Source: Candidatus Poseidoniaceae archaeon
Lineage (GTDB): Archaea > Thermoplasmatota > Poseidoniia > Poseidoniales > Poseidoniaceae
Assembly (NCBI GenBank): GCA_949373095.1
Contig: CASIBY010000005.1
Span: 110,955 to 174,954, forward strand
Direction: 5' to 3'
DNA length: 64,000 bases
The notes below the pieces were generated by a model, which saw only the letters and a program-made list of their open reading frames with translations, did no database searches and was not told the DNA's origin. Position numbers and translations under genes: made by a program. This document shows positions 1 through 64,000 of this stretch, one piece after another (positions within the stretch are counted from its first letter, which is position 1; each line of letters starts with the position of its first letter).

Positions 1-1982
1 CCCCAACTGGAATTGGTAAAACCGCAGCATCCCTGGCTGCTGCTCTTCAGGTGGCCAGCCAACAACCTCAGCGGAAAACAATTTTCTTCCTCACGTCCCG
101 CCAAACTCAGCATCGTATCGTTGTTGACACCGTTCGTAAAATCAACCAACAACGAGAAGGGATGGCCCCGATTAGACTTGTAGACATGGTCGGTCAAGCC
201 GGTATGTGCGTCCAAGAATTCGCCAAAGAATCGTCCGTTGTGTTTTCCCTAATGTGTAGCCAAGCACGCAAATCTAGGTCCTGCCGACCATGGATTACAA
301 GTGCCCCTGGCCTCAAGGAACGAATTCTTGAATCACCACTTCACGTTGATGAACTCGTATCACTTACTCGAACCCACACCGTCAACGGAGAAGTTACCCA
401 AGCATGCCCTTGGAAAGTAGCCCGTGAAGCCGTGAATGGTGCTGATGTATTCGTTGGAGATTACAATCACCTCTTTGATGAAGGTGTTCGGGACTCAAGC
501 CTGAAGGCAATGGACCTGTCCCTAGAGGACATCATTATCGTTGTAGACGAAGCACACAACTTGCCCGACCGTATTCGACTTACGCTTGAGAAACGACTCA
601 CGCAGACCATGATCCGGAACACGTTTGCAGAATTGGAAGAGTATGTCGGCACGCTTCAACGATCCATGAACATGCCTGGGGGAGAGATGCTGGCAGCAAC
701 CCACGACTTGGCCTACTGGGCCTTTCGAGGTCATTCGCACCTCAAGAAAGAGTTTTGCGGACTTTTTCAGCCGTCTTCGCTCATCACTTAACCGGTGACA
801 AGGAAGAGTGTGAAGTTCAGGTTGAAACCCTCCTCCAAGTGTTCCACCGGGCCTGTGATGAAGTCGACGGGATTGTCGGACAAAAGAATTTGAATTCGCC
901 CACCTGTCCAACAGACGCAAGCACGGCGTAGACCCAGCCGTCCGAATCCATCAACTGCGAGACATTCTTTCAGCCGTGGATGTGGACATGGACGCAGGGG
1001 ACGATGGAAACCCAATGGAGCCGAACGCTCACCGAGTCGCCCAGATTCTAGATTGCCTCATTCGCTTCGGCTCCACAACTGCAATGACGATGGTGTACGA
1101 TACCAAAGGGAAAGGATGGCCGAATCACGACCCACCTGCTCGACCCCGGATTGGTCTCGAAACCCGTCCTTACCGGCTCAGCCGGTGCCGTGCTGATGTC
1201 AGGAACGCTGTACCCCCCCACCATGTACGCCAACATCTTGGCGCTACCGACGGCCAAGACCACCGCTGTAGCCTATGCATCACCTTTTGCCGCCATGCGA
1301 CGGCCGGTGCTCGTGGCCTCGGACGTGACGACGAAAGTACACCGAGCGAACCCCCCAAAACACCGATTTAATGCGACAGCACATTCAATCACTCATTGAT
1401 ACAACACCAGGAAACGTGGCTGTATTTGCCCCATCTTATGCACTGCTCAATTCCATTGTTGCAGAAGCCCACTTCTCGGGTGTTCGGATGATGGTGGAGG
1501 ACCGTAACTGGACCAAGCAAGATCTGGACCAAGTGGTAGAAACCCTACTTGAAGAGAAGAAAGCTGGCCGCCGTATTCTGTTGGCCGGCGTGTTTAATGC
1601 GCGCCTTTCGGAAGGCGTAGACTACCATAGTGGCGCATTGGATGCTGTTGCTTGTATCGGCATTCCTAATTCACCACCCTCTGTACTTTCATCTGCTCTT
1701 AAAGCGCATGCCGAAGACCGTTTTGGAAGAAATCTTGCATGGAGGTACACTGTCTCTCAGCCAGCCATCAATTCCATACTGCAAGCGATGGGGCGTCCAA
1801 TTCGTTCTATTGGAGATAGGGCCCTCATCGTGCTTTTGGACCGAAGAGTTACAGAACGAACCTACGCCTCATGTTTTCCTGAAGACCTCAGAATGAACGA
1901 GTCGAGCGGGACCCAGAATCAACCGGCCATTTTGCACGGAGGTTTTTCTCCAAAATCCAACCCGACTCCACGCTTGGAGTGA
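1..1982 (+). pseudogene. XPD/Rad3-type FeS DNA helicase (SF2, DinG/XPD family). The 5' end lies outside the window and the reading frame is interrupted at least 4 times.
   Basis: Walker A PTGIGKT reads from nt 3 in the frame of ORF 51..791. Four Cys (GMC, LMC, RSCRPW, QACPW) fit the XPD 4Fe-4S domain. The DEAH box VVDEAHNL lies at nt ~541-564. LLDPGLVSKPVL..VLMSGTLYPP lies in the frame of ORF 1151..1399. Motifs V/VI (LLAGVFNARLSEGVDY, QAMGRPIRS) lie in ORF 1371..1982. Homologous pieces sit successively in frames 3,2,1,2,3, with switches near nt ~650-790, ~885, ~1110 and ~1335. The three localized switches sit at short A/G runs. The first is not localized. Confidence 0.75.
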
Positions 1983-2204
1983 AGGAAGAGTCCGACCGAA
2001 GGTTCATGTGGGCTCGTCGTATCCAAACCTCATGGACGAATGGTCACCTCTCGCAATTGAGCAATCACCAAGCACGAACGAATCGATCACTCAGACGCAC
2101 CCAGTTTGGACGGCTTCTCACCCGATGCATCCATGCTCCAGGCTCAATTTTGAAACCGAGTCAACACACCTCTCACTGAGGTTCGCCAACTTCACACCGA
2201 AGTA

Positions 2205-2510
2205 TTGGTAACTGCGGGTATGCTTCCTGAGATGTCACTTGCTGAAACAGAACCTGAACGTGCCCTTTCTTGGGTTGTTGAATCCATTAATGGAAGAATG
2301 AATCCTGACGGCCTTACCATTCCAATGCTAGGAACCACCTACGATGATCTCCATCTACGTTTCAAGACCATCAATGACCAAACTGTGGTTCAATTGCAGG
2401 TCGATGACGGAGACCTACCCCCCTTGGTCAAGGAAATTCCACTTCCCAAGGAAGCTTCATCTAACCTCACTGCTGAATTCAGCAACGGTCGCCTTCATCT
2501 CCGCTGGTAA
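2205..2510 (+). CDS. Hypothetical small protein with a weak Hsp20/alpha-crystallin-like C-terminal pattern.
   Basis: 101-aa ORF with a TTG start. The C-terminus IPLPKEASSNLTAEFSNGRLHLRW resembles the LP..vd...i.A.y.nGvL.i ending of small heat-shock proteins. No other motif was recognised. Confidence 0.3.
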   Translation: MVTAGMLPEMSLAETEPERALSWVVESINGRMNPDGLTIPMLGTTYDDLHLRFKTINDQTVVQLQVDDGDLPPLVKEIPLPKEASSNLTAEFSNGRLHLRW

Positions 2511-2516
2511 GAACCA

Positions 2517-5500
2517 TCAACGCTGCGGGAACTTCTGAATCTGTTCGATTTCGGTTCCCATTCGTGTCAGTGATTGCACAGCAACTTCTTGATGTTGACT
2601 TCCCATTTCTTCACGACTGTACCGAGCCATTTCGAAGGTATTATCCAGTGCTGTGAGGGCATCATCAGAGACTCCATGCAAAGCCTGACGGATGGCAAAT
2701 TCAAACTCACGAACGGTTTCGAAATCCCTTCGCAGGAACCCACGTTGTTGGAGTAGACCACAGAGGTCTTGGTAACAGGTAAAGATGGACTCACGAACAG
2801 CATCACCTGCTGCAAGCAATTCAGCGGTGTAGGCAAACACCTCGGCAGCGTCCTTCAACAGATCGTCTGAAGCAACCTTACGTCGGTAGAGAACTACGCC
2901 TCCAGCGATGAGGGCTCCAAGAAGTAGAACCAAGACATAAGCCCACGGAGATACTGGGGATTCTTCTTCAGCGTAGGAATATTTCAACTCAAATCCTTCA
3001 CTGCGTTGAGCTTCAAAGTCTTGTGTGCTTTGGCTGGAAATCCGTGGGTCGTTGATGACGATGTCCAAGGTGACTTCGCCCCAGAAGGAATAGTCACCAT
3101 ATGGTGGGTCGGCAGGGAAGTCAAAGATTACTTCACCAGAGTTGTCCGTCTGACGTTGCTGGGATGCAATTTGGCTGTTGTTTTCATCGTAAAGATAGAC
3201 TACAACGTTAATCCCTGGAATTCCATTCTTGGTATCCTTAGCCGTAATGAGGACTTCAATGTCAATCTCTTCTTGAACACCTTCAACGATTGCTCCAACC
3301 GTTGGAACAATGTTTGCATTGACTTGTACAAAGACAGCCTTGCTTACCGTTCCTGAATTCAGATAGTTTGAATCGTTACGAGCAGAGTCCACTGCAAAAT
3401 ATTGTGAACCAACGTCGAGCCAGTAGGGTGCAGTTGATGTCATAGAGAAGTTTCCATTTGCCCATGTGATGAGAACTGTTGGGAAACACTGAGCACCTTC
3501 ACGACCACTCGTACATTCTGAACCGTTACCAATGGTCAAAACGAGGTCTTCAAAGACTTCTCCTTCACCACCGACTTCCTGTATTGAACCAGTGTAGACA
3601 ATTGGCGCAAACACATCATCAGACCTTGTCACAATCGTTGTTGAGGTGGGGTCAAGCGTAATGATAACATCAGACCAAACCAAAAGATTGCTATTGGCTG
3701 AAGTAGCTAGGTGTGCCTGTGTGCCCTCGAAACTAACTGACAGTGAATGGGTTCCACGAGAGAGGTCCATTGTTGTAGGAATACTTGCTGACCAAATTCC
3801 ATCGGCCCCGGTCACAGTTGAGAACAACGGAACTCCGTCCATTGAGATGTCGACCATCATTCCAACCAAACCGTCTCGTTCCACGGTGTCAAAGTCATAC
3901 AGACGACCAGTAACTTCCCACGAATCTCCCCGAGTGGCTTCAATACCGTCTTCGAACAGAAGTGTAACCCAAGATCGATGTGAAAGGAAGAATGTCACAT
4001 TTCCTGAACCTGAGCGATAATATCCTTGTGAAGCAACATCGGCTTCAAGGGTGTGATTGCCGAACGCAAAGATGTCTGGAACCAACCAGTCAAAGGTAAA
4101 CGCACCGTTTTCATCGGTTGTGAGTGAGGTAATTACAATGCCTTCTACAACCAACTGAACTTCATGGTTTGCAATTCCGAGAAGTTGGTTATCAACAACA
4201 GTTCCGCTCACCGTTACCGTTTCGTTGACGGCCACTGGAGAGGTCATATCAACGGTGACGAGAACAGGACTGAAGATTTCCCAAACACCTGTTGCATTGC
4301 TTGGAAGGTAAGCCACTGTTCCTGTGAAACGGATTTCAACCGAGAGTGAACCAAGTTGGGCCTCAGCAGGTACAGGATGAACTGCGATGAAGTATCCGTT
4401 TTCATCGGTTGTAGTGTTGGTCAACCATTGTCCATCAAGCCAAATTCCAATCGTCAAGTTCGGCAGGCTGTTGTCCACGAGGTCAACCAGTTGACCTTCA
4501 AGGGTCATCGTTGATTCACGGTCTACTTGACCAGTTGGGGTCAAGAAGATAATCTCGGTGGGCACGCTAACATTGAACCCAACCGTTCCTGAACTCGGCA
4601 TGTAATATTCAGGATTAATGATGTCACCGTAGCCAACAGGGTCTACCCACTCTCGGCCGCCACGGAATTCAACTCCGATGACGTGAGGCCCTGCCGAAAT
4701 GTCATCCGGTAGAGTGTAGCCAAGAGTGTAAGAGCCGTCGGTAGCATTGGTCTCAATGCTCGCCACTGGGACACCATCAATCGTGAGGTGAACAACTGCA
4801 GTAGCGGGAGCACCTGCATCCATGAGAGGCATTCCCAAGTCATCAAGGAGCGTTCCATTTACCGTCAATGAATCACCAGCGGTGAGGACCGTTGGAGCAT
4901 CGATAATTGTAAGGTTGGTTGCTGCTAACACAACGAAGGGGGTTGTACCGTTTGAACCAAGGATCCCCGTTGTACCGGAGATTCCAGTAAAGGATGCACG
5001 GATGTCCGCAGGTCCAACTGATGAGTCAAAGGGCACGAGAAGTGTTCCAAACGCGCTACCGTTGGGTGCTGTCAAGAAGACTCCACTCACGTTGGTTCCA
5101 GGAAGAGTCACTGTCACGGATTGATTGTCTAATGCATCGCCTTGATTGTCACGCAAAAGAAGTTGGAAGGAAACGTTGGTTCCACGGTCTGTACGGTCGT
5201 TCAAGGAAGGTTGACCGAGTCCGTCAAGACTTGGTATGATGAAATCAAGGGTAGAGAACCCTCTGGAATCAAAGGATGTGTTGTTTTCTGAACCCACGTA
5301 ATAGTTGACATTCGGTAGGTACGTTGCTTCCATCACATGCGTTCCTGCACCAAAGGTTTCGGTAAGTCGTAGGGTTGCGTTCCAGAACCCACCGTCACCA
5401 ATGGCTCCTCCTGTCACAGTAAATCCAGTTGGAACTCCGTCAATGGAGAAGAGCACATTGGCATTGGGCAGGGTAATATTATCCCGTTGAATCAATCCTG

Positions 5501-8500
5501 AGCCGTTGTCAGAAGTCACCCGACCTGAGATATTGAATTCATCACCAGCAACCGGATTGTCCGTGATGGTATCCACGACCATGAACGTCAATGAACGAAC
5601 GGTAATTGTGGTGAGGTTAGCCGAGGTTGAGAGGAGGTCAGTTGAACCGTTGTAGACCATTTGAACGATGATTAGTCCTAATGGGTGGTCGTAAGGTATC
5701 GTATACGAGAAGTTCGCAAAGCCTTCACCGTCAGTTGTGGCGGATGTCAACCAAGTTTCATGGAATTCAAGACCAACATCATATCCTGCCAGAGGGGCAA
5801 AGAGGTCCGAAGCCTCAACAAGTTTTGCAGACATGTTGATTGTATTTCCACGGTTGATCACCACGGGGTTAAGCGGGACCAAATTCTCCAGGCGGGACAC
5901 ACCCATGACCTGAATTGGTGTTTGGGCTGTTGCAGTCAGATAGAACGGTGAGGATTCGTTGACAACGGAGATAACGAGTGTGTGAGGGCCTCGTTGAGTT
6001 CCGTTGTTTGCTGTGTCGGTTGGAACACTCATGTTGAAACTGCCGTTAGTGGTTGTGGAAAATCCGTTGAGAAGAAGTTCATCGGGATACTCAAGCCAGA
6101 AGACATTGAGTCGGACTGGTGAGATCAACGGCCGTGAACTGTTCTCTGCATCAAGCACCTGTCCAACCACATTGAATGGTGTTCCTGCGGTGATGGTGGC
6201 TGGAACATTGTTGAATTGGATGTCACTCGTGACCTGAATGGTGATGTTGAGAAGCGTCGAGTTACCCAAATATCGGGTATTTCCAGCGGTCAATGATGAA
6301 CTGATGTCGTCCTGAACGATGACCAATAGATCGTAGTATCCCGGAGCAATACCTGAAGGTGTGAAACTAAAGGTTGCGTTACCATCAGCATCAGAGGAAA
6401 CGGTACCCAACGAGGTGTTGGTAATCCCGTAGTCCCAGATGTATTCCACTGAAGCCCCAGTGACGTTTGAACCGTCTGCAATGTCGGTAATTTTGGCGAT
6501 GAAATCAACAGTATTGTTCATTTCAACGATGTAGTTTTGTCGTTCAGCCGTGACAACGACTTCAGATTCAATACCTCCAAGAGTAGAGATCAATGCTGGT
6601 GGGCTTGGTGGCAGACTCGTATCAAGGTAGGAATAGTAAGCACCCCCAATTGGTGCCTGAGATTCAAAGTCAAACTCAAGCACAAAGTCGTAAACCCCCG
6701 AAGCGATGGTGGTCGGCATGGTGATTGGTATGTTGAACGCACCTGTAGAATTGTTAAGTGAAGATGTTGCAATGTCAACTGGCCCCTCTTCGAGGTTAAT
6801 AGTAACACGAATCTGGGTGGCATTGTTGAGAACAGGGGTGTTGTAGAACGCATCAAAGATGTCCCCAAACAAGAAGGTGGAGCCGCCAAGATGAGTCCAA
6901 TCCTGTCCTATGGAAAGGTTGTATCCAATCTCAGCTTGTACCCGTATGCTTCCGTTGCCGATAGAAGGCTGATAATACTCTGAACCGTTGAAAGAGATGT
7001 CAATCGGATAGTCCCCTGCAAGAAGGTCGGAGGTAAGAGGCCAAGAAAACTCAATCACGTCGCCACCTGGGTCGGTGGTAGTATTGTACCAAGTTCCGTT
7101 GAATGATAAATCATAGTCTCCCAAAAGAACGAGATTTTGAACAAACCCTCGGTGGTCTGTAATCGAAACTTCAACGGTGCCGTCAAAGCCTCGCATTTGA
7201 GCCGAATCAGCAACTTGGAATCCAAGGAAACCGCGTAAGAAGTACGGCCAACTGGTACTTACGTTAGCGTCATCCGTTGCCGGAAGTGTTGCTGGGAAGA
7301 AGCGAAGACGAACTTCTAGTTCACCCGAACCTACCATCGTTGACGAGGGGAGGAAATGTTGGACTGAGAACGTCCCAGTGACGCTTGTGTTGAACACTTC
7401 GAACCAAACATCGCCACTATTGTTACCACGAATAGCAAATTGCAGATTTCCTGTCAATGGCACTGGAGACGGCCCTACTGAAACCGCAGAGCCGTTCACC
7501 CAGATGTTGTCATCGAGAAGGAGAATGCTCTTGTTGGTCAAGGGACCTTCAATAACTGCTGTCAGATTTGGTGCATCGGTCACATTGAGTACTATGGAGG
7601 TAGTTGTAGGATTAAGGTGGAAAGCCTCGAGAGGTATACCTGTGACTGAGGTATCCTGCCAGCCAGAATATCCAAGTGTAGCAGAGAGGTTTCCTTTGGT
7701 TTCAAATTCGCTGAGATTCAAGGTGAATGCGAATGCTCCAGCGCTGTCAACAAGTCCGGTTAAGTTCTGAAGGCCGTCAACAGAGGAGGTATACGTCAAC
7801 CAAACAGTTTGATTCGGAAGTTGGAAGAAGACATCTAGAGGTTGGTTCTCAAACTCGAGCAAGCCCTCAATGACTGTGGTTGCACCTGCACCAGCAACTG
7901 GAGCGTTAATGACTGCAGGAGCCGTATGGAATAAGGATGAATTCTCTGTCATGTTCACAAAACCATCGTAAACAGTCCCGCCGTTTGGAACATAACCAGA
8001 CTGACGGTACTCGATGACGATATTGTGCATGCCTGGTGCCGAAGGAGAATCTGGAGCACCTGTGAAGTTGAAGGTTCCATTTGCATCGGTTCGGAACTCT
8101 CCAATCAAACGGTCCATTGAACCGCCTGGGCCCGGAACGAGGTTTGCATCGGAAACTGGGACAAGATAGGCAAAGACTGGAATTTCAGAAGCGGGTGTCC
8201 CGTTTTCCGCATAGCGAAGTTGACCTGTTACATTGAGATCTTGGGTACTGTCACGATTCCAAGTCAAGGTGGAAATGGTTTGGTTGACAACTTCCATTTC
8301 TTCTGCTGGTGGGCAAGGGTCAAAGGCGACCCAACCGAGGTCTGTATTTCCGTTTGCACTGTTTTGTTGGAGGCGGACTTCGGACCAAGTCGTTGCGTCA
8401 GTAGCATAGACTGCATAACCTTCTCCAGTCCATGTTCCTCCGGAATAACCAGTCACTTGGCGAGCTGGGAGCCCAGCAAGACGAGCCATGGTTACGAACA

Positions 8501-11432
8501 TAGTGTTGAATTCTCGGCAAGAGCCTTCTTTTCTTGTTTCAAGGATGTTGAGCGTCGTGTCGAGAATAGAGGGGGTGCTGGAACCGTTGTAATTACGCTT
8601 GAACTCAGTTGTACCGTTTCCGTTGGTGAGGAATTCTTCAAGAGCAGTTGCAACACTGTAAGCATCCGTTGCACCTGAATCCGTTACGACACCATTTGTG
8701 ACGTTGAAGACATAGGAGTGAACATCGGTCACATTGGTAAAGATTTCATCGGTGAGGAGTTCGTAGGGGAAGCCTTGCCCTGGCACCGTAGTGGATGCTA
8801 GAGTCGCCCAATCAAAGTAGTACTCTGGTTGTTGGAACCAAAGTTCGTTAATTGGACCTTGGTCAACAGAGAGGGTGTGCGTATCGTTGTTTCTTGAGAA
8901 CGAAGCGATCGATTCAAACACATAAGATATGTTGGAATAGAACGAAGGCACTGGAATCTGACCAATATTAATCGGGTTGTTGTAATTGATGGTCCATTCA
9001 ATAGTGTCGTTTGCGAACGAGAGAGGAGCAAGATGCGTGAGGTTGCTGTAGGGGATGGATACTGCCTCCTTGGGGTGCACGCTGTCAAGTTGCGCATAGG
9101 TAGAACCTGTGTAAAAGTCGTTCGTAACCGCCCGCCAGCGGTGGATGCTGTCCAAGTCAACAACGCCTGTGGAGTTGTTTGCCCAGAAGAGAACATCGTT
9201 GTTGAGGATATCATCGGTGGGGTCGAAGGGGTCAAACGGTGAGCCTGCGCAATTTGCGACCCAATAAAGGTCCGGACATTCAATTCCGTCAAGCAATCCA
9301 CCGCCGTCAGTATCTGGATTAGTCCAGTCGGTTCCAGTCTGATTTTCAATCGCATCGGGGACGCCGTCACCGTCAAAGTCATCGGGTTGAACGTCATCGC
9401 TAGGATCATTTTGTGGATTGCTTCCGTCATAGTATTCTGTTCGGTCGTTAACACCACCCTGATCCGTATCAAACGAAGCAAAGTCAGTGACCCAAATGTC
9501 CTGAGAACCATTGGTAATTCCGATGAACAGCAAGTCGCAACCCGTATTGTTTTCGAAATAATTGTTGAGGCCGTCACCATCTGTGTCCAACAAATTCGCA
9601 CAAGGTTCGTTAGGATCGGTATTGTCTGAGATTTCTCCGAAGTCGTCTACTCCATCAGCATCAGAATCTGCGAGGTTTGGATTAGAGAACCATCCGAATG
9701 TACCCAACAACTCCTGCCAGTCTGCAAGACCGTCTCGGTCGCTGTCTGTGAAATCATCATCGCAATATTGCTGTGTTGAACCGATAGTTCCGGAAGCCAC
9801 TGCATCTGTATGACAGAACGAACCGTTGCGATTTGCAACTTGACTAGGCGATGCACTTGGGCCGTTTGATACGCCTTGGAGCGCGGCGTTCACCACCGTC
9901 GCATAAGCGAAAGACTCCCAAGTCCCGGATACATTGTACCAACCTACGCCACCCCCTGGACTAAATCCACTACCGTTCCCAAGTATGAGTCGGTTGGCGG
10001 AAGAATCGTAACTGACAAATGTAGTCTCAAAGTTAACGAGAGAATCACAAGGGTCAGTGCCGTGACTGATGTTTCGCTCATCTCCGTCACTTATGCCCCC
10101 GAAGTCGGTATCTGCGACGTTCCAAAGCGTACAAGAGAGGTTTTCCTCCCAGTTCTGAATACCATCATTGTCTGCATCACCGGCATCTTCACGACGAGTG
10201 GGGTCGGTTTCGCCTTCGTCTACTAATCCGTTGAAATTGATATCCTCTTCGCCATCATCAAAGGCATCGTCATCGGTATTGTTGTCACGAGGGTCGCTGG
10301 CTTGAGCGGGGTTACCGTATGCACCGTTCACTTCGACACCGTCGCTAATGCCGTCACCATCGGTATCTGAGGACGTAGGGTCAGTGAGAAGTGTAAGTGC
10401 CTCATATGAATCGTTGAGGCCGTCACCATCTGTATCGGCAATCTGAGGGTTGGTTGAGGTGATTCCATCCACCTCTGCCGTATAGGTTGCGCAGGCACCA
10501 GGGCCAACGCCTTGAACGGGGTCGCAAGGCGAAGTGGTTTCAGTCACAGCACCGTCAGGACCGTTTCTGAAACATGGAGAGGATCCGCACATCGTCGTCC
10601 AGGTAGGATTGACATATTCCATGAGGTTCGTTAACCCGTCGCCGTCAGGATCACCGTTTGGACCGTCTGCATTGGATGGTGATGTTGCATTGAGGCCATT
10701 TGCAGCCTCCCATCCATCGTTCATTCCGTCGCCGTCGGTATCCCATCCAGCAGGGTCTTCGTCAATGAGTCCGTCTCCGTCGTCATCGTCACTCAAACAA
10801 TCTGCATCACCATCGTTGTCTGAATCTGCAGCATCAACGAAACCGTCTTTGTCATCATCAAATCCGTTTGTACAAATATTCCCTACAGGGTCTTCGTCGC
10901 ATAGGATGATGCTACCAGTTCCGTCAGAACCAGCTGCGCCGCACGCAGGTTGATTGTATTGCATGGAATCTTCTTCATTCCAATCATTGACCGGGATGGT
11001 TCCGTTCCACCAAACACCATTGTCAAGAACAGAGCCGGTATTGGGATTGTCCCAGCCACTCGGCATGAGGTAGGTATATTCCTGAAGATTTGACATTCCA
11101 TCTCCGTCGGGGTCAGCAACTGCGCCGTCTGCTCCAGATGAGGAAAGTGGGTCAAGTCCATACTTCCACTCCCATCCGTCTGGAAGACCGTCATTGTCGG
11201 AATCCGGGTCGTTAGGTTGAGTGTTCATCAGGTACTCCAAACCGTATGTAAGCCCGTCACCGTCTTGGTCCGAGGCTGCTTGTACATCAATTGCAAGATA
11301 TTCAATGGATGCAAGCGATGATAACACCATCAAAAGCGTCAAAAACACTGATTTTACGGCGTTTTTACGCTCTGACAGGCGCAATTGAGGGGTCGCGGCA
11401 GTAAGGTTTGAGCCTGTCAGCATGGTTCTCAC
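2517..11432 (-). CDS. Giant (2971 aa) membrane-anchored surface protein. Domain order: TSP3-like Ca-binding repeats, transglutaminase-like core, about 20 Ig-like/CarboxypepD_reg-like repeats, C-terminal TM and DUF4129-like cytoplasmic tail (TgpA-like architecture).
   Basis: Uninterrupted 8.9-kb ORF with an N-terminal hydrophobic signal/anchor (VFLTLLMVLSSLASI). There are many DxDxDGxxDxxE/D motifs (aa ~50-720, nt ~9290-11290). The transglutaminase-core signature GSCREFNTMFVTMARLAGLPARQVTGY...GWVAFDP lies at nt ~8310-8540. A long beta-sandwich repeat region follows. The TM WAYVLVLLLGALIAGGVVLY lies at nt ~2884-2946. The 120-aa tail ETVREFEFAIRQAL...FEMARYSREE fits the DUF4129 pattern. Confidence 0.9.
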   Translation of the reverse strand: MRTMLTGSNLTAATPQLRLSERKNAVKSVFLTLLMVLSSLASIEYLAIDVQAASDQDGDGLTYGLEYLMNTQPNDPDSDNDGLPDGWEWKYGLDPLSSSGADGAVADPDGDGMSNLQEYTYLMPSGWDNPNTGSVLDNGVWWNGTIPVNDWNEEDSMQYNQPACGAAGSDGTGSIILCDEDPVGNICTNGFDDDKDGFVDAADSDNDGDADCLSDDDDGDGLIDEDPAGWDTDGDGMNDGWEAANGLNATSPSNADGPNGDPDGDGLTNLMEYVNPTWTTMCGSSPCFRNGPDGAVTETTSPCDPVQGVGPGACATYTAEVDGITSTNPQIADTDGDGLNDSYEALTLLTDPTSSDTDGDGISDGVEVNGAYGNPAQASDPRDNNTDDDAFDDGEEDINFNGLVDEGETDPTRREDAGDADNDGIQNWEENLSCTLWNVADTDFGGISDGDERNISHGTDPCDSLVNFETTFVSYDSSANRLILGNGSGFSPGGGVGWYNVSGTWESFAYATVVNAALQGVSNGPSASPSQVANRNGSFCHTDAVASGTIGSTQQYCDDDFTDSDRDGLADWQELLGTFGWFSNPNLADSDADGVDDFGEISDNTDPNEPCANLLDTDGDGLNNYFENNTGCDLLFIGITNGSQDIWVTDFASFDTDQGGVNDRTEYYDGSNPQNDPSDDVQPDDFDGDGVPDAIENQTGTDWTNPDTDGGGLLDGIECPDLYWVANCAGSPFDPFDPTDDILNNDVLFWANNSTGVVDLDSIHRWRAVTNDFYTGSTYAQLDSVHPKEAVSIPYSNLTHLAPLSFANDTIEWTINYNNPINIGQIPVPSFYSNISYVFESIASFSRNNDTHTLSVDQGPINELWFQQPEYYFDWATLASTTVPGQGFPYELLTDEIFTNVTDVHSYVFNVTNGVVTDSGATDAYSVATALEEFLTNGNGTTEFKRNYNGSSTPSILDTTLNILETRKEGSCREFNTMFVTMARLAGLPARQVTGYSGGTWTGEGYAVYATDATTWSEVRLQQNSANGNTDLGWVAFDPCPPAEEMEVVNQTISTLTWNRDSTQDLNVTGQLRYAENGTPASEIPVFAYLVPVSDANLVPGPGGSMDRLIGEFRTDANGTFNFTGAPDSPSAPGMHNIVIEYRQSGYVPNGGTVYDGFVNMTENSSLFHTAPAVINAPVAGAGATTVIEGLLEFENQPLDVFFQLPNQTVWLTYTSSVDGLQNLTGLVDSAGAFAFTLNLSEFETKGNLSATLGYSGWQDTSVTGIPLEAFHLNPTTTSIVLNVTDAPNLTAVIEGPLTNKSILLLDDNIWVNGSAVSVGPSPVPLTGNLQFAIRGNNSGDVWFEVFNTSVTGTFSVQHFLPSSTMVGSGELEVRLRFFPATLPATDDANVSTSWPYFLRGFLGFQVADSAQMRGFDGTVEVSITDHRGFVQNLVLLGDYDLSFNGTWYNTTTDPGGDVIEFSWPLTSDLLAGDYPIDISFNGSEYYQPSIGNGSIRVQAEIGYNLSIGQDWTHLGGSTFLFGDIFDAFYNTPVLNNATQIRVTINLEEGPVDIATSSLNNSTGAFNIPITMPTTIASGVYDFVLEFDFESQAPIGGAYYSYLDTSLPPSPPALISTLGGIESEVVVTAERQNYIVEMNNTVDFIAKITDIADGSNVTGASVEYIWDYGITNTSLGTVSSDADGNATFSFTPSGIAPGYYDLLVIVQDDISSSLTAGNTRYLGNSTLLNITIQVTSDIQFNNVPATITAGTPFNVVGQVLDAENSSRPLISPVRLNVFWLEYPDELLLNGFSTTTNGSFNMSVPTDTANNGTQRGPHTLVISVVNESSPFYLTATAQTPIQVMGVSRLENLVPLNPVVINRGNTINMSAKLVEASDLFAPLAGYDVGLEFHETWLTSATTDGEGFANFSYTIPYDHPLGLIIVQMVYNGSTDLLSTSANLTTITVRSLTFMVVDTITDNPVAGDEFNISGRVTSDNGSGLIQRDNITLPNANVLFSIDGVPTGFTVTGGAIGDGGFWNATLRLTETFGAGTHVMEATYLPNVNYYVGSENNTSFDSRGFSTLDFIIPSLDGLGQPSLNDRTDRGTNVSFQLLLRDNQGDALDNQSVTVTLPGTNVSGVFLTAPNGSAFGTLLVPFDSSVGPADIRASFTGISGTTGILGSNGTTPFVVLAATNLTIIDAPTVLTAGDSLTVNGTLLDDLGMPLMDAGAPATAVVHLTIDGVPVASIETNATDGSYTLGYTLPDDISAGPHVIGVEFRGGREWVDPVGYGDIINPEYYMPSSGTVGFNVSVPTEIIFLTPTGQVDRESTMTLEGQLVDLVDNSLPNLTIGIWLDGQWLTNTTTDENGYFIAVHPVPAEAQLGSLSVEIRFTGTVAYLPSNATGVWEIFSPVLVTVDMTSPVAVNETVTVSGTVVDNQLLGIANHEVQLVVEGIVITSLTTDENGAFTFDWLVPDIFAFGNHTLEADVASQGYYRSGSGNVTFFLSHRSWVTLLFEDGIEATRGDSWEVTGRLYDFDTVERDGLVGMMVDISMDGVPLFSTVTGADGIWSASIPTTMDLSRGTHSLSVSFEGTQAHLATSANSNLLVWSDVIITLDPTSTTIVTRSDDVFAPIVYTGSIQEVGGEGEVFEDLVLTIGNGSECTSGREGAQCFPTVLITWANGNFSMTSTAPYWLDVGSQYFAVDSARNDSNYLNSGTVSKAVFVQVNANIVPTVGAIVEGVQEEIDIEVLITAKDTKNGIPGINVVVYLYDENNSQIASQQRQTDNSGEVIFDFPADPPYGDYSFWGEVTLDIVINDPRISSQSTQDFEAQRSEGFELKYSYAEEESPVSPWAYVLVLLLGALIAGGVVLYRRKVASDDLLKDAAEVFAYTAELLAAGDAVRESIFTCYQDLCGLLQQRGFLRRDFETVREFEFAIRQALHGVSDDALTALDNTFEMARYSREEMGSQHQEVAVQSLTRMGTEIEQIQKFPQR

Positions 11433-11512
11433 AATTGACGGTGTGTTTTATGCCTCATAAGGGAAATGGTACGATGTTCATACAACCCTATGAAAAGAAG
11501 GTATTTTTTTTC

Positions 11513-14479
11513 TCAAATATCGTCAAGTTGTTCGAGTAATTCGAGGTCGTCATCATCATCTTGGGCAACCACCGGTTCCGGCATGGAATCTTCCGAATCA
11601 GTCAACTCCTCTTGGAACAATTCCTCCGTCTTTTTATCCGGAATAACTGCGTGAAAGTGATCCGTTGGCTGTTTCCTGCCTCGGCGGGCAGCGTAGAGCA
11701 AGAGCCCGCCCAGAATCACATAGAACACCATGGTCTGGGGCTCGGGATTGATCAATTCACCAAACAAGCAGGATGCACCGGTACATTCGGTCACATACTG
11801 GAACGTGAAAGTTTGTTCAAACTCCTCGGCGTAGGGCGTTTCGTTATTCATTGGAGTAACTTTGAATTCAAACCCAATTGAAGCGCTGTCCTTTAGAGAA
11901 TCAGGTGCTGTCAATCTAAGGCTGAAATCCTTGCTTTCGTAGGCAGAAAGTTTCACGATAATGAAATTCCGACCTAGTTGATTGGATGTTGCACTGATTG
12001 CTCCCTCCCAGCCAAGTGGTTCTTCCAAAAGAATCACCACATCAAGTTCAACGTTGTTTTGATTGGTAATCTTGAACTCCAAGTTCTTCTCTTCCCCTGA
12101 CGAGAACCGAGATGCTTCGGACTTTGCTGTGATCTCAAGCCTACCCGGGACCACATCTTCTTTGATGATGACCTTAACTGGAAGATCGAAATACCTTGGC
12201 TCATTTTCTTCCTCTACACCTTCCTCAATAATTCGGGTGTAAACGATGTGCTCTCCAGCCTCAACTTGTCCGTTCAGCTGGATACCAAGTCGGAGATCTA
12301 CATATTCATCAGCAGGGAGTGTTACAATCACAATGTTGTCATTGGTGTCATTGGAGATAGTATATCCCCAAGCAGTGTATTTCGGATTGTTATCTGCGTT
12401 CCGTGACAAGTCACGAGGATTAATGATTTTCCATGTTGTTTCGGTTGTACTTGTACTTGATGAATCAGAAATGCGCACGTTGTACCACACATCTTGAGTA
12501 GGGCTTACTGGACCGACTTGACCGAGTAGATTGTCCTCACCAACACCATCACTATCGGCAATGACTTCTGCGAGAATACCAAAGGTTCGGTGCACAGTAA
12601 ACGCCACATCAGTCCTCAATTCAGAATCCTCTGTGCTTGAAAAGGCAAGCGAAAAGAGACCAATATCGAGACTTTCTCGGTCTTCGGGTGGGAACACTTG
12701 CATGCGTACTGTCAACAACTTAGTAGACCCAATATCGGTTGTCAAATGATAGATACCATCTTCGGTGAGTTCTGCTCCAGTTTGATTGGAATAAAAGCGG
12801 TACTGCCAGTCATCTGGCTGTTCTAGTACCCGAATCTTAAATGAGTCAGTATCAAACCCTGAATTGAAAACATCGATGTAGAAGTTTTCACTTCCGTTGA
12901 ATGCATCAACATAGTGCGAGAGGCCCTCGTCATAAGATTCAGGACGCGTGGAATCTGCTATTTGCTTTTGGTGTTCTTCGTCTTCATATACTGAAATGCG
13001 AGGGGGTGCAAACACATCGACCTTTTCGAAATCAATCCTTAGGTTCTTGATGGCGACTTCTTCACTTTGGCCTTGGTCGTTTGTTGCATAGACACGGGCC
13101 TCGATTTGGAGATATTCGGGGGCGTCGGATAAATCGTCTTCTGGAACATCAATCAACAACTCAGGGATAGCTGAATCGCCTCCACCGGTGAGGGTGTATG
13201 AGCCGCTGGCTTGACTCCACAAAGGTTCAGCCCATTCAATGGGAAGATTGTCTGCGATGTCAAAGACTACATCCAAACTTGATGAGGTGGATCCTGTGTG
13301 CTCAATCAAGAAATTTACTTTGCTGGTTTGACCTGGTGCATATAGTACGACATCAGGTTGATTTTGAGGAACGGTAAGATATACATCATGCTCCAAGAAT
13401 TCTAAGCCCGGGTGTTCAAAGAGAAGCGAATGGCCTTGTACATCGTTAATCTCCAAACGGACGGGATATTCACCGGAGGCTAAGCCTGAGGCTGTGTAGT
13501 TGTGAATTCCTACAAGTCCGTTATTGTCAAGTTTCAGCATGTCATCATCAAATTCTACCTCGAAAACTGAATTTGCTCCGTTGGGAGTGCTCATCACAAG
13601 CGTGACTTCTTCAATATCTTCACGGCCAAAAGCATCCCTTATTTCTACAGAAAAACGCATCTCACGGAATTCCAAACGATGATTTGGAGCCCATTCTAAT
13701 TTTTCTAAATCGTTCCAATTGCAGCCAAAGTCACCATAGCAACTGTGGACACGGACAGAGGAACCTGAAAGAGCGTTGGTCATGATTTGAAGCCGGGAAT
13801 AACCGCTTGAACTTCCGACCTTTCCATAAGCAAATTCGACGTCACAGGGGCTTTGGCCAAACCCTCCAGTGTTGTCTTCACAACTTGCTTGAGCATCAAT
13901 TCGGATTTTGAGTTGTTTGCCCTGAGGGACCACAAATCCGGACGCACCGATGTTAAATTCGACTTCAAGGACGGTCCAAGTGCAAGTATTTTGAGGAAAG
14001 GTTGAACAAGGATTTTCTAGCGGTTTACTTGCAGATGTAATCTGTACGTCGCCTGCTTTGATGGAAAATGTCACATCTGCAGTTGATCCGTCAGCACCAC
14101 TGAACTGATAATATATTGAAAGACGAGCAATGTTATTTGCTCCAGTACCGTTAACATAGAGGTTACTAATCATTTCAGCGCTTCTAAATTCAAGACCATC
14201 AATAGCGCTTCCTTCTTCTTGACCCATGTCGGGTTGGATGGTCGTTATCGAACCTTGGCCACCATAGGTGTCATTCTTTTTGTCAAGGTAGAGATCGTAG
14301 GTTTGTTGATTCGCAGTATTTCTAAAGATAACTGGTGAATCGTCCTCAAGCAATTCTATTTTATCCTCATTTGTGGCTAGGAGCACGGCGCTTGTTGAAA
14401 GAACCATCAACGCTGCCAAGAACCAAGCGACTGAGTGAGAATGGGTTGCAGATTTGCTGTACAGCATCTTGTTCACCAT
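11513..14479 (-). CDS. Surface protein (988 aa) with CARDB/NEW3-like Ig-fold repeats, an N-terminal signal anchor, a C-terminal TM and an acidic cytoplasmic tail.
   Basis: N-terminal hydrophobic stretch VAWFLAALMVLSTSAVLLA. Repeated patterns resemble NEW3/CARDB domains (e.g. NLEFKITNQNNVELDVVILLEEPLGWEGAIS). The C-terminal TM is MVFYVILGGLLLYAARRGRK, followed by an acidic tail ending DDDDDLELLEQLDDI. It sits in tandem directly upstream of the giant gene. Confidence 0.8.
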   Translation of the reverse strand: MVNKMLYSKSATHSHSVAWFLAALMVLSTSAVLLATNEDKIELLEDDSPVIFRNTANQQTYDLYLDKKNDTYGGQGSITTIQPDMGQEEGSAIDGLEFRSAEMISNLYVNGTGANNIARLSIYYQFSGADGSTADVTFSIKAGDVQITSASKPLENPCSTFPQNTCTWTVLEVEFNIGASGFVVPQGKQLKIRIDAQASCEDNTGGFGQSPCDVEFAYGKVGSSSGYSRLQIMTNALSGSSVRVHSCYGDFGCNWNDLEKLEWAPNHRLEFREMRFSVEIRDAFGREDIEEVTLVMSTPNGANSVFEVEFDDDMLKLDNNGLVGIHNYTASGLASGEYPVRLEINDVQGHSLLFEHPGLEFLEHDVYLTVPQNQPDVVLYAPGQTSKVNFLIEHTGSTSSSLDVVFDIADNLPIEWAEPLWSQASGSYTLTGGGDSAIPELLIDVPEDDLSDAPEYLQIEARVYATNDQGQSEEVAIKNLRIDFEKVDVFAPPRISVYEDEEHQKQIADSTRPESYDEGLSHYVDAFNGSENFYIDVFNSGFDTDSFKIRVLEQPDDWQYRFYSNQTGAELTEDGIYHLTTDIGSTKLLTVRMQVFPPEDRESLDIGLFSLAFSSTEDSELRTDVAFTVHRTFGILAEVIADSDGVGEDNLLGQVGPVSPTQDVWYNVRISDSSSTSTTETTWKIINPRDLSRNADNNPKYTAWGYTISNDTNDNIVIVTLPADEYVDLRLGIQLNGQVEAGEHIVYTRIIEEGVEEENEPRYFDLPVKVIIKEDVVPGRLEITAKSEASRFSSGEEKNLEFKITNQNNVELDVVILLEEPLGWEGAISATSNQLGRNFIIVKLSAYESKDFSLRLTAPDSLKDSASIGFEFKVTPMNNETPYAEEFEQTFTFQYVTECTGASCLFGELINPEPQTMVFYVILGGLLLYAARRGRKQPTDHFHAVIPDKKTEELFQEELTDSEDSMPEPVVAQDDDDDLELLEQLDDI

Positions 14480-14573
14480 GCCTCCGTGGTGCAGGGGGTG
14501 TTAAACGGTTTTGCATGGGATGCATCAACTTGAGCGATTCTAAACGAGATTACGATGAAGCCGAACGAGTTGA

Positions 14574-14657
14574 TGCAGGGGGTGGGATACGAACCCACGA
14601 ACCCATACGGGACCGGATCTTAAGCCCGGCGCCTTTGACCACCTCAGCCACCCCTGC
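14574..14657 (-). tRNA. tRNA-Leu (anticodon UAA), class II with a long variable arm; no encoded CCA.
   Basis: Hand-folded from the reverse complement. Acceptor GCAGGGG/CCCCTGC plus discriminator A. D arm GCT..GGC. Anticodon stem CCGGG/TCCGG with loop CTTAAGA. Variable arm TCCCGTATGGGTTC. T stem GTGGG/CCCAC with loop TTCGTAT. Confidence 0.9.
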
Positions 14658-14693
14658 ATCCCAAGCGGTGGCGCCTTCCTTCTTCAATGAAAC

Positions 14694-15437
14694 TCAAGCG
14701 TCTTCAATCGACCAGCCACCATCGACATGGAGTACTTGTCCCGAAAGATGAGCTGCTCCCAGCAAGTGTTGAACTGCCGCCGCAATATCTGAGGCTTGTC
14801 CCGAACGCCCCATTGGTACTTTTTCAAGGACTTTTGTGAAATGTTCTGATTCCCACTCTGCAGCCATAATTGCCCCAGGTGCAACACAATTGACGTTTAC
14901 ATCGGGACTCAACTCCCCTGCAAGATTCAACATAAGCTGCCGCAATCCTGCTTTGCTTGAAGTATAGTGAGAAAGACCCTCCCAAGCCTTGCCCCATGAC
15001 GTGTCAACAATCCCAACAACTGAACCTCGAGCTGCTCGTAATTCCGGAAGGAATTGTTGTGTCAAAAAGTATGGAGCCTCCATGTGTAAACGGTTCAAAT
15101 TCCTGTAGGTTTCAAACGAGGTTTCTTCAAATTTAGATTGGCTATAGAACGATGCATTGTGTACGAGTCCGGAAAGGCCATGCTCCATCACAAAGTGATG
15201 ACGCTTAACCTCTTCAACCATCGATCTTAGTTGACCATCATCGGTCAAATCCGCCTGAACGATTACACCACATTGGCGATTGTTCCGAGCCTCAGCTTGT
15301 TCGAGCAGTTCTTGGGCAGCCTCCCTTGAAGAACGAACATGAACAAACACGAACCATCCGGAGTCCATGAGTCTGTTTGCCGTGGCAGCACCAAGCCGGT
15401 GGCCAGCCCCGGTAATTAGCGCAATCTTGGTGTTCAT
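14694..15437 (-). CDS. Short-chain dehydrogenase/reductase with a pteridine-reductase-like (FolM/PTR1-type) pattern.
   Basis: N-terminal Rossmann motif ALITGAGHRLG and catalytic YTSSKAGL (YxxxK). The layout VFVHVRSSREAAQEL...QADLTD resembles PTR1/FolM. The subfamily call is tentative. Confidence 0.85.
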   Translation of the reverse strand: MNTKIALITGAGHRLGAATANRLMDSGWFVFVHVRSSREAAQELLEQAEARNNRQCGVIVQADLTDDGQLRSMVEEVKRHHFVMEHGLSGLVHNASFYSQSKFEETSFETYRNLNRLHMEAPYFLTQQFLPELRAARGSVVGIVDTSWGKAWEGLSHYTSSKAGLRQLMLNLAGELSPDVNVNCVAPGAIMAAEWESEHFTKVLEKVPMGRSGQASDIAAAVQHLLGAAHLSGQVLHVDGGWSIEDA

Positions 15438-15593
15438 AATACCAATGGCGAGGACTCAATTCATGAAACCTCGTATGAATTCACGAATCAATACCGTGGC
15501 TTCACCGACAAACCTTTGAATCACACACCTTTTTGATGGACTCCGACTGCCCCATACCAAGGAGGGAGTCGAATAGAAGGAAAACCCCTCCCA

Positions 15594-16601
15594 ATGGCCA
15601 CCTCCAAGGGCGGTTTGGAATCGCCCCCCCGTCGTCAACGACGCCTCCCCAAATGGTTCAAAACTCGCCTACCAAGCGGAGAGCAGCAGGCCATATTCAA
15701 TACCACAAAAACGGCGGTTAAGGACAACAAACTCCACACAGTGTGCGAGGAGGCACGTTGCCCGAACATTCACGATTGCTGGGCTTCAGGAGATGCAACC
15801 TTCATGATTGCCGGCCAAGAATGCACTAGAGGCTGCCGCTTCTGTGCGGTTGGGACCATCAAGAGACCTCCCGCCCTAGACCCGGAGGAACCAGCGCACC
15901 TTGCTCAAGCCGTGACTTCCATGAACTTGCGCCACGCCGTCATCACGGTAGTCAACAGAGACGACCTCCCCGACAGCGGGGCGGACCATTACAAACAGTG
16001 CATTGACGCCGTTCACACCCAAGCACCAGAGGTTACGCTTGAGCTTCTCTGTTCCGACCTTGCTGGAGACCATGTGGCTCTCGAACATTTGCTAAACGAC
16101 AGCCCTCTTGCAGTATTCGCACACAACGTCGAATGCGTTCCCCGACTTGATGCGACGGTCAGAGACGCACGGGCATCGTTCAGCCAGTCACTAGAAATCC
16201 TCAGGCAAGCCAAGGTACTGCGCCCAGACATACTCACCAAATCATCCCTCATGGTTGGGGTAGGAGAAACAGATGATGAGATTCTCGAAGCCTTAGAATT
16301 GCTGAGGGAAGCGGGAGTTGACCTCGTCACGATTGGACAATACCTCGCCCCGTCTGCGAACCACTTGACCGTTGACCGATTCCCCGAACCCGAGATGTAT
16401 GACATTTGGGCCATTCACGCCATAGAAATCGGATTTTCTGGCATTGCAAGCGGACCTTTAGTACGTTCATCCTTCAAAGCAGGCCTCCTGTACAGGAAAA
16501 CAAAGGATGCTAACAACACAGAAACAATGCCGGGTGCATATGTCCGTGTAGCCAACCACCAAACCAACCCACCGACACCCCTTAAGGTGGACCGGTCCTG
16601 A
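15594..16601 (+). CDS. lipA: Lipoyl synthase.
   Basis: CEEARCPNIHDCW auxiliary-cluster motif and radical-SAM motif CTRGCRFCAV; full length of 335 aa. Confidence 0.95.
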   Translation: MATSKGGLESPPRRQRRLPKWFKTRLPSGEQQAIFNTTKTAVKDNKLHTVCEEARCPNIHDCWASGDATFMIAGQECTRGCRFCAVGTIKRPPALDPEEPAHLAQAVTSMNLRHAVITVVNRDDLPDSGADHYKQCIDAVHTQAPEVTLELLCSDLAGDHVALEHLLNDSPLAVFAHNVECVPRLDATVRDARASFSQSLEILRQAKVLRPDILTKSSLMVGVGETDDEILEALELLREAGVDLVTIGQYLAPSANHLTVDRFPEPEMYDIWAIHAIEIGFSGIASGPLVRSSFKAGLLYRKTKDANNTETMPGAYVRVANHQTNPPTPLKVDRS

Positions 16602-16610
16602 GGTGAAACA

Positions 16611-17852
16611 ATGACGGAGAGAAGTACGGTTACAACCTCGCCCTACACGATTGGGGTTGCACCATTCCGTCCCGGAGACACTCCATCCTTTGGCGACAAA
16701 TTTGTTGAACAACCGGGTGATTTGAATCGTCCAGACCCTGCAACATGTACTTCGCAAGACACTGCACCTCATGCCTCCGGCTTGGTACGCGTTCTCACCG
16801 ATGATGGTCTCGCAGTTGGAGAATGGGACCCAGGCCTTGACGCTGAAGCACTTATTCAGGGTCTTGAATACATGATGCGACTTCGAATCTTTGACGACCG
16901 AATGATCAAAATGCAGCGAACTGGAAAACTTTCGTTTTACATGCGTTCCCTTGGAGAAGAAGCCGTGGCCATTGCGCAAACAATGGCTCTTGAAGACAAC
17001 GATTGGATATTCCCTTCGTACCGACAACCTGGTGCACAATTTGTTCGTGGACGAGATATGGTCAGTATGATTTGCCACTGCATTGGAAACACCGAAGATA
17101 ACGTTCGTGGACGACAAATGCCAGTCCATTATACTTGGAAAGAAGGTCGATTCATCTCCATTTCATCACCAGTGGGAACTCAATTTTCACAGGCAGTAGG
17201 TGTGGCAATGGCCAGTGCCTACAAAGGACTTGATGAAGCTTGTATTTCGTGGCTTGGAGACGGTACATCTGCCCAGGGAGATTACCACTACGCACTCAAC
17301 TTTGCATCTACATTCAAGCCTCCTGTCATCCTCAATGTTGTCAACAACCAATGGGCTATCTCCACACACGTCTCGTTGGCTACGGGTGGGCGTACATTTG
17401 CAGAGCGTGGCCTGGCTTACGACATCCCTTCATTCCGAGTGGATGGAAATGACTTCCTCGCCCTCTACAGCGTCACAAAATGGGCCCGTGAGCGTGCTTC
17501 AGCCGGACTTGGCCCAACACACATTGAAGTGTACACCTACAGGTCTGGAGCCCACTCTTCATCGGATGACCCCTCAGCATATAGGCCTCAGAACGAAGCA
17601 GAATTTTGGCCTGGAGGCGACCCCGTAGAACGACTTCGAGCCCACCTTGTCAAAATTGGCGAATGGGATGATGTAAAGAACACAGCACTCGCTGATAAGA
17701 TCGATGCAGAGGTCATGGCTGCTTACAAGGAGGCATGTGAATTTGGAGACCTTGCAACTGGACCGTACCCCCCAGCATCAACCATCTTCACAGAGGTTTA
17801 CGAAACGGTTCCTTGGCACATTCAAGAGCAACGAGAGGAATTGGGGAAGTGA
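16611..17852 (+). CDS. 2-oxoacid (branched-chain type) dehydrogenase E1 alpha subunit.
   Basis: TPP-binding region GDGTSAQGDYHYALNFA and YRSGAHSSSDDPSAYRP, typical of BCKDH/PDH E1 alpha. It starts 9 nt after lipA. Confidence 0.9.
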   Translation: MTERSTVTTSPYTIGVAPFRPGDTPSFGDKFVEQPGDLNRPDPATCTSQDTAPHASGLVRVLTDDGLAVGEWDPGLDAEALIQGLEYMMRLRIFDDRMIKMQRTGKLSFYMRSLGEEAVAIAQTMALEDNDWIFPSYRQPGAQFVRGRDMVSMICHCIGNTEDNVRGRQMPVHYTWKEGRFISISSPVGTQFSQAVGVAMASAYKGLDEACISWLGDGTSAQGDYHYALNFASTFKPPVILNVVNNQWAISTHVSLATGGRTFAERGLAYDIPSFRVDGNDFLALYSVTKWARERASAGLGPTHIEVYTYRSGAHSSSDDPSAYRPQNEAEFWPGGDPVERLRAHLVKIGEWDDVKNTALADKIDAEVMAAYKEACEFGDLATGPYPPASTIFTEVYETVPWHIQEQREELGK

Positions 17853-17861
17853 GGTGTTAGC

Positions 17862-18872
17862 ATGGCAAAAATGAACATGATTGCAGCCTTAAACTCTGCA
17901 CTGAAGCACCAACTACAAAGCAATCCTAACGTTGTCATCTTCGGAGAAGACGTCGGCTATTTCGGAGGAGTATTCCGAGTGACTGCCGGGCTCCAAGAAG
18001 AATTTGGACATCACCGAGTCTTTGATTCACCTCTCGCAGAAGGCGGAATTGCAGCCATTGCAATGGGAATGGGCTTGAACGGTCTACGCCCAGTTGCTGA
18101 AATTCAATTCGCCGACTACATCTTCCCTGCATATGACCAAATTGTCAATGAAATCGCTAAACTCAGGCATCGCTCTGGGGGAGAATTCACCAGCCCTGTT
18201 ACGTTTAGAACGCCAGCAGGTGGAGGAATCAAAGGAGGACACCACCATTCACAGTCTCCCGAAGCACAATTCACGCACACACCAGGTCTCAAAGTAGTAT
18301 ATTGCTCAAATCCACGAAACGCTAAGGGGCTTCTCACAAGTGCAATTGAATGTAACGACCCAGTTATTTTCTTTGAGCCTAAGCGATGCTATCGTGGCCC
18401 ATTCTACGGAGACCCCCACAATGTGCCTACATGGAATGACCATCCAGAGGGCGAAGTGCCTGAAGAGTATTATTCAATTCCTCTTGAACAAGCCAATATC
18501 GTTCGTGAAGGCTCCGCTTGTACCGTGATTGCATGGGGCGCTATGGTCCATGTGAGCGAGCAAGCAATCAAGAACTCAGGAATTGACTGCGAACTCATAG
18601 ACTTACAGACCTTAGTCCCATGGGACCGCGATACTGTCGTCAATTCGGTGAAGAAGACTGGACGCTGTGTCATTGTTCATGAAGCACCAAAGACCAGTGG
18701 ATTTGGGGCTGAAATGAGCGCTTCGATTCAAGAACGTTGCTTCTACCATCTTGAGGCACCGATTCAAAGAGTAACAGGCTGGGACACACCGTTCCCGCAC
18801 ACAACAGAATGGGATTACCTTCCAAGTCCGTCGAGGATTGCAGAAGCCATAAAGAAAACACAGGAGGAATAA
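17862..18872 (+). CDS. 2-oxoacid dehydrogenase E1 beta subunit.
   Basis: VVIFGEDVGYFGGVFRVTAGLQEEFG..RVFDSPLAEGGI and AEIQFADYIFPAYDQIVNE are E1 beta signatures. Confidence 0.92.
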   Translation: MAKMNMIAALNSALKHQLQSNPNVVIFGEDVGYFGGVFRVTAGLQEEFGHHRVFDSPLAEGGIAAIAMGMGLNGLRPVAEIQFADYIFPAYDQIVNEIAKLRHRSGGEFTSPVTFRTPAGGGIKGGHHHSQSPEAQFTHTPGLKVVYCSNPRNAKGLLTSAIECNDPVIFFEPKRCYRGPFYGDPHNVPTWNDHPEGEVPEEYYSIPLEQANIVREGSACTVIAWGAMVHVSEQAIKNSGIDCELIDLQTLVPWDRDTVVNSVKKTGRCVIVHEAPKTSGFGAEMSASIQERCFYHLEAPIQRVTGWDTPFPHTTEWDYLPSPSRIAEAIKKTQEE

Positions 18873-18874
18873 AC

Positions 18875-20152
18875 ATGGGAACATTTGAATTTAAACTACC
18901 AGATATCGGAGAAGGCGTCGTTGAAGGAGAAATCGTAGAATGGCTGGTTGCCGTTGGTGACAGCATCAAGGAAGACGACCCAATTCTCTCAGTGATGACA
19001 GATAAAGCAACTGTTGAGATCCCCGCACCTTGTGAAGGAACCGTCAAAAGCATGGTTGGAGAAGCTGGTGACATCCTCCCTGTAGGCGCTGTTTGTATCG
19101 TTTTCGAAGTTGATGGAGATGGTAATGCAAGCGAAGAAAAGGCCTCGGAACCTGCTCCTGCGAAGGAAGAGAAACCTGCAGAGAAGGCGGCAATTGAAAC
19201 ACCTGCAGCACCAACACTCCCACCAGTTGAAGCCGCTCCGGCAGCAGCCCCTATTACTCGCGCAGCAGGAACAAAAGCACTCGCTTCACCCGCAGTCCGC
19301 CAACGAGCTCGCTCAGCAAACGTAGACTTGCAACATGTTGCAGGTTCTGGACCTGCTGGACGTATCAGTCATGCAGACCTTGACCGACACATCGCAGGCG
19401 GTGCATCTGGTGCTTCATCTGCTCGCCCAATGGGTGGCTCAGCAAAAGTAGAACGAAACGGAACTGAAGACATCAAAGTCATCGGTCTTCGCAGGAAGAT
19501 TGCTGATGGAATGATGTCCTCTTACAGTACCATTCCTCACTTTTCATACTTTGAAGAAGTGGACGTTACCGCTTTGGAAGAACTGCGCCAGCACCTCAAT
19601 GCAACACGTCCTGAAGGTGCTCCGAAACTCACGTATCTGCCCTTTATTATGCAAGCATTGGTCAAGGCATTGGAACAACGCCCAGAATGCAATGCATTGT
19701 ATGATGACGAGGCAAATGTCGTAACCCGACACGAAGCCATCAATCTGGGCATTGCAACCCAAACTGACAGAGGGCTCTATGTTCCTGTTGTCAAGCATGT
19801 TGAAGCAATGGATATTTGGACTTCTGCAGCGGAAATGGTACGCGTAACCTCAGCGACTCGAGATGGAAAAGCCGGTGTTGAGGAACTAAGCGGCTCAACC
19901 TTTACCATCACCAGCCTAGGACGGCTAGGTGGACTTGGTGCAACACCTATCATCAACAAACCAGAGGTCGGAATCCTCGGAGTTCACAATGCAAAGGACC
20001 GTGCTGTCGTGCGCAATGGACACGTTGTTGTTCGCCGAATGATGAACCTCTCTTCTTCATGGGATCACCGTGTTGTTGACGGCCATGATGGCGCTACTCT
20101 CGTTCAGTTGGTTAAAACTTACTTAGAGAACCCCGCTACAATTTTTATGTGA
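18875..20152 (+). CDS. Dihydrolipoamide acyltransferase E2 (single lipoyl domain).
   Basis: The ATG at 18875 is preceded by CAGGAGGAATAAAC. The lipoyl-Lys motif is TDKATVEIPAP, the E3-binding domain is ASPAVRQRARSANVDL, and the catalytic motif is SWDHRVVDGHDGA. The ORF-track start at 18809 overlaps E1 beta and is less likely. Confidence 0.92.
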   Translation: MGTFEFKLPDIGEGVVEGEIVEWLVAVGDSIKEDDPILSVMTDKATVEIPAPCEGTVKSMVGEAGDILPVGAVCIVFEVDGDGNASEEKASEPAPAKEEKPAEKAAIETPAAPTLPPVEAAPAAAPITRAAGTKALASPAVRQRARSANVDLQHVAGSGPAGRISHADLDRHIAGGASGASSARPMGGSAKVERNGTEDIKVIGLRRKIADGMMSSYSTIPHFSYFEEVDVTALEELRQHLNATRPEGAPKLTYLPFIMQALVKALEQRPECNALYDDEANVVTRHEAINLGIATQTDRGLYVPVVKHVEAMDIWTSAAEMVRVTSATRDGKAGVEELSGSTFTITSLGRLGGLGATPIINKPEVGILGVHNAKDRAVVRNGHVVVRRMMNLSSSWDHRVVDGHDGATLVQLVKTYLENPATIFM

Positions 20153-20161
20153 GGTGATGAT

Positions 20162-21592
20162 GTGAAAACAAAGCAATGCCAAGTACTTGTTATCGGAGCT
20201 GGACCTGGAGGATATGTTTCAGCCATTCGTTCAGCGCAACTCGGATTAAAAACCATCATCGTTGAAGGAGAACGTGCTGGAGGCACCTGTCTCATTCGTG
20301 GATGTATTCCTTCAAAGGCACTCATTCATGCAGCACACACCTTCCACAATCTTGCAAAGCATGCAAAGAAGGACGGCCACATGGGAATTTCAATCCCAAG
20401 CCCGGCTGAACTCAACATGGCCAACCTAGTAGGTTGGAAGGAAGGTATCGTCGACCGTCTCAACAAAGGAGTTGAGGCCCTCTTGAAGAATGCTGGAGCA
20501 GAATTGATTACCGGATGGGCCACGTTTGAGGATGCAAAAACGGTAAAGATTGGAGAAGGCAAAGATGCAACCCTAATCCAAGCTGAACATGTCATCATGG
20601 CGCAAGGCTCGGTACCAATTGAACTTCCATTCATGCCCTACAACGACCATGTGATCTCATCTCGTAATGCCCTCTTACTTGAGGAACTACCAGAACATGT
20701 CGTCATCGTTGGCGGAGGTTACATTGGCTTGGAATTGGGAATCACCTTCCGTATGCTCGGTTCAAAAGTAACTGTTGTTGAGGCAATGGATTCAGTCCTA
20801 CCTCTCTTCGATAAAGAACTCCGACGCCCTCTTGAGTTATTCTTGAAGAAAAACAAAATCAAGGTTCACACGGGTGTATTTGCAAAAGGTTCAGAGGAAA
20901 CAAAAGACGGAAAAGTACAGCTGAATTTCATTGACAAGGACGAGAAAGATGATTCAAAGATGCAACATGTTGTTGCGGACAAGGTTCTAGTAACGGTTGG
21001 CAGAAAACCTTCTTCAACCGGTCTTGAAGCCACAGGTGTAGCACTTGACGAACGTGGGTTTGTCAAGGTAAACGACCGCTGTGAAACCAACATGAAAGGG
21101 GTTTACGCAATTGGAGACTTGTCCAACCTCGGTGAAATGCTCGCCCACGTCGCTTCCTTCCAGGGAGAAATGGTTGCTGAACTTATTGCCGGACATCGTC
21201 GCGTATATGACCCAGTTGCAGTCCCAGCCATTGTGTTCACAGAACCTGAAATTGTCTCTGTCGGACTCTCTCCAGACCAAGCAAAAGAAGCAGGCCACCC
21301 GATTATTACCGGAAAGTTCCCGCTTGGAGCCAACGGCCGAGCCTTAACACAAGAGGCTGAAAAATCCGCAGGTTTCATCCGAGTCGTGGCCCGTGAAGAC
21401 GACCATCGTATCTTGGGAATCCAAGGCGTAGGTACTCACATCAGTGAGTTGGTTGGAGAATGGACGCTTGCTCTAGAGATGGGTGCTGTACTCGAGGATA
21501 TCGCACATACAATTCATGCTCACCCAACCATGACCGAAATGACCCACGAAGGAGTTCTTGACACTCTGGGCCATGCAATTCACAAGATGTGA
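20162..21592 (+). CDS. lpdA: Dihydrolipoamide dehydrogenase E3.
   Basis: FAD-binding motif VIGAGPGGY, redox disulfide GGTCLIRGCIPSK, and C-terminal HAHPTMTE. Confidence 0.95.
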   Translation: MKTKQCQVLVIGAGPGGYVSAIRSAQLGLKTIIVEGERAGGTCLIRGCIPSKALIHAAHTFHNLAKHAKKDGHMGISIPSPAELNMANLVGWKEGIVDRLNKGVEALLKNAGAELITGWATFEDAKTVKIGEGKDATLIQAEHVIMAQGSVPIELPFMPYNDHVISSRNALLLEELPEHVVIVGGGYIGLELGITFRMLGSKVTVVEAMDSVLPLFDKELRRPLELFLKKNKIKVHTGVFAKGSEETKDGKVQLNFIDKDEKDDSKMQHVVADKVLVTVGRKPSSTGLEATGVALDERGFVKVNDRCETNMKGVYAIGDLSNLGEMLAHVASFQGEMVAELIAGHRRVYDPVAVPAIVFTEPEIVSVGLSPDQAKEAGHPIITGKFPLGANGRALTQEAEKSAGFIRVVAREDDHRILGIQGVGTHISELVGEWTLALEMGAVLEDIAHTIHAHPTMTEMTHEGVLDTLGHAIHKM

Positions 21593-21607
21593 AGTGGCTC
21601 TTCGGAT

Positions 21608-22246
21608 TCAAATTCCATCCAAAAGAGCGTTGATATCGTTTCGGATTCCATTAAGGTCCCAATCATCACTAGTCCAACGGACACGTTGCATACCATCTCG
21701 GTCGACCAGTACAATTCCATCTGTATGTTCAACGTTGTAGTAAACTGTATGTCCACGGCCTTGAACTGATGTACTGTTGTTGCTTTCGAGTAAAGTCACG
21801 GTAATGTCAAAGTCGTTCCATACCTGTTCAATAGCAGAGAGGTTCTCATCGTTGAGGAAGGGCACAGTAACCATCGGCCATGATGTGTTGAAGGCATCCA
21901 TATAGTCAGTCAACGCAACTTCGTCGTCTCGCCAAGGATCCACTGTAATGGAAACAAATTCCAAATCATCTCCAATATTGGTGCTAAACTCTCCATACAA
22001 TACAGAGAGGTCTTGAGTTTGAGTTGGACAAACATCCCAACAGTTGGTCAGCATAAATTGGACCACAACGACCGATTCACTCCAGTTCTCAGAGCCATAT
22101 GTGTAGCCGTCATGATCATGCAATGAAAACGCATCATATCCAATTGGAACGATGTCTTCTCCGTCAAAAACATCAGGCTCAACAGCCGTACATCCACTTA
22201 GCATCATCAACGAAACGAAGACACAGCTGAGGCTGTAAGGCTTCAT
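21608..22246 (-). CDS. SCO1/SenC-family thioredoxin-fold copper chaperone, probable lipoprotein.
   Basis: Lipobox-like MMLSGC at the N-terminus. The motif FMLTNCWDVCP (CxxxCP) and the downstream ..FVSITVDPWRDD fit the SCO1 pattern. Confidence 0.75.
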   Translation of the reverse strand: MKPYSLSCVFVSLMMLSGCTAVEPDVFDGEDIVPIGYDAFSLHDHDGYTYGSENWSESVVVVQFMLTNCWDVCPTQTQDLSVLYGEFSTNIGDDLEFVSITVDPWRDDEVALTDYMDAFNTSWPMVTVPFLNDENLSAIEQVWNDFDITVTLLESNNSTSVQGRGHTVYYNVEHTDGIVLVDRDGMQRVRWTSDDWDLNGIRNDINALLDGI

Positions 22247-22255
22247 TGCATCCCC

Positions 22256-24598
22256 TCAATCTCGGGTCTTGAACATGAATCCAGCTCCAAGGAGTGTGAC
22301 CCACAGCCAAGAGAAGTCCCAAAAGACATCACCTATCGTTGAGGATTCATCTACGGAGTCCGGTGCATTGGTGTAGAGAACTTGAGCACCAAAGCCCCCT
22401 GGACCGCCCCCGCCACCTGGACCGCCAGCATCAGCATTGCTCATATCGGCCTCTCCATGATAGCAAAGTAGGAAGTATGGGAAACCAATCATAGGGACGG
22501 TTTGTGAATCAGTATTCACTACCGTTTTTGTGGAAGCGCTGATTGGCGTTGAAACATAGTAATAGGTTCCATCTGGATATTCAGGTGTTGGGCCAAACCG
22601 ACCGTTACACTGGTCCAAGTCCCCGAGGCCACTAACATAATTCCAATCATCGATTCCATTGTAACCTTGGTCTCCTCCCTCAGAAGAGCGTTCAACCTCG
22701 TAAGAGGATTTCATAGGAGCCACTTGTCCATTATCGTCCCAAGCGTACATTCCATAGATTGGATAACCGTCAAATGCCCATCCGATGATGGGGGAGTGTT
22801 GTGTTGAGTCAAGGTCTGTATAATCATAATTTACGATAGTCTGGCCATTTGGGTCATCCCAAAACTGGCACATAGCATCGTAGTGATAGTGTACGCCCGA
22901 AGGTCCATTGTGCGCCCCACAATAACCTAGGTCAATGGGCTGTCGGTCTTCATTGAAATAAAGGAACTCCAAAGCAACCGCGTCCCCACCTGGCCCTTCT
23001 TCGGGACCGAAAATCGGTACGCCGTTCACGGCAATACCAACAGGGCCACGAGCTGGAGCACACTCATATGCTCCATTTGAAGCAGGACAATTGGCGGATG
23101 AATGTCCACCGTCGGTGTCATTCACTGGCTCAAGAACGATGGTAAAGGACTCGCTTTGCTCCTCAGCATTTGCAGCAAATGCTGAGAGCCAGTTGTGGTT
23201 GGGAATTGAATTGGAGTTGATTTGCATCGTTGTGGACGTAAAGGATACCGAAACCTCGCATTGGAACCAAGGCCCTGAGCCTCCTCCACCGCCTTCCTGT
23301 CCATCACCACGTGTATTCGCCGTGTAGCTATTTCCGTCCCCATTGAGGTCTTTAGCCCACGCACCTTGTCCATTGAGACAGAGGAATGAGTCTTCATGTG
23401 ACCAGTCTGGTATTGGGCATCCATCAGCACCCACTGCAGTTCCAGCAGGTGTATTGGGGCACTGGTCTACAGCATCGTTAACGGTATCACCGTCGGTATC
23501 ACGTTGAGACGGTGAACATCCGGTGGCATCAGCAGCCTCGTTTGCGGGAGTTGCCGGACAGAGATCTGCAGCATTGTTCACACCGTCATTGTCATCGTCC
23601 AATTGACTTTGTGAGCATCCGTTAGCGTCCACTGATTCATTCGGCATTGTATTTGGACAGGCATCCATGTCATTCATGATTCCATCTTCATCATCATCGG
23701 TTTCAGAGTCTGAACATCCAGTCGAATAGACGGGTTCCCCTTCGGGAGTTGAAGGGCATTGATCTGAGTCATCAAGGACTGCGTCACCATCTGCATCCCC
23801 AACTGGCTCTGGAGGCATAGGCAAGACAACCCTCACAGTGAGATCTGTTTGGGTGAAAATACCACACTCGGAAATGATATCCCCTTCGGTATTGTGTGAC
23901 TCGGTGTTAACGATGATTTCGTAAGCTCCTGTGCTTTCATTAATTTGACTTCCAACGAGAAGAGCTGGACTTTGGCCAAGAGGGTGATATTCTACGGTAC
24001 AAGAACCGGGGAACTGATGTAAAACCAGTCCACTAAGTGTCCCGTTGGTCTCATTCTCAACTGGCTCATCCCACCGGAACGTCAGTGTTACTTGTTGTTC
24101 AAGAGGAGCGACAATAATCAATTCACTGAGCATCTTTTCACTAACCTGTTGTTCATCATCAACAGCAATCAATTCAACAATCCATTCCCCTGGGTCTTGG
24201 AGTGAGGTCTCAACCGACCATGCACCATTCGAAGCAGGAGTAATGTTGTAGGCAGTGAGTTCTGCAAAATTAGGGTCAAGCATTCGCACGGAAAGTGATG
24301 TATTTTGAGGGACTTCGTCAGTTACGAAACCTGAAAGGGTGGCGTTCTCACCCGTCCAATCCATTGAAACTACAGCAGAGGTCAAAACGACGGGAGGATT
24401 GTTTACAATCACCGTAGTATCTTGTTCGGAGACTACGGGTTCATCCTGTTCCTCTTCGCTCGTTGAATCCATAGCAACAAGGGAAAAACCTGCCCCTATG
24501 AGAAGGAATGCTAGAACCAAACTAAGCACGAGAGACTTTGAGTCCATGCCGTCAATGTTCCCCATACCGCATATAGTACTAGCGGGGGGGAGCGTCAT
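22256..24598 (-). CDS. Secreted, C-terminally anchored protein with Ig-like N-terminal domains, four TSP3 repeats and a YHYH domain.
   Basis: Signal anchor MDSKSLVLSLVLAFLLIGAG; the likely true start is M18 at nt 24547. DxDxDG..D.CP.TP.G..V...GC is repeated 4 times (nt 23414-23800). The YHYH-family pattern is GYCGAHNGPSGVHYHYDAMC ... DQCNGRFGPTPEYPDGTYYYV ... FPYFLLCYHG. A Gly-rich linker and terminal TM WLWVTLLGAGFMFKTRD follow. Confidence 0.8.
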   Translation of the reverse strand: MTLPPASTICGMGNIDGMDSKSLVLSLVLAFLLIGAGFSLVAMDSTSEEEQDEPVVSEQDTTVIVNNPPVVLTSAVVSMDWTGENATLSGFVTDEVPQNTSLSVRMLDPNFAELTAYNITPASNGAWSVETSLQDPGEWIVELIAVDDEQQVSEKMLSELIIVAPLEQQVTLTFRWDEPVENETNGTLSGLVLHQFPGSCTVEYHPLGQSPALLVGSQINESTGAYEIIVNTESHNTEGDIISECGIFTQTDLTVRVVLPMPPEPVGDADGDAVLDDSDQCPSTPEGEPVYSTGCSDSETDDDEDGIMNDMDACPNTMPNESVDANGCSQSQLDDDNDGVNNAADLCPATPANEAADATGCSPSQRDTDGDTVNDAVDQCPNTPAGTAVGADGCPIPDWSHEDSFLCLNGQGAWAKDLNGDGNSYTANTRGDGQEGGGGGSGPWFQCEVSVSFTSTTMQINSNSIPNHNWLSAFAANAEEQSESFTIVLEPVNDTDGGHSSANCPASNGAYECAPARGPVGIAVNGVPIFGPEEGPGGDAVALEFLYFNEDRQPIDLGYCGAHNGPSGVHYHYDAMCQFWDDPNGQTIVNYDYTDLDSTQHSPIIGWAFDGYPIYGMYAWDDNGQVAPMKSSYEVERSSEGGDQGYNGIDDWNYVSGLGDLDQCNGRFGPTPEYPDGTYYYVSTPISASTKTVVNTDSQTVPMIGFPYFLLCYHGEADMSNADAGGPGGGGGPGGFGAQVLYTNAPDSVDESSTIGDVFWDFSWLWVTLLGAGFMFKTRD

Positions 24599-25463
24599 CC
24601 ATTACCAGGGACAAATCGTGAAAGTTACGGGGTCTTTTCCTTGAGAATAAATTCAACCAACTCAACATATAGAACATAAGGCTACGCTCTATTAGCCATG
24701 CAGGAATGTTGGATTCCTTCGTCTTGTGAAGCGCTGATAAATCACTCCAATGTTCCCGAGGAAATTCATGATGAGCCGAATGATAACCGATGTTAAACCA
24801 AATCAAATTGACTGCCCCTGTGAAATTACGAGAGTAATCGAGGGTTGAGGGTTGACTGGCTTCTGGACCAGAACTCGGACGGGCCCCTGCATGTTGTAAG
24901 TAGTTGGCTCCAAGCAACCAGTGAAGACCGTGCATTTGAGGGAGGAACACCAGGATGAACCAAAGTTGCAAATTCACTGAAGCCAGAATGATGGTAGATG
25001 TTCCGATGAGGATGACTTCAAAAAGCGGTTGATAATCACTTTTTTTACTTCGTTTCCTAAGGTATTTCAGAGAGGTCGGCACGACAACGGTCAAGGCTTG
25101 GAACGGATGAAGCAAGTACCCCAAGAGATGATTGTGATGTCCCCCAAAACGATAGGTCCGAGTCTCATCGTCTGGACCGTGGTTAAAGCGGTGATGATTA
25201 CCAATATGAGACGGGAAGAAAACATAAGACGGAATGCCTTGAATGACGCTCAGATAGGCGTCCGTGAGGCGATTAAGAGGCTTCAATCGCCACATTCGAA
25301 GATGAGTATGATTGTGTTGAACCACGGAAAGGCCGACCGAGAGAACCAGCATGAGCAGATAGAGATACCACTGAATCCCGTAAATCCACTGCCAGGCCAT
25401 CAGAGATGGATACAGGACCATGTAGACCAATGATTGAAGATCCGCCCAACGAACCAGCATCAT
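24579..25463 (-). CDS. Membrane fatty-acid desaturase family protein (three His boxes).
   Basis: His boxes HNHTH, HIGNHHRFNH and HSAHHEFP, with several hydrophobic helices. The start shares nt 25463 with the upstream stop codon. Confidence 0.85.
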   Translation of the reverse strand: MMLVRWADLQSLVYMVLYPSLMAWQWIYGIQWYLYLLMLVLSVGLSVVQHNHTHLRMWRLKPLNRLTDAYLSVIQGIPSYVFFPSHIGNHHRFNHGPDDETRTYRFGGHHNHLLGYLLHPFQALTVVVPTSLKYLRKRSKKSDYQPLFEVILIGTSTIILASVNLQLWFILVFLPQMHGLHWLLGANYLQHAGARPSSGPEASQPSTLDYSRNFTGAVNLIWFNIGYHSAHHEFPREHWSDLSALHKTKESNIPAWLIERSLMFYMLSWLNLFSRKRPRNFHDLSLVMDDAPPR

Positions 25464-26383
25464 CAGTTCTCCAATCCAAGATTGAGCCGCATTTTCTCAA
25501 GATGGGCATGGACGTGCTCAACAAAAAAGCCGTGCATCAAAAAACGGTATGAGAGCCCTGTAGGCCCGACAAGAATCATAGGGAACCGGTTGTAAGCAAT
25601 ATCAGCAAAATGAGTAGCACCAACAATGTCATCAATCAATAGGCCGACTGAATGATCGAATTGAAACGAATTGATTGCTGCCTCGTATTCCTTTGCGGTG
25701 AGCCAGAAACAAAATGAAGTTTTGAACAGTTCATGTGCTGTTTCAAAATCCAAGAATTGCGTCCATTTCTTTCGCTGAGTACTGTAGTCAACCTGAACGG
25801 GCTGCCAGTTCGCCCATGAGAGTTCTCTGTCCTCAATCGGCCATAGTGTGCGGTCGGGTTCCTCAAGGTCTCGCATGGTCATCAATACCCCCTGATCGTG
25901 ATGAACGAAGGTCTGCACCATCAAGTCCCGTATCATCTTTGGATAGATGAGAACCGGTTCAACATCTTCCTTCCCCGAATTATCAATCACGAAATTCAGT
26001 AAATTGCTTTCAGCTTGGAAATGTCTTAGGATGAGAACATTAGCCTCCGGGCGAACAAAGTTCTTCATGAAAAAGCAAATCTGCCATTGCAGGAAACGAT
26101 GTGCTTTCCATTGGATTGGAATGAGCCGCTTGACATAATAGGTGATATGAAGCGTGATTGTGAGAAGAATCCGGAGGGTTGGTAAGATGATAATTCGTAG
26201 TGGATTCTTGAGGTCCTTCAACCAAAACTCCTTGGCTTCATCATCAAGAGGCAAACTTTTGTCACCGGTCAAGGCATCAGAAAGTGTTGCAGGCATCCTG
26301 CCATGATTCCCCGACATCATCTTTGCACGCTTACGCTGCATTCGTTGTTCCTTACGGCTTAGGGGTCTTTCATTCAAGCTCAT
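25463..26383 (-). CDS. Hypothetical protein (306 aa) with a basic N-terminus plus one hydrophobic hairpin; family not recognised.
   Basis: The ORF is translationally coupled on both sides (overlap 26370-26383 upstream, 25463 downstream). It has the hydrophobic segment LRIIILPTLRILLTITLHITYYV and the His-rich C-terminus GFFVEHVHAHLEKM. I recognised no family. Confidence 0.6.
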   Translation of the reverse strand: MSLNERPLSRKEQRMQRKRAKMMSGNHGRMPATLSDALTGDKSLPLDDEAKEFWLKDLKNPLRIIILPTLRILLTITLHITYYVKRLIPIQWKAHRFLQWQICFFMKNFVRPEANVLILRHFQAESNLLNFVIDNSGKEDVEPVLIYPKMIRDLMVQTFVHHDQGVLMTMRDLEEPDRTLWPIEDRELSWANWQPVQVDYSTQRKKWTQFLDFETAHELFKTSFCFWLTAKEYEAAINSFQFDHSVGLLIDDIVGATHFADIAYNRFPMILVGPTGLSYRFLMHGFFVEHVHAHLEKMRLNLGLEN

Positions 26384-27119
26384 GTTCTACTTCCTCCAGT
26401 TGTAGTCGGTACAATCGTGCAACGACTCGAGATGTTTTGATAATTGAACGAACTGTTAATTCATCCACGCATACCTCGTTCAGCATGTCGTAAAAACGTT
26501 CCATATGGTCCCCGTCATTATGTCCGTGGTAGGTCATGAAGCGAGTTGAATCCTCACCAAGCCCTGTTAGTTCCTGAATACGTTCAGCCCAAGAACGAGC
26601 CATCTTTTCTCCCAGTCCCTCAATAATCCACATCGCACCCAAGAGGTCAACAGGATTGGGACGGGATGAGCGGTGCATCAGAAAACCATGAAGGGCTTCT
26701 GAACCAACGTTCCGTTCCATCCCCAAAATGTCATTCAAGATTCCACCAGAGGCAACATAATCCTTTTCCAACAGTTCGTAATCACGGTGTTCATCTACAG
26801 CATGGCTAATGATTGTTGAACGAATTTCTGCATGATCCCGGTCAAAACTACTCGCAGTACGCGTAATCCAACGTGAGCCCTCAATAACCTGCTGCCTGAG
26901 GTTCCTCAACAAACAGAGATGGTCGTTAACCGTGTAGGTTCCTAAATCGATACGGCGTAGTAGGGGGACCGTTGAAAGGTCTCGTTCAAATCCCAACCAA
27001 ACTCTCAGAAGTTGTTGTAGGCAACGTTGAGCGTGGGGATTCAAATCTCGCTCATTCTTCGAATTCAAGGGTTCTGTGTGGCCAAGACTGCCATCAATCG
27101 CTATTTCACCGTCGTTCAT
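26370..27119 (-). CDS. Heme-oxygenase-like diiron oxidase/oxygenase (iron-containing redox enzyme family; TenA/PqqC/CADD-like fold).
   Basis: Ligand-bearing motifs are spaced as in the CADD/UndA/BesC/SznF family: ISHAVDEHRDYELLEKDY, WIIEGLGEKMA and TYHGHNDGDH (HxxxDxxH). The protein is all-helical and 249 aa long. Confidence 0.7.
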   Translation of the reverse strand: MNDGEIAIDGSLGHTEPLNSKNERDLNPHAQRCLQQLLRVWLGFERDLSTVPLLRRIDLGTYTVNDHLCLLRNLRQQVIEGSRWITRTASSFDRDHAEIRSTIISHAVDEHRDYELLEKDYVASGGILNDILGMERNVGSEALHGFLMHRSSRPNPVDLLGAMWIIEGLGEKMARSWAERIQELTGLGEDSTRFMTYHGHNDGDHMERFYDMLNEVCVDELTVRSIIKTSRVVARLYRLQLEEVEHELE

Positions 27120-28252
27120 GATCTCACCGCCGTCAGTTGCATGTATGTTGTATTGAACCGTCCGCTTTCAGGAACAAAACAAAGAATAGTATCTCCATCA
27201 CTGATGGCGACGTCTTCGGTTCTAAGAAATTCATCGATCATGATGAATAAGGAAGCGGCTCCTGTATTTCCCCGAGTGTAGAGGTTGGTCCACCAGCGCT
27301 CTTCAGGTATACCAACTCCGGCGGCATCAAGTAAATCCAAAATTTTGTCCTTGAAATGGTGGCTGGAATAATGGCACAAGAAATGATCGATTTCACTCGG
27401 GACACTGATACCGTTTTCCACGAGTCTAAGATATCCATCCACCCCCATGCGAACAATGTTGTCAAGCAATCGAACTTCTTGGCGAAGGAGGAGGGCTCCA
27501 GCCTTCTCTGCTTCACCGTAGGTATCGTAATCCTGCCACGTCCGTTCGTCATCGGGAAGTCCCGCAGAACCGACGCTCATACATGTTGGAAGGGCATGTG
27601 CATGAGAGAAACCATGAATCCAATCAATTCGGAAACTGAATCCCTTCGGAGCAGGTTTGTCCTGTAAAAGCAAGGCACCAGCTCCATCAGAAAGCATCCA
27701 GCGAAGAAATTCAGTATTGAAATCAATTCGTTTGGAAGCATATGTCGATTCTGTTGCAGCCTCATAGCGTTGCTTCTTGAGAAGACGGCTTGAGAGTTCA
27801 CTCGAAACTACAACGGCTGCTTCGTGGTCGCCCAAACGAAGGCTGTTCCATGCGGCTTTAAGAGCCATCATAGATGATGAACAAATCCCATGGGTAGTCA
27901 AAATTTCAATCGCTGGAAGGCCCAATTCAGCTTGGACCATACTCGCCATTCCGGGGGCTGGGAGGTCACCTTGGGTTGAAGCGACTGCAAGCATTCCGAT
28001 TTTATCCCGGGTTAGGAAAGCTCTGTCAAGACACTGTTCAGCCGCATTTGCAGCCATTTCCGTATTGCTATGTGTTGTTTTTTGGTTCCCATCAATGGCG
28101 TAATGGCGGGTTTCAATTTTATTCGCTTTTTGGATTTGAACACGAAGCGAAGAAGGCTTTCCATGAACTGCTCCCAAAATCCCTTCAACTTCACCAACTG
28201 AAATCGGCGGACCTGGAAGAAAGGCTCCGGTGCTGGTAATGTAAACCGTCAT
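27116..28252 (-). CDS. Beta-ketoacyl synthase III (FabH)-like thiolase-fold condensing enzyme.
   Basis: N-terminal ITSTGAFLPG. The nucleophile Cys lies in HGICSSSMMALKAAW, His in FLCHYSSHHF and Asn in YTRGNTGAASLFIMIDE. Length is 378 aa. Confidence 0.85.
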   Translation of the reverse strand: MTVYITSTGAFLPGPPISVGEVEGILGAVHGKPSSLRVQIQKANKIETRHYAIDGNQKTTHSNTEMAANAAEQCLDRAFLTRDKIGMLAVASTQGDLPAPGMASMVQAELGLPAIEILTTHGICSSSMMALKAAWNSLRLGDHEAAVVVSSELSSRLLKKQRYEAATESTYASKRIDFNTEFLRWMLSDGAGALLLQDKPAPKGFSFRIDWIHGFSHAHALPTCMSVGSAGLPDDERTWQDYDTYGEAEKAGALLLRQEVRLLDNIVRMGVDGYLRLVENGISVPSEIDHFLCHYSSHHFKDKILDLLDAAGVGIPEERWWTNLYTRGNTGAASLFIMIDEFLRTEDVAISDGDTILCFVPESGRFNTTYMQLTAVRS

Positions 28253-28833
28253 GCATCCACCTGAGGTTTGCCGTGTTTCTTCTCATAAGCATAACATCGC
28301 CACCATTCCTGCATGTAGGGGAACACGACAAAGACGGCCATGAGTACCATGTAGAATGTTGCATAGTTACCGGAGTCACCTAGAGGTTCCTTTCTCCATT
28401 CGATACTAAATCCACCGCCCCAATTGAGAGTTGCCGTATCGAGGAACACCTCCCACTTGCGAACGATGATGAGAAGAATTAGGAAGAAAGGGAGGGTCGC
28501 CAGATAGTTGTGAGCATGAACCTCCCAAATGGAGATTTCTCGTTTACCCGTTGCGAAATGGACATCATAGTGCGCTACAACTTCGTGAGCAATGAGGGCA
28601 GCGAAACAGAGCAACATGATGAGGACATTAACTTCAAACAGAAGCGAGAGAACAAGAGGGATGCAGATTTGAACCCCCATTAGGCAGTGGATATATGCTT
28701 CTTTCAATCCGGATGTCTTTTCTATCTCGGTATTGCGATGGCACCACCAGTCAAGCATTCCGGCAACCCCCCACAGAGGAAGAAGGACGTACAAAATAAC
28801 ATTCAGGACTAATGTGGCTTCATCCATTGACAT
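28249..28833 (-). CDS. His-rich 5-TM membrane protein, first gene of the operon; family not recognised.
   Basis: Five hydrophobic helices, with His at membrane boundaries (DWWCHR, YIHCL, IAHEVVAHYDVHFA, EVHAHNY). The 4-nt overlap with the KAS III-like gene indicates translational coupling. Confidence 0.65.
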   Translation of the reverse strand: MSMDEATLVLNVILYVLLPLWGVAGMLDWWCHRNTEIEKTSGLKEAYIHCLMGVQICIPLVLSLLFEVNVLIMLLCFAALIAHEVVAHYDVHFATGKREISIWEVHAHNYLATLPFFLILLIIVRKWEVFLDTATLNWGGGFSIEWRKEPLGDSGNYATFYMVLMAVFVVFPYMQEWWRCYAYEKKHGKPQVDA

Positions 28834-28860
28834 GCCTCAGACATTCCATGTAGATTCCCC

Positions 28861-28867
28861 AATTAAA
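28861..28867 (-). promoter_or_regulatory. Possible TATA box for the 28833-start operon.
   Basis: The minus strand reads CCTTTAATTGGGG about 30 nt upstream of the ATG at 28833. It follows a hairpin (28886-28900) downstream of the nrdA stop. Confidence 0.2.
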
Positions 28868-28911
28868 GGAATCTCCGGCGCGCATACCCTCTACGAGGGT
28901 TCAGCCTACAA

Positions 28912-31305
28912 TCAAGAGCCACACATCAAGCAGTCATCAGGGGTATCGAGACTGCATGCAATTGCTTCAAGGCTGTCAACATCTTCTGCCCGCTCTGCGA
29001 GTCCACCGACAGTTTGGTCGTCTTTGGCCTTGGATTCTAGCGTGAACTGAATTGCGTCGGCGGCAGCCTTTGTTCGCAGATAGTACATTCCGGTCTTCAG
29101 ACCTTGCTTCCATCCGTAGAAATGCATTGAGGTGACCTTTGCAGGGTTTGCATCGACCATGTGGATGTTCAAGGATTGACTTTGGTCAATGTATGCACCG
29201 CGGTCGGCAGCCATGTCCAAGACGTGACGTTGACTGATTTCCCAAGTGGTCTTGTAGAGGCTGCGGATGTGTTCAGAGATGTTTGCAATCGCTTGAATGG
29301 AACCCTTATGTCGCAAGATCTCGTTCTTCATTTCAATACTCCAAAGGCCTTCCTTGATGAGGTCGCGGACCAGATGTTGGTTGAGCACGACGAATTCTCC
29401 AGAAAGGGTGCGGCGGACGTAAAGGTTGGATGTGAATGCTTCAAAGCATTCGTTGTTTCCAAGAATTTGAGACGTTGAAGCTGTTGGCATAGGAGCAACT
29501 AACAGAGAGTTACGCATTCCGTGTTCAACGATCTCTTCCTTGAGTGAACCCCAATCCCAGCGACCACTGTGTTCGTTCATGCCCCACAAATCAAATTGCA
29601 GGATTCCCTTGCTTGCTGGTGAACCTTTGAAGGTTGAATAAGGACCTTCTGCGATAGATGCATCTTTTGAAGCAGTGCAAGCGGCAAAGTAAATCGTCTC
29701 AAAGATTTCTTTGTTCAATGAGCGAGCTTGGGGGCCGTCGAAGGCTATTCCAAGCATAGCAAAGGTGTCTGCAAGGCCCTGTACGCCCAGTCCAATCGGC
29801 CGGTGGCGCATGTTTGAGTTCCGTGCTTCCTCTACCGGGTAGTAATTGACATCGATTACACGGTTCAGGTTCCCCGTAGCGTGATAGGTCACGTCGTAGA
29901 GTTTCTGGTGGTCGAACTCACCACTGCTCATGTTAACGAACTTAGGCAAGGCGATAGAGGCAAGATTGCAAACAGCAACTTCGTCCTTTGCAGTGTATTC
30001 CATAATCTCAGTGCAGAGGTTTGAGGAACGGATAGTACCCAAGTTCTTTTGATTGGACTTGTTGTTTGCCGCATCCTTGTAAAGCATGTAAGGTGTACCG
30101 GTTTCGATCTGTGATTCAACTATTTTATCCCAAATGGTTCGTGCAGGAACAGTCTCGCGAGCGAGTCCTCGGCGTTCGAAATCCTCAAACATAGCCTTGA
30201 ATTCGTCGCCATAGACATCTTGCAAACCTGGGCATTCATTCGGACAGAACAAGGACCAGTCTGCGTTTTGTTCAACGCGTTCCATGAACAAGTCTGGTGT
30301 CCACATTGCGTAAAACAGGTCACGCGCTCGGAGTTCTTCCTTACCATGGTTCTTCTTGAGGTCCAAGAATTGGAGGATATCAGGATGCCACGGTTCAAGG
30401 TAAACTGCGATTGACCCCTTACGCTTACCGCCGCCTTGGTCAACATAGCGGGCTGTGTCGTTGAATACGCGTAGCATTGGAACGATTCCATTGGAAGTCC
30501 CGTTCGTACCCTTGATGTATGAACCTCTTGAACGCACATGATGAATGGACAAGCCAATTCCACCTGCTGACTTGGAGATCAGAGCACACTGCTTGAGCGT
30601 GTCATAGATTCCGTCCAGTGAATCGTCCTGCATGGTCAACAAAAAGCAAGAAGACATTTGAGGCATTGGCGTTCCCGAGTTGAACAAGGTTGGAGTTGCG
30701 TGAGTGAAGTAACCTTGACTCATGAGGTCGTAGGTTTCGAGGGCACGAGGGATGTTGTTGTAATGGATCCCAACGGAAACACGCATCAACATATGTTGAG
30801 GGCGTTCTGCAATTTCACCATTCAGTCGGAGAAGGTACGAGCGTTCCAAGGTTTTGAAACCGAAGTAGTCGTAATTGTTGTCACGTGAATAGTCAACGTG
30901 GTTGTTCAATACATCTGCATTCTCCATGATTACATCAAACACTTCTTCCGAAATCAATGGTGCGTGCTTTCCAGATTCCGGGTCGATGTAATCGCGCAGA
31001 TCGGTAATCACGTCAGTGAAGGTTTCTTTTGTTGCACGGTGCAAATCATCAACACAAATACGAGCTGCAAGACGGCTGTATTCGGGGTGTTGGGATGCCA
31101 GTGATGCAGCCGTTTCAGCTGCGAGTTGGTCGAGTTCACGAGTGGTCACACCGTCGTACAGGCCTTCGATGGTGAGTTTGGTAACGTGCCCAGGGTCAAC
31201 CCATTTTGAGTTCAATCCTTCAGAGAGTGTTGTCAGTTTTTCGAGGATTGCATCAAAGCGCACATCCTCTCTTTCGCCTTTCCTATTTACTACTTGCATG
31301 GCCAT
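28912..31305 (-). CDS. nrdA: Ribonucleoside-diphosphate reductase class Ia large subunit.
   Basis: ATP-cone [20 protein letters not shown], active-site NLCTEI, and C-terminal redox pair CLMCGS. The start is set at the ATG at 31305, preceded by GGAGGAAATATAC. The ORF-track start at 31371 would add 22 atypical residues. Confidence 0.93.
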
Positions 31306-31367
31306 GTATATTTCCTCCAGATTCGGTGAGTGTGATTGCGTGGTAAGTTCCCTTGTTCGCGTACGGT

Positions 31368-32402
31368 TCAAAAGTCTTCGTCAACGGAGAACCGCTGCTG
31401 AACGCTTCCAAGAGAGGAGTTATCCATAACACCAGCTTTCTGGTATTCTGCTACTCTCTTCTCAAAGAAATTGGTTTTTCCTTGCATGGAAATCATTTCC
31501 ATCCACGGGAACGGGTTTGATGCTTCGTAAATCTTTGAGCAATTCAACTGCACTAAGAGACGGTCCGCCACGAATTTCACGTATTGTTCCATCAACTCTG
31601 CATTCATTCCAATGAGATTAACAGGCAACGCTTTGGTCACGAACTCTATTTCGATTTCCACAGCTTCGGCAATGATTCGGCGAATGACGTTTTCACCAGC
31701 ACCGCGCAACAACTTGTTGTGAAGAAGACATGCAAAGTCGCAGTGAAGTCCTTCATCACGAGATATCAATTCATTGGAGAAGGTGAGTCCGGGCATGAGA
31801 CCGCGCTTCTTGAGCCAAAAGATTGCACAGAAAGAGCCAGAGAAGAAGATACCCTCAACGGCAGCGAACGCAACCAATCGCTCAGCAAAGGAACCACGCT
31901 TGCGAGATAGCCATTTCATAGCCCATTCACCCTTTCTCTGGACAGATGGGACAGTTTCTAGGGCTTTGAACAGGTGGTTCTTTTCTTGCTCATCGTTGAT
32001 GTAGGTATCAATGAGGAGCGAGTAGGTTTCAGCGTGGATGTTTTCCATCATGATTTGGAAGCCGTAAAATGCTCGGGCTTCTGGCCAACATACTTCATTG
32101 GAGAAGTTCATCACTAAGTTTTCGTTGACAATACCGTCACTGGCTGCAAAGAACGCAAGAATGTGCTTGAGGAAGTGTTGTTCCCCTTCGTTGAGATTCT
32201 TCCAGTCTTTGAGATCTTCAGCAAGGTCGATTTCCTCAGCAGTCCAAAAGGATGCTTGTTCCATTTTGTACATCTCCCAGATATCATCATGTTGAATGGG
32301 GAACAGAACGAAACGATCTAGGTTTTCTTGGAGCATAGGCTCGAGATGTTCTTTCGTGAAATCGACGTCTACTGCGTCGTCTTTGTTGTGTTCTATGACC
32401 AT
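31368..32402 (-). CDS. nrdB: Ribonucleoside-diphosphate reductase class Ia small subunit (diiron-tyrosyl R2).
   Basis: The diiron/tyrosyl radical region is [23 protein letters not shown]...[17 protein letters not shown]...[11 protein letters not shown]...[11 protein letters not shown]. The C-terminus ends in DEDF. The start is set at M48 (ATG at 32402). Confidence 0.93.
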
Positions 32403-32566
32403 GACATATTCCCCCCGGCTATTTGTGGCGCGCTGGATTTTGTTTGCCCTCCTATAACGTCTATAATGATACCCCCCGCGAAGACATAGACCACATGTGT
32501 TTCGCGACCCTTTACCATCCCTTCGTTCAATTGAGCAGTGCATCGTTTAGCATATTTACCAATGAA

Positions 32567-32585
32567 TGATATAAAATTGATATAA
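32567..32585. promoter_or_regulatory. Direct repeat TGATATAA-N3-TGATATAA (TATA-like) in the nrdB/dut divergent control region.
   Basis: This AT-rich block sits in the 283-bp spacer between nrdB (minus) and dut (plus). It holds two identical octamers 11 nt apart, followed by GTAAAAATG and CGTAAAATC. Confidence 0.25.
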
Positions 32586-32685
32586 GAATGTAAAAATGTC
32601 GTAAAATCACCTCTATTTCCACTGCAAGCCCATGTGGGTAGAATCTTACATCATCCCAACAGTCAAAAAGCGATGTATTCTCACC

Positions 32686-33144
32686 ATGACCATGGAGCAG
32701 ATTTCACTGACCATCCAATTCGCCCGCCTCGACGAACGCGCCGTCTTGCCGAGTCAAGGCTCAGCCTTGGCCGCAGGATGGGATATGTATGCGCTGGAAG
32801 ACACCCTGGTCCACAAAGGTTCGTCAGTTCTTATCCGCACAGGGTGGGCTGCAGCGATTCCTGAAGGATGGGAAGGTCAGTTGCGCTGTCGCTCGTCATT
32901 GGGCAAAAAAGGGATGATTATGCCCAATGGAATCGGCACCATAGACGCTGACTATCGGGGAGAATTGATGGTCCTTGCAACATGGATTGGCCAAGGTGAT
33001 TCATTCGCAATCGCTGCTGGGGAACGCATCGCCCAGATGTTGTTTGCACCAGTCCCAAAGGTTACGTTGGTTGAAACCACCATGGACAAGTTGACAAAAA
33101 CCGAACGAGGAGAAGGCGGTTTCGGCTCTTCCGGTAAATTCTGA
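32686..33144 (+). CDS. dut: dUTP diphosphatase (trimeric dUTPase).
   Basis: Motifs AAGWDMYA, GIGTIDADYRGEL and the C-terminal RGEGGFGSSG. The start is set at the ATG at 32686 (MTMEQ...). Confidence 0.9.
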   Translation: MTMEQISLTIQFARLDERAVLPSQGSALAAGWDMYALEDTLVHKGSSVLIRTGWAAAIPEGWEGQLRCRSSLGKKGMIMPNGIGTIDADYRGELMVLATWIGQGDSFAIAAGERIAQMLFAPVPKVTLVETTMDKLTKTERGEGGFGSSGKF

Positions 33145-33169
33145 AAGAGTCAGCGAGAGGCGAAGAGAT

Positions 33170-33772
33170 ATGGTCGACATTCAGGAACTGGGTCTCGTTC
33201 CTTACGGGGACGGTTTGAAAATGATGAAATCGTTGCAATCACAACGCATCAACGACGATATCCCAGATACATTGCTCATCCTTGAACATCACGAAGTGGT
33301 TACGGTCGGTCCACGCGCCCGCAACGATGGCATTCGGCCACCAGAGGATTACCCTACTGAAGCCGTTGATCGGGGCGGGGGCCTAACGTGGCATGGACCT
33401 GGACAGATTGTCTGCTACCCGATATTCAAATGGGGCCTTCGTGACCAAGAAGCATCGGTTGCTGAAATCATTACCAAAATCGAGCAGTGGGTCATCAACG
33501 CCCTTAGCACCTTGAACATTCACGGAGTGCGTGATCAGCGGATGCAGGGCGTTTGGGTTGATGGGCACAAGATTTGCAGTATTGGATTATCCTTCTTACG
33601 CTGGGTTAGTCGGCATGGCTTCACCATTAACATCGATACACCCCCCGGAAGAGTCGAAGGCGTAGCTGGATGTGGACTAACCGCTGACACAACAACGTCC
33701 CTAGCGAATCTAGGATATGATGTCGAAGTTCAAGCCATCAAACAAGCATTACTCGAAACAATGCAATTTTGA
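33170..33772 (+). CDS. lipB: Octanoyl/lipoyl transferase.
   Basis: RGGGLTWHGPGQIVCYPI and KICSIGLSF are LipB signatures. Confidence 0.88.
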   Translation: MVDIQELGLVPYGDGLKMMKSLQSQRINDDIPDTLLILEHHEVVTVGPRARNDGIRPPEDYPTEAVDRGGGLTWHGPGQIVCYPIFKWGLRDQEASVAEIITKIEQWVINALSTLNIHGVRDQRMQGVWVDGHKICSIGLSFLRWVSRHGFTINIDTPPGRVEGVAGCGLTADTTTSLANLGYDVEVQAIKQALLETMQF

Positions 33773-33776
33773 ACGG

Positions 33777-36623
33777 TCATTGGTCCCGGAGGTAATCCTC
33801 ACCGTACCATGCCCATTGGTCAAGAGTCCAACCCGCCGGCAATCCTTCTGCAGGTAAGGGTGGACCAGCTGGAGCAGCTGGAGCAGCAGCCTGAATAACA
33901 GGAGTTACAACAGGAGCGACGGGTGTCATCATCATCGGTTGGGGAAGATTAGGTTGCAAGTTAATTGACGAGTCTTCTCGGTCACGTCGTTGCACTGCAT
34001 AGCCAAGAACAACAACCGCCATAACGCAAAGGACTCCTATAATGAGGAATAACATGTTGGATGAAGAGGAATCTTCGGCAGATGCAAAGCGTGATGCATC
34101 CTTGGGGTATGAGTCGCCAGCATCAGACCAGCCGTCCCCATCACCATCTAAGCAGCCAACACGGTCTTCAGTAGAAGTACCTGAAACCTCGGGGCAATCA
34201 TCTGAAAGGTTCGTGCCCTCTTGGTCAGGATATCCATCTCCATCAGCATCAGACCAGAAGCGTTTGTCATCGGGGAAGGCATCGAGGAATCCAGCCCACC
34301 CATCACCATCAGGGTCCGGGCAGCCGAAGCGTTCCATGTCCGAAGTACCAAAAATCTCGGGACAACTGTCGGGTGTAGTACCTGTTTCAGAGTCACCAAA
34401 ACCATCTCCATCAGTGTCGGAATGTTGTGTGGCATCGTCGGGGAATGCGTCGTTAGCATCCGACCAGCCGTCGTTATCAGAATCAAGACAACCCAATCGA
34501 TCTTCAGTAGAAGTCCCAGCGTTCAACGGACAAGCGTCGCTTTGGACTCCGTCCGAAGCATCACCGTATCCATCTCCATCCTGGTCGGAATGTTGCGTGA
34601 ATTCATCGGGGAAGGCATCTGCTCCCTCTGCTACACTCCATGCTCCATCCGGATTTGACCATCCATCTCCATCTGTATCAATACAGCCGTTGCGGTCTTG
34701 ATTGGAAGTGCCTGTGACGAGGAGGCATTGGTCGCCTCCTTCCCCATCAGAATTGTCTCCGAAACCATCTCCGTCGCTATCGGACCATTGTGCGTCATCA
34801 ACTGGGAATGCGTCTACTGTGTCGCCGTAACCGTCTCCATCGTAATCAGCACAACCGATACTCGTACCGAGTGAACTCGTACCTGCCTCATTGGGGCAGT
34901 CATCAATATCGTCAGAAAAACCATCGTTGTCGTCGTCAATATCTTCGCCTAGATCTTCGCAGCCGTCACGGTCGACGTCACTGCCTGTGAAGGAGATAAA
35001 TGATGGTGGGCTTTGGGGACAAAGGTCAGTACCCGCAGATGAGGGTGAGCAGACCCACCAGGTGCTGGATTCATCACCGTCGCATATTCGGTCGTTATCA
35101 TCGTCCAAGTCTTCGCCTTGATCTCTGCATCCATCTCCATCATAATCAGTTCCTGTCAATGAATTCCAGCCGAGATCACCAGTTGGGCAGAGGTCCGAAG
35201 TATCGTAAATCCCATCGTTATCATCATCTGAATCTTCTGTTAAATCTGCGCAACCATCCGTATCATGGTCGGTTAAGGCAGAAGAAATCCATGAAAGGTT
35301 GCCCAGAGCGCATTCATCATTTACATCAAGGATCCCATCACCATCATCATCATCATCGCAAGCATCTCCGAGAAGATCACCGTCATGGTTGGCCTGGTTT
35401 GCGTTAGGAATCATTGGACAGTTGTCCACCTGATCGCCTACGCCGTCTCCATCTTCATCCATGTACGGGTCTATCCGAACAACTTCGTCCTGGCCGAAAT
35501 CGACGTAATACAAGTGCCCATTGGGGCCAATCTCAAGGCCCATGATGGATGTTGCCGAAGTTTGAATGGAATCGGTTTCAGTAGCTGCTTTACCGCTTGA
35601 ACTCAAATCATATGCAACAATTTGACCGTTGCCATATTCTGAAACAAAGAGTTGGTCGCCATCAAGTACAATCCCAGATGGCATGTTCAAACCCGATGCG
35701 AGAACACCCCATTCAATGTTCGTTATTGAGGAATATTCCTCCAAGGTCTCCATACGAGATGAATCGCTGTAGATGTTTTGAGTACTGGTTGAGGAATCGT
35801 CGGTGTTCACCCACAAGACTCGGTTTGCACCAGGGTCTGCGATGTATAAAATTCCTGAATCATCATCAAGGGTCATGTGTCCAGGAACACCCATGATGTG
35901 AGTGAGTTCGACCTCAGAATACCGCCGTACGATAGCATCAGAATGATAGTCTCGACCAGTATCGTGGTCATCTTGGAAATCATAGTACACCAATTCTTCA
36001 TAGTAGCCGTCATTGTACCAATACGCATTGTCAGAATCGTGAGCGATTCCAACTCCATAAGGGGACTCGTGATTCATATCAATGTGACTACCTAGAAGGC
36101 CATTGGCGTTGTTTTGATTCTCTACTGCAAAGTGACTGAGCGAGGATGGCCAGAGTGTTGGGCCCATGAAATTGTTTGGGGAGGCTTGGCCACAGAACGT
36201 ATTCGCTGTTTCCTGAGCAGAGCCCCACTGCCAGTCAAATTCGGGATGATAGGCCCCAAATGCAATAGCGCTGACTTCTTCCAAAAAGTGATTCCGATTT
36301 GAATCCTGACGGTTTTGAGAGACTTGATTCTCAAGCCCGGTATTCTCTACAATTGTGATGCTGTCTGTGTACTGATTTGCAATCCACAACTCATTCGCCC
36401 GCCCGGGGTGGAATTCAAGGTCCCTTGGATTAGAAAGAGCATCAGATGAGTCAGCAATAACCGTTTCATCAAAACCCATTCCAAATTGTTCTACCATAAC
36501 AGCCTCTTTAGCCGCAGTAGCATATGAAGGGATGGAGAATAAGAGAATTGCAAGCATGAAAAGTGCTAATTGCTTCTTGGCCATGCTTATGCCAGTTTGA
36601 ATGAGCATTTCATACCTTGTCAC
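33777..36623 (-). CDS. Surface protein with an NHL-type beta-propeller, TSP3-like Ca-binding modules, a TM and a Pro-rich cytoplasmic tail.
   Basis: Signal peptide MAKKQLALFMLAILLFSIPSYATA; the probable start is M14 at nt 36584. NHL-like blades include GILYIADPGANRVLWV, LFVSEYGNGQIVAYD and HLYYVDFGQDEVVRID. The Asp-rich repeats span aa 388-846. The TM is MLFLIIGVLCVMAVVVLGYAV. The tail ends PAGWTLDQWAWYGEDYLRDQ. Confidence 0.85.
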   Translation of the reverse strand: MTRYEMLIQTGISMAKKQLALFMLAILLFSIPSYATAAKEAVMVEQFGMGFDETVIADSSDALSNPRDLEFHPGRANELWIANQYTDSITIVENTGLENQVSQNRQDSNRNHFLEEVSAIAFGAYHPEFDWQWGSAQETANTFCGQASPNNFMGPTLWPSSLSHFAVENQNNANGLLGSHIDMNHESPYGVGIAHDSDNAYWYNDGYYEELVYYDFQDDHDTGRDYHSDAIVRRYSEVELTHIMGVPGHMTLDDDSGILYIADPGANRVLWVNTDDSSTSTQNIYSDSSRMETLEEYSSITNIEWGVLASGLNMPSGIVLDGDQLFVSEYGNGQIVAYDLSSSGKAATETDSIQTSATSIMGLEIGPNGHLYYVDFGQDEVVRIDPYMDEDGDGVGDQVDNCPMIPNANQANHDGDLLGDACDDDDDGDGILDVNDECALGNLSWISSALTDHDTDGCADLTEDSDDDNDGIYDTSDLCPTGDLGWNSLTGTDYDGDGCRDQGEDLDDDNDRICDGDESSTWWVCSPSSAGTDLCPQSPPSFISFTGSDVDRDGCEDLGEDIDDDNDGFSDDIDDCPNEAGTSSLGTSIGCADYDGDGYGDTVDAFPVDDAQWSDSDGDGFGDNSDGEGGDQCLLVTGTSNQDRNGCIDTDGDGWSNPDGAWSVAEGADAFPDEFTQHSDQDGDGYGDASDGVQSDACPLNAGTSTEDRLGCLDSDNDGWSDANDAFPDDATQHSDTDGDGFGDSETGTTPDSCPEIFGTSDMERFGCPDPDGDGWAGFLDAFPDDKRFWSDADGDGYPDQEGTNLSDDCPEVSGTSTEDRVGCLDGDGDGWSDAGDSYPKDASRFASAEDSSSSNMLFLIIGVLCVMAVVVLGYAVQRRDREDSSINLQPNLPQPMMMTPVAPVVTPVIQAAAPAAPAGPPLPAEGLPAGWTLDQWAWYGEDYLRDQ
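34086..34898 (-). repeat. About 4.6 tandem copies of a ~56-aa module, CP..GTS.EDR.GC.D.DGDGWSD..DAFP.D....D.DGDG.GD (protein-level repeat).
   Basis: The repeat was read directly in the translation of aa 576-846 of the 948-aa protein. It explains the Ser/Pro-rich antisense ORFs 34042..34701 and 34221..34658. Confidence 0.75.
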
Positions 36624-36681
36624 AGAAGTATGTTATTTGCATGAGCCACAATATAACAACAGCCAGATTAATGCACTGAAC

Positions 36682-37233
36682 TCACTGTTTGAACCGAAGG
36701 CCAGCAAGAATTGCAAATTCGCTTATTTTGACAATTCGGGAGCGAGTATGTTTTGACATTCGTCCAGAGTAAGATAGGAGCCAGAATATTTCATCCCCGC
36801 TGTGTAAATTATAGGTATAATTGGTTATACTATCATGATCCCCACCATAGGTGGTTCTTAGGCTGAGGAAAGAACTCTCAAAAATTGGAAAAATTTTCAC
36901 CATTTTTGCTGAACCATCATGCAATTCGTATTCAACAAGACAACTGTATTTTTTGACATAAGCCCTTGATTTCACTACAATGGTATCTTGGTTTAGCGGC
37001 CCATTGCCAGCACTCATCCAAATGAGAACCGCCCCTATACCGAAAAGCGGCAAGAGCAAGATTCCTAAGAAAAGAAAAGCCTTTTTGAATTGAGCGGTGT
37101 ATAGCTTTTCTTCCCTATGAAATACATAATCCGGGATTTCATCCATCTCTTCGATTTCGGCAATTATATCTTCAGCACCGATGGATGAAGAGTCACGATT
37201 TAGTTCCATTTCAAATTCAGCGAACTCGTCCAT
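36682..37233 (-). CDS. Hypothetical membrane protein (acidic N-terminus, one TM region, beta-rich C-terminus).
   Basis: 183-aa ORF with the TM segment AFLFLGILLLPLFGIGAVLIWM. No family was recognised. Confidence 0.5.
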   Translation of the reverse strand: MDEFAEFEMELNRDSSSIGAEDIIAEIEEMDEIPDYVFHREEKLYTAQFKKAFLFLGILLLPLFGIGAVLIWMSAGNGPLNQDTIVVKSRAYVKKYSCLVEYELHDGSAKMVKIFPIFESSFLSLRTTYGGDHDSITNYTYNLHSGDEIFWLLSYSGRMSKHTRSRIVKISEFAILAGLRFKQ

Positions 37234-37324
37234 AATTCATTTGCGCTTCCTCCAAAGTATAACTCTTCACCCTACAACGAGAAAACTAATTCCTGCGAAT
37301 CCCACCCGGAAAGGTACCCCCGTC

Positions 37325-38995
37325 CTATATGATCAGTTTCTCGTTTTGAGCCAGTGCATGACTGACCCATTCAAAGGCTAATTTGTCCTTCGTCTTTTCT
37401 TCTTCACTCCGGCGTTTGAGGTTATTCATCGCCATCTTCATTCTGAAATTCCCTTCAAAGGATGGAGCGTGCCGATCGAGATATGCCCAATAGAGCCTCG
37501 TAATTGGACATGTTTTCTTTGGATGAAAAGCACAGGATTTGCAATGGTCACTCATCCTGTTAATGTAGGCAGATCCAGCCACATAGGGTTTCGTCATCAT
37601 CGCATCGCCAAGCGCAAAGGTACCCATTCCGAGCACATTCGGTTCAACCACCCAGTCATAAGCATCAACGAAGGCAGCGTGAAACCAATCGGTTAGTTCA
37701 CGAGGGTTGATGTCTAACAAGTTTCCAATATTACTCAGGACCATCAACCGAGGTATGTGGTGGGTCCATCCCTCTTCCATCACCGATTTAACAGAAGAAT
37801 CTAGACATTGAAGACCGCTATCTCCTCTCCAATACACTTCAGGAAGTGGGTTCATTTGGCGAAGATGGTTAGGATGTTCATCCACATCTGGCATGGCTTC
37901 GCTCATCCATGAAAACGTTCGGTTCGAAGGGGTTCGCTGAACATCAAGGGTACGGAAGCCATTTGTGATTTCGTGAATGTGGTGAACGTATTCTCTCCAG
38001 ATTAATTGCCGCAAGAATCCTTCAGTACTGTTGAGTGGGGCATCAGTTTCTAAAACTGCTTGAACCAGTTCATTAGGCATCAACCTGTGAAGATTTAGCA
38101 GAGCCGCAAGACGTGAATGAAAAAGTCCACGGCTTTTATCAGTCATAGCATCTTCATAGCGCCCAAACCAAGGCATGCATTTCATTCCAAAAGCGAGAGC
38201 GGTTTCTACATCATCGGCAGTAGTAGGCAATTGAGTCATGTCCAAAACGCCTGGATGTGAGCCATATTCAGTGTTGATAAGGTGTTCGACCTCAAGGTCA
38301 ATTTCATCGCTATCATAGGATGGTGGTTCTGGGGGAAGTGGGTCTCCTTTCCAGGGGAATCGGTTTTCAGAATCAAAACTATACTTTCCGCCAATCGGCT
38401 TTCCCATTTCCATTAACCAACCCGTTTCGTGCCGTACTCTGCGGTAAAAACGGTCCATGCGAAACGGAGGCTGGGAGCCTACGCTCTGCTCAAACCACGA
38501 AGATTTTGTCAACCATCCAACGTGCTCGTGAATGATGACACTCTTATTTTGAATCAATGGTTTCAACTCATTCCTCAGTTCCAATTCTGCGTGTGCAACA
38601 GCTTGTACCGGACCATAACGAGCAACATGTTCGTTTAACGCGTCTTCATATGTGCCGTTTGTCATAAGGTAACGAACAGGTCGTCCAGTCGCTTGAACTT
38701 CAACGGCGAAATGACGTTGGGATGAAAGGAGGAGAGCGAGTTTTTGCTTGTGATAAGGGCGTTTGTTACCCTTAGCGGATGATTCAATCAAGATGATTCC
38801 ATAAACAGAAGAAATGGGTTCAATATTTTCAATAAATCTGAGATTGAGTTGATCGTATGAGAGCCACAGCCATCCATCAACGGGAGTATCTTCGTAAGGA
38901 AGAAGAGATGATGAAAAAGACCCTATGGATGATGCATGGGTTGAAACAGCAAGTTCTTCCATGTTTTGTTGGTTGCTATTGAGGACATAAAGCAC
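37325..38995 (-). CDS. Cryptochrome/photolyase-family protein of the FeS-BCP type (CryB/PhrB-like, (6-4) photolyase-related, COG3046).
   Basis: The C-terminal region FVDAYDWVVEPNVLGMGTFALGDAMMTKPYVAGSAYINRMSDHCKSCAFHPKKTCP and the upstream CLDSS supply four Cys, as in the 4Fe-4S cluster of PhrB/CryB. Confidence 0.85.
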   Translation of the reverse strand: MLYVLNSNQQNMEELAVSTHASSIGSFSSSLLPYEDTPVDGWLWLSYDQLNLRFIENIEPISSVYGIILIESSAKGNKRPYHKQKLALLLSSQRHFAVEVQATGRPVRYLMTNGTYEDALNEHVARYGPVQAVAHAELELRNELKPLIQNKSVIIHEHVGWLTKSSWFEQSVGSQPPFRMDRFYRRVRHETGWLMEMGKPIGGKYSFDSENRFPWKGDPLPPEPPSYDSDEIDLEVEHLINTEYGSHPGVLDMTQLPTTADDVETALAFGMKCMPWFGRYEDAMTDKSRGLFHSRLAALLNLHRLMPNELVQAVLETDAPLNSTEGFLRQLIWREYVHHIHEITNGFRTLDVQRTPSNRTFSWMSEAMPDVDEHPNHLRQMNPLPEVYWRGDSGLQCLDSSVKSVMEEGWTHHIPRLMVLSNIGNLLDINPRELTDWFHAAFVDAYDWVVEPNVLGMGTFALGDAMMTKPYVAGSAYINRMSDHCKSCAFHPKKTCPITRLYWAYLDRHAPSFEGNFRMKMAMNNLKRRSEEEKTKDKLAFEWVSHALAQNEKLII

Positions 38996-39008
38996 TGCTT
39001 TTGACCAG

Positions 39009-42000
39009 TCAATAATGAACGGTTAGTTTCCTTGGTTCTAGTGTTACCTCAATATGAGCCCGCATTGCAGCAGCCTCCATTGTTGCTCCTCTCATGGTCG
39101 TTACAAACGGGATGTTTAATTCAACAGCAAGACGACGCATCATGTTACCGTCACGAACTGCACCTCCAGAAATGGTAGGGACGTTGACGATGAAGGACAC
39201 TTTGCCTTGCCGCATGAGGTCAAGTGCATCAGGGTGCTTTCCTTCAGCGATTCTATAGACTGTTTCGACTGGAATATTGTGACGACGCAGGGCGTCTGAG
39301 GTCCCACCAGTAGCATACAAGGTAAATCCTAAATCCACCAATTCACGTGCAACGGGGACAAGATTTTCTTTGTCTTCATCTCGAACCGTCAAATAAGCCC
39401 CGCCTGATTTAGCAACTGGGATTTCGGTTGCTAAACGCGCCTTGAGATAAGCCAAATCTGCTCGCTCATCTGAACCGTATACTTCCCCTGTAGATTTCAT
39501 TTCAGGACCAGGTGCAGGGTCCAGTCCACGCAGTTTGATGAACGGGAAAACAGGTGCTTTCACACAAACTTGGCCCGTTGTTCTTCTGGGAATTGTTTGT
39601 GAAGAAAGGGGTTGACCAATCGTGACTCTTGCTGCGATCCGAGCAAGAGGCAATCCCGATGATTTTGCAACGAATGGAACAGTCCGTGACGACCGTGGAT
39701 TGACCTCTAAGACATAGAGAGTATCTCCTTGAATTGCAAATTGAATGTTAAAGCAGCCTTTAATTTTCAAGCCCAAACCGATGATTTTTGTTTGTTCTGC
39801 TACTCGCTTGAGCATATCTTCCGATATATTTTGAGTTGGAATAAAACATGTTGAATCGCCCGAATGAATTCCTGCCTCTTCCAAATGCTCCATAATGGCG
39901 CCAACTAAAACCTCCTCACCATCTGCAGCAGCGTCAACGTCTAGTTCGGTAGCATGGCCGAGGTATTCGTCAACCAGCAGTGGCTTATCAGGTGCTAGAT
40001 AGGCATCCCGAAGGTACCCATCCAATTGTTGTTGATTGGACAAAATCTCCATCCCGCGCCCTCCGAGAACATAGGAAGGGCGAATCAAGACAGGATACCC
40101 TATTTCTTCAACTGCTGCCCTCAAATCATCAGCAGACGTACCCGTTGCACCGCGAGGCATTTTGAGTCCACTGCGAGATGCAAATGCCTCGAAACGCTCT
40201 CGGTCACTTGCCTCATCAATAGCGTCACACGAAGTCCCCATGATGCTGAGGTCTAACCCTTTGAGGCGAAGGTCCGGCAAACGTTGCTCCAAAGGCAAGG
40301 CAAGATTGATTGCCGTCTGTCCGCCAAATTGAAGGAGGATTCCATGGGCACGTTCACGCAGTAGAATTTCGCTGACATACTCCAAAGTTAACGGGTCAAA
40401 GTACAGTCTGTCTGAGGTATCAAAGTCTGTAGAAACTGTTTCTGGATTGTTATTGATGATGATGGCATCTTTGCCCGCTTCACGGATTGCTTTGACAGCG
40501 TGGACGCAACCGTAGTCAAACTCAATGCCTTGCCCAATACGAATGGGACCGCTTCCAATGGTCACTAATCGGTCTTTTGTTCGTTCCTCAAGATTCGGCA
40601 GAATATCAATTCCAGGGGCGCCAAACGGTTCGTAAGTAGAATAGTAATACGGTGTTTTTGCTGCAAATTCGGCAGCACATGAATCAACCATACGGTAAAT
40701 TGGATGAAGGTTCAATTCATGACGACGTTGCATCACTGCACGCTCGTCTTGACCAGGCGCAAGAGACTTCAGTCCTTCTGGCGGGAAACCCGCAAGAGCG
40801 TCGGCGATATGGGCATCACTGAATCCATGACTCTTCCAGCGACGAAGTTCCTTTTCAGTCAATTCTGTTGGTGAAACGCCTCGTGCGGTAATCTCCGCTT
40901 CCATCTGAGCTAATCGTTCAAATCCATAGAGGAACCAACGAGTGATGCGTGTTATCTCGTGAACCCGGTCAACGCCCCAACCTCTACGAAGCGCTTCCAG
41001 AACAGCCCCCATTCTTCGGTCAGTGGCGATTCTGCACCAATCAACAAGGGTGCTGTCGGGTAAGGCTTCATGAGCACGCTCAAACATTCCTTCGCCTTCT
41101 GACTCGTCTGCTCGTGTCAGTGGGCGTGGATGTGCACATCCTTGTTCAAGAGAAGCCCAAGCCTTGAGGAAGGCTTCTTCGAAGTTCCGACCGATGGCCA
41201 TGACTTCACCTGTAGATTTCATCGAGGTACCAAGAGTACGGTCTGCAGTTCTGAATTTGTCGAAGGGCCACCTTGGGATTTTCACAACACAATAATCCAA
41301 AGTCGGCTCAAATGCGGCAGTAGTGCCGTCTCCAGTAATTGGATTTGGAAGTTCATCCAACGTGTAGCCAACTGCAATCTTAGCAGCCATGCGAGCGATA
41401 GGATAACCTGTGGCTTTTGAAGCCAATGCAGAAGAACGAGAAACACGAGGATTCACTTCAATTACTCGAATTTCTCCGGTAAATTGATTGAAGGCGAATT
41501 GAACGTTGCAGCCTCCTTTGATGTTCAATGCCCGAATCAACGCCAAGGCTTGATTTCTCAACCGCTGATGGTCAGCATCACTGAACGATTGGAGCGGGGC
41601 GACAACCGTAGACTCCCCGGTGTGCACGCCCATAGGGTCGATGTTTTCCATGGTGCAAACAATGGTGGCATTGTCAGCTTCATCTCTCATAACTTCGTAT
41701 TCAAGTTCCTGCCATCCCAAAATAGATTCTTCAATCAGAACTTGGGAAATACGGGAATTCCTCAAACCGAGTTGTGAGATTTCTACCAATTCGCCCAAGT
41801 CTCGTGCAGTTCCGCTACCAAGACCTCCCAAGGTAAATGCTGGGCGGACTAAGATGGGCCAACTTCCTATCAAATCTGCCGCTGCAATGACTTCATCGAT
41901 GGTGTTGCATGCGACGGCTTGGCTGATTGGAAGTTGAATCGATTCGCACACCTGATTGAACAATTCTCGGTCTTCTGCTTTATCGATGGCTTCTAAATCA

Positions 42001-42356
42001 GAACCAATCAGTTCAATATTCAAACGTTCAAGCGTTCCATTATGCGAAAGTTCACTTGCAATGTTGAGCGCAGTTTGACCACCCATTCCTGCCAACAAGG
42101 CACAAGGCCGCTCGATTTCCATGATCCGAGCGATGGTATCTGGGAGAAGTGGTTCAATGTAAACTACGTCCGCCATTTCCGGGTCGTTTTGAATCGTGGC
42201 GGGATTTGAATTAACCAAAATAACCCGGTATCCGTCTTCACGAAGCGCTTGTACGGCCTGGGAGCCTGAAAAATCAAACTCAGCGGCTTGACCAATTTTA
42301 ATTGGCCCACTTCCCAAAACCAGAATGGTCTCCAAATCATCTCGGCGAGGCATCAC
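39009..42356 (-). CDS. carB: Carbamoyl-phosphate synthase large subunit.
   Basis: Two ATP-grasp halves (LGSGPIKIGQAAEFDFSG and IGSGPIRIGQGIEFDYG) and an MGS-like C-terminus. It overlaps carA by 4 nt. Confidence 0.97.
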   Translation of the reverse strand: MMPRRDDLETILVLGSGPIKIGQAAEFDFSGSQAVQALREDGYRVILVNSNPATIQNDPEMADVVYIEPLLPDTIARIMEIERPCALLAGMGGQTALNIASELSHNGTLERLNIELIGSDLEAIDKAEDRELFNQVCESIQLPISQAVACNTIDEVIAAADLIGSWPILVRPAFTLGGLGSGTARDLGELVEISQLGLRNSRISQVLIEESILGWQELEYEVMRDEADNATIVCTMENIDPMGVHTGESTVVAPLQSFSDADHQRLRNQALALIRALNIKGGCNVQFAFNQFTGEIRVIEVNPRVSRSSALASKATGYPIARMAAKIAVGYTLDELPNPITGDGTTAAFEPTLDYCVVKIPRWPFDKFRTADRTLGTSMKSTGEVMAIGRNFEEAFLKAWASLEQGCAHPRPLTRADESEGEGMFERAHEALPDSTLVDWCRIATDRRMGAVLEALRRGWGVDRVHEITRITRWFLYGFERLAQMEAEITARGVSPTELTEKELRRWKSHGFSDAHIADALAGFPPEGLKSLAPGQDERAVMQRRHELNLHPIYRMVDSCAAEFAAKTPYYYSTYEPFGAPGIDILPNLEERTKDRLVTIGSGPIRIGQGIEFDYGCVHAVKAIREAGKDAIIINNNPETVSTDFDTSDRLYFDPLTLEYVSEILLRERAHGILLQFGGQTAINLALPLEQRLPDLRLKGLDLSIMGTSCDAIDEASDRERFEAFASRSGLKMPRGATGTSADDLRAAVEEIGYPVLIRPSYVLGGRGMEILSNQQQLDGYLRDAYLAPDKPLLVDEYLGHATELDVDAAADGEEVLVGAIMEHLEEAGIHSGDSTCFIPTQNISEDMLKRVAEQTKIIGLGLKIKGCFNIQFAIQGDTLYVLEVNPRSSRTVPFVAKSSGLPLARIAARVTIGQPLSSQTIPRRTTGQVCVKAPVFPFIKLRGLDPAPGPEMKSTGEVYGSDERADLAYLKARLATEIPVAKSGGAYLTVRDEDKENLVPVARELVDLGFTLYATGGTSDALRRHNIPVETVYRIAEGKHPDALDLMRQGKVSFIVNVPTISGGAVRDGNMMRRLAVELNIPFVTTMRGATMEAAAMRAHIEVTLEPRKLTVHY

Positions 42357-43660
42357 TGGCCACCTCCAAGATGAGCATCAACAACAGCTCTGAAGCGTAG
42401 GAACAGATGCGTAGCATCGTGTGGTCCTGGACATGCCTCGGGGTGGAACTGGACTGTGAAACATGGTTTCCCAATGACGTCAAGCCCTTCTACGGTTCCA
42501 TCATTCGCATTGACGTAGCGAACCTCAACCTCTGCCCCATGTTGGTTGGGCGAAGGAGGAGAAGAGGCTCCTGTTGGATGCGCAGCGAGCATTCCGTCTT
42601 GTGGATGAGCAACTGCAAAACCATGATTCTGACTGGTAATGGCCACGGTTCCTTCCTTGAGGTCAACGACCGGTTGATTGGCCCCTCGATGGCCGTATCG
42701 CATTTTGTAGGTCTGTAATCCCGAAGCAAGACCCATCAACTGGTGCCCTAGGCAGATCCCCATCACGGGAAGCCCGTCTTTGACTGCTTCAGCAAGAGTA
42801 TTTCGGGCAGAGGTCGCCATACCGGGATGGGCAGGGTCACCTGGCCCATTTGAACAAAACAAGGCGTCGATGTCGTAGGTATTTTTCAATATGTTAAACG
42901 GGGTATGAGGGGGGCACCATACAACATCAAAATACATGCAGAGGTGTCGCAAAATATTGTATTTAACCCCACAGTCAAGGACTCCCAAACGTGGTTTTCT
43001 TACGCCTAAGTCGTCTGTCACACCCGGATTTAATTCAACGGGTTCGTCGATAGAAACTTCATCAACAAGATCTTCCAATTCAGGAGAGGAAAGCGATTCC
43101 AATTTCGTCTTCAACTTATCTTCTTGAGCGAGGGGGCCAAAGACGCACAGAACTGTTCCCAATTCACGTACACGGCGGGTGATAGCCCGTGTGTCAATCT
43201 TCTGAATACCTGGAACCCCGTGCAGCCTTAGCAACTCGTCAACCGTCCCAATGGAGTCTCTATGGTCCGGTTGGTGCATGGCGTGACGTACGACAACCCC
43301 CCGAGGCCAAACCCGTTTGGATTCAGAAGTTCCGTGATGGATTCCATAGTTTCCAATCAACGGATAAGTGAAGGTCAAAACTTGTCCAGCAAAGGAAGGG
43401 TCAGTCAGTGATTCTTGGTACCCCATCATACCGGTTGTGAAGACCAGTTCTCCCGAACCAGCTTGATTGGCTCCAAAGAGTTCCCCTTCGTAGCGTCCTC
43501 CATCAGCCGTCAAAAGGACACCAGGGCCCGATGCGCCCTCTGGAAGAGGAGTCCCTTGAACAAGTCCATCAGCGGCATCTCCGATGTCCAAAGATGAAGG
43601 GTTGTAGAGCCGATGAGTAGCAGGAAGGGAACGCCCATTTTGGAGTTCGCTTCCTAACAT
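42353..43660 (-). CDS. carA: Carbamoyl-phosphate synthase small (glutaminase) subunit with a ~45-aa N-terminal extension.
   Basis: ELVFTTGMMGYQESLTDPSFAGQVLTFTYPLIGNYG, the catalytic Cys in GICLGHQL, and VQFHPEA. Confidence 0.95.
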   Translation of the reverse strand: MLGSELQNGRSLPATHRLYNPSSLDIGDAADGLVQGTPLPEGASGPGVLLTADGGRYEGELFGANQAGSGELVFTTGMMGYQESLTDPSFAGQVLTFTYPLIGNYGIHHGTSESKRVWPRGVVVRHAMHQPDHRDSIGTVDELLRLHGVPGIQKIDTRAITRRVRELGTVLCVFGPLAQEDKLKTKLESLSSPELEDLVDEVSIDEPVELNPGVTDDLGVRKPRLGVLDCGVKYNILRHLCMYFDVVWCPPHTPFNILKNTYDIDALFCSNGPGDPAHPGMATSARNTLAEAVKDGLPVMGICLGHQLMGLASGLQTYKMRYGHRGANQPVVDLKEGTVAITSQNHGFAVAHPQDGMLAAHPTGASSPPSPNQHGAEVEVRYVNANDGTVEGLDVIGKPCFTVQFHPEACPGPHDATHLFLRFRAVVDAHLGGGQ

Positions 43661-43679
43661 CGTATTTGGTCGTCAACGG

Positions 43680-43700
43680 ACACCCATAATGATTGGGTGT
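43680..43700 (-). promoter_or_regulatory. Perfect 7-bp inverted repeat ACACCCA-N7-TGGGTGT, 20 nt upstream of the carA start.
   Basis: Read directly from the sequence. It lies between the T-rich stretch after trm56 and the carA ATG at 43660. It could be an operator or a 5' UTR hairpin. Confidence 0.3.
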
Positions 43701-43736
43701 GGGTTTGATTGGAAGAGAGGGCTCAAAATAGGACCG

Positions 43737-43750
43737 AAAAAGAAGAAAAT
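43737..43750 (-). terminator. Oligo-T tract downstream of trm56 (archaeal-type termination signal).
   Basis: The minus strand reads ATATTTTCTTCTTTTTCGG about 30-45 nt after the stop at 43782. Confidence 0.25.
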
Positions 43751-43781
43751 ATCACCGATGGTGCTGTAAATAAATATCAAC

Positions 43782-44393
43782 TTACTTCTCATTTTCTCGC
43801 TCTTTATCATGAACAGACTTTCCACGAGCGGAGGGCTCTATCACAAGGCGTGCATCTGGGAAGTGGCGCTCGGTTCCACCGTCTCCAAACCAAGCTTCCA
43901 TGAACAGTGCTAAAGCAGCAACTTCAGAATGAGGTTGGTTACCTACTGCGACATTGTATTGTGAATGCTTGAAGACATCACCAGGTACCTTTGCACCACC
44001 CACGATAAGAACCACGGGCCGGTCCCGTCGAATTTGAGGAATCACTTCCCGGTAAGGCTGACCGTACATGGTGAGATGGATGGCCACACCAGGCTCCCCG
44101 TCCCCTGCGTCTTCCTCAACAAACCGTTTCAGCCATCCCATTGAGCCCTTGATATGTTCACAAGACATCTCTCCGCCAAAGCGTTCGTTGACCGAGCCCA
44201 CATTTTCAAAGAGGTCACTGTCTTCATCGCCAGCTAAGAGAAAACGTGTACCCCCAAGAGCTCTGGAGACGAGGGCGAGGTGCGTTGTGATTCGTGGGTC
44301 ACGGCCCTTACGGTACCCCAAACGAAGCACATTGAACGGCGTGTCGGCCATGTGCAGACGACTGGCCTCGCCCACATGAGCGTAGCGGCTCAT
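43782..44393 (-). CDS. trm56: tRNA (cytidine56-2'-O)-methyltransferase, SPOUT family (aTrm56).
   Basis: VLRLGYRKGRDPRITTHLALVSRALG matches the aTrm56 N-terminal signature LRLGHR..RD.R.TTHV.L.ARA.GA. Length is about 200 aa. Confidence 0.75.
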   Translation of the reverse strand: MSRYAHVGEASRLHMADTPFNVLRLGYRKGRDPRITTHLALVSRALGGTRFLLAGDEDSDLFENVGSVNERFGGEMSCEHIKGSMGWLKRFVEEDAGDGEPGVAIHLTMYGQPYREVIPQIRRDRPVVLIVGGAKVPGDVFKHSQYNVAVGNQPHSEVAALALFMEAWFGDGGTERHFPDARLVIEPSARGKSVHDKERENEK

Positions 44394-45088
44394 TCAACTT
44401 TATCGATGACTGCCTCGGATGATTGTGAAGAATCACCCATGCCTGTGAATTCGTAATCGTTTGAATCAATGAATCGGATCAACCAATTCAACAACATAGC
44501 ATTGACCAAGAGGTTAGAACCCATTGACATCCCACCCCAGAGGGCACCAAGACGGAGGGTTCTCCATAGCCCGTCTGCAGTTGAAAGGCCGTCGGTTACA
44601 AGGAAGGAGCCAATGAGAGGCTCGACGACGTAGAGGCCTGCGAGGATTAGCATTCCACCTGCAGCAGTTGAAGGAAATATTTTCCCCATATCTCTGCTGA
44701 ATTCTGTAAGTATTGCTGAAAGCAAGGAGAGAATCATCACGGCAAAGGCAACTTGACCGAAGTCGATTCCAAAGAATACAGAGATGCCTTCGCTCATATT
44801 ATCGTCTTGTGAATAAATCCCCAACCACCAAATAGCGACCATGAGGGTGATGAGCATCCCACCAGAGCGTGATGTACTGGCAGCTTTATCGAAAACCTCT
44901 TGCAGATTCCGAGGCTTGAGACGGCGGATGATGCGTTCTGCAAATTCGTAATCACTTACAGAGGCACCACTGACCGAATCCGAACCTGTAGCCACAGGAA
45001 TCGTGCTCAACGTTGATGGTTCGGCCTCGGACATACGAGTACCTTCTTTGTCACATCTTATGAAACCTGTCGCTTTGGAGGTGTTCAT
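44390..45088 (-). CDS. Hypothetical 4-TM membrane protein.
   Basis: Four hydrophobic helices and a 4-nt overlap with trm56. An alternative start at M19 (nt 45034) would avoid head-to-head overlap with folP. Confidence 0.55.
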   Translation of the reverse strand: MNTSKATGFIRCDKEGTRMSEAEPSTLSTIPVATGSDSVSGASVSDYEFAERIIRRLKPRNLQEVFDKAASTSRSGGMLITLMVAIWWLGIYSQDDNMSEGISVFFGIDFGQVAFAVMILSLLSAILTEFSRDMGKIFPSTAAGGMLILAGLYVVEPLIGSFLVTDGLSTADGLWRTLRLGALWGGMSMGSNLLVNAMLLNWLIRFIDSNDYEFTGMGDSSQSSEAVIDKVE

Positions 45089-45950
45089 GGTGACCGACTC
45101 GGGAGTGTCTCAATCGCGCCGAAAGCGGATTGTTGACGGCCTCAAACAAAACGATGGATTTCCCCACATTATGGGAATCATCAATGTGACGTCCGATTCG
45201 TTCTACGAAGGAAGTCGCTCTCTATCTTCGGAAGAGGCCATAGAACGAGCCCTTGCGATGTGGGCATCAGGAGCAACGTGGGTCGATATTGGGGGTGAAT
45301 CAACGCGTCCTGGAGCAGCTCGGGTTGATGAAGAAAGTGAAATCCAGCGAGTTGTCCCGGTCATCAAAGCCTTGAGAAAAGCCAATCCTGATGGATTGAT
45401 TTCTATTGACACTCGCCATGCATCAGTTGCACGAGAAGGCCTCAAGGCTGGCGCAGACATGGTTAACGATGTATCAGGACTTCGCGACAAAGCGATGATT
45501 GAAACTGTACTTGAGTGGGGGGCTGCAATTTGTATCATGCACATGCAGGGTGAACCTGGGACGATGCAAACAAAGCCCCAATATGTGAACTGCGTAGAAG
45601 AAGTCAGTACCTACTTGGCCAACAAACGCAGCCAACTCATCAAAAAAGGCCACCCGGAAGAACTCATTTGTATTGACCCTGGAATCGGATTTGGAAAAGA
45701 ACACGATCACAATTTATCCTTATTGCAAGCAGGGAAAAGCATCGGGGAAGATGCTTCAGTGAGTATTCTTTGGGGAGTCTCACGGAAGCGGATCGTTGGC
45801 CACCTCACCGGACATGAACATGCAGATGACCGTTTAGCAGGGACATTGGGCCTTGCTGCTGTCGCAGTTACAAGTGGAATCAATCTGCTCAGAGTACATG
45901 ACGTACAGGAGCATGTCGACCTCTTTCTAACAATGAAGCCGTTTAATTGA
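45087..45950 (+). CDS. folP: Dihydropteroate synthase.
   Basis: MGIINVTSDSFYEGS, VDIGGESTRPGA, ISIDT, VNDVSG and the pterin-binding C-terminus GVSRKR. The start is uncertain (45060 or 45087). Confidence 0.9.
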   Translation: MVTDSGVSQSRRKRIVDGLKQNDGFPHIMGIINVTSDSFYEGSRSLSSEEAIERALAMWASGATWVDIGGESTRPGAARVDEESEIQRVVPVIKALRKANPDGLISIDTRHASVAREGLKAGADMVNDVSGLRDKAMIETVLEWGAAICIMHMQGEPGTMQTKPQYVNCVEEVSTYLANKRSQLIKKGHPEELICIDPGIGFGKEHDHNLSLLQAGKSIGEDASVSILWGVSRKRIVGHLTGHEHADDRLAGTLGLAAVAVTSGINLLRVHDVQEHVDLFLTMKPFN

Positions 45951-45953
45951 AGA

Positions 45954-47113
45954 TTAAACTCCACCCAACAAGAGGATGGGTGCGACCCACGCTCCAGCCA
46001 TTGAGCCTAGGTTGGTCAAGGCAGTGACCAAGAGAACTTTACCCGCTGGATTGGACCAAAATGATGAAAAATCATCCAACTTCAAAAATTTCTGTAAATC
46101 ATCCGCCGTTGGTTCAGCAACTTTGAGTTGTACATAGCCAGCAAACCAACCGGCAGCTAACGCAGGATTCAATGAAGTGATTGGAGACGCTGCTGCTGCT
46201 GTTAGAACCGCCAAAGGATGCCCTCGGGCAATGATGCATCCAATGGCCGCAAAGACAGCATTTGCAATCGTCCATACGGTGAAGAATTCAATCCAATCTA
46301 CGCCTTCACCGTTCGAAACGAAGACAGCGATGGCTGAGATGAGAATCAGTGGCATGGCCCAAGGGAGCATTCGTGCTACACGAGAGCGTTTAGGTAGTGT
46401 GGATAATTCTTCAAGTTCATGAGAAGGTGAGGGCTCAACCATCTTTTTCGCGACACCTTTCAAGTGACCAGCACCAAGGACGGCGAGAACTTTCTTGTTC
46501 GGGTCAAGTTCTGCTAATTTCCCAGAAATATAGGTATCTCGTTCGTCGATGAGGACGGCTCCTGCACCGGGAGAGAATTCTTTGAGTTCTTCCATCATTG
46601 AGGAGAGCATATCGGAGTCACGAAGTAACTCGCTCACATCGACTTCTTCTTCATCATCATCATCATCATCCCTAGGAGTGATGTTAGAAGACGCCACTTT
46701 TCTCGGAACTTCATTTTACGCCAAGCACGACGCAATGTGACTTGGATGTCACGATCAACAAGGGCGATCTCACAGCCCGCCTCTTTTCCGATGTTGACCG
46801 CTGCGAGCAATTCTGCACCGGGCTGTTGACCTTCATCAAGACCAAGTTTTCTCTGTTCGGCAGAAAGCATGGATTGCAACAGGACCATGGGTGCTTTTCC
46901 TTCTTTCACTACCTTGAGTAAACCTTCTTTGTCCAAACGACGATCACTGATGAGGGTCTCATAACGACCCTGACACAGTTCCACTGCAACAATATCCGGC
47001 TGATAGGTAGCGATTTGCTCCATGACTGCTTCAACCGATGCGGTCGCAATGTGTGCCGTACCTAGCAGACGAAGCCGGTCGTTAACATCAATGAGCGGAG
47101 TTTCGTCACTCAC
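45954..47113 (-). CDS. TraB/PrgY-family protein split by one frameshift into ORFs 46634..47113 and 45954..46697.
   Basis: The N-terminal half has LLGTAHIATASVEAV..PDIVAVELCQGR and ALVDRDIQVTLRRAW. The C-terminal half has LIDERDTYISGKL...LAVLGAGHLKGV plus TM helices. The frame change must lie within 46637-46715, probably at the CCC/GGG run at 46670-46672, just 5' of the poly-Asp codons. Confidence 0.8.
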
Positions 47114-47170
47114 GCATTCACCTCAGTTCCATGGTTTCCAAAGATTAGCCCAGCGGGCAACAGTATACCT

Positions 47171-47746
47171 TCAGAAAGTGATTTCGACGTTCTCTCGGAC
47201 GTGGGCAGCAACAGTCCAAAGTTCTCGTCGCTCGCATCCCTTGAATCCAGCGACAATGCTTGCAGGAATCATCTGAATAGCCTTGTTGAAGTTGGTTGAA
47301 GCAGCGTTGTAGAATTCACGGCGGTCTGCGATTTGGTTCTCCAATGAGACCAATTTGTTTTGGAGGTCCATGAAATTAGCATTTGCCTTCAAATCGGGGT
47401 ATTGTTCTGCAACCATGCTAATACGAGGCATCATTCCAGAGAGCAAACCTTCTGCTGCAGCGACGCCTTTTACGTCACCACGGCTCAATGCACCAGCAGC
47501 CGCTTGGCGTGCCTTTGCAAATTCTTGGAAGATACCTGCTTCGTGCTCTGCATAGCGTCCAACAATTTTGACAAGGTTCGGAATCATATCGTACCGCTGA
47601 TTGAGCAATACGTCAATATCAGACCATGATTTGTTAGCGTTTTCTTCAAGACGAATGAAACGATTCCAGGTTGTGAAAAACCAAACGATAAGAATCAAAA
47701 TCACAATTGCTGCAATGGCTGCAGCGACATACATCATGTTAACCAT
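47171..47746 (-). CDS. lemA: LemA family membrane protein.
   Basis: N-terminal TM, then WNRFIRLEENANKSWSDIDVLLNQRYDMIPNLV and REFYNAASTNFN, which are typical LemA motifs. Confidence 0.85.
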   Translation of the reverse strand: MVNMMYVAAAIAAIVILILIVWFFTTWNRFIRLEENANKSWSDIDVLLNQRYDMIPNLVKIVGRYAEHEAGIFQEFAKARQAAAGALSRGDVKGVAAAEGLLSGMMPRISMVAEQYPDLKANANFMDLQNKLVSLENQIADRREFYNAASTNFNKAIQMIPASIVAGFKGCERRELWTVAAHVRENVEITF

Positions 47747-47884
47747 GCTATGCGCTTAAACAAATCGTACTTGAAACCTTCTCTCAAATACTAATTTCAA
47801 GGAGCAAGATGATGAACACCAACATATTCGCCTCACCAAGGACCCCTGATTCAACCCGATTAGAATCAGAGTGAACCTCTTGAG

Positions 47885-48709
47885 ATGGACAAAATGTTTG
47901 ATACAGCGCTCATCTTTTTTGGGGTATTCTGTATCGCCTTTGCATTCGCCCCGGTTGGGCTAGGAGGAGGCTTGCTTTTCGTCCCGCTTTTGCATTATGG
48001 TGCAGACCTACCAATTGATGGAACCCTTCTTGCCGTATCCCTATCCCTCACGGCTGTCGTGAGTTATGGGAGTGGCCTTGCCCACCGCAAGAAAGGACAT
48101 CACGATGACGAAGCGATCAAATCTGCACTCGTGGGGGCGATTCCAGGAGCATTGCTAGGCGTAGGTATCGTCGTAGTTCTTGGAGACAATCTCGACACCG
48201 TATTCAAGACAGTCAGCATTGCGATATTGGCTTGGGCTCTTGTGAAGACGAGGAGAAAAATCAACTCCTCTAACTCCACTGACGCTGATGAGAATGGCGA
48301 ACCGAGAGAGATACAACACAAAAAGCTCAGACTTGGAGCCGCAACGGGAGGCACGCTCTCCTCTGTCCTTGCTATTGGAGCAGGCGTAATCTATGTCCCT
48401 GTTTTACAGCAATATACTGGATTGAGCACGAGAAAGTCAATCGGTTCCAGCCTTCACTTGATGATGGTCGTCGTGCCCATCGCAGTAATTACGCACTTGG
48501 CGTTTATCTCTTCGTCAGAACGAGATGCCCTCGTTGAACAAATTGGAGTACTCTTCGCCCTACCGTTTTTGACATTCATAGGAGCAAGGCTCGGAGCCCA
48601 ATTTGGAATGAACTATATCTCATCTCAAAACATCATGAAAATTTTCATGACCCTCACGGCAGTTGTGTTGGTCCGTTATCTTTGGGACCTTGGCGGACTC
48701 ATTGTTTAA
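47885..48709 (+). CDS. TauE/SafE-family anion exporter-like membrane protein.
   Basis: Seven to eight TM helices, with GGGLLFVPLL and a second-half repeat GAGVIYVPVL. Confidence 0.7.
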   Translation: MDKMFDTALIFFGVFCIAFAFAPVGLGGGLLFVPLLHYGADLPIDGTLLAVSLSLTAVVSYGSGLAHRKKGHHDDEAIKSALVGAIPGALLGVGIVVVLGDNLDTVFKTVSIAILAWALVKTRRKINSSNSTDADENGEPREIQHKKLRLGAATGGTLSSVLAIGAGVIYVPVLQQYTGLSTRKSIGSSLHLMMVVVPIAVITHLAFISSSERDALVEQIGVLFALPFLTFIGARLGAQFGMNYISSQNIMKIFMTLTAVVLVRYLWDLGGLIV

Positions 48710-49925
48710 TCGATTCAATGACCATTGCAATGCCTTGGCCGCCACCGATGCAAGCTGTTGCAACGCCATAGCGTCCACCACTACGTTGCAATTCGTATGC
48801 GAGCGTGAGAACCAAACGAGTACCAGTTGCTGCAAGTGGGTGACCGATACCTACTGCTCCGCCGTTAACATTGACCTTCTCAACATCAAGTTCCAAATCC
48901 TTGATGCATGCTACGGCTTGGCCTGCAAAGGCTTCATTGATTTCCCAACGGTCGATATCGCCCACGGTAAGGCCCGCCTTTTCTAGGGCTTTCCGGGATG
49001 AAGGGACAGGACCGTATGACATGATAGATGGCTCTAGACCAACGATTCCCCAAGAGACAATTCGTGCAAGTGGTTGGTCACCATCTTCTTTTGCCTTTGA
49101 AGCAGATTTGATGACGACGGCAGCAGCACCGTCTACAACGCCTGAAGCATTACCTGCGGTAACAAAAGATTCGGGACCAAATGCAGTAGGAAGACGGGCA
49201 AGACTTTCCTCAGTAGTACCACGCACAACGTGGTCTTCATCCTTGTGAGTGATTACAGTGTCACCACGTCGCGATGAGATCGTAACCGGAACGATTTCTT
49301 GCTCAAATACGTCGTTATCAATTGACGAGGCAACACGAGAATGTGAAAGAGCAGCAAAAGCATCAATTTCTTCTCGTGTCACGCTTTTACGCTTGCAAAG
49401 TTCATCAGCAGTTTGAGCCATAAAGAGACCACAGGTCATATCTTGAAGGTTAGTCATCATGTAATCCTCAACCTTGGGCGAACGGCCCAATCTCCATCCT
49501 TCTCGGCCTCCACGCATGATGTGGGGTGCTTGAGAGAGGTTCTCCATGCCGCCAGAGACAACGGTTTTTGCCTCGTCAAGCATGATCATTTGTGCTCCAC
49601 TCACGATTGATTGAATTCCAGAACCGCAAATTCTGGAAAGGGTGAGCATAGGAACTTCTTGAGGGATACCACCTTGCAAACCTGCATGGCGTGCTCCATA
49701 AATGGATTGAGAGCAAGTTTGGAGCGCATAGCCCATAACAACATGGTCGACTGATTCAGGAGCAGTTCCGGTTTTTTCTAGAGCTGCTTGAATTGCAATT
49801 CCACCCAAATTTTGAGCACTAAGTGTCTTCAGAGCACCGCCGACTTTACCGTCACCACGCTTTCCGCCAACCCATTCACAAAACGGTGTTCGGGCACCGC
49901 CAATAATCACAACATCTTCGCTCAT
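48699..49925 (-). CDS. Acetyl-CoA C-acetyltransferase (thiolase II).
   Basis: VVIIGGARTPF, active-site Cys in SRICGSGIQS, NVNGGAVGIGHPLAATGTR and ACIGGGQGIAMVIE. Confidence 0.95.
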   Translation of the reverse strand: MSEDVVIIGGARTPFCEWVGGKRGDGKVGGALKTLSAQNLGGIAIQAALEKTGTAPESVDHVVMGYALQTCSQSIYGARHAGLQGGIPQEVPMLTLSRICGSGIQSIVSGAQMIMLDEAKTVVSGGMENLSQAPHIMRGGREGWRLGRSPKVEDYMMTNLQDMTCGLFMAQTADELCKRKSVTREEIDAFAALSHSRVASSIDNDVFEQEIVPVTISSRRGDTVITHKDEDHVVRGTTEESLARLPTAFGPESFVTAGNASGVVDGAAAVVIKSASKAKEDGDQPLARIVSWGIVGLEPSIMSYGPVPSSRKALEKAGLTVGDIDRWEINEAFAGQAVACIKDLELDVEKVNVNGGAVGIGHPLAATGTRLVLTLAYELQRSGGRYGVATACIGGGQGIAMVIESIKQ

Positions 49926-49972
49926 GAATCATCCCAAAAGGGGGAGGGTCATGAATATCACTGTGTAGTAAT

Positions 49973-50422
49973 TCATCCAAAGAGAGAACTCTTGTCCAAA
50001 CCGTTGTTGCTTACCATCAGGGGAATCGCTGCGATAAGCCCGCACATGCCTCCACAAAGAGCCACAAAGATCATTCCAATTCCTGCAACAATATCTGAAT
50101 TATCCATGATGAGGTCGTACTCCTCTTGAGCAAGGTCACCGTCCTCAAGCATTTGGTCATAGACCTCATCTATCGTTGTGAGTTCAAGTCCGCTCAAGGC
50201 CGAGGCTACAAGAATAGAAGCGAAGAGGAGATGAACGCCACGTCGTTGGTAATTCACAAGCATAATACCACCTGCGATGGTTGCTATTCCAACTGCTAAA
50301 CCTCCACCGTAAACTGCGAGCAAAATCGGTTGTGAGGTTTCATACCCGAGAACATCCAAGAGATTGAGTCCGGATGAACCAAGACCGATAAGACCCCACA
50401 ACACGCACAAAATTCCAATCAC
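49973..50422 (-). CDS. Hypothetical 4-TM membrane protein (GTG start).
   Basis: Hydrophobic helices run throughout. The start lies 1 nt after the stop of the small upstream ORF 50424..50621. Confidence 0.5.
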   Translation of the reverse strand: MIGILCVLWGLIGLGSSGLNLLDVLGYETSQPILLAVYGGGLAVGIATIAGGIMLVNYQRRGVHLLFASILVASALSGLELTTIDEVYDQMLEDGDLAQEEYDLIMDNSDIVAGIGMIFVALCGGMCGLIAAIPLMVSNNGLDKSSLFG

Positions 50423-50722
50423 TTTAGGTGCACTGGACGGGGGGCCAAGGAAATATCATCTGCCCTGGGGGCATTTCCGCCATCCCCGAGAGCATAGCAC
50501 CGTTTTGCATGGTCGAAAACCCAGCAGAGATTGGCACCGATTCCGGTGTAGTATCCATCATAGAGGACTGCTTCACTTCGTCTTCTGGCGTTATATTATC
50601 CCAAGGTGAGTCAGACTGCATGCAAGGCGGGTTAGAGTGGACCCTTATGGTTCTTTTTTTACACGCACAAAGGGTTGTGTTCTTGAAGCATGAACTCCTG
50701 CAAACATCAAGGGGGGGCTGAA

Positions 50723-51607
50723 ATGAACATACTCGTGGTCTACAAGAAAAATTTCGAATCCGTCCACGACTCCGGCTTAATGCAAGTCAAGGAAGCTCTT
50801 TCACGAACAAGTTCTGAGAGTGACCGAGTTGACTTCAAACCCAGAGAACACGTACGAAGAGCCGATTTTATTGCCCGTGACCTTGTGATTGTATTTGGTG
50901 GAGATGGAACCCTTACCTCCCTCTCACACAACATTGACGCTTCAACTCCTGTTATGGGTGTCAATTCTCACCCAAGAAGTGAGGATCCAACGGGAAGTTT
51001 TGGATTCTACATGGATTCATCCATAGCCACATTTGAGGATGACGTGAAAACCGTCATGTCTGGAAAAGCGATTGTCAATGAACTTCCAAGGTTGCAGGCC
51101 ATTATTGATTCAACATCAGGGAACCGATTTACGACAGACCCTGCAATGAATGACCTGTTAATTGCCAACACACACCAGTATGCACCCAGCAAGTATCACT
51201 TACGTCGTGGAGAGCAACAGTGTATTCAGCAGAGCAGCGGACTGTTATTTTCGACATGGTTTGGCCAAGGAGCCTGGCTTCGCAATGCAATGAGTGATGA
51301 TGAATTCAATACACTGCGTTCAACAGTCAAGGAAGGTGATGTCGATTCCCATTATTTCGTACTCGCACGAGACATTCCCCCTTCAGAACGAAAGCAGCAG
51401 TCATGGTCATGGGCTGATTGGACCGGTGCATCAACAACGATTACTTCAGATATGCACAGAGGATACGTGGTCCCTGACGGATGGGATGAAGTTCATTTCA
51501 ACAGAGGTGCCACGATAACAGTGAACACAGAGGCTCCACCTTTGCGATTACTCACATTTCGCTCAACGTTAATGGAAAAACTACGTCAACTCGAGGCTAG
51601 TGAATAG
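50723..51607 (+). CDS. NAD kinase (ATP-NAD kinase family).
   Basis: GGDGT motif (VIVFGGDGTLTS) and the NDLLI (LNDxxI-like) motif. The start is set at the ATG at 50723 (MNILVVYKK). Confidence 0.7.
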   Translation: MNILVVYKKNFESVHDSGLMQVKEALSRTSSESDRVDFKPREHVRRADFIARDLVIVFGGDGTLTSLSHNIDASTPVMGVNSHPRSEDPTGSFGFYMDSSIATFEDDVKTVMSGKAIVNELPRLQAIIDSTSGNRFTTDPAMNDLLIANTHQYAPSKYHLRRGEQQCIQQSSGLLFSTWFGQGAWLRNAMSDDEFNTLRSTVKEGDVDSHYFVLARDIPPSERKQQSWSWADWTGASTTITSDMHRGYVVPDGWDEVHFNRGATITVNTEAPPLRLLTFRSTLMEKLRQLEASE

Positions 51608-51675
51608 GACTGCTGAGGACATGTTTTCCGTAGCGCACCAGTAATTCGGTGTAAAAAGTAAACTTGGCGATCGAT

Positions 51676-51719
51676 AAAAAAAGGGTAGGAGACTGGGATT
51701 CTTGCGAATCCCAGCCTCC
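51676..51719 (-). terminator. 14-bp stem with a GCAA tetraloop followed by U7, 9 nt after the 16S 3' end.
   Basis: The minus strand reads GGAGGCUGGGAUUC-GCAA-GAAUCCCAGUCUCC, then UACCC and UUUUUUU (plus-strand A7 at 51676-51682). The palindrome may also terminate the convergent NAD kinase transcript. Confidence 0.5.
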
Positions 51720-51727
51720 GGTTTCTT

Positions 51728-53190
<1,463 letters not shown>

Positions 53191-53493
53191 TTCTCTTGTT
53201 ATGATCCTTTGGTTACTTGTCGCTATTCGCAATGAATTTGCTGACCTAAATGAAATTGGCGAGAAAATAATGCACTTGAGCTTCTTGCACAAAATACGTC
53301 ATAATCTCGATCACCTACCTGACCCCGAAATCCGTGAGGATCTGCTCGGAATCGCAATCGCTTCGGCATTGCATCAGGGAGGATGGCGACGGTCATTGTC
53401 CGAAGACTCTGCCGCCAACGCCGTTCCCTATTGACGCAAGCAAGGTGTGCCACTGACCTCCCCTATATCAAGATACCCGTGAACAAATCCACT

Positions 53494-53530
53494 AAAAAAC
53501 GCAGACTGCGGCGCAGAAAGAACGAAAAAA
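53494..53530 (-). terminator. Two T6 tracts flanking a short GC hairpin downstream of the 504-aa gene.
   Basis: The minus strand reads CCTCTTTTTTCGTTCTTTCTGCGCCGCAGTCTGCGTTTTTTAG, beginning 15 nt after the stop at 53545. Confidence 0.3.
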
Positions 53531-53544
53531 GAGGCATTCAACCG

Positions 53545-55059
53545 TCAAGCATCATTCCAGAACGCATTTGAGTATCCGCCCTGTTCGTCGCCGTCTTGAC
53601 TGTCCACAGTCGCATCCGCCTCATTATCATCTTCAGGAGGAGATTCTTCACCAGTATTATCAACCATTTCTTCATCGAGAATTCCGATGAGGTAGTTCAA
53701 TAATCTCTGCGCATCTTCCTTAGATGTAAAATCTTTAATTCCACTTGATTCTAAAGCCTCTCCTAAAGTCAAACTATCGGATCGTGATGTGTGATTGTCA
53801 TACCAATTGATGAGATGACGTGCGTCGTTTTCGCTGTCCCATTCAGCCACGGGGAAATCGCTCAATTGTACCTCTTCAGGGGAAGTTTTCACCGAGACCT
53901 TTTGCCTGAGTTTTTTCTCAATCTTCGGCATTTTAACACCCAGGGAATCACAAAATTTCTTCAGTGAAATATCGTAAATGTTAAAGTTTTCACCGTGTTC
54001 TAAAAAGAGGAGCTCAACGGTTCTTCCCCCAGCCGTAATGGCCACCTCAATCCCCTTGTGATACGTTGTCCAAGTATGGACAGGACCATCCTCACCACCA
54101 CCACTGCTATGCTCGACTGATTTTTGATACTGTTTCATTTGAAGTGTTGAGAAATCAACCTCTTTCCATGTCCAACCACTGAGGCGAGTTCCACCAAATG
54201 TTTTGCGAATAGACATGGTTTTATTGGAAGCATTCAACTTGATCACTAGACCTCTTGAATCACCTGCAGCGACAAATAAGCCGCCAAAAACGAGTCCAAA
54301 AAGTACAGGAAATAGGAATTCAAGGAAAAACGGTTCGTAAGGGAGGTACAAGGAGTTGTATTCGAGAGATTTTGTTGTATATATTTCGTATCCGATATCC
54401 CCTAAGTTTTCGTCGGTTACTTGATACAAACGTTCCCCGTCAAACAATGGGCCTTCTGCAGATAGATAGGAGATGTTGTCCGTTGAAGCATCACCACCAT
54501 GACACCAATCGGGCATTGACGACCAATACCCTCGGACAAGAAGGTCGTCACCTGTCCAATTTTGGGGCAAGGATGAATTCCTCTTGTAAAGTTCACATTG
54601 GTAATAGCCTTCACCATCATACTCTTGGAATAAACCGATGGTAAGCAATCCGTCCACTTCCACCCAACGGAATTCTTGTTGTTCAGAAGATCCCTCCTCC
54701 CAAGAGAGTATGTATCTGAAATGCTCATCGGCAATTTCTACAGTACCTATGGAAGTGAGAGCATCCCATTGGTTACCCTCACAGTATATGTCACCGCCAC
54801 CCAATTCAAATTCCATGGAATAGCGGGTGTCACAGACAGAGTCATCCGTCAGATGACTGTACGCATCATACGCTGCGTAAATGAAAGAAGCAGCGATGAC
54901 CCCAATACCAACCAGAAGGAAGGGTATTGAGAACAGAATCGACCCTATGGAGCTGTTTTCATCTCGAACTTTAAGGAATTCACCCTCTTTTTCCATTCCA
55001 AGATGGTCAGGGTCTTTAATCCAAAGAAGGGTCCCCCGAGGGGCACGGAAACGAACCAT
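53545..55059 (-). CDS. Hypothetical membrane protein (504 aa) with an acidic C-terminal tail.
   Basis: Two hydrophobic regions (ILFSIPFLLVGIGVIAASFIYAAY and FLFPVLFGLVFGGLFVAAG). The C-terminus is rich in D/E. No family was recognised. It sits between secY and the 16S gene. Confidence 0.6.
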   Translation of the reverse strand: MVRFRAPRGTLLWIKDPDHLGMEKEGEFLKVRDENSSIGSILFSIPFLLVGIGVIAASFIYAAYDAYSHLTDDSVCDTRYSMEFELGGGDIYCEGNQWDALTSIGTVEIADEHFRYILSWEEGSSEQQEFRWVEVDGLLTIGLFQEYDGEGYYQCELYKRNSSLPQNWTGDDLLVRGYWSSMPDWCHGGDASTDNISYLSAEGPLFDGERLYQVTDENLGDIGYEIYTTKSLEYNSLYLPYEPFFLEFLFPVLFGLVFGGLFVAAGDSRGLVIKLNASNKTMSIRKTFGGTRLSGWTWKEVDFSTLQMKQYQKSVEHSSGGGEDGPVHTWTTYHKGIEVAITAGGRTVELLFLEHGENFNIYDISLKKFCDSLGVKMPKIEKKLRQKVSVKTSPEEVQLSDFPVAEWDSENDARHLINWYDNHTSRSDSLTLGEALESSGIKDFTSKEDAQRLLNYLIGILDEEMVDNTGEESPPEDDNEADATVDSQDGDEQGGYSNAFWNDA

Positions 55060-55093
55060 GGTTCATTTATTTTAGATATCCCTTATGAGGGTA

Positions 55094-57031
55094 TCAGTCA
55101 GCACCGAAGAACTGACGAATCATTGGGTGCATTTCCATTGCCTGCTCCTTTTGAATCTGCTCGTAGGTTCTTAGAATGATACCTACGGCCAGTAACAACC
55201 CCGTTCCGGTGGCATTACCAACCGTACCGAGCAAGTCGGCTCCTGCGGCAAGAAGTCCTACAAAGGCCCCAGAAAAGTATGTAACTGGTGGGATATAGTT
55301 CTCAAGAATCTTTTCCAACACCTTAGGGTTCTTTCTGAATCCTGGTATTTGCATTCCTGTTCGCTCGATTTGCTTGGCCACGTCCTTTGTACCCATGTTG
55401 GTAGTGTCAATCCAAAACTTGGCGAACACCATCGAACCAACGGTCATGAGAGCGACATAAAAGACGACGTGGACCAGCATTTGTGTCAACGAATGCCCAA
55501 AGACGTCTCCTTGTTGATTTAGTAGCGGAATCAACCAATCGTTAACACCGTTGACCATACTGGCATACCATGCGAATCCACCGGATGCGGTAGTTTGACC
55601 AGGGTCGTATGTCCCGATGTAAGCTGAGGCTGAAGCCCAACCGTTCTGTCCTAAAATCGGAGTCCTACTAAGCGTTGGGTGGCTCCAGAAGAGAAGTGTG
55701 AACATGTTGATGTTCGCAAGAAGAGCTGCCATCAAAATGACTGGAATGTTAGATGCGTAGACGAGGCGAATCGGATACTTCCCTCGGTGACCACGTACTT
55801 TACCGTGTGTCAACGGCAACTCGAGTTTACTCGATTCGGCAAAGGCCACGACCAAGAACACGATGATCGATGATACGAGAGCTGCAACTGGGTTGACGTG
55901 CGTCAGTAACATGACTTCGAACCCATTCGCCTGAATCATCTCGTAATTTGATGATTCACGGAACATGTAGAAAATCATAGGGAGCGTTCCCGACGGTGGG
56001 TTTTGGATAGAGTAAGGCAGACCCGAGGTGGTTGCAAGAGGTGATAGAGTACCTACGAAGGTTGATTGTGCAACACCAGCAGCAATGAAGAGGGAGATAC
56101 CTGACCCAATTCCCCACTTGCTGACTAATTCATCCAGCAAGAACACCAGGTATGAGCCAGCAAAGAGTTGAGCAACAATTACAAAGTTAGCCCATCCCAA
56201 ACCGTATGCATCGATGAGCCATTCGCTAGGATCAAGGAAACCATAGGTCTGGGGAATCGACTCGATCGGAATCATGATGAGAACGAGCAACTTTTGCACA
56301 CCTTGGTACATTGCCTTGTCATCGGAATTGCTAAGATCGAGTCGGATAATTTTCGCACCCGCAAACAATTGCATGATAATGGAACCCGTAACGATTGGAC
56401 CGATACCCAAGTGCATGATGGTACCAGAAGCACCAGCCATGATAGAACGGAACCCACTGAACAAGTCAAGTGCCTGTCCGGAGAGTCCGAAAAGCATGAC
56501 GTTGGTCATGGCGAAGTAAATGATGAGGACGAAGGTGGTGGTCCACATTTTTTCGTTAAAGCGAACGTGTCGTTCTGGCTTTGTAATCGTTGGATAAACG
56601 TCTACGAAGCGGCGTAGTGCGTAGAGACGGCTGCTGTCATCTCCTTCCCACATGAAACATGTAAGAATGGCCGCTGCTCCAAACCCTAGAAGAATGATAC
56701 CGACCAAAAAGAAACCAACTCCTTCATCGTATCCACCCCATGCCCCAGGGCGCACATAGTAAATGGCGATAGAGGCAAAGGTTAACCATCCTGTTAGTTT
56801 ACCAAAACGGCCGATAAAGGGCATTTCTTTGAAAGAACTTGGAAGATCTCGCTGGAAACAAATCATGCAGTATGCAAGGTAAACTACAGAGAACAACAAT
56901 CCGAAAACCGCTGCATTGTACGGGTCACTGCCGCTAGCCATCTGAAGTTCATCAGACTGCCAGTATACAAGCAGACCGTAATACAATACACCCGTTAGAA
57001 GGATGGCCCATGGAATTGGCTTGTGCTTCAT
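55094..57031 (-). CDS. secY: Protein translocase subunit SecY with a ~130-aa, 4-TM N-terminal extension.
   Basis: The core from aa ~140 aligns with archaeal SecY: VDVYPTITKPERHVRFNEKMWTTTFVLIIYF, LGIGPIVTGSIIMQL, LDELVSKWGIGSGISLFIAAGV and KYPIRLVYASNIPVIL. Total length is 645 aa, against ~440-490 aa for typical archaeal SecY. Confidence 0.93.
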   Translation of the reverse strand: MKHKPIPWAILLTGVLYYGLLVYWQSDELQMASGSDPYNAAVFGLLFSVVYLAYCMICFQRDLPSSFKEMPFIGRFGKLTGWLTFASIAIYYVRPGAWGGYDEGVGFFLVGIILLGFGAAAILTCFMWEGDDSSRLYALRRFVDVYPTITKPERHVRFNEKMWTTTFVLIIYFAMTNVMLFGLSGQALDLFSGFRSIMAGASGTIMHLGIGPIVTGSIIMQLFAGAKIIRLDLSNSDDKAMYQGVQKLLVLIMIPIESIPQTYGFLDPSEWLIDAYGLGWANFVIVAQLFAGSYLVFLLDELVSKWGIGSGISLFIAAGVAQSTFVGTLSPLATTSGLPYSIQNPPSGTLPMIFYMFRESSNYEMIQANGFEVMLLTHVNPVAALVSSIIVFLVVAFAESSKLELPLTHGKVRGHRGKYPIRLVYASNIPVILMAALLANINMFTLLFWSHPTLSRTPILGQNGWASASAYIGTYDPGQTTASGGFAWYASMVNGVNDWLIPLLNQQGDVFGHSLTQMLVHVVFYVALMTVGSMVFAKFWIDTTNMGTKDVAKQIERTGMQIPGFRKNPKVLEKILENYIPPVTYFSGAFVGLLAAGADLLGTVGNATGTGLLLAVGIILRTYEQIQKEQAMEMHPMIRQFFGAD

Positions 57032-57089
57032 GTTCGTTCCCTACCTGTGTTGTTTTTCTTATGTTGCGGTGCGATTGGATGACAAAGTG

Positions 57090-57518
57090 TCATTCTTCTT
57101 CAAATTCGCCCCAGTCGCCGTCGCCTTGTTCAATAGTTCCGCCTGAGGCTTCTATCTTTTCAATAGCCCTAGCGCTTGCTTCGCCCACGATGACTGTGAG
57201 TTTGGAGCGGATTTGTCCACTACCGAGAAGTTTGTCTATTCCCAACGAAGTGAGATCAATGCTCTTTCCGCCGTTAGCCATCTCTTCGAGTTGACCAACG
57301 TTAACTGTCACATGGACAGTTCGAAGGGTTGGATGACGATTGAATCCGTGCATACCCCAATGGTTGGGCATGTACTTGATTCGGGTCATGACACGATGCT
57401 TGTTAATACCAGCGTTTCCACGGCCACCACGCTTTCCTGCGCCACGACCAGCTTTCTTTCCTCGACCGTGGTAACGGTTTCGTCCACGATGCTTGTTTGC
57501 TTTTGTACCCATCATCAA
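57090..57518 (-). CDS. rpl15: Ribosomal protein uL15.
   Basis: GRGKKAGRGAGKRGGRGNAG basic Gly-rich N-terminus; position between L30 and secY. Confidence 0.93.
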   Translation of the reverse strand: MMMGTKANKHRGRNRYHGRGKKAGRGAGKRGGRGNAGINKHRVMTRIKYMPNHWGMHGFNRHPTLRTVHVTVNVGQLEEMANGGKSIDLTSLGIDKLLGSGQIRSKLTVIVGEASARAIEKIEASGGTIEQGDGDWGEFEEE

Positions 57519-57523
57519 TCACC

Positions 57524-57994
57524 TCAAATCATTCGCTCTACGAGCGCACCAATTTCTTCGCCGCGGGAGCCTAGAGCGCCTCCAATAACGAAACTTCGCT
57601 TGAGTCCGCCCCAGCCTTTTGTCCCTCGAGGAGGGTGAAGGCGGAAGACACGCTTCAAGTTTGGAACATCTTTGACCTGTGCATCACCAGCGACAATTGC
57701 TGTTGCAAATTCGCTAATGTTCTTGTAATCGGTATGTTCTGCAACAATTTCATCGGTCAATGGGATGTTACCCGCCATTCGACCTCGCTCAGCAAGCATA
57801 CGCTCAACAAGTCCAACATCTGCTTCGCCCCAGGTAATGTAATCCTTGGCCTTTTGCAGCATTCCACGGTATTGTGGGTTGTCTGCAATGATAACAGCGT
57901 GGTTAACACGTGTCAGGTTCATGTGATGCATAGTTTCACGAATGGATCGCTCAACCTTAACATCGCTTCGTGCTCGTACAACAATAAACGTCAT
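57524..57994 (-). CDS. rpl30: Ribosomal protein uL30.
   Basis: FIVVRARSDVKVERSIRETMHHMNLTRVNHAVI and operon position. Confidence 0.93.
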   Translation of the reverse strand: MTFIVVRARSDVKVERSIRETMHHMNLTRVNHAVIIADNPQYRGMLQKAKDYITWGEADVGLVERMLAERGRMAGNIPLTDEIVAEHTDYKNISEFATAIVAGDAQVKDVPNLKRVFRLHPPRGTKGWGGLKRSFVIGGALGSRGEEIGALVERMI

Positions 57995-58761
57995 TCAAAT
58001 TTCCTCCCAGTATGGATGTGTAGTTTCTCACGCTGTCCATCAAGAACACGGGTTGTGTTGATGTTTTGCAATGCGTTGAAGGTTGCGGCAGCGTAGTTGA
58101 TGGTGGTTCGTGTCTGTCCCTTGGTTCGGGAAAGAACGTCCTTAACTCCTGCAAGTTCAAGAACACGCTTACCGGTTTCGCCGATAACAAGTCCCTTACC
58201 CTTAGCAGCAGGCATGAGCGTAACACGAGTAGATGCAGCTCGGCCGTTCACCTTGAACGGAACGGTACTGCCTGGACCAGGTGACGATTCCCATGAACCG
58301 TTTCCACGTTGAACGGGGATTAGGTTGAGTTTTGCAGCCGTAATGGCCTTGCTGATTGCGGTAGCGACTTCCTTAGCCTTGGCCATGCCGAGACCGACGT
58401 ATCCATCGCGGTTTCCGACGCAAGCCATCACGTTGAAGCGGACACGACGACCACTGTCGGTCATGCGTTGTACCATGTTTACGGAGATAACTTCATCTTC
58501 GAGGTCAGGGATAAGTGCGTCAACAATTTGAACTTCACGGATAGGTAGCCCTGAAGCCAATGCAGCTTCGTAAGAAATAATCTTTCCAGCCATGACTGCA
58601 GCGCCGAGGCGAGTACGAGGCTCCCACTTTCGCAAAGCAGCGATCGGGTCGTACTGGTTCTTTCGTCGGCGACGGTCAGGTGTTTCTTCAGGTGCTTCCT
58701 CAGTGTATGCTTGCATCAAACCTGGTGCCATGGTAGGAATTGTTTGTTCTTCTTCAGTCAT
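57991..58761 (-). CDS. rps5: Ribosomal protein uS5.
   Basis: VNMVQRMTDSGRRVRFNVMACVGNRDGYVGLGMAKAKEV and the C-terminal GVKDVLSRTKG. Confidence 0.95.
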   Translation of the reverse strand: MTEEEQTIPTMAPGLMQAYTEEAPEETPDRRRRKNQYDPIAALRKWEPRTRLGAAVMAGKIISYEAALASGLPIREVQIVDALIPDLEDEVISVNMVQRMTDSGRRVRFNVMACVGNRDGYVGLGMAKAKEVATAISKAITAAKLNLIPVQRGNGSWESSPGPGSTVPFKVNGRAASTRVTLMPAAKGKGLVIGETGKRVLELAGVKDVLSRTKGQTRTTINYAAATFNALQNINTTRVLDGQREKLHIHTGRKFE

Positions 58762-59273
58762 CAGTATGCCCCCTCAATGGATTTCTTTGTGTCGTCAATA
58801 GCTTTGGTCATCTTATCGTTGATGTGGGCGCCGGTGAGGCGGCCTTCGTCAGGGAAGACTTCATCGCTGTGAGGAATGTCAAGACCTGCGTCAACCATTC
58901 CCTTGAGTGCAGCGTAAACACGGCCACCACGGGTACTAGCAGACAGTCCAATGTCCAGAACTGCTTCGGAGGATCCCGAAGCCATTGCGGCTTTGCCCAT
59001 TGCGAATCCTACCAAGTAAGATGCTGGGACGGATTTCAATGAGTGGTCGTTGGGCCATCCGTGTTTCTTGACAAGGTCTGAGCCTGTCATTGAAATGGTC
59101 ACAAGGTCACCATCGGCAGCCCATGTGACGAGCTGGCAGGTCGTACGGGTGTTGGACACACGAACAACTGCACGTGGCTTTTGTCCACGAAGCAACTTCA
59201 ATCGACGACGGTAGTCGGTGAGACCAGCCTTACGTCGGCGGAAGATAGAGCGGCGGTTGTTTCCTGCCATCAC
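58761..59273 (-). CDS. rpl18: Ribosomal protein uL18.
   Basis: RRRKAGLTDYRRRLKLL..PRAVVRVSNTRTTCQLV and operon position. Confidence 0.93.
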   Translation of the reverse strand: MMAGNNRRSIFRRRKAGLTDYRRRLKLLRGQKPRAVVRVSNTRTTCQLVTWAADGDLVTISMTGSDLVKKHGWPNDHSLKSVPASYLVGFAMGKAAMASGSSEAVLDIGLSASTRGGRVYAALKGMVDAGLDIPHSDEVFPDEGRLTGAHINDKMTKAIDDTKKSIEGAY

Positions 59274-59734
59274 TCGTCACCTCCAGGTAAGCTAACACCT
59301 TCAAGCGTCATCTGAGAACGCATGTGGGCAATAGAACGGTAGGAACCGCCTTTGGCCTTGAGGTAGTATCGGCGATATTGGGAAGGTGCAATGGTTTCAT
59401 CGTCACGCAGTTCCTTGAGAGTACGGCGTTGGCTGCGAATGGTGCGCATCCATCGGTTCTTACGAGGATTTCGAGCGTTCGCTGACCCTGCACGAGTTCC
59501 TTGTCCCTTACGGCGACCCTTTCGCTTTTGAGCGAGTCTGGCACGAGCACGGACACGGGAAGTTCCCTTCACTGGCTTGGCCTTAATCCAGCCTTCTTCA
59601 ATGAATTCACGGATATCGTCGGTTTGAACCGCAGATGCCACTTGGTCCACAAAGGACGGGTGGATCCATACACGGTTTACTCCGCATTTGAGCAATCGAG
59701 CAGCGAGGCGCTTTTGGTTGGTGATTTGCATCAA
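59270..59734 (-). CDS. rpl19e: Ribosomal protein eL19.
   Basis: NQKRLAARLLKCGVNRVWIHP and the basic central region. Confidence 0.93.
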   Translation of the reverse strand: MMQITNQKRLAARLLKCGVNRVWIHPSFVDQVASAVQTDDIREFIEEGWIKAKPVKGTSRVRARARLAQKRKGRRKGQGTRAGSANARNPRKNRWMRTIRSQRRTLKELRDDETIAPSQYRRYYLKAKGGSYRSIAHMRSQMTLEGVSLPGGDE

Positions 59735-60369
59735 ACATCCCTCCTTCGGTTCAAAACACGAATACCAAGTTCATCGGCTCGTGAGTAGATGTGTTCTCGC
59801 TTTCGTCCACCCACGGTGCTGCCAACACGGGCTGCTTGGGTTTCAGGATCGACCGTTTCAAGGTCTGAGATATTGTGGACCATGATTTCACGGAATCCAG
59901 ACGGGTGTAGGAAACGTGCTTCGGCTACTTTTCCGTGCCCGATGCGAACAAGGGAACCACGGTACTTGTAATTGCGGCGTTGCTTGTTGTCCATTCCGTG
60001 AGGAGCTCGCCATCCAGAGCGAGACAGTCGCTTGTAGCGGAACCATTCAGTTCTACGGAACGATGGTGTCTTCTTCTTTTGTGCTGCACGAAGTGCGAGA
60101 GCGGCTTTCATGGTTTCATCCAAAACAGGCTTCTGCTTGACGACATAGACTTGTTCAGTCTCTTCATCCCAGTCTTCATCATCCCATCCGTCTTCGGAAG
60201 GTGTTTCTGCTGGTGCTTCTGCGGTTGTTTCATCAGCAGCGTCTGCTCCACCGTTGGCATCCACCAAACGGGCAATCAGTTCGCTTTTCTTACCCGAAAC
60301 CGGAAGTTCTTGCTCTTTGAGCACTTCCTTCAGTTGGGCAACGGTCATTGATTCATAATCTTCTGCCAT
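59731..60369 (-). CDS. rpl32e: Ribosomal protein eL32 with an N-terminal SAP domain and an acidic linker.
   Basis: The core is FRRTEWFRYKRLSRSGWRAPHGMDNKQRR...HPSGFREIMVHN...AARVGSTVGGRKR. The N-terminus MTVAQLKEVLKEQELPVSGKKSELIARLVD fits the SAP consensus. The start is set at the ATG at 60369, preceded by GGAGTGATTGAG. The ORF-track start at 60444 overlaps L6. Confidence 0.9.
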   Translation of the reverse strand: MAEDYESMTVAQLKEVLKEQELPVSGKKSELIARLVDANGGADAADETTAEAPAETPSEDGWDDEDWDEETEQVYVVKQKPVLDETMKAALALRAAQKKKTPSFRRTEWFRYKRLSRSGWRAPHGMDNKQRRNYKYRGSLVRIGHGKVAEARFLHPSGFREIMVHNISDLETVDPETQAARVGSTVGGRKREHIYSRADELGIRVLNRRRDV

Positions 60370-60374
60370 CTCAA

Positions 60375-60917
60375 TCACTCCTTGTTTAGTAGGTAAATAC
60401 CATCTTGGAAGACACGTCGGTCTCGGTTCTTGATGGTCGTGCATCGTTCAATGTTTGCTGCGGTTTGACCAACAGCTTCCTTGTCGATGCCCGACACTGT
60501 AATTTCTATTTTGTTAGATACCTTAACGTTCACGCCGTCAAGGATTTTTGCTGCCCGTGGGACACGCTCTCCGAAGTAATTGTTGACATTGAATATGTCT
60601 CCGTTCACGGCTAGGGTCATGGGAAAGTGGGAGTAGAAGGCTTTCAGGTTGTAAGTGAATCCGTCTGATACTCCTTTGACCATGTTGGAAATATGAGCAT
60701 TCCAAGTTCCTGCAAGTGCACGTTGTTTGCGGCGTGGAACATCCACACGCACGGTGATCCCTGTATCGTCCTGGAACATTTCAATGAATGTGCTGACGAA
60801 AGTTCGGGAAAGGCTTCCTTTGGGACCGGTTACGGTCACGACGCCATCTTCACTGATTCCGGCACTAACGCCTTCAGGGATGGTTACGATGTGTTCGATT
60901 CTGTCGAGTTTTACCAT
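60375..60917 (-). CDS. rpl6: Ribosomal protein uL6.
   Basis: Two-domain L6 pattern (IPEGVSAGISEDGVVTVTGPKGSL) and operon position. Confidence 0.93.
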   Translation of the reverse strand: MVKLDRIEHIVTIPEGVSAGISEDGVVTVTGPKGSLSRTFVSTFIEMFQDDTGITVRVDVPRRKQRALAGTWNAHISNMVKGVSDGFTYNLKAFYSHFPMTLAVNGDIFNVNNYFGERVPRAAKILDGVNVKVSNKIEITVSGIDKEAVGQTAANIERCTTIKNRDRRVFQDGIYLLNKE

Positions 60918-60928
60918 ATTTCTTCACC

Positions 60929-61318
60929 TCAGTATACATAGGCCAACAATTTGCCGCCTATTCGAGCGTCCTTAGCATCGTAGTGATGCATCACGCCGGA
61001 GTTGGTCGTCATGATGAGTAGACCGAAGTCTCGAGCAGGAAGGTATCGGGTCTCCCACTTCTCATATTCTTGACGACGAACACTGTGGCGAGGCTTTACC
61101 GTACCACAGCGGTTGATTGTTCCACGTAGTTCAACAACAAAGGCATCGCCTCGGCCGTTTTCAACTCGGGTAATTTCGCCAACATAGCCTTTGGATTGCA
61201 TGATGTTCAGCACGTTTCCAAGAAGATTGGAAGCGGGCGAGAGTTCGACATCGAACTTTCCAGCTTGTTCAGCGTTGTAGATCTTGACAAGAGCGTCATT
61301 TAATGGGTCAAATTGCAT
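60929..61318 (-). CDS. rps8: Ribosomal protein uS8.
   Basis: DPLNDALVKIYNAEQAGK and GYVGEI; operon position. Confidence 0.93.
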   Translation of the reverse strand: MQFDPLNDALVKIYNAEQAGKFDVELSPASNLLGNVLNIMQSKGYVGEITRVENGRGDAFVVELRGTINRCGTVKPRHSVRRQEYEKWETRYLPARDFGLLIMTTNSGVMHHYDAKDARIGGKLLAYVY

Positions 61319-61331
61319 ACTTTTCGCCTCC

Positions 61332-61484
61332 TCAATTCATCTTTTTAAAACCGATTTCCGGTGCTACGTCTCTGAAGCATTGGCGGCACAGTCGTAGACC
61401 GTGTCGACGGATCATACCTCGCTTGCGGTTGCAGCGTCGGCATCCTTGGGTTCTTCCAATTCTAATTCCGTGATCTCGTGCCAT
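61332..61484 (-). CDS. rps14: Ribosomal protein uS14 (zinc-ribbon type, 50 aa).
   Basis: [24 protein letters not shown]. The start is set at the ATG at 61484, just after the L5 stop at 61487. Confidence 0.9.
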
Positions 61485-61486
61485 TC

Positions 61487-62014
61487 TTACTCCTCCAGGA
61501 TACTGATATTGTATTGTTCTACGAACCACTGACGTGATTCGTCGGGTGTGACTCTGTGATGGTCTCCGACCTTACTCTTGGCTCGGCGACGGCGACTGAC
61601 TCGGTGGCCAGGGCGCTCAACAACAACGGTAATGTCCATCCCGTAGATTCCGATTTCTGGGTCGTACTTCTGCCCGGGGAAATCCGTGTAATCTCGGACC
61701 CCAAAGGAAAGGTTTCCTTGATTATCAAAGTTCCAAGAAGGAATAGTGTTGTCTCGACAGTTGAAGGCATCGGTTAGGAATTTGTTGATGACTTCCCTCT
61801 TCCGCATGGTAGCCTTGCATCCGATGGGCATGCCCAAACGGACCTTGAGGTCACGGTTTTGGATACGTCCAAGAGTACGCTGAGGCTTGACACCGGTTAC
61901 CAACTGCAGAACATTTTCAGCATTGAGAAGGCGTTCTCCACCTTCTCCGACACCGATGTTCACGCAGACCTTTGACACACGTAGTTGGGCCATGGGGTTC
62001 ACAGTCTCACTCAT
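61487..62014 (-). CDS. rpl5: Ribosomal protein uL5.
   Basis: [19 protein letters not shown] and [13 protein letters not shown]. Confidence 0.93.
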
Positions 62015-62718
62015 TCAACCACCTCCGTGAGGGGCATCTTTGCGTCACCAATAGCGAACACGTTACGAGTAACGGTACCAAAGGATTCGAATTGTACTTC
62101 GTTAGGCATACTTGAGCGCTTGACAATGTATTCCTTGACAGCTGCAGTTTCGCCAACGTGGCCTCCACCGATGAGGTAGCATCGTGTTCCTTCTCCGAAT
62201 CGGATGTGGTCAACAATGGTTTGCTCTGGAAGGCCAAGTTTGAGTGAATCTCCAGTGTTGTATTGGCTAGGGTCATCAACAATGAGGTTTCGTCCGTCGT
62301 GAAGGTTAAGTTGTGTTTGACCGCCCTTGATGGTAGTTTTACCTTCAATTCGGCAAATCTTCCAAGCAGCTTCTTTAGCGGAAATAGTTCGGTATCGCAA
62401 GCGACCGTTATGGTCCAAGACGCATCGGTAATGCTCGTCGCCGAGGGACAATACGTCCATCAAACCGACGCCACGACGGGTGTCTTTCACAACACGTCCG
62501 TCGATCTTAGCAAGTTCGTTGTGAAGAATGAATCGGACTTCACGGCTAGTCTTAGCGAGTCCTAGTACGTCACGAATGACCAAGGAAACTGGCATGCAAT
62601 GTTCAAGCGAATGTGCGCCTGGCATAGGTCGGGTCACCCAAACGGATGTTTTACGGGGCAATGGCCAGCTACGGGGCATGGCCAAGCGCTTCAAATGATG
62701 GCTACTCATATTGTTCAA
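62011..62718 (-). CDS. rps4e: Ribosomal protein eS4.
   Basis: HLKRLAMPRSWPLPRKT and KIDGRVVKDTRRGVGLMDVL; KOW-containing C-terminus. Confidence 0.93.
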   Translation of the reverse strand: MNNMSSHHLKRLAMPRSWPLPRKTSVWVTRPMPGAHSLEHCMPVSLVIRDVLGLAKTSREVRFILHNELAKIDGRVVKDTRRGVGLMDVLSLGDEHYRCVLDHNGRLRYRTISAKEAAWKICRIEGKTTIKGGQTQLNLHDGRNLIVDDPSQYNTGDSLKLGLPEQTIVDHIRFGEGTRCYLIGGGHVGETAAVKEYIVKRSSMPNEVQFESFGTVTRNVFAIGDAKMPLTEVVE

Positions 62719-63128
62719 CTCCTGTTACCAGTCAATTTTGCGATTCGCATGCGGTCGGATTCATCAAGTTGAACCACTACCACGTTCGAGGCGTGAACTG
62801 GTACCGCCTCTTCTTTGTTGTCGGCCTTACTGGCCTTGACTCCTTCAATGTACAAGCGACCTTTCTCCGAGTCAATTCGAAGAACGGCTCCGGTGAGGGG
62901 ATCGGTGTTGCGCTTTCCACCGTGACGCTTTCCACCATGGGCGCGATCGCCACGAGTGGTTTGGACAATATCTCCTACACGGACAGTAACGGTGCGAACA
63001 CCGGCAAATCGTGCATCTGGCTTAGCAAGTTGCAGACGAGCAGCAACTCGCTTACGCTTTTCGTGCTTTGGCGCGTTGTAGTGCGCCTTTCGTTGTTTTC
63101 CTGGTTTCATACTCTTGACCATGTTCAT
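62715..63128 (-). CDS. rpl24: Ribosomal protein uL24.
   Basis: KPGKQRKAHYNAPKHEKRK and the KOW motif VRVGDIVQTTRGD. Confidence 0.92.
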   Translation of the reverse strand: MNMVKSMKPGKQRKAHYNAPKHEKRKRVAARLQLAKPDARFAGVRTVTVRVGDIVQTTRGDRAHGGKRHGGKRNTDPLTGAVLRIDSEKGRLYIEGVKASKADNKEEAVPVHASNVVVVQLDESDRMRIAKLTGNRS

Positions 63129-63131
63129 CCC

Positions 63132-63531
63132 TCAAACAATCTGTTTTGCATTTGCAGCAATACGAGGCCACCTCTCAGCGGCTTCTCGAGATACTGGCCC
63201 TTTGATATCGGACCCTTGTACGTCTCCTTTTTCGTTGACAATGACACAAGCATTGTCTTCGAACTGCACCCATGTACCATCAACACGACGGAAAGGTCGG
63301 CGTTGGCGGATGATGATTGCATTGAACATTTGTCGGCGGGTGTCAGGGGTTCCTTTCTTGACGGAGACCTTAGCCATGTCACCCACACCTGCGGCGGGGG
63401 TAACGACGCATGGTACCACCGAGCTTGAGGACGTTCAAGATTTGAACAACCTTAGCACCGGTGTTATCAGCGACGTGAAGGCGTGCTGCGGTCGGTAGAC
63501 CACGGGTTTGCTTACCTGCAATTCCTCGCAT
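63132..63531 (-). CDS. rpl14: Ribosomal protein uL14, with the reading frame broken by one extra base in a C5 (plus-strand G5) run at 63396-63400.
   Basis: The N-terminal 45 aa [45 protein letters not shown] are in one frame, from the ATG at 63531. The remainder, [17 protein letters not shown]...AANAKQIV, is in ORF 63132..63419. The total span is 400 nt (3n+1). The joined sequence aligns colinearly with archaeal L14. Confidence 0.9.
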
Positions 63532-63866
63532 CAGACAACACCTCCTGAGTTTTCGATGACGCAGAATGAAACCGTCTTAGATAGAGGGCGGCATTCCATG
63601 ACCTTGACCGTATCACCGATGTTGACATCTCCGATACAGGTGGGCAAGTGAGCGGAAACGACGCTGGTTCGCTTCTCAAATCGCTCGTACTTCTTCATGT
63701 AACGCACATTGTTTCGTTCGATTGTAATCGTACTTTGCATACCAGTGCTGGAAACTGTACCTTCCAGAACTTGCCCACGCAAACGTAGAGTTCCGTAAAA
63801 CGGACAGTTTTCATCGCCATCCCACTCGCCGGTGGGGTTCTTTACGTCAACGCCAATATCTCGCAT
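63531..63866 (-). CDS. rps17: Ribosomal protein uS17.
   Basis: CPFYGTLRLRGQVLEGTVSSTGMQSTITIERNNVRYMKKYERFEKR...VGDTVKVMECRPLSKT. The start is set at M31 (ATG at 63866). The stop overlaps the L14 start (ATGA-type junction, TGATG). Confidence 0.92.
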   Translation of the reverse strand: MRDIGVDVKNPTGEWDGDENCPFYGTLRLRGQVLEGTVSSTGMQSTITIERNNVRYMKKYERFEKRTSVVSAHLPTCIGDVNIGDTVKVMECRPLSKTVSFCVIENSGGVV

Positions 63867-63870
63867 CGTA

Positions 63871-64000
63871 TCATGCCTTCCTATATGTTCGGTGGATCCT
63901 GTCTTCGGGGCGGTGTCCCACCATTGCCCCTTCAATGACGACCGGATGGTCGCCAACAGTGAATGTGATACTGGCTTTGTTCAGTGTGACCGTTCGGTCA
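63871..64000 (-). CDS. rnp1: RNase P protein component 1 (Rpp29/Pop4), C-terminal fragment; the 5' end lies outside the window.
   Basis: The translation ...VTLNKASITFTVGDHPVVIEGAMVGHRPEDRIHRTYRKA* fits the Rpp29 C-terminus (..G..l.grPedR). This is its conserved position upstream of S17 in archaea. Confidence 0.7.
   Translation of the reverse strand, partial: DRTVTLNKASITFTVGDHPVVIEGAMVGHRPEDRIHRTYRKA

Follow-up and report, generated by a model that had tools for sequence, protein, structure and literature searches.

Compact operons built around a type III polyketide synthase, such as SrsABC of Streptomyces and ArsABCD of Azotobacter, make alkylresorcinol membrane lipids that are oxidised on to alkylquinones; the ring is formed by the type III polyketide synthase from malonyl-CoA, and tailoring is carried out by a methyltransferase and a flavoprotein hydroxylase. 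Heme-oxygenase-like diiron oxidases (HDOs) include UndA, BesC, SznF, CADD, PolF and AetD; UndA oxidatively decarboxylates fatty acids, and HDOs such as UndA yield terminal olefins. The closest described cassettes are DarAB(C)/StlCDE of Pseudomonas, Chitinophaga and Photorhabdus, with BrtCD in Synechocystis. Here the ketosynthase DarB/StlD converts 3-oxoacyl and 2-enoyl thioesters to carboxy-cyclohexanediones, and decarboxylation is part of the aromatisation by DarA (PMC6836626). DarB homologs without DarA are recognised orphans (PMC6836626; PMC10088813). No DarA lies near this type of cyanobacterial homolog, and a cyanobacterial review argues that carboxy-cyclohexanediones may not be among the products of DarA-less homologs (PMC6836626).

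The window analysed here, a stretch of 64,000 nucleotides from a Poseidoniaceae genome of the marine group II (MGII) archaea, carries a cassette corresponding to these DarA-less orphan clades of DarB (PMC6836626; PMC10088813). The archaeal host is evident from homologs with 76-97% identity that are named Candidatus Poseidoniaceae/Poseidoniales, and an archaeal aTrm56 is encoded in the window. Five ORFs lie on the minus strand between 28833 and 24579, at the coordinates first given, in the order memH (28249..28833), a ketosynthase (KS, 27116..28252), an HDO (26370..27119), a DUF6999 protein (25463..26383) and a FA_desaturase-type enzyme (24579..25463). The memH stop and the KS start overlap by 4 nt in an ATGA-type junction (GCATGACG), as do KS and HDO, also by 4 nt and of ATGA type (TCATGAAC); the HDO/DUF6999 overlap is 14 nt (ATGAGCTTGAATGA) and that between DUF6999 and the fifth gene is 1 nt, of TGATG type (CTGATGATG). 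These four start/stop overlaps, read from the sequence, bear out the original prediction of a single co-translated unit, and the five genes form a genuine operon. Between a ribonucleotide reductase (RNR) gene and memH there are 78 nt (28834..28911, minus strand, also read from the sequence), with a TTTAAT element about 29-34 nt upstream of the memH ATG at 28833 and a hairpin, CCCTC-GTA-GAGGG, downstream of the RNR stop codon; this intergenic region is probably the operon promoter.

A search for the gene order in relatives recovered it from six further species representatives of Poseidoniales, and dozens of bacterial genomes have it too. KS, HDO and DUF6999 are found together in no fewer than 70 species-representative genomes, which come from about eight bacterial phyla. 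The taxa in which the three co-occur are MGII, Gammaproteobacteria, Myxococcota, Melainabacteria, Cyanobacteria, Bacteroidota, Acidobacteriota, Acidimicrobiia and Verrucomicrobiota, and the flanking genes are unrelated. These three genes are the conserved core; memH precedes it in the clade that includes MGII, and the gene behind it, for a desaturase-family enzyme, is a swappable accessory. The probability that the genes were juxtaposed by chance, or are an artefact of annotation, is practically nil in view of the four overlaps, the order kept in more than 80 loci of two domains with differing flanks, and the fusion of KS and HDO in 51 loci. As a check for horizontal acquisition, a KS tree was built by neighbour-joining, without bootstrap support and without canonical DarB sequences; in it the MGII sequences are monophyletic and nested in a bacterial split-gene clade, among Gammaproteobacteria and Myxococcota. 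This nesting among bacterial genes points to horizontal acquisition, and on the evidence of tree and distribution the cassette is best described as a widespread bacterial-type biosynthetic module acquired in this way by MGII. The earlier view of it as an unexpected archaeal peculiarity is therefore not sustained.

The KS (378 aa) is assigned as a StlD/DarB-like ketosynthase/cyclase by NCBIfam profiles and by its match to a StlD structure chain. It scores 375 bits against NF005293 (StlD/DarB family), below the curated cutoff of 450, and 321 bits against NF053539 (DarB proper), below the curated cutoff of 550; the fused bacterial homologs give 418-445 and 382-394 bits, respectively. The alignment with StlD chain 5gk0 is full length (residues 2-376, E 6e-72, 39% identity), an SSE motif is common to both proteins, and Cys124, His294 and Asn329, together with Glu152, are invariant in nine diverse homologs. 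On these scores and residues the KS belongs to a sister subfamily of the canonical DarB enzymes, and is not a canonical StlD/DarB member.

The KS had previously been described as a FabH-like condensing enzyme. The thiolase/KAS III-type superfamily, seen in the Pfam domains that it matches, and the Cys/His/Asn triad both stand, but the FabH-like identity is rejected: the best FabH structure matches at E 6e-12 over part of the protein, and the FabH models give 64 bits (TIGR00747, cutoff 292) and 80 bits (PRK09352, cutoff 249), neither cutoff being reached. The generic KAS III domains and the bacterial-like lipid features proposed for MGII (PMC6461757) would fit the earlier framing, in which a FabH-type enzyme initiates fatty-acid synthesis of the bacterial type and the acyl chain is tailored oxidatively. 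We hold this to be very improbable in the face of the FabH and StlD/DarB scores, of an operon with no ACP, malonyltransferase, reductase or dehydratase, and of the incapacity of StlD for elongation (bioRxiv 10.1101/2022.10.20.513026). Since the KS groups with the head-to-head cyclising ketosynthases StlD/DarB, its expected chemistry would be the formation of a six-membered ring out of two acyl chains made beforehand. This is neither priming nor elongation, and so the locus says little on whether MGII synthesise fatty acids de novo by a bacterial-type route.

Like DarAB(C)/StlCDE, the locus encodes a full-length StlD homolog with the Cys-His-Asn triad in a small self-contained cassette, which would draw fatty-acyl thioesters from primary metabolism, and desaturases and other lipid tailoring genes frequently adjoin it. 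Unlike those systems, it has no DarA/StlC aromatase or ACP gene; its constant partners are the HDO, usually fused, and DUF6999. Gene tables of the inspected loci, like the window operon itself, showed neither an aromatase nor a carrier-protein gene. By NCBIfam models and annotation names, the two means of comparison used, no DarA-type aromatase was detected next to the KS; apart from the KS, no protein of the operon has an NCBIfam match. The name under which DarA is annotated in genomes, 'dialkylrecorsinol condensing protein', was returned for no operon protein, and HDO and DUF6999 match no NCBIfam model, which would cover a DarA-type ('dialkylrecorsinol condensing') one, should there be such a model.

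The HDO (249 aa) matches PF14518 Haem_oxygenas_2 with 35.6 bits (E 1e-8), above the gathering cutoff of 28.9, and its ligands H106, E110, E167, H198, D202 and H205 (three His and three Asp/Glu) are invariant in 86 of 86 sequences, which confirms the earlier assignment to the heme-oxygenase-like diiron oxidases from ligand motifs. With UndA, BesC, SznF, CADD, PolF and AetD it shares the PF14518 domain and the complete 3-His/3-carboxylate set, including HxxxDxxH, but the similarity is at the superfamily level only; the best solved relative is 3dde, an uncharacterised protein of HO-like fold (sequence match at E 5e-6). No described HDO was found in our searches to be fused to, or in an operon with, a ketosynthase, unlike the situation here, where 51 of 90 loci have KS and HDO in a single ORF (604-648 aa), with the HDO at the KS C-terminus, and the two overlap as separate genes in the other 39.

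An olefin had been among the products first considered. The KS would then catalyse a head-to-head Claisen condensation that does not end in cyclisation, or some other reaction; oxidative decarboxylation of its beta-keto or alkyl-branched acid product by the HDO would yield an olefin or a ketone hydrocarbon. UndA-type HDOs do make terminal olefins, desaturase-family accessories are common, and the KS lies below the curated StlD/DarB cutoffs. Moreover, a different reactivity has been suggested for DarA-less clades (PMC6836626). The KS, with its full-length 39% identity to StlD, SSE motif and triad, is nevertheless much closer to StlD than to any linear-condensing enzyme, OleBCD-type partners were not found, and solved-structure searches gave no UndA/UndB-specific similarity; we judge such a product quite unlikely.

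The original prediction left two proteins without a family, and one of them, the 306-aa protein at 25463..26383, can be assigned: it is a strong member of DUF6999 (PF22523; 299.7 bits, E 2e-89, profile positions 7-275 of 275, gathering score passed), and its status as a family-less protein is rejected. This family is small, with 196 clusters at 50% identity among 1.84 billion proteins. The protein is predicted to be membrane-anchored and all-helical with a putative metal site; H121, H162, D163, D212, D243 and H284 are invariant, and R120 and E289 near-invariant, in 28 diverse members. Its AF2 model (pLDDT 92.7) gave nothing significant in a fold search against the PDB, the best E value being 0.23, to the HDOs PolF and BesC at TM ~0.15. 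No profile similarity to the HDO domain was detected, nor, in profile and fold searches, similarity to any oxidoreductase. DUF6999 is the most persistent partner of the KS, which it adjoins even in two loci where the HDO is absent (L004 and L071).

The other protein, memH (194 aa, predicted to span the membrane with five helices), is indeed without a family match in Pfam or NCBIfam. It has 263 homologs at E<=1e-3, with 50-57% identity in Halomonas, Arsukibacterium and Myxococcota; some of the homologs are misnamed 'diguanylate cyclase'. In 25 sequences D28, W29, C31, H32, E45, H49, H83, E84, H88, D90, E104, H106, H108, E176, R179 and C180 are invariant, six of them His. The AF2 model (pLDDT 90.6) had no match in a fold search against the PDB (best E 1.2). 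A KS gene adjoins memH in all five homologs whose contigs were examined. DUF6999 and memH are putative membrane metalloenzymes, with metal sites proposed from invariant His/Asp/Glu alone; memH could also be a redox partner.

The searchable literature holds no publication tying this cassette to a product, in agreement with the earlier statement that no characterised pathway has this gene set. In the mechanism that we favour, the KS would join a 3-oxoacyl and a 2-enoyl thioester by Michael addition and Claisen cyclisation to a 2,5-dialkyl-carboxy-cyclohexanedione, as DarB/StlD does. Both substrates would be beta-oxidation intermediates available to MGII as CoA esters; fatty-acid degradation is encoded by all Poseidoniales genera (PMC6461757; PMC6336850). 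On the unstable KS product the HDO would carry out an O2-dependent, UndA-like oxidative decarboxylation, an analogy within the HDO superfamily and not a sequence-specific prediction, that creates a ring double bond; tautomerisation would give a dialkylresorcinol, and the HDO would thus replace the missing DarA aromatase. DUF6999 and memH would next act within the membrane and oxidise either the lipophilic ring or the chains; hydroxylation of the ring towards a hydroxyquinol or quinone is one example. The fifth enzyme would work on an alkyl chain, by hydroxylation or desaturation. Unlike that of SrsABC/ArsABCD, the ring would come from head-to-head cyclisation of two acyl chains. The product is probably an oxidised dialkyl-resorcinol-type lipid, likely a phenolic or quinone lipid of the membrane. 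For the mechanism as a whole, in which HDO and DUF6999 could exchange roles, we see the chances as evenly balanced.

The two loci without an HDO imply that this enzyme is not universally essential and that DUF6999 may be the true aromatase equivalent. DUF6999 would then be the obligatory KS partner, as its pairing with KS in those loci mirrors the minimal DarB plus DarA pair and its invariant His and carboxylate set would allow, and the fused HDO would be a tailoring oxygenase of the ring or a chain, or would prepare one of the substrates. We think this division of roles unlikely: the KS-HDO fusion in 51 loci speaks for the HDO acting directly on what the KS makes, and DUF6999 is predicted to be membrane-anchored and has no oxidoreductase similarity.

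The locus is an archaeal copy of an uncharacterised bacterial operon, probably for a phenolic lipid, with two unstudied putative membrane metalloenzymes. A bolder reading, offered tentatively and with more doubt than conviction, is that MGII would make a new class of non-isoprenoid dialkyl-hydroxyquinol/quinone phenolic lipids, that the KS-coupled HDO would be a new kind of decarboxylating aromatase, and that DUF6999 and memH would be two new membrane metalloenzyme families with folds absent from the PDB. If so, these archaea, more abundant than any others in the surface ocean, would owe a fatty-acid-derived redox lipid to horizontal transfer, and this lipid could serve as membrane antioxidant, electron carrier or signal, and potentially as a biomarker.

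The fifth gene (24579..25463) encodes a 294-aa membrane diiron enzyme of the FA_desaturase superfamily, here called window type (PF00487; 85.9 bits, above the gathering cutoff of 29.7), so that profile searches confirm all three superfamilies first proposed, thiolase/KAS III-type, PF14518 and PF00487. Like other membrane His-box diiron enzymes (PF00487, including the AlkB type, and PF04116) it has invariant His boxes, the motifs HxHxH, Hx3HH, NYLQH and HxxHH being conserved in six homologs; it has no match among solved structures at E<=1. In contrast, no relationship of memH to either family could be detected (hhalign probability 0.5% with FA_hydroxylase). The earlier identification as a membrane desaturase therefore holds for superfamily and His boxes, but not for membership of a fixed gene set, as an unrelated gene alternates at this position. 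Window-type orthologs occupy it in the MGII loci L014, L015 and L019 (59-65%), and Cellvibrio (L089, 46%) and Ramlibacter (L091, 36%) have them upstream of the KS-HDO gene; in the MGII loci L001, L008, L016 and L018 the position is taken by an acyl-CoA-desaturase-type gene, to which the window-type enzyme has no similarity. The fifth gene is thus an exchangeable tailoring accessory outside the conserved core. Recurrent accessories, which we group as lipid-type oxidoreductases, are FA_hydroxylase (17 loci), two kinds of FA_desaturase, an SDR and a PLD/cardiolipin-synthase-like gene. Bacteroidota cassettes carry a PF04116 gene where MGII have memH, and in L012 the PLD/cardiolipin-synthase-like gene abuts memH.

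The cassette comprises five minus-strand genes: memH (28833..28249), which encodes a 194-aa His-rich predicted membrane protein, KS (28252..27116), a StlD/DarB-like ketosynthase, HDO (27119..26370), a heme-oxygenase-like diiron oxidase, DUF6999 (26383..25463), a 306-aa protein of Pfam family PF22523, and a fifth gene of the fatty-acid desaturase type (25463..24579). The junctions read from the window sequence are, in order, ATGA, ATGA, a 14-nt overlap and TGATG, and together with the ORF calls they confirm the chain of overlapping start and stop codons described in the original prediction. Upstream of memH lies a ribonucleotide reductase (RNR) gene; the 78-nt spacer between the two carries a TTTAAT some 30 nt ahead of the memH start and is a possible promoter of the cassette. 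After the fifth gene, on the same strand, comes a gene for a 780-aa YHYH/TSP3 secreted protein, a large TSP3-repeat protein (22256-24598), whose first listed start overlaps the fifth gene and whose signal-peptide-like segment starts 17 codons later; no linkage of this gene to the cassette was found in other genomes. The DNA comes from an archaeon of the Poseidoniaceae (marine group II, MGII): homologs 76-97% identical bear that name, archaeal aTrm56 is encoded within the window, and in the closest species representative (L014) the cassette is flanked by the same RNR and 2-oxoacid dehydrogenase genes.

The condensing enzyme had been described as FabH-like, an assignment that has to be revised. 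Among NCBIfam models, KS reaches 375 bits with the StlD/DarB family and 321 bits with DarB, against 64-80 bits for FabH models, and its residues 2-376 align with the crystallised Photorhabdus ketosynthase/cyclase StlD at E 6e-72, while the best FabH alignment (6e-12) covers a fragment only. Cys124, His294, Asn329 and Glu152 are invariant in the KS homologs of nine loci; Glu152 lies in an SSE motif that is also present in StlD. Both scores are under the curated cutoffs (450 bits for StlD/DarB and 550 bits for DarB), so that KS is classified as a thiolase-fold condensing enzyme of a sister subfamily to the characterised StlD/DarB enzymes, and not as FabH. The diiron assignment of the third gene was instead sustained. 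HDO scores above the Pfam threshold for Haem_oxygenas_2, and the three-His/three-carboxylate set H106, E110, E167, H198, D202 and H205 is kept in all 86 aligned homologs; judged by its sequence it is a bona fide member of the superfamily, with no close characterised relative.

A set of 93 loci came from looking up the contigs of DUF6999 and memH homologs and from a KS-alignment scan of 185,579 species-representative genomes; the loci were classified by tblastn and by ORF analysis. KS, HDO and DUF6999 occur together in essentially every locus that is not cut by a contig end. This core is found in MGII, Gammaproteobacteria, Myxococcota, Melainabacteria, Cyanobacteria, Bacteroidota, Acidobacteriota, Acidimicrobiia, Verrucomicrobiota and Ramlibacter. 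Cultured carriers among Gammaproteobacteria are Sessilibacter corallicola, Shewanella sp. 1CM18E, Arsukibacterium, Halomonas, Billgrantia, Pseudoalteromonas sp. A601 and Nitrincola; cultured or named Cyanobacteria and Bacteroidota with the core are Leptolyngbya, Microcoleus, Chitinophaga, Pedobacter and Flagellimonas, and Myxococcus is also among the cultured carriers. In the more distant tier (within L041-L093) KS and HDO form a single ORF of 604-648 aa in 51 of 51 loci, for example L051:6989-8863 and L047:6995-8863, and the fusion was checked with Pfam and NCBIfam on the Chitinophaga and Microcoleus proteins. It is carried by Cyanobacteria, Bacteroidota, Acidobacteriota, Acidimicrobiia, Verrucomicrobiota, Myxococcus, Ramlibacter and Cellvibrio, and we found no description of this single-polypeptide architecture in the literature searched. 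Each of the 39 nearer-tier loci, MGII included, has the two genes separate, with neighbouring coding regions that overlap or lie a few nt apart; the exceptions are two independent assemblies of the cultured Arsukibacterium perlucidum (L005 and L006, 10677-11361), in which the HDO gene appears to be split into ORFs of 73 and 171 aa, suggesting a frameshift or a pseudogene. memH is restricted to the nearer tier and one Verrucomicrobiota locus. The genes flanking the cassette are unrelated from lineage to lineage, which indicates a self-contained module. Gene order is conserved in relatives, and the archaeal operon that had been singled out is real but not singular: with its Rosetta-stone fusion the module is widespread in bacteria, making the finding more general than first framed.

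3-Oxoacyl and 2-enoyl thioesters are both intermediates of beta-oxidation. DarB, BrtD and StlD join one of each into a carboxy-cyclohexanedione, which the aromatase DarA/StlC converts with decarboxylation to a resorcinol (PMC6836626); StlD is unable to elongate (bioRxiv 10.1101/2022.10.20.513026). Fatty-acid degradation is encoded in all Poseidoniales genera (PMC6336850, PMC6461757), and consequently a fatty-acid synthase would not be needed to feed KS. Neither an ACP nor a DarA-type protein is found in the operon with Pfam and NCBIfam profiles or among the names of annotated homologs, and the operon has no bearing on de novo fatty-acid synthesis in MGII, a subject that is less at issue here than first suggested. 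In the mechanism that we propose, KS would join 3-oxoacyl and 2-enoyl thioesters from beta-oxidation into a carboxy-cyclohexanedione, although the ring may not be formed by the KS of clades lacking DarA, for which two reviews doubt this step (PMC6836626, PMC10088813). If the ring is formed, HDO, being fused to KS in so many genomes, would act on its immediate and labile product. UndA, which is itself an HDO, carries out oxidative decarboxylation of fatty acids with loss of a beta-hydrogen. An UndA-like decarboxylation of the carboxy-cyclohexanedione would introduce a ring double bond, and the product would tautomerise to the resorcinol; by this analogy HDO is a plausible non-homologous substitute for DarA. 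Aromatisation may instead be carried out by DUF6999, as would be favoured by two loci (L004 and L071) where KS and DUF6999 are present without HDO, but the KS-HDO fusion argues for HDO at this point. The membrane-associated DUF6999 and memH and the exchangeable desaturase or hydroxylase would carry out oxidative tailoring of a lipophilic product, possibly ending in hydroxyquinol or quinone lipids.

DUF6999 and memH are both orphan families. The original prediction had left the two proteins unassigned, and for the 306-aa one this no longer holds, since it is a strong match to Pfam DUF6999 (300 bits); memH has indeed no family in Pfam or NCBIfam. The DUF6999 family is small, with 196 clusters at 50% identity among 1.84 billion proteins. 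In 28 diverse members H121, H162-D163, D212, D243 and H284 are invariant and R120 and E289 nearly so; a search of these members against NCBIfam at E<=10 returned noise only. The AF2 model (pLDDT 92.7) is all-helical with a single long hydrophobic N-terminal helix, and no PDB fold matches it significantly, the best being the HDOs PolF and BesC (E at least 0.23, TM about 0.15). Using hhalign, no profile similarity was detected with the HDO domain of the cassette or with FA_hydroxylase. Homologs of memH with 50-57% identity occur in Halomonas, Arsukibacterium and Myxococcota. The residues invariant in a 25-sequence alignment include six His, six Asp/Glu and two Cys, which the AF2 model places where predicted membrane helices end. 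Its high-confidence model also has no significant PDB relative (best E 1.2), hhalign shows it to be unrelated to FA_hydroxylase, and neither the DUF6999 nor the memH profile matches PDB sequences. Several memH homologs are named "diguanylate cyclase" in public records (P0322, P0325, P0356, P0359, P0437); neither GGDEF nor any other Pfam domain is detectable in them, and the name therefore looks like a propagated misannotation.

The fifth gene is a PF00487 member (86 bits) in which HxHxH, Hx3HH, NYLQH and HxxHH are invariant, in agreement with the membrane desaturase His boxes recognised earlier. This four-motif layout may be closer to AlkB-type hydroxylases than to acyl-CoA desaturases; the enzyme had no match among solved structures. 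It has no similarity to the gene in the same position in four other MGII loci, L001 (8921-9670), L008 (12463-13290), L016 and L018, and two MGII loci with the same upstream genes (RNB and P-type ATPase), L001 and L019, yet differ in fifth-gene type. Two unrelated PF00487 subfamilies alternate in this position among MGII lineages by non-orthologous replacement, a swap similar to what has been reported as "overwrite" for the proteorhodopsin genes of MGII. Across the loci, ORF analysis showed that the accessory genes are all lipid-type oxidoreductases: a PF04116 fatty-acid-hydroxylase family gene directly upstream (17 loci), an acyl-CoA-desaturase-type PF00487 (14 loci), the PF00487 type of the window (MGII, Cellvibrio and Ramlibacter) and an SDR (6 loci). 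The most fitting role for DUF6999 and memH, with their putative metal sites, and for the fifth enzyme is oxidative tailoring. In Steroidobacteraceae-like and Ectothiorhodospiraceae genomes the cassette is also accompanied by a two-domain PLD/cardiolipin-synthase-like gene (L012:7492-8997, ending 3 nt before memH; L027:9783-11192; L002:5128-6634), which hints at a product attached to, or acting together with, phospholipids.

In a neighbour-joining tree rooted on StlD, all MGII KS form one clade inside the bacterial group with split genes and memH, next to a Myxococcales sequence. Identity between window and bacterial proteins is 50-63% for memH, KS and HDO and 43-49% for DUF6999. The simplest reading would be one acquisition of the MGII cassette from bacteria, and this fits the extensive interdomain gene transfer described in Poseidoniales (PMC6461757).

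Of the known systems, the DarAB/StlCD dialkylresorcinol pathway comes closest, and its ketosynthase is homologous; here, however, KS is under the membership thresholds and the defining aromatase is absent. The cassette is DarB-type logic with a different oxidative half, and the MGII cassette is the first archaeal instance found. In the literature searched DUF6999 is unmentioned and a heme-oxygenase-like enzyme is nowhere paired with dialkylresorcinol chemistry; a broader search returned canonical DarAB systems only, e.g. listianol with DarB and DarA, and the earlier statement that this gene set belongs to no characterised pathway stands for the searchable literature. According to reviews of 2019 and 2023, the products of DarA-less DarB clusters are unknown (PMC6836626, PMC10088813); for these orphans there is now a specific set of genes and a mechanism that can be tested, in which the ketosynthase is fused to a diiron oxidase. 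DUF6999 and memH, which lack structural relatives but have invariant residues resembling metal ligands, gain a defined biochemical setting. The module becomes tractable; its carriers belong to many bacterial phyla and include cultured Halomonas, Shewanella, Pseudoalteromonas, Chitinophaga, Pedobacter, Microcoleus and Myxococcus. If the proposal is true, the uncultured and globally abundant Poseidoniales would channel intermediates of fatty-acid breakdown into a bacterial-type aromatic lipid, which would be relevant to membrane biology, interdomain gene transfer and the reading of ocean lipid biomarkers.

Other genes lie close to the cassette. An operon for lipoyl synthase and the E1alpha, E1beta, E2 and E3 subunits of a 2-oxoacid dehydrogenase is located 3 kb downstream (15594-21592), and a LipB-type lipoyl transferase 4 kb upstream (33170-33772). 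In Photorhabdus, the Bkd complex supplies the branched substrate of StlD. A functional link to the 2-oxoacid dehydrogenase operon was considered and set aside, because the proximity is common to L014 only and is probably coincidental. Copper-related genes are also found nearby, namely SCO1/SenC and the YHYH protein in the window (21608-24598) and a P-type (HMA/E1-E2) Cu-ATPase in two MGII loci (L001:2889-5171, L019:3688-6009) and in Nitrincola (L038:2681-5002). memH or DUF6999 may bind copper and not iron; a copper link of the cassette was not retained, the contexts being just two independent ones. Elsewhere in the window, a giant 2971-aa ORF (2517-11432) probably encodes a protein that is secreted or located at the surface; its domains are transglutaminase-core, MG2, Ig-like and DUF4129. 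A further large TSP3-repeat protein is encoded at 33777-36623. A photolyase-related protein (DPRP and the FAD-binding domain of DNA photolyase) is encoded at 37325-38995; horizontal transfer is reported to have given the photolyase genes of Poseidoniales a patchwork history (PMC6461757).
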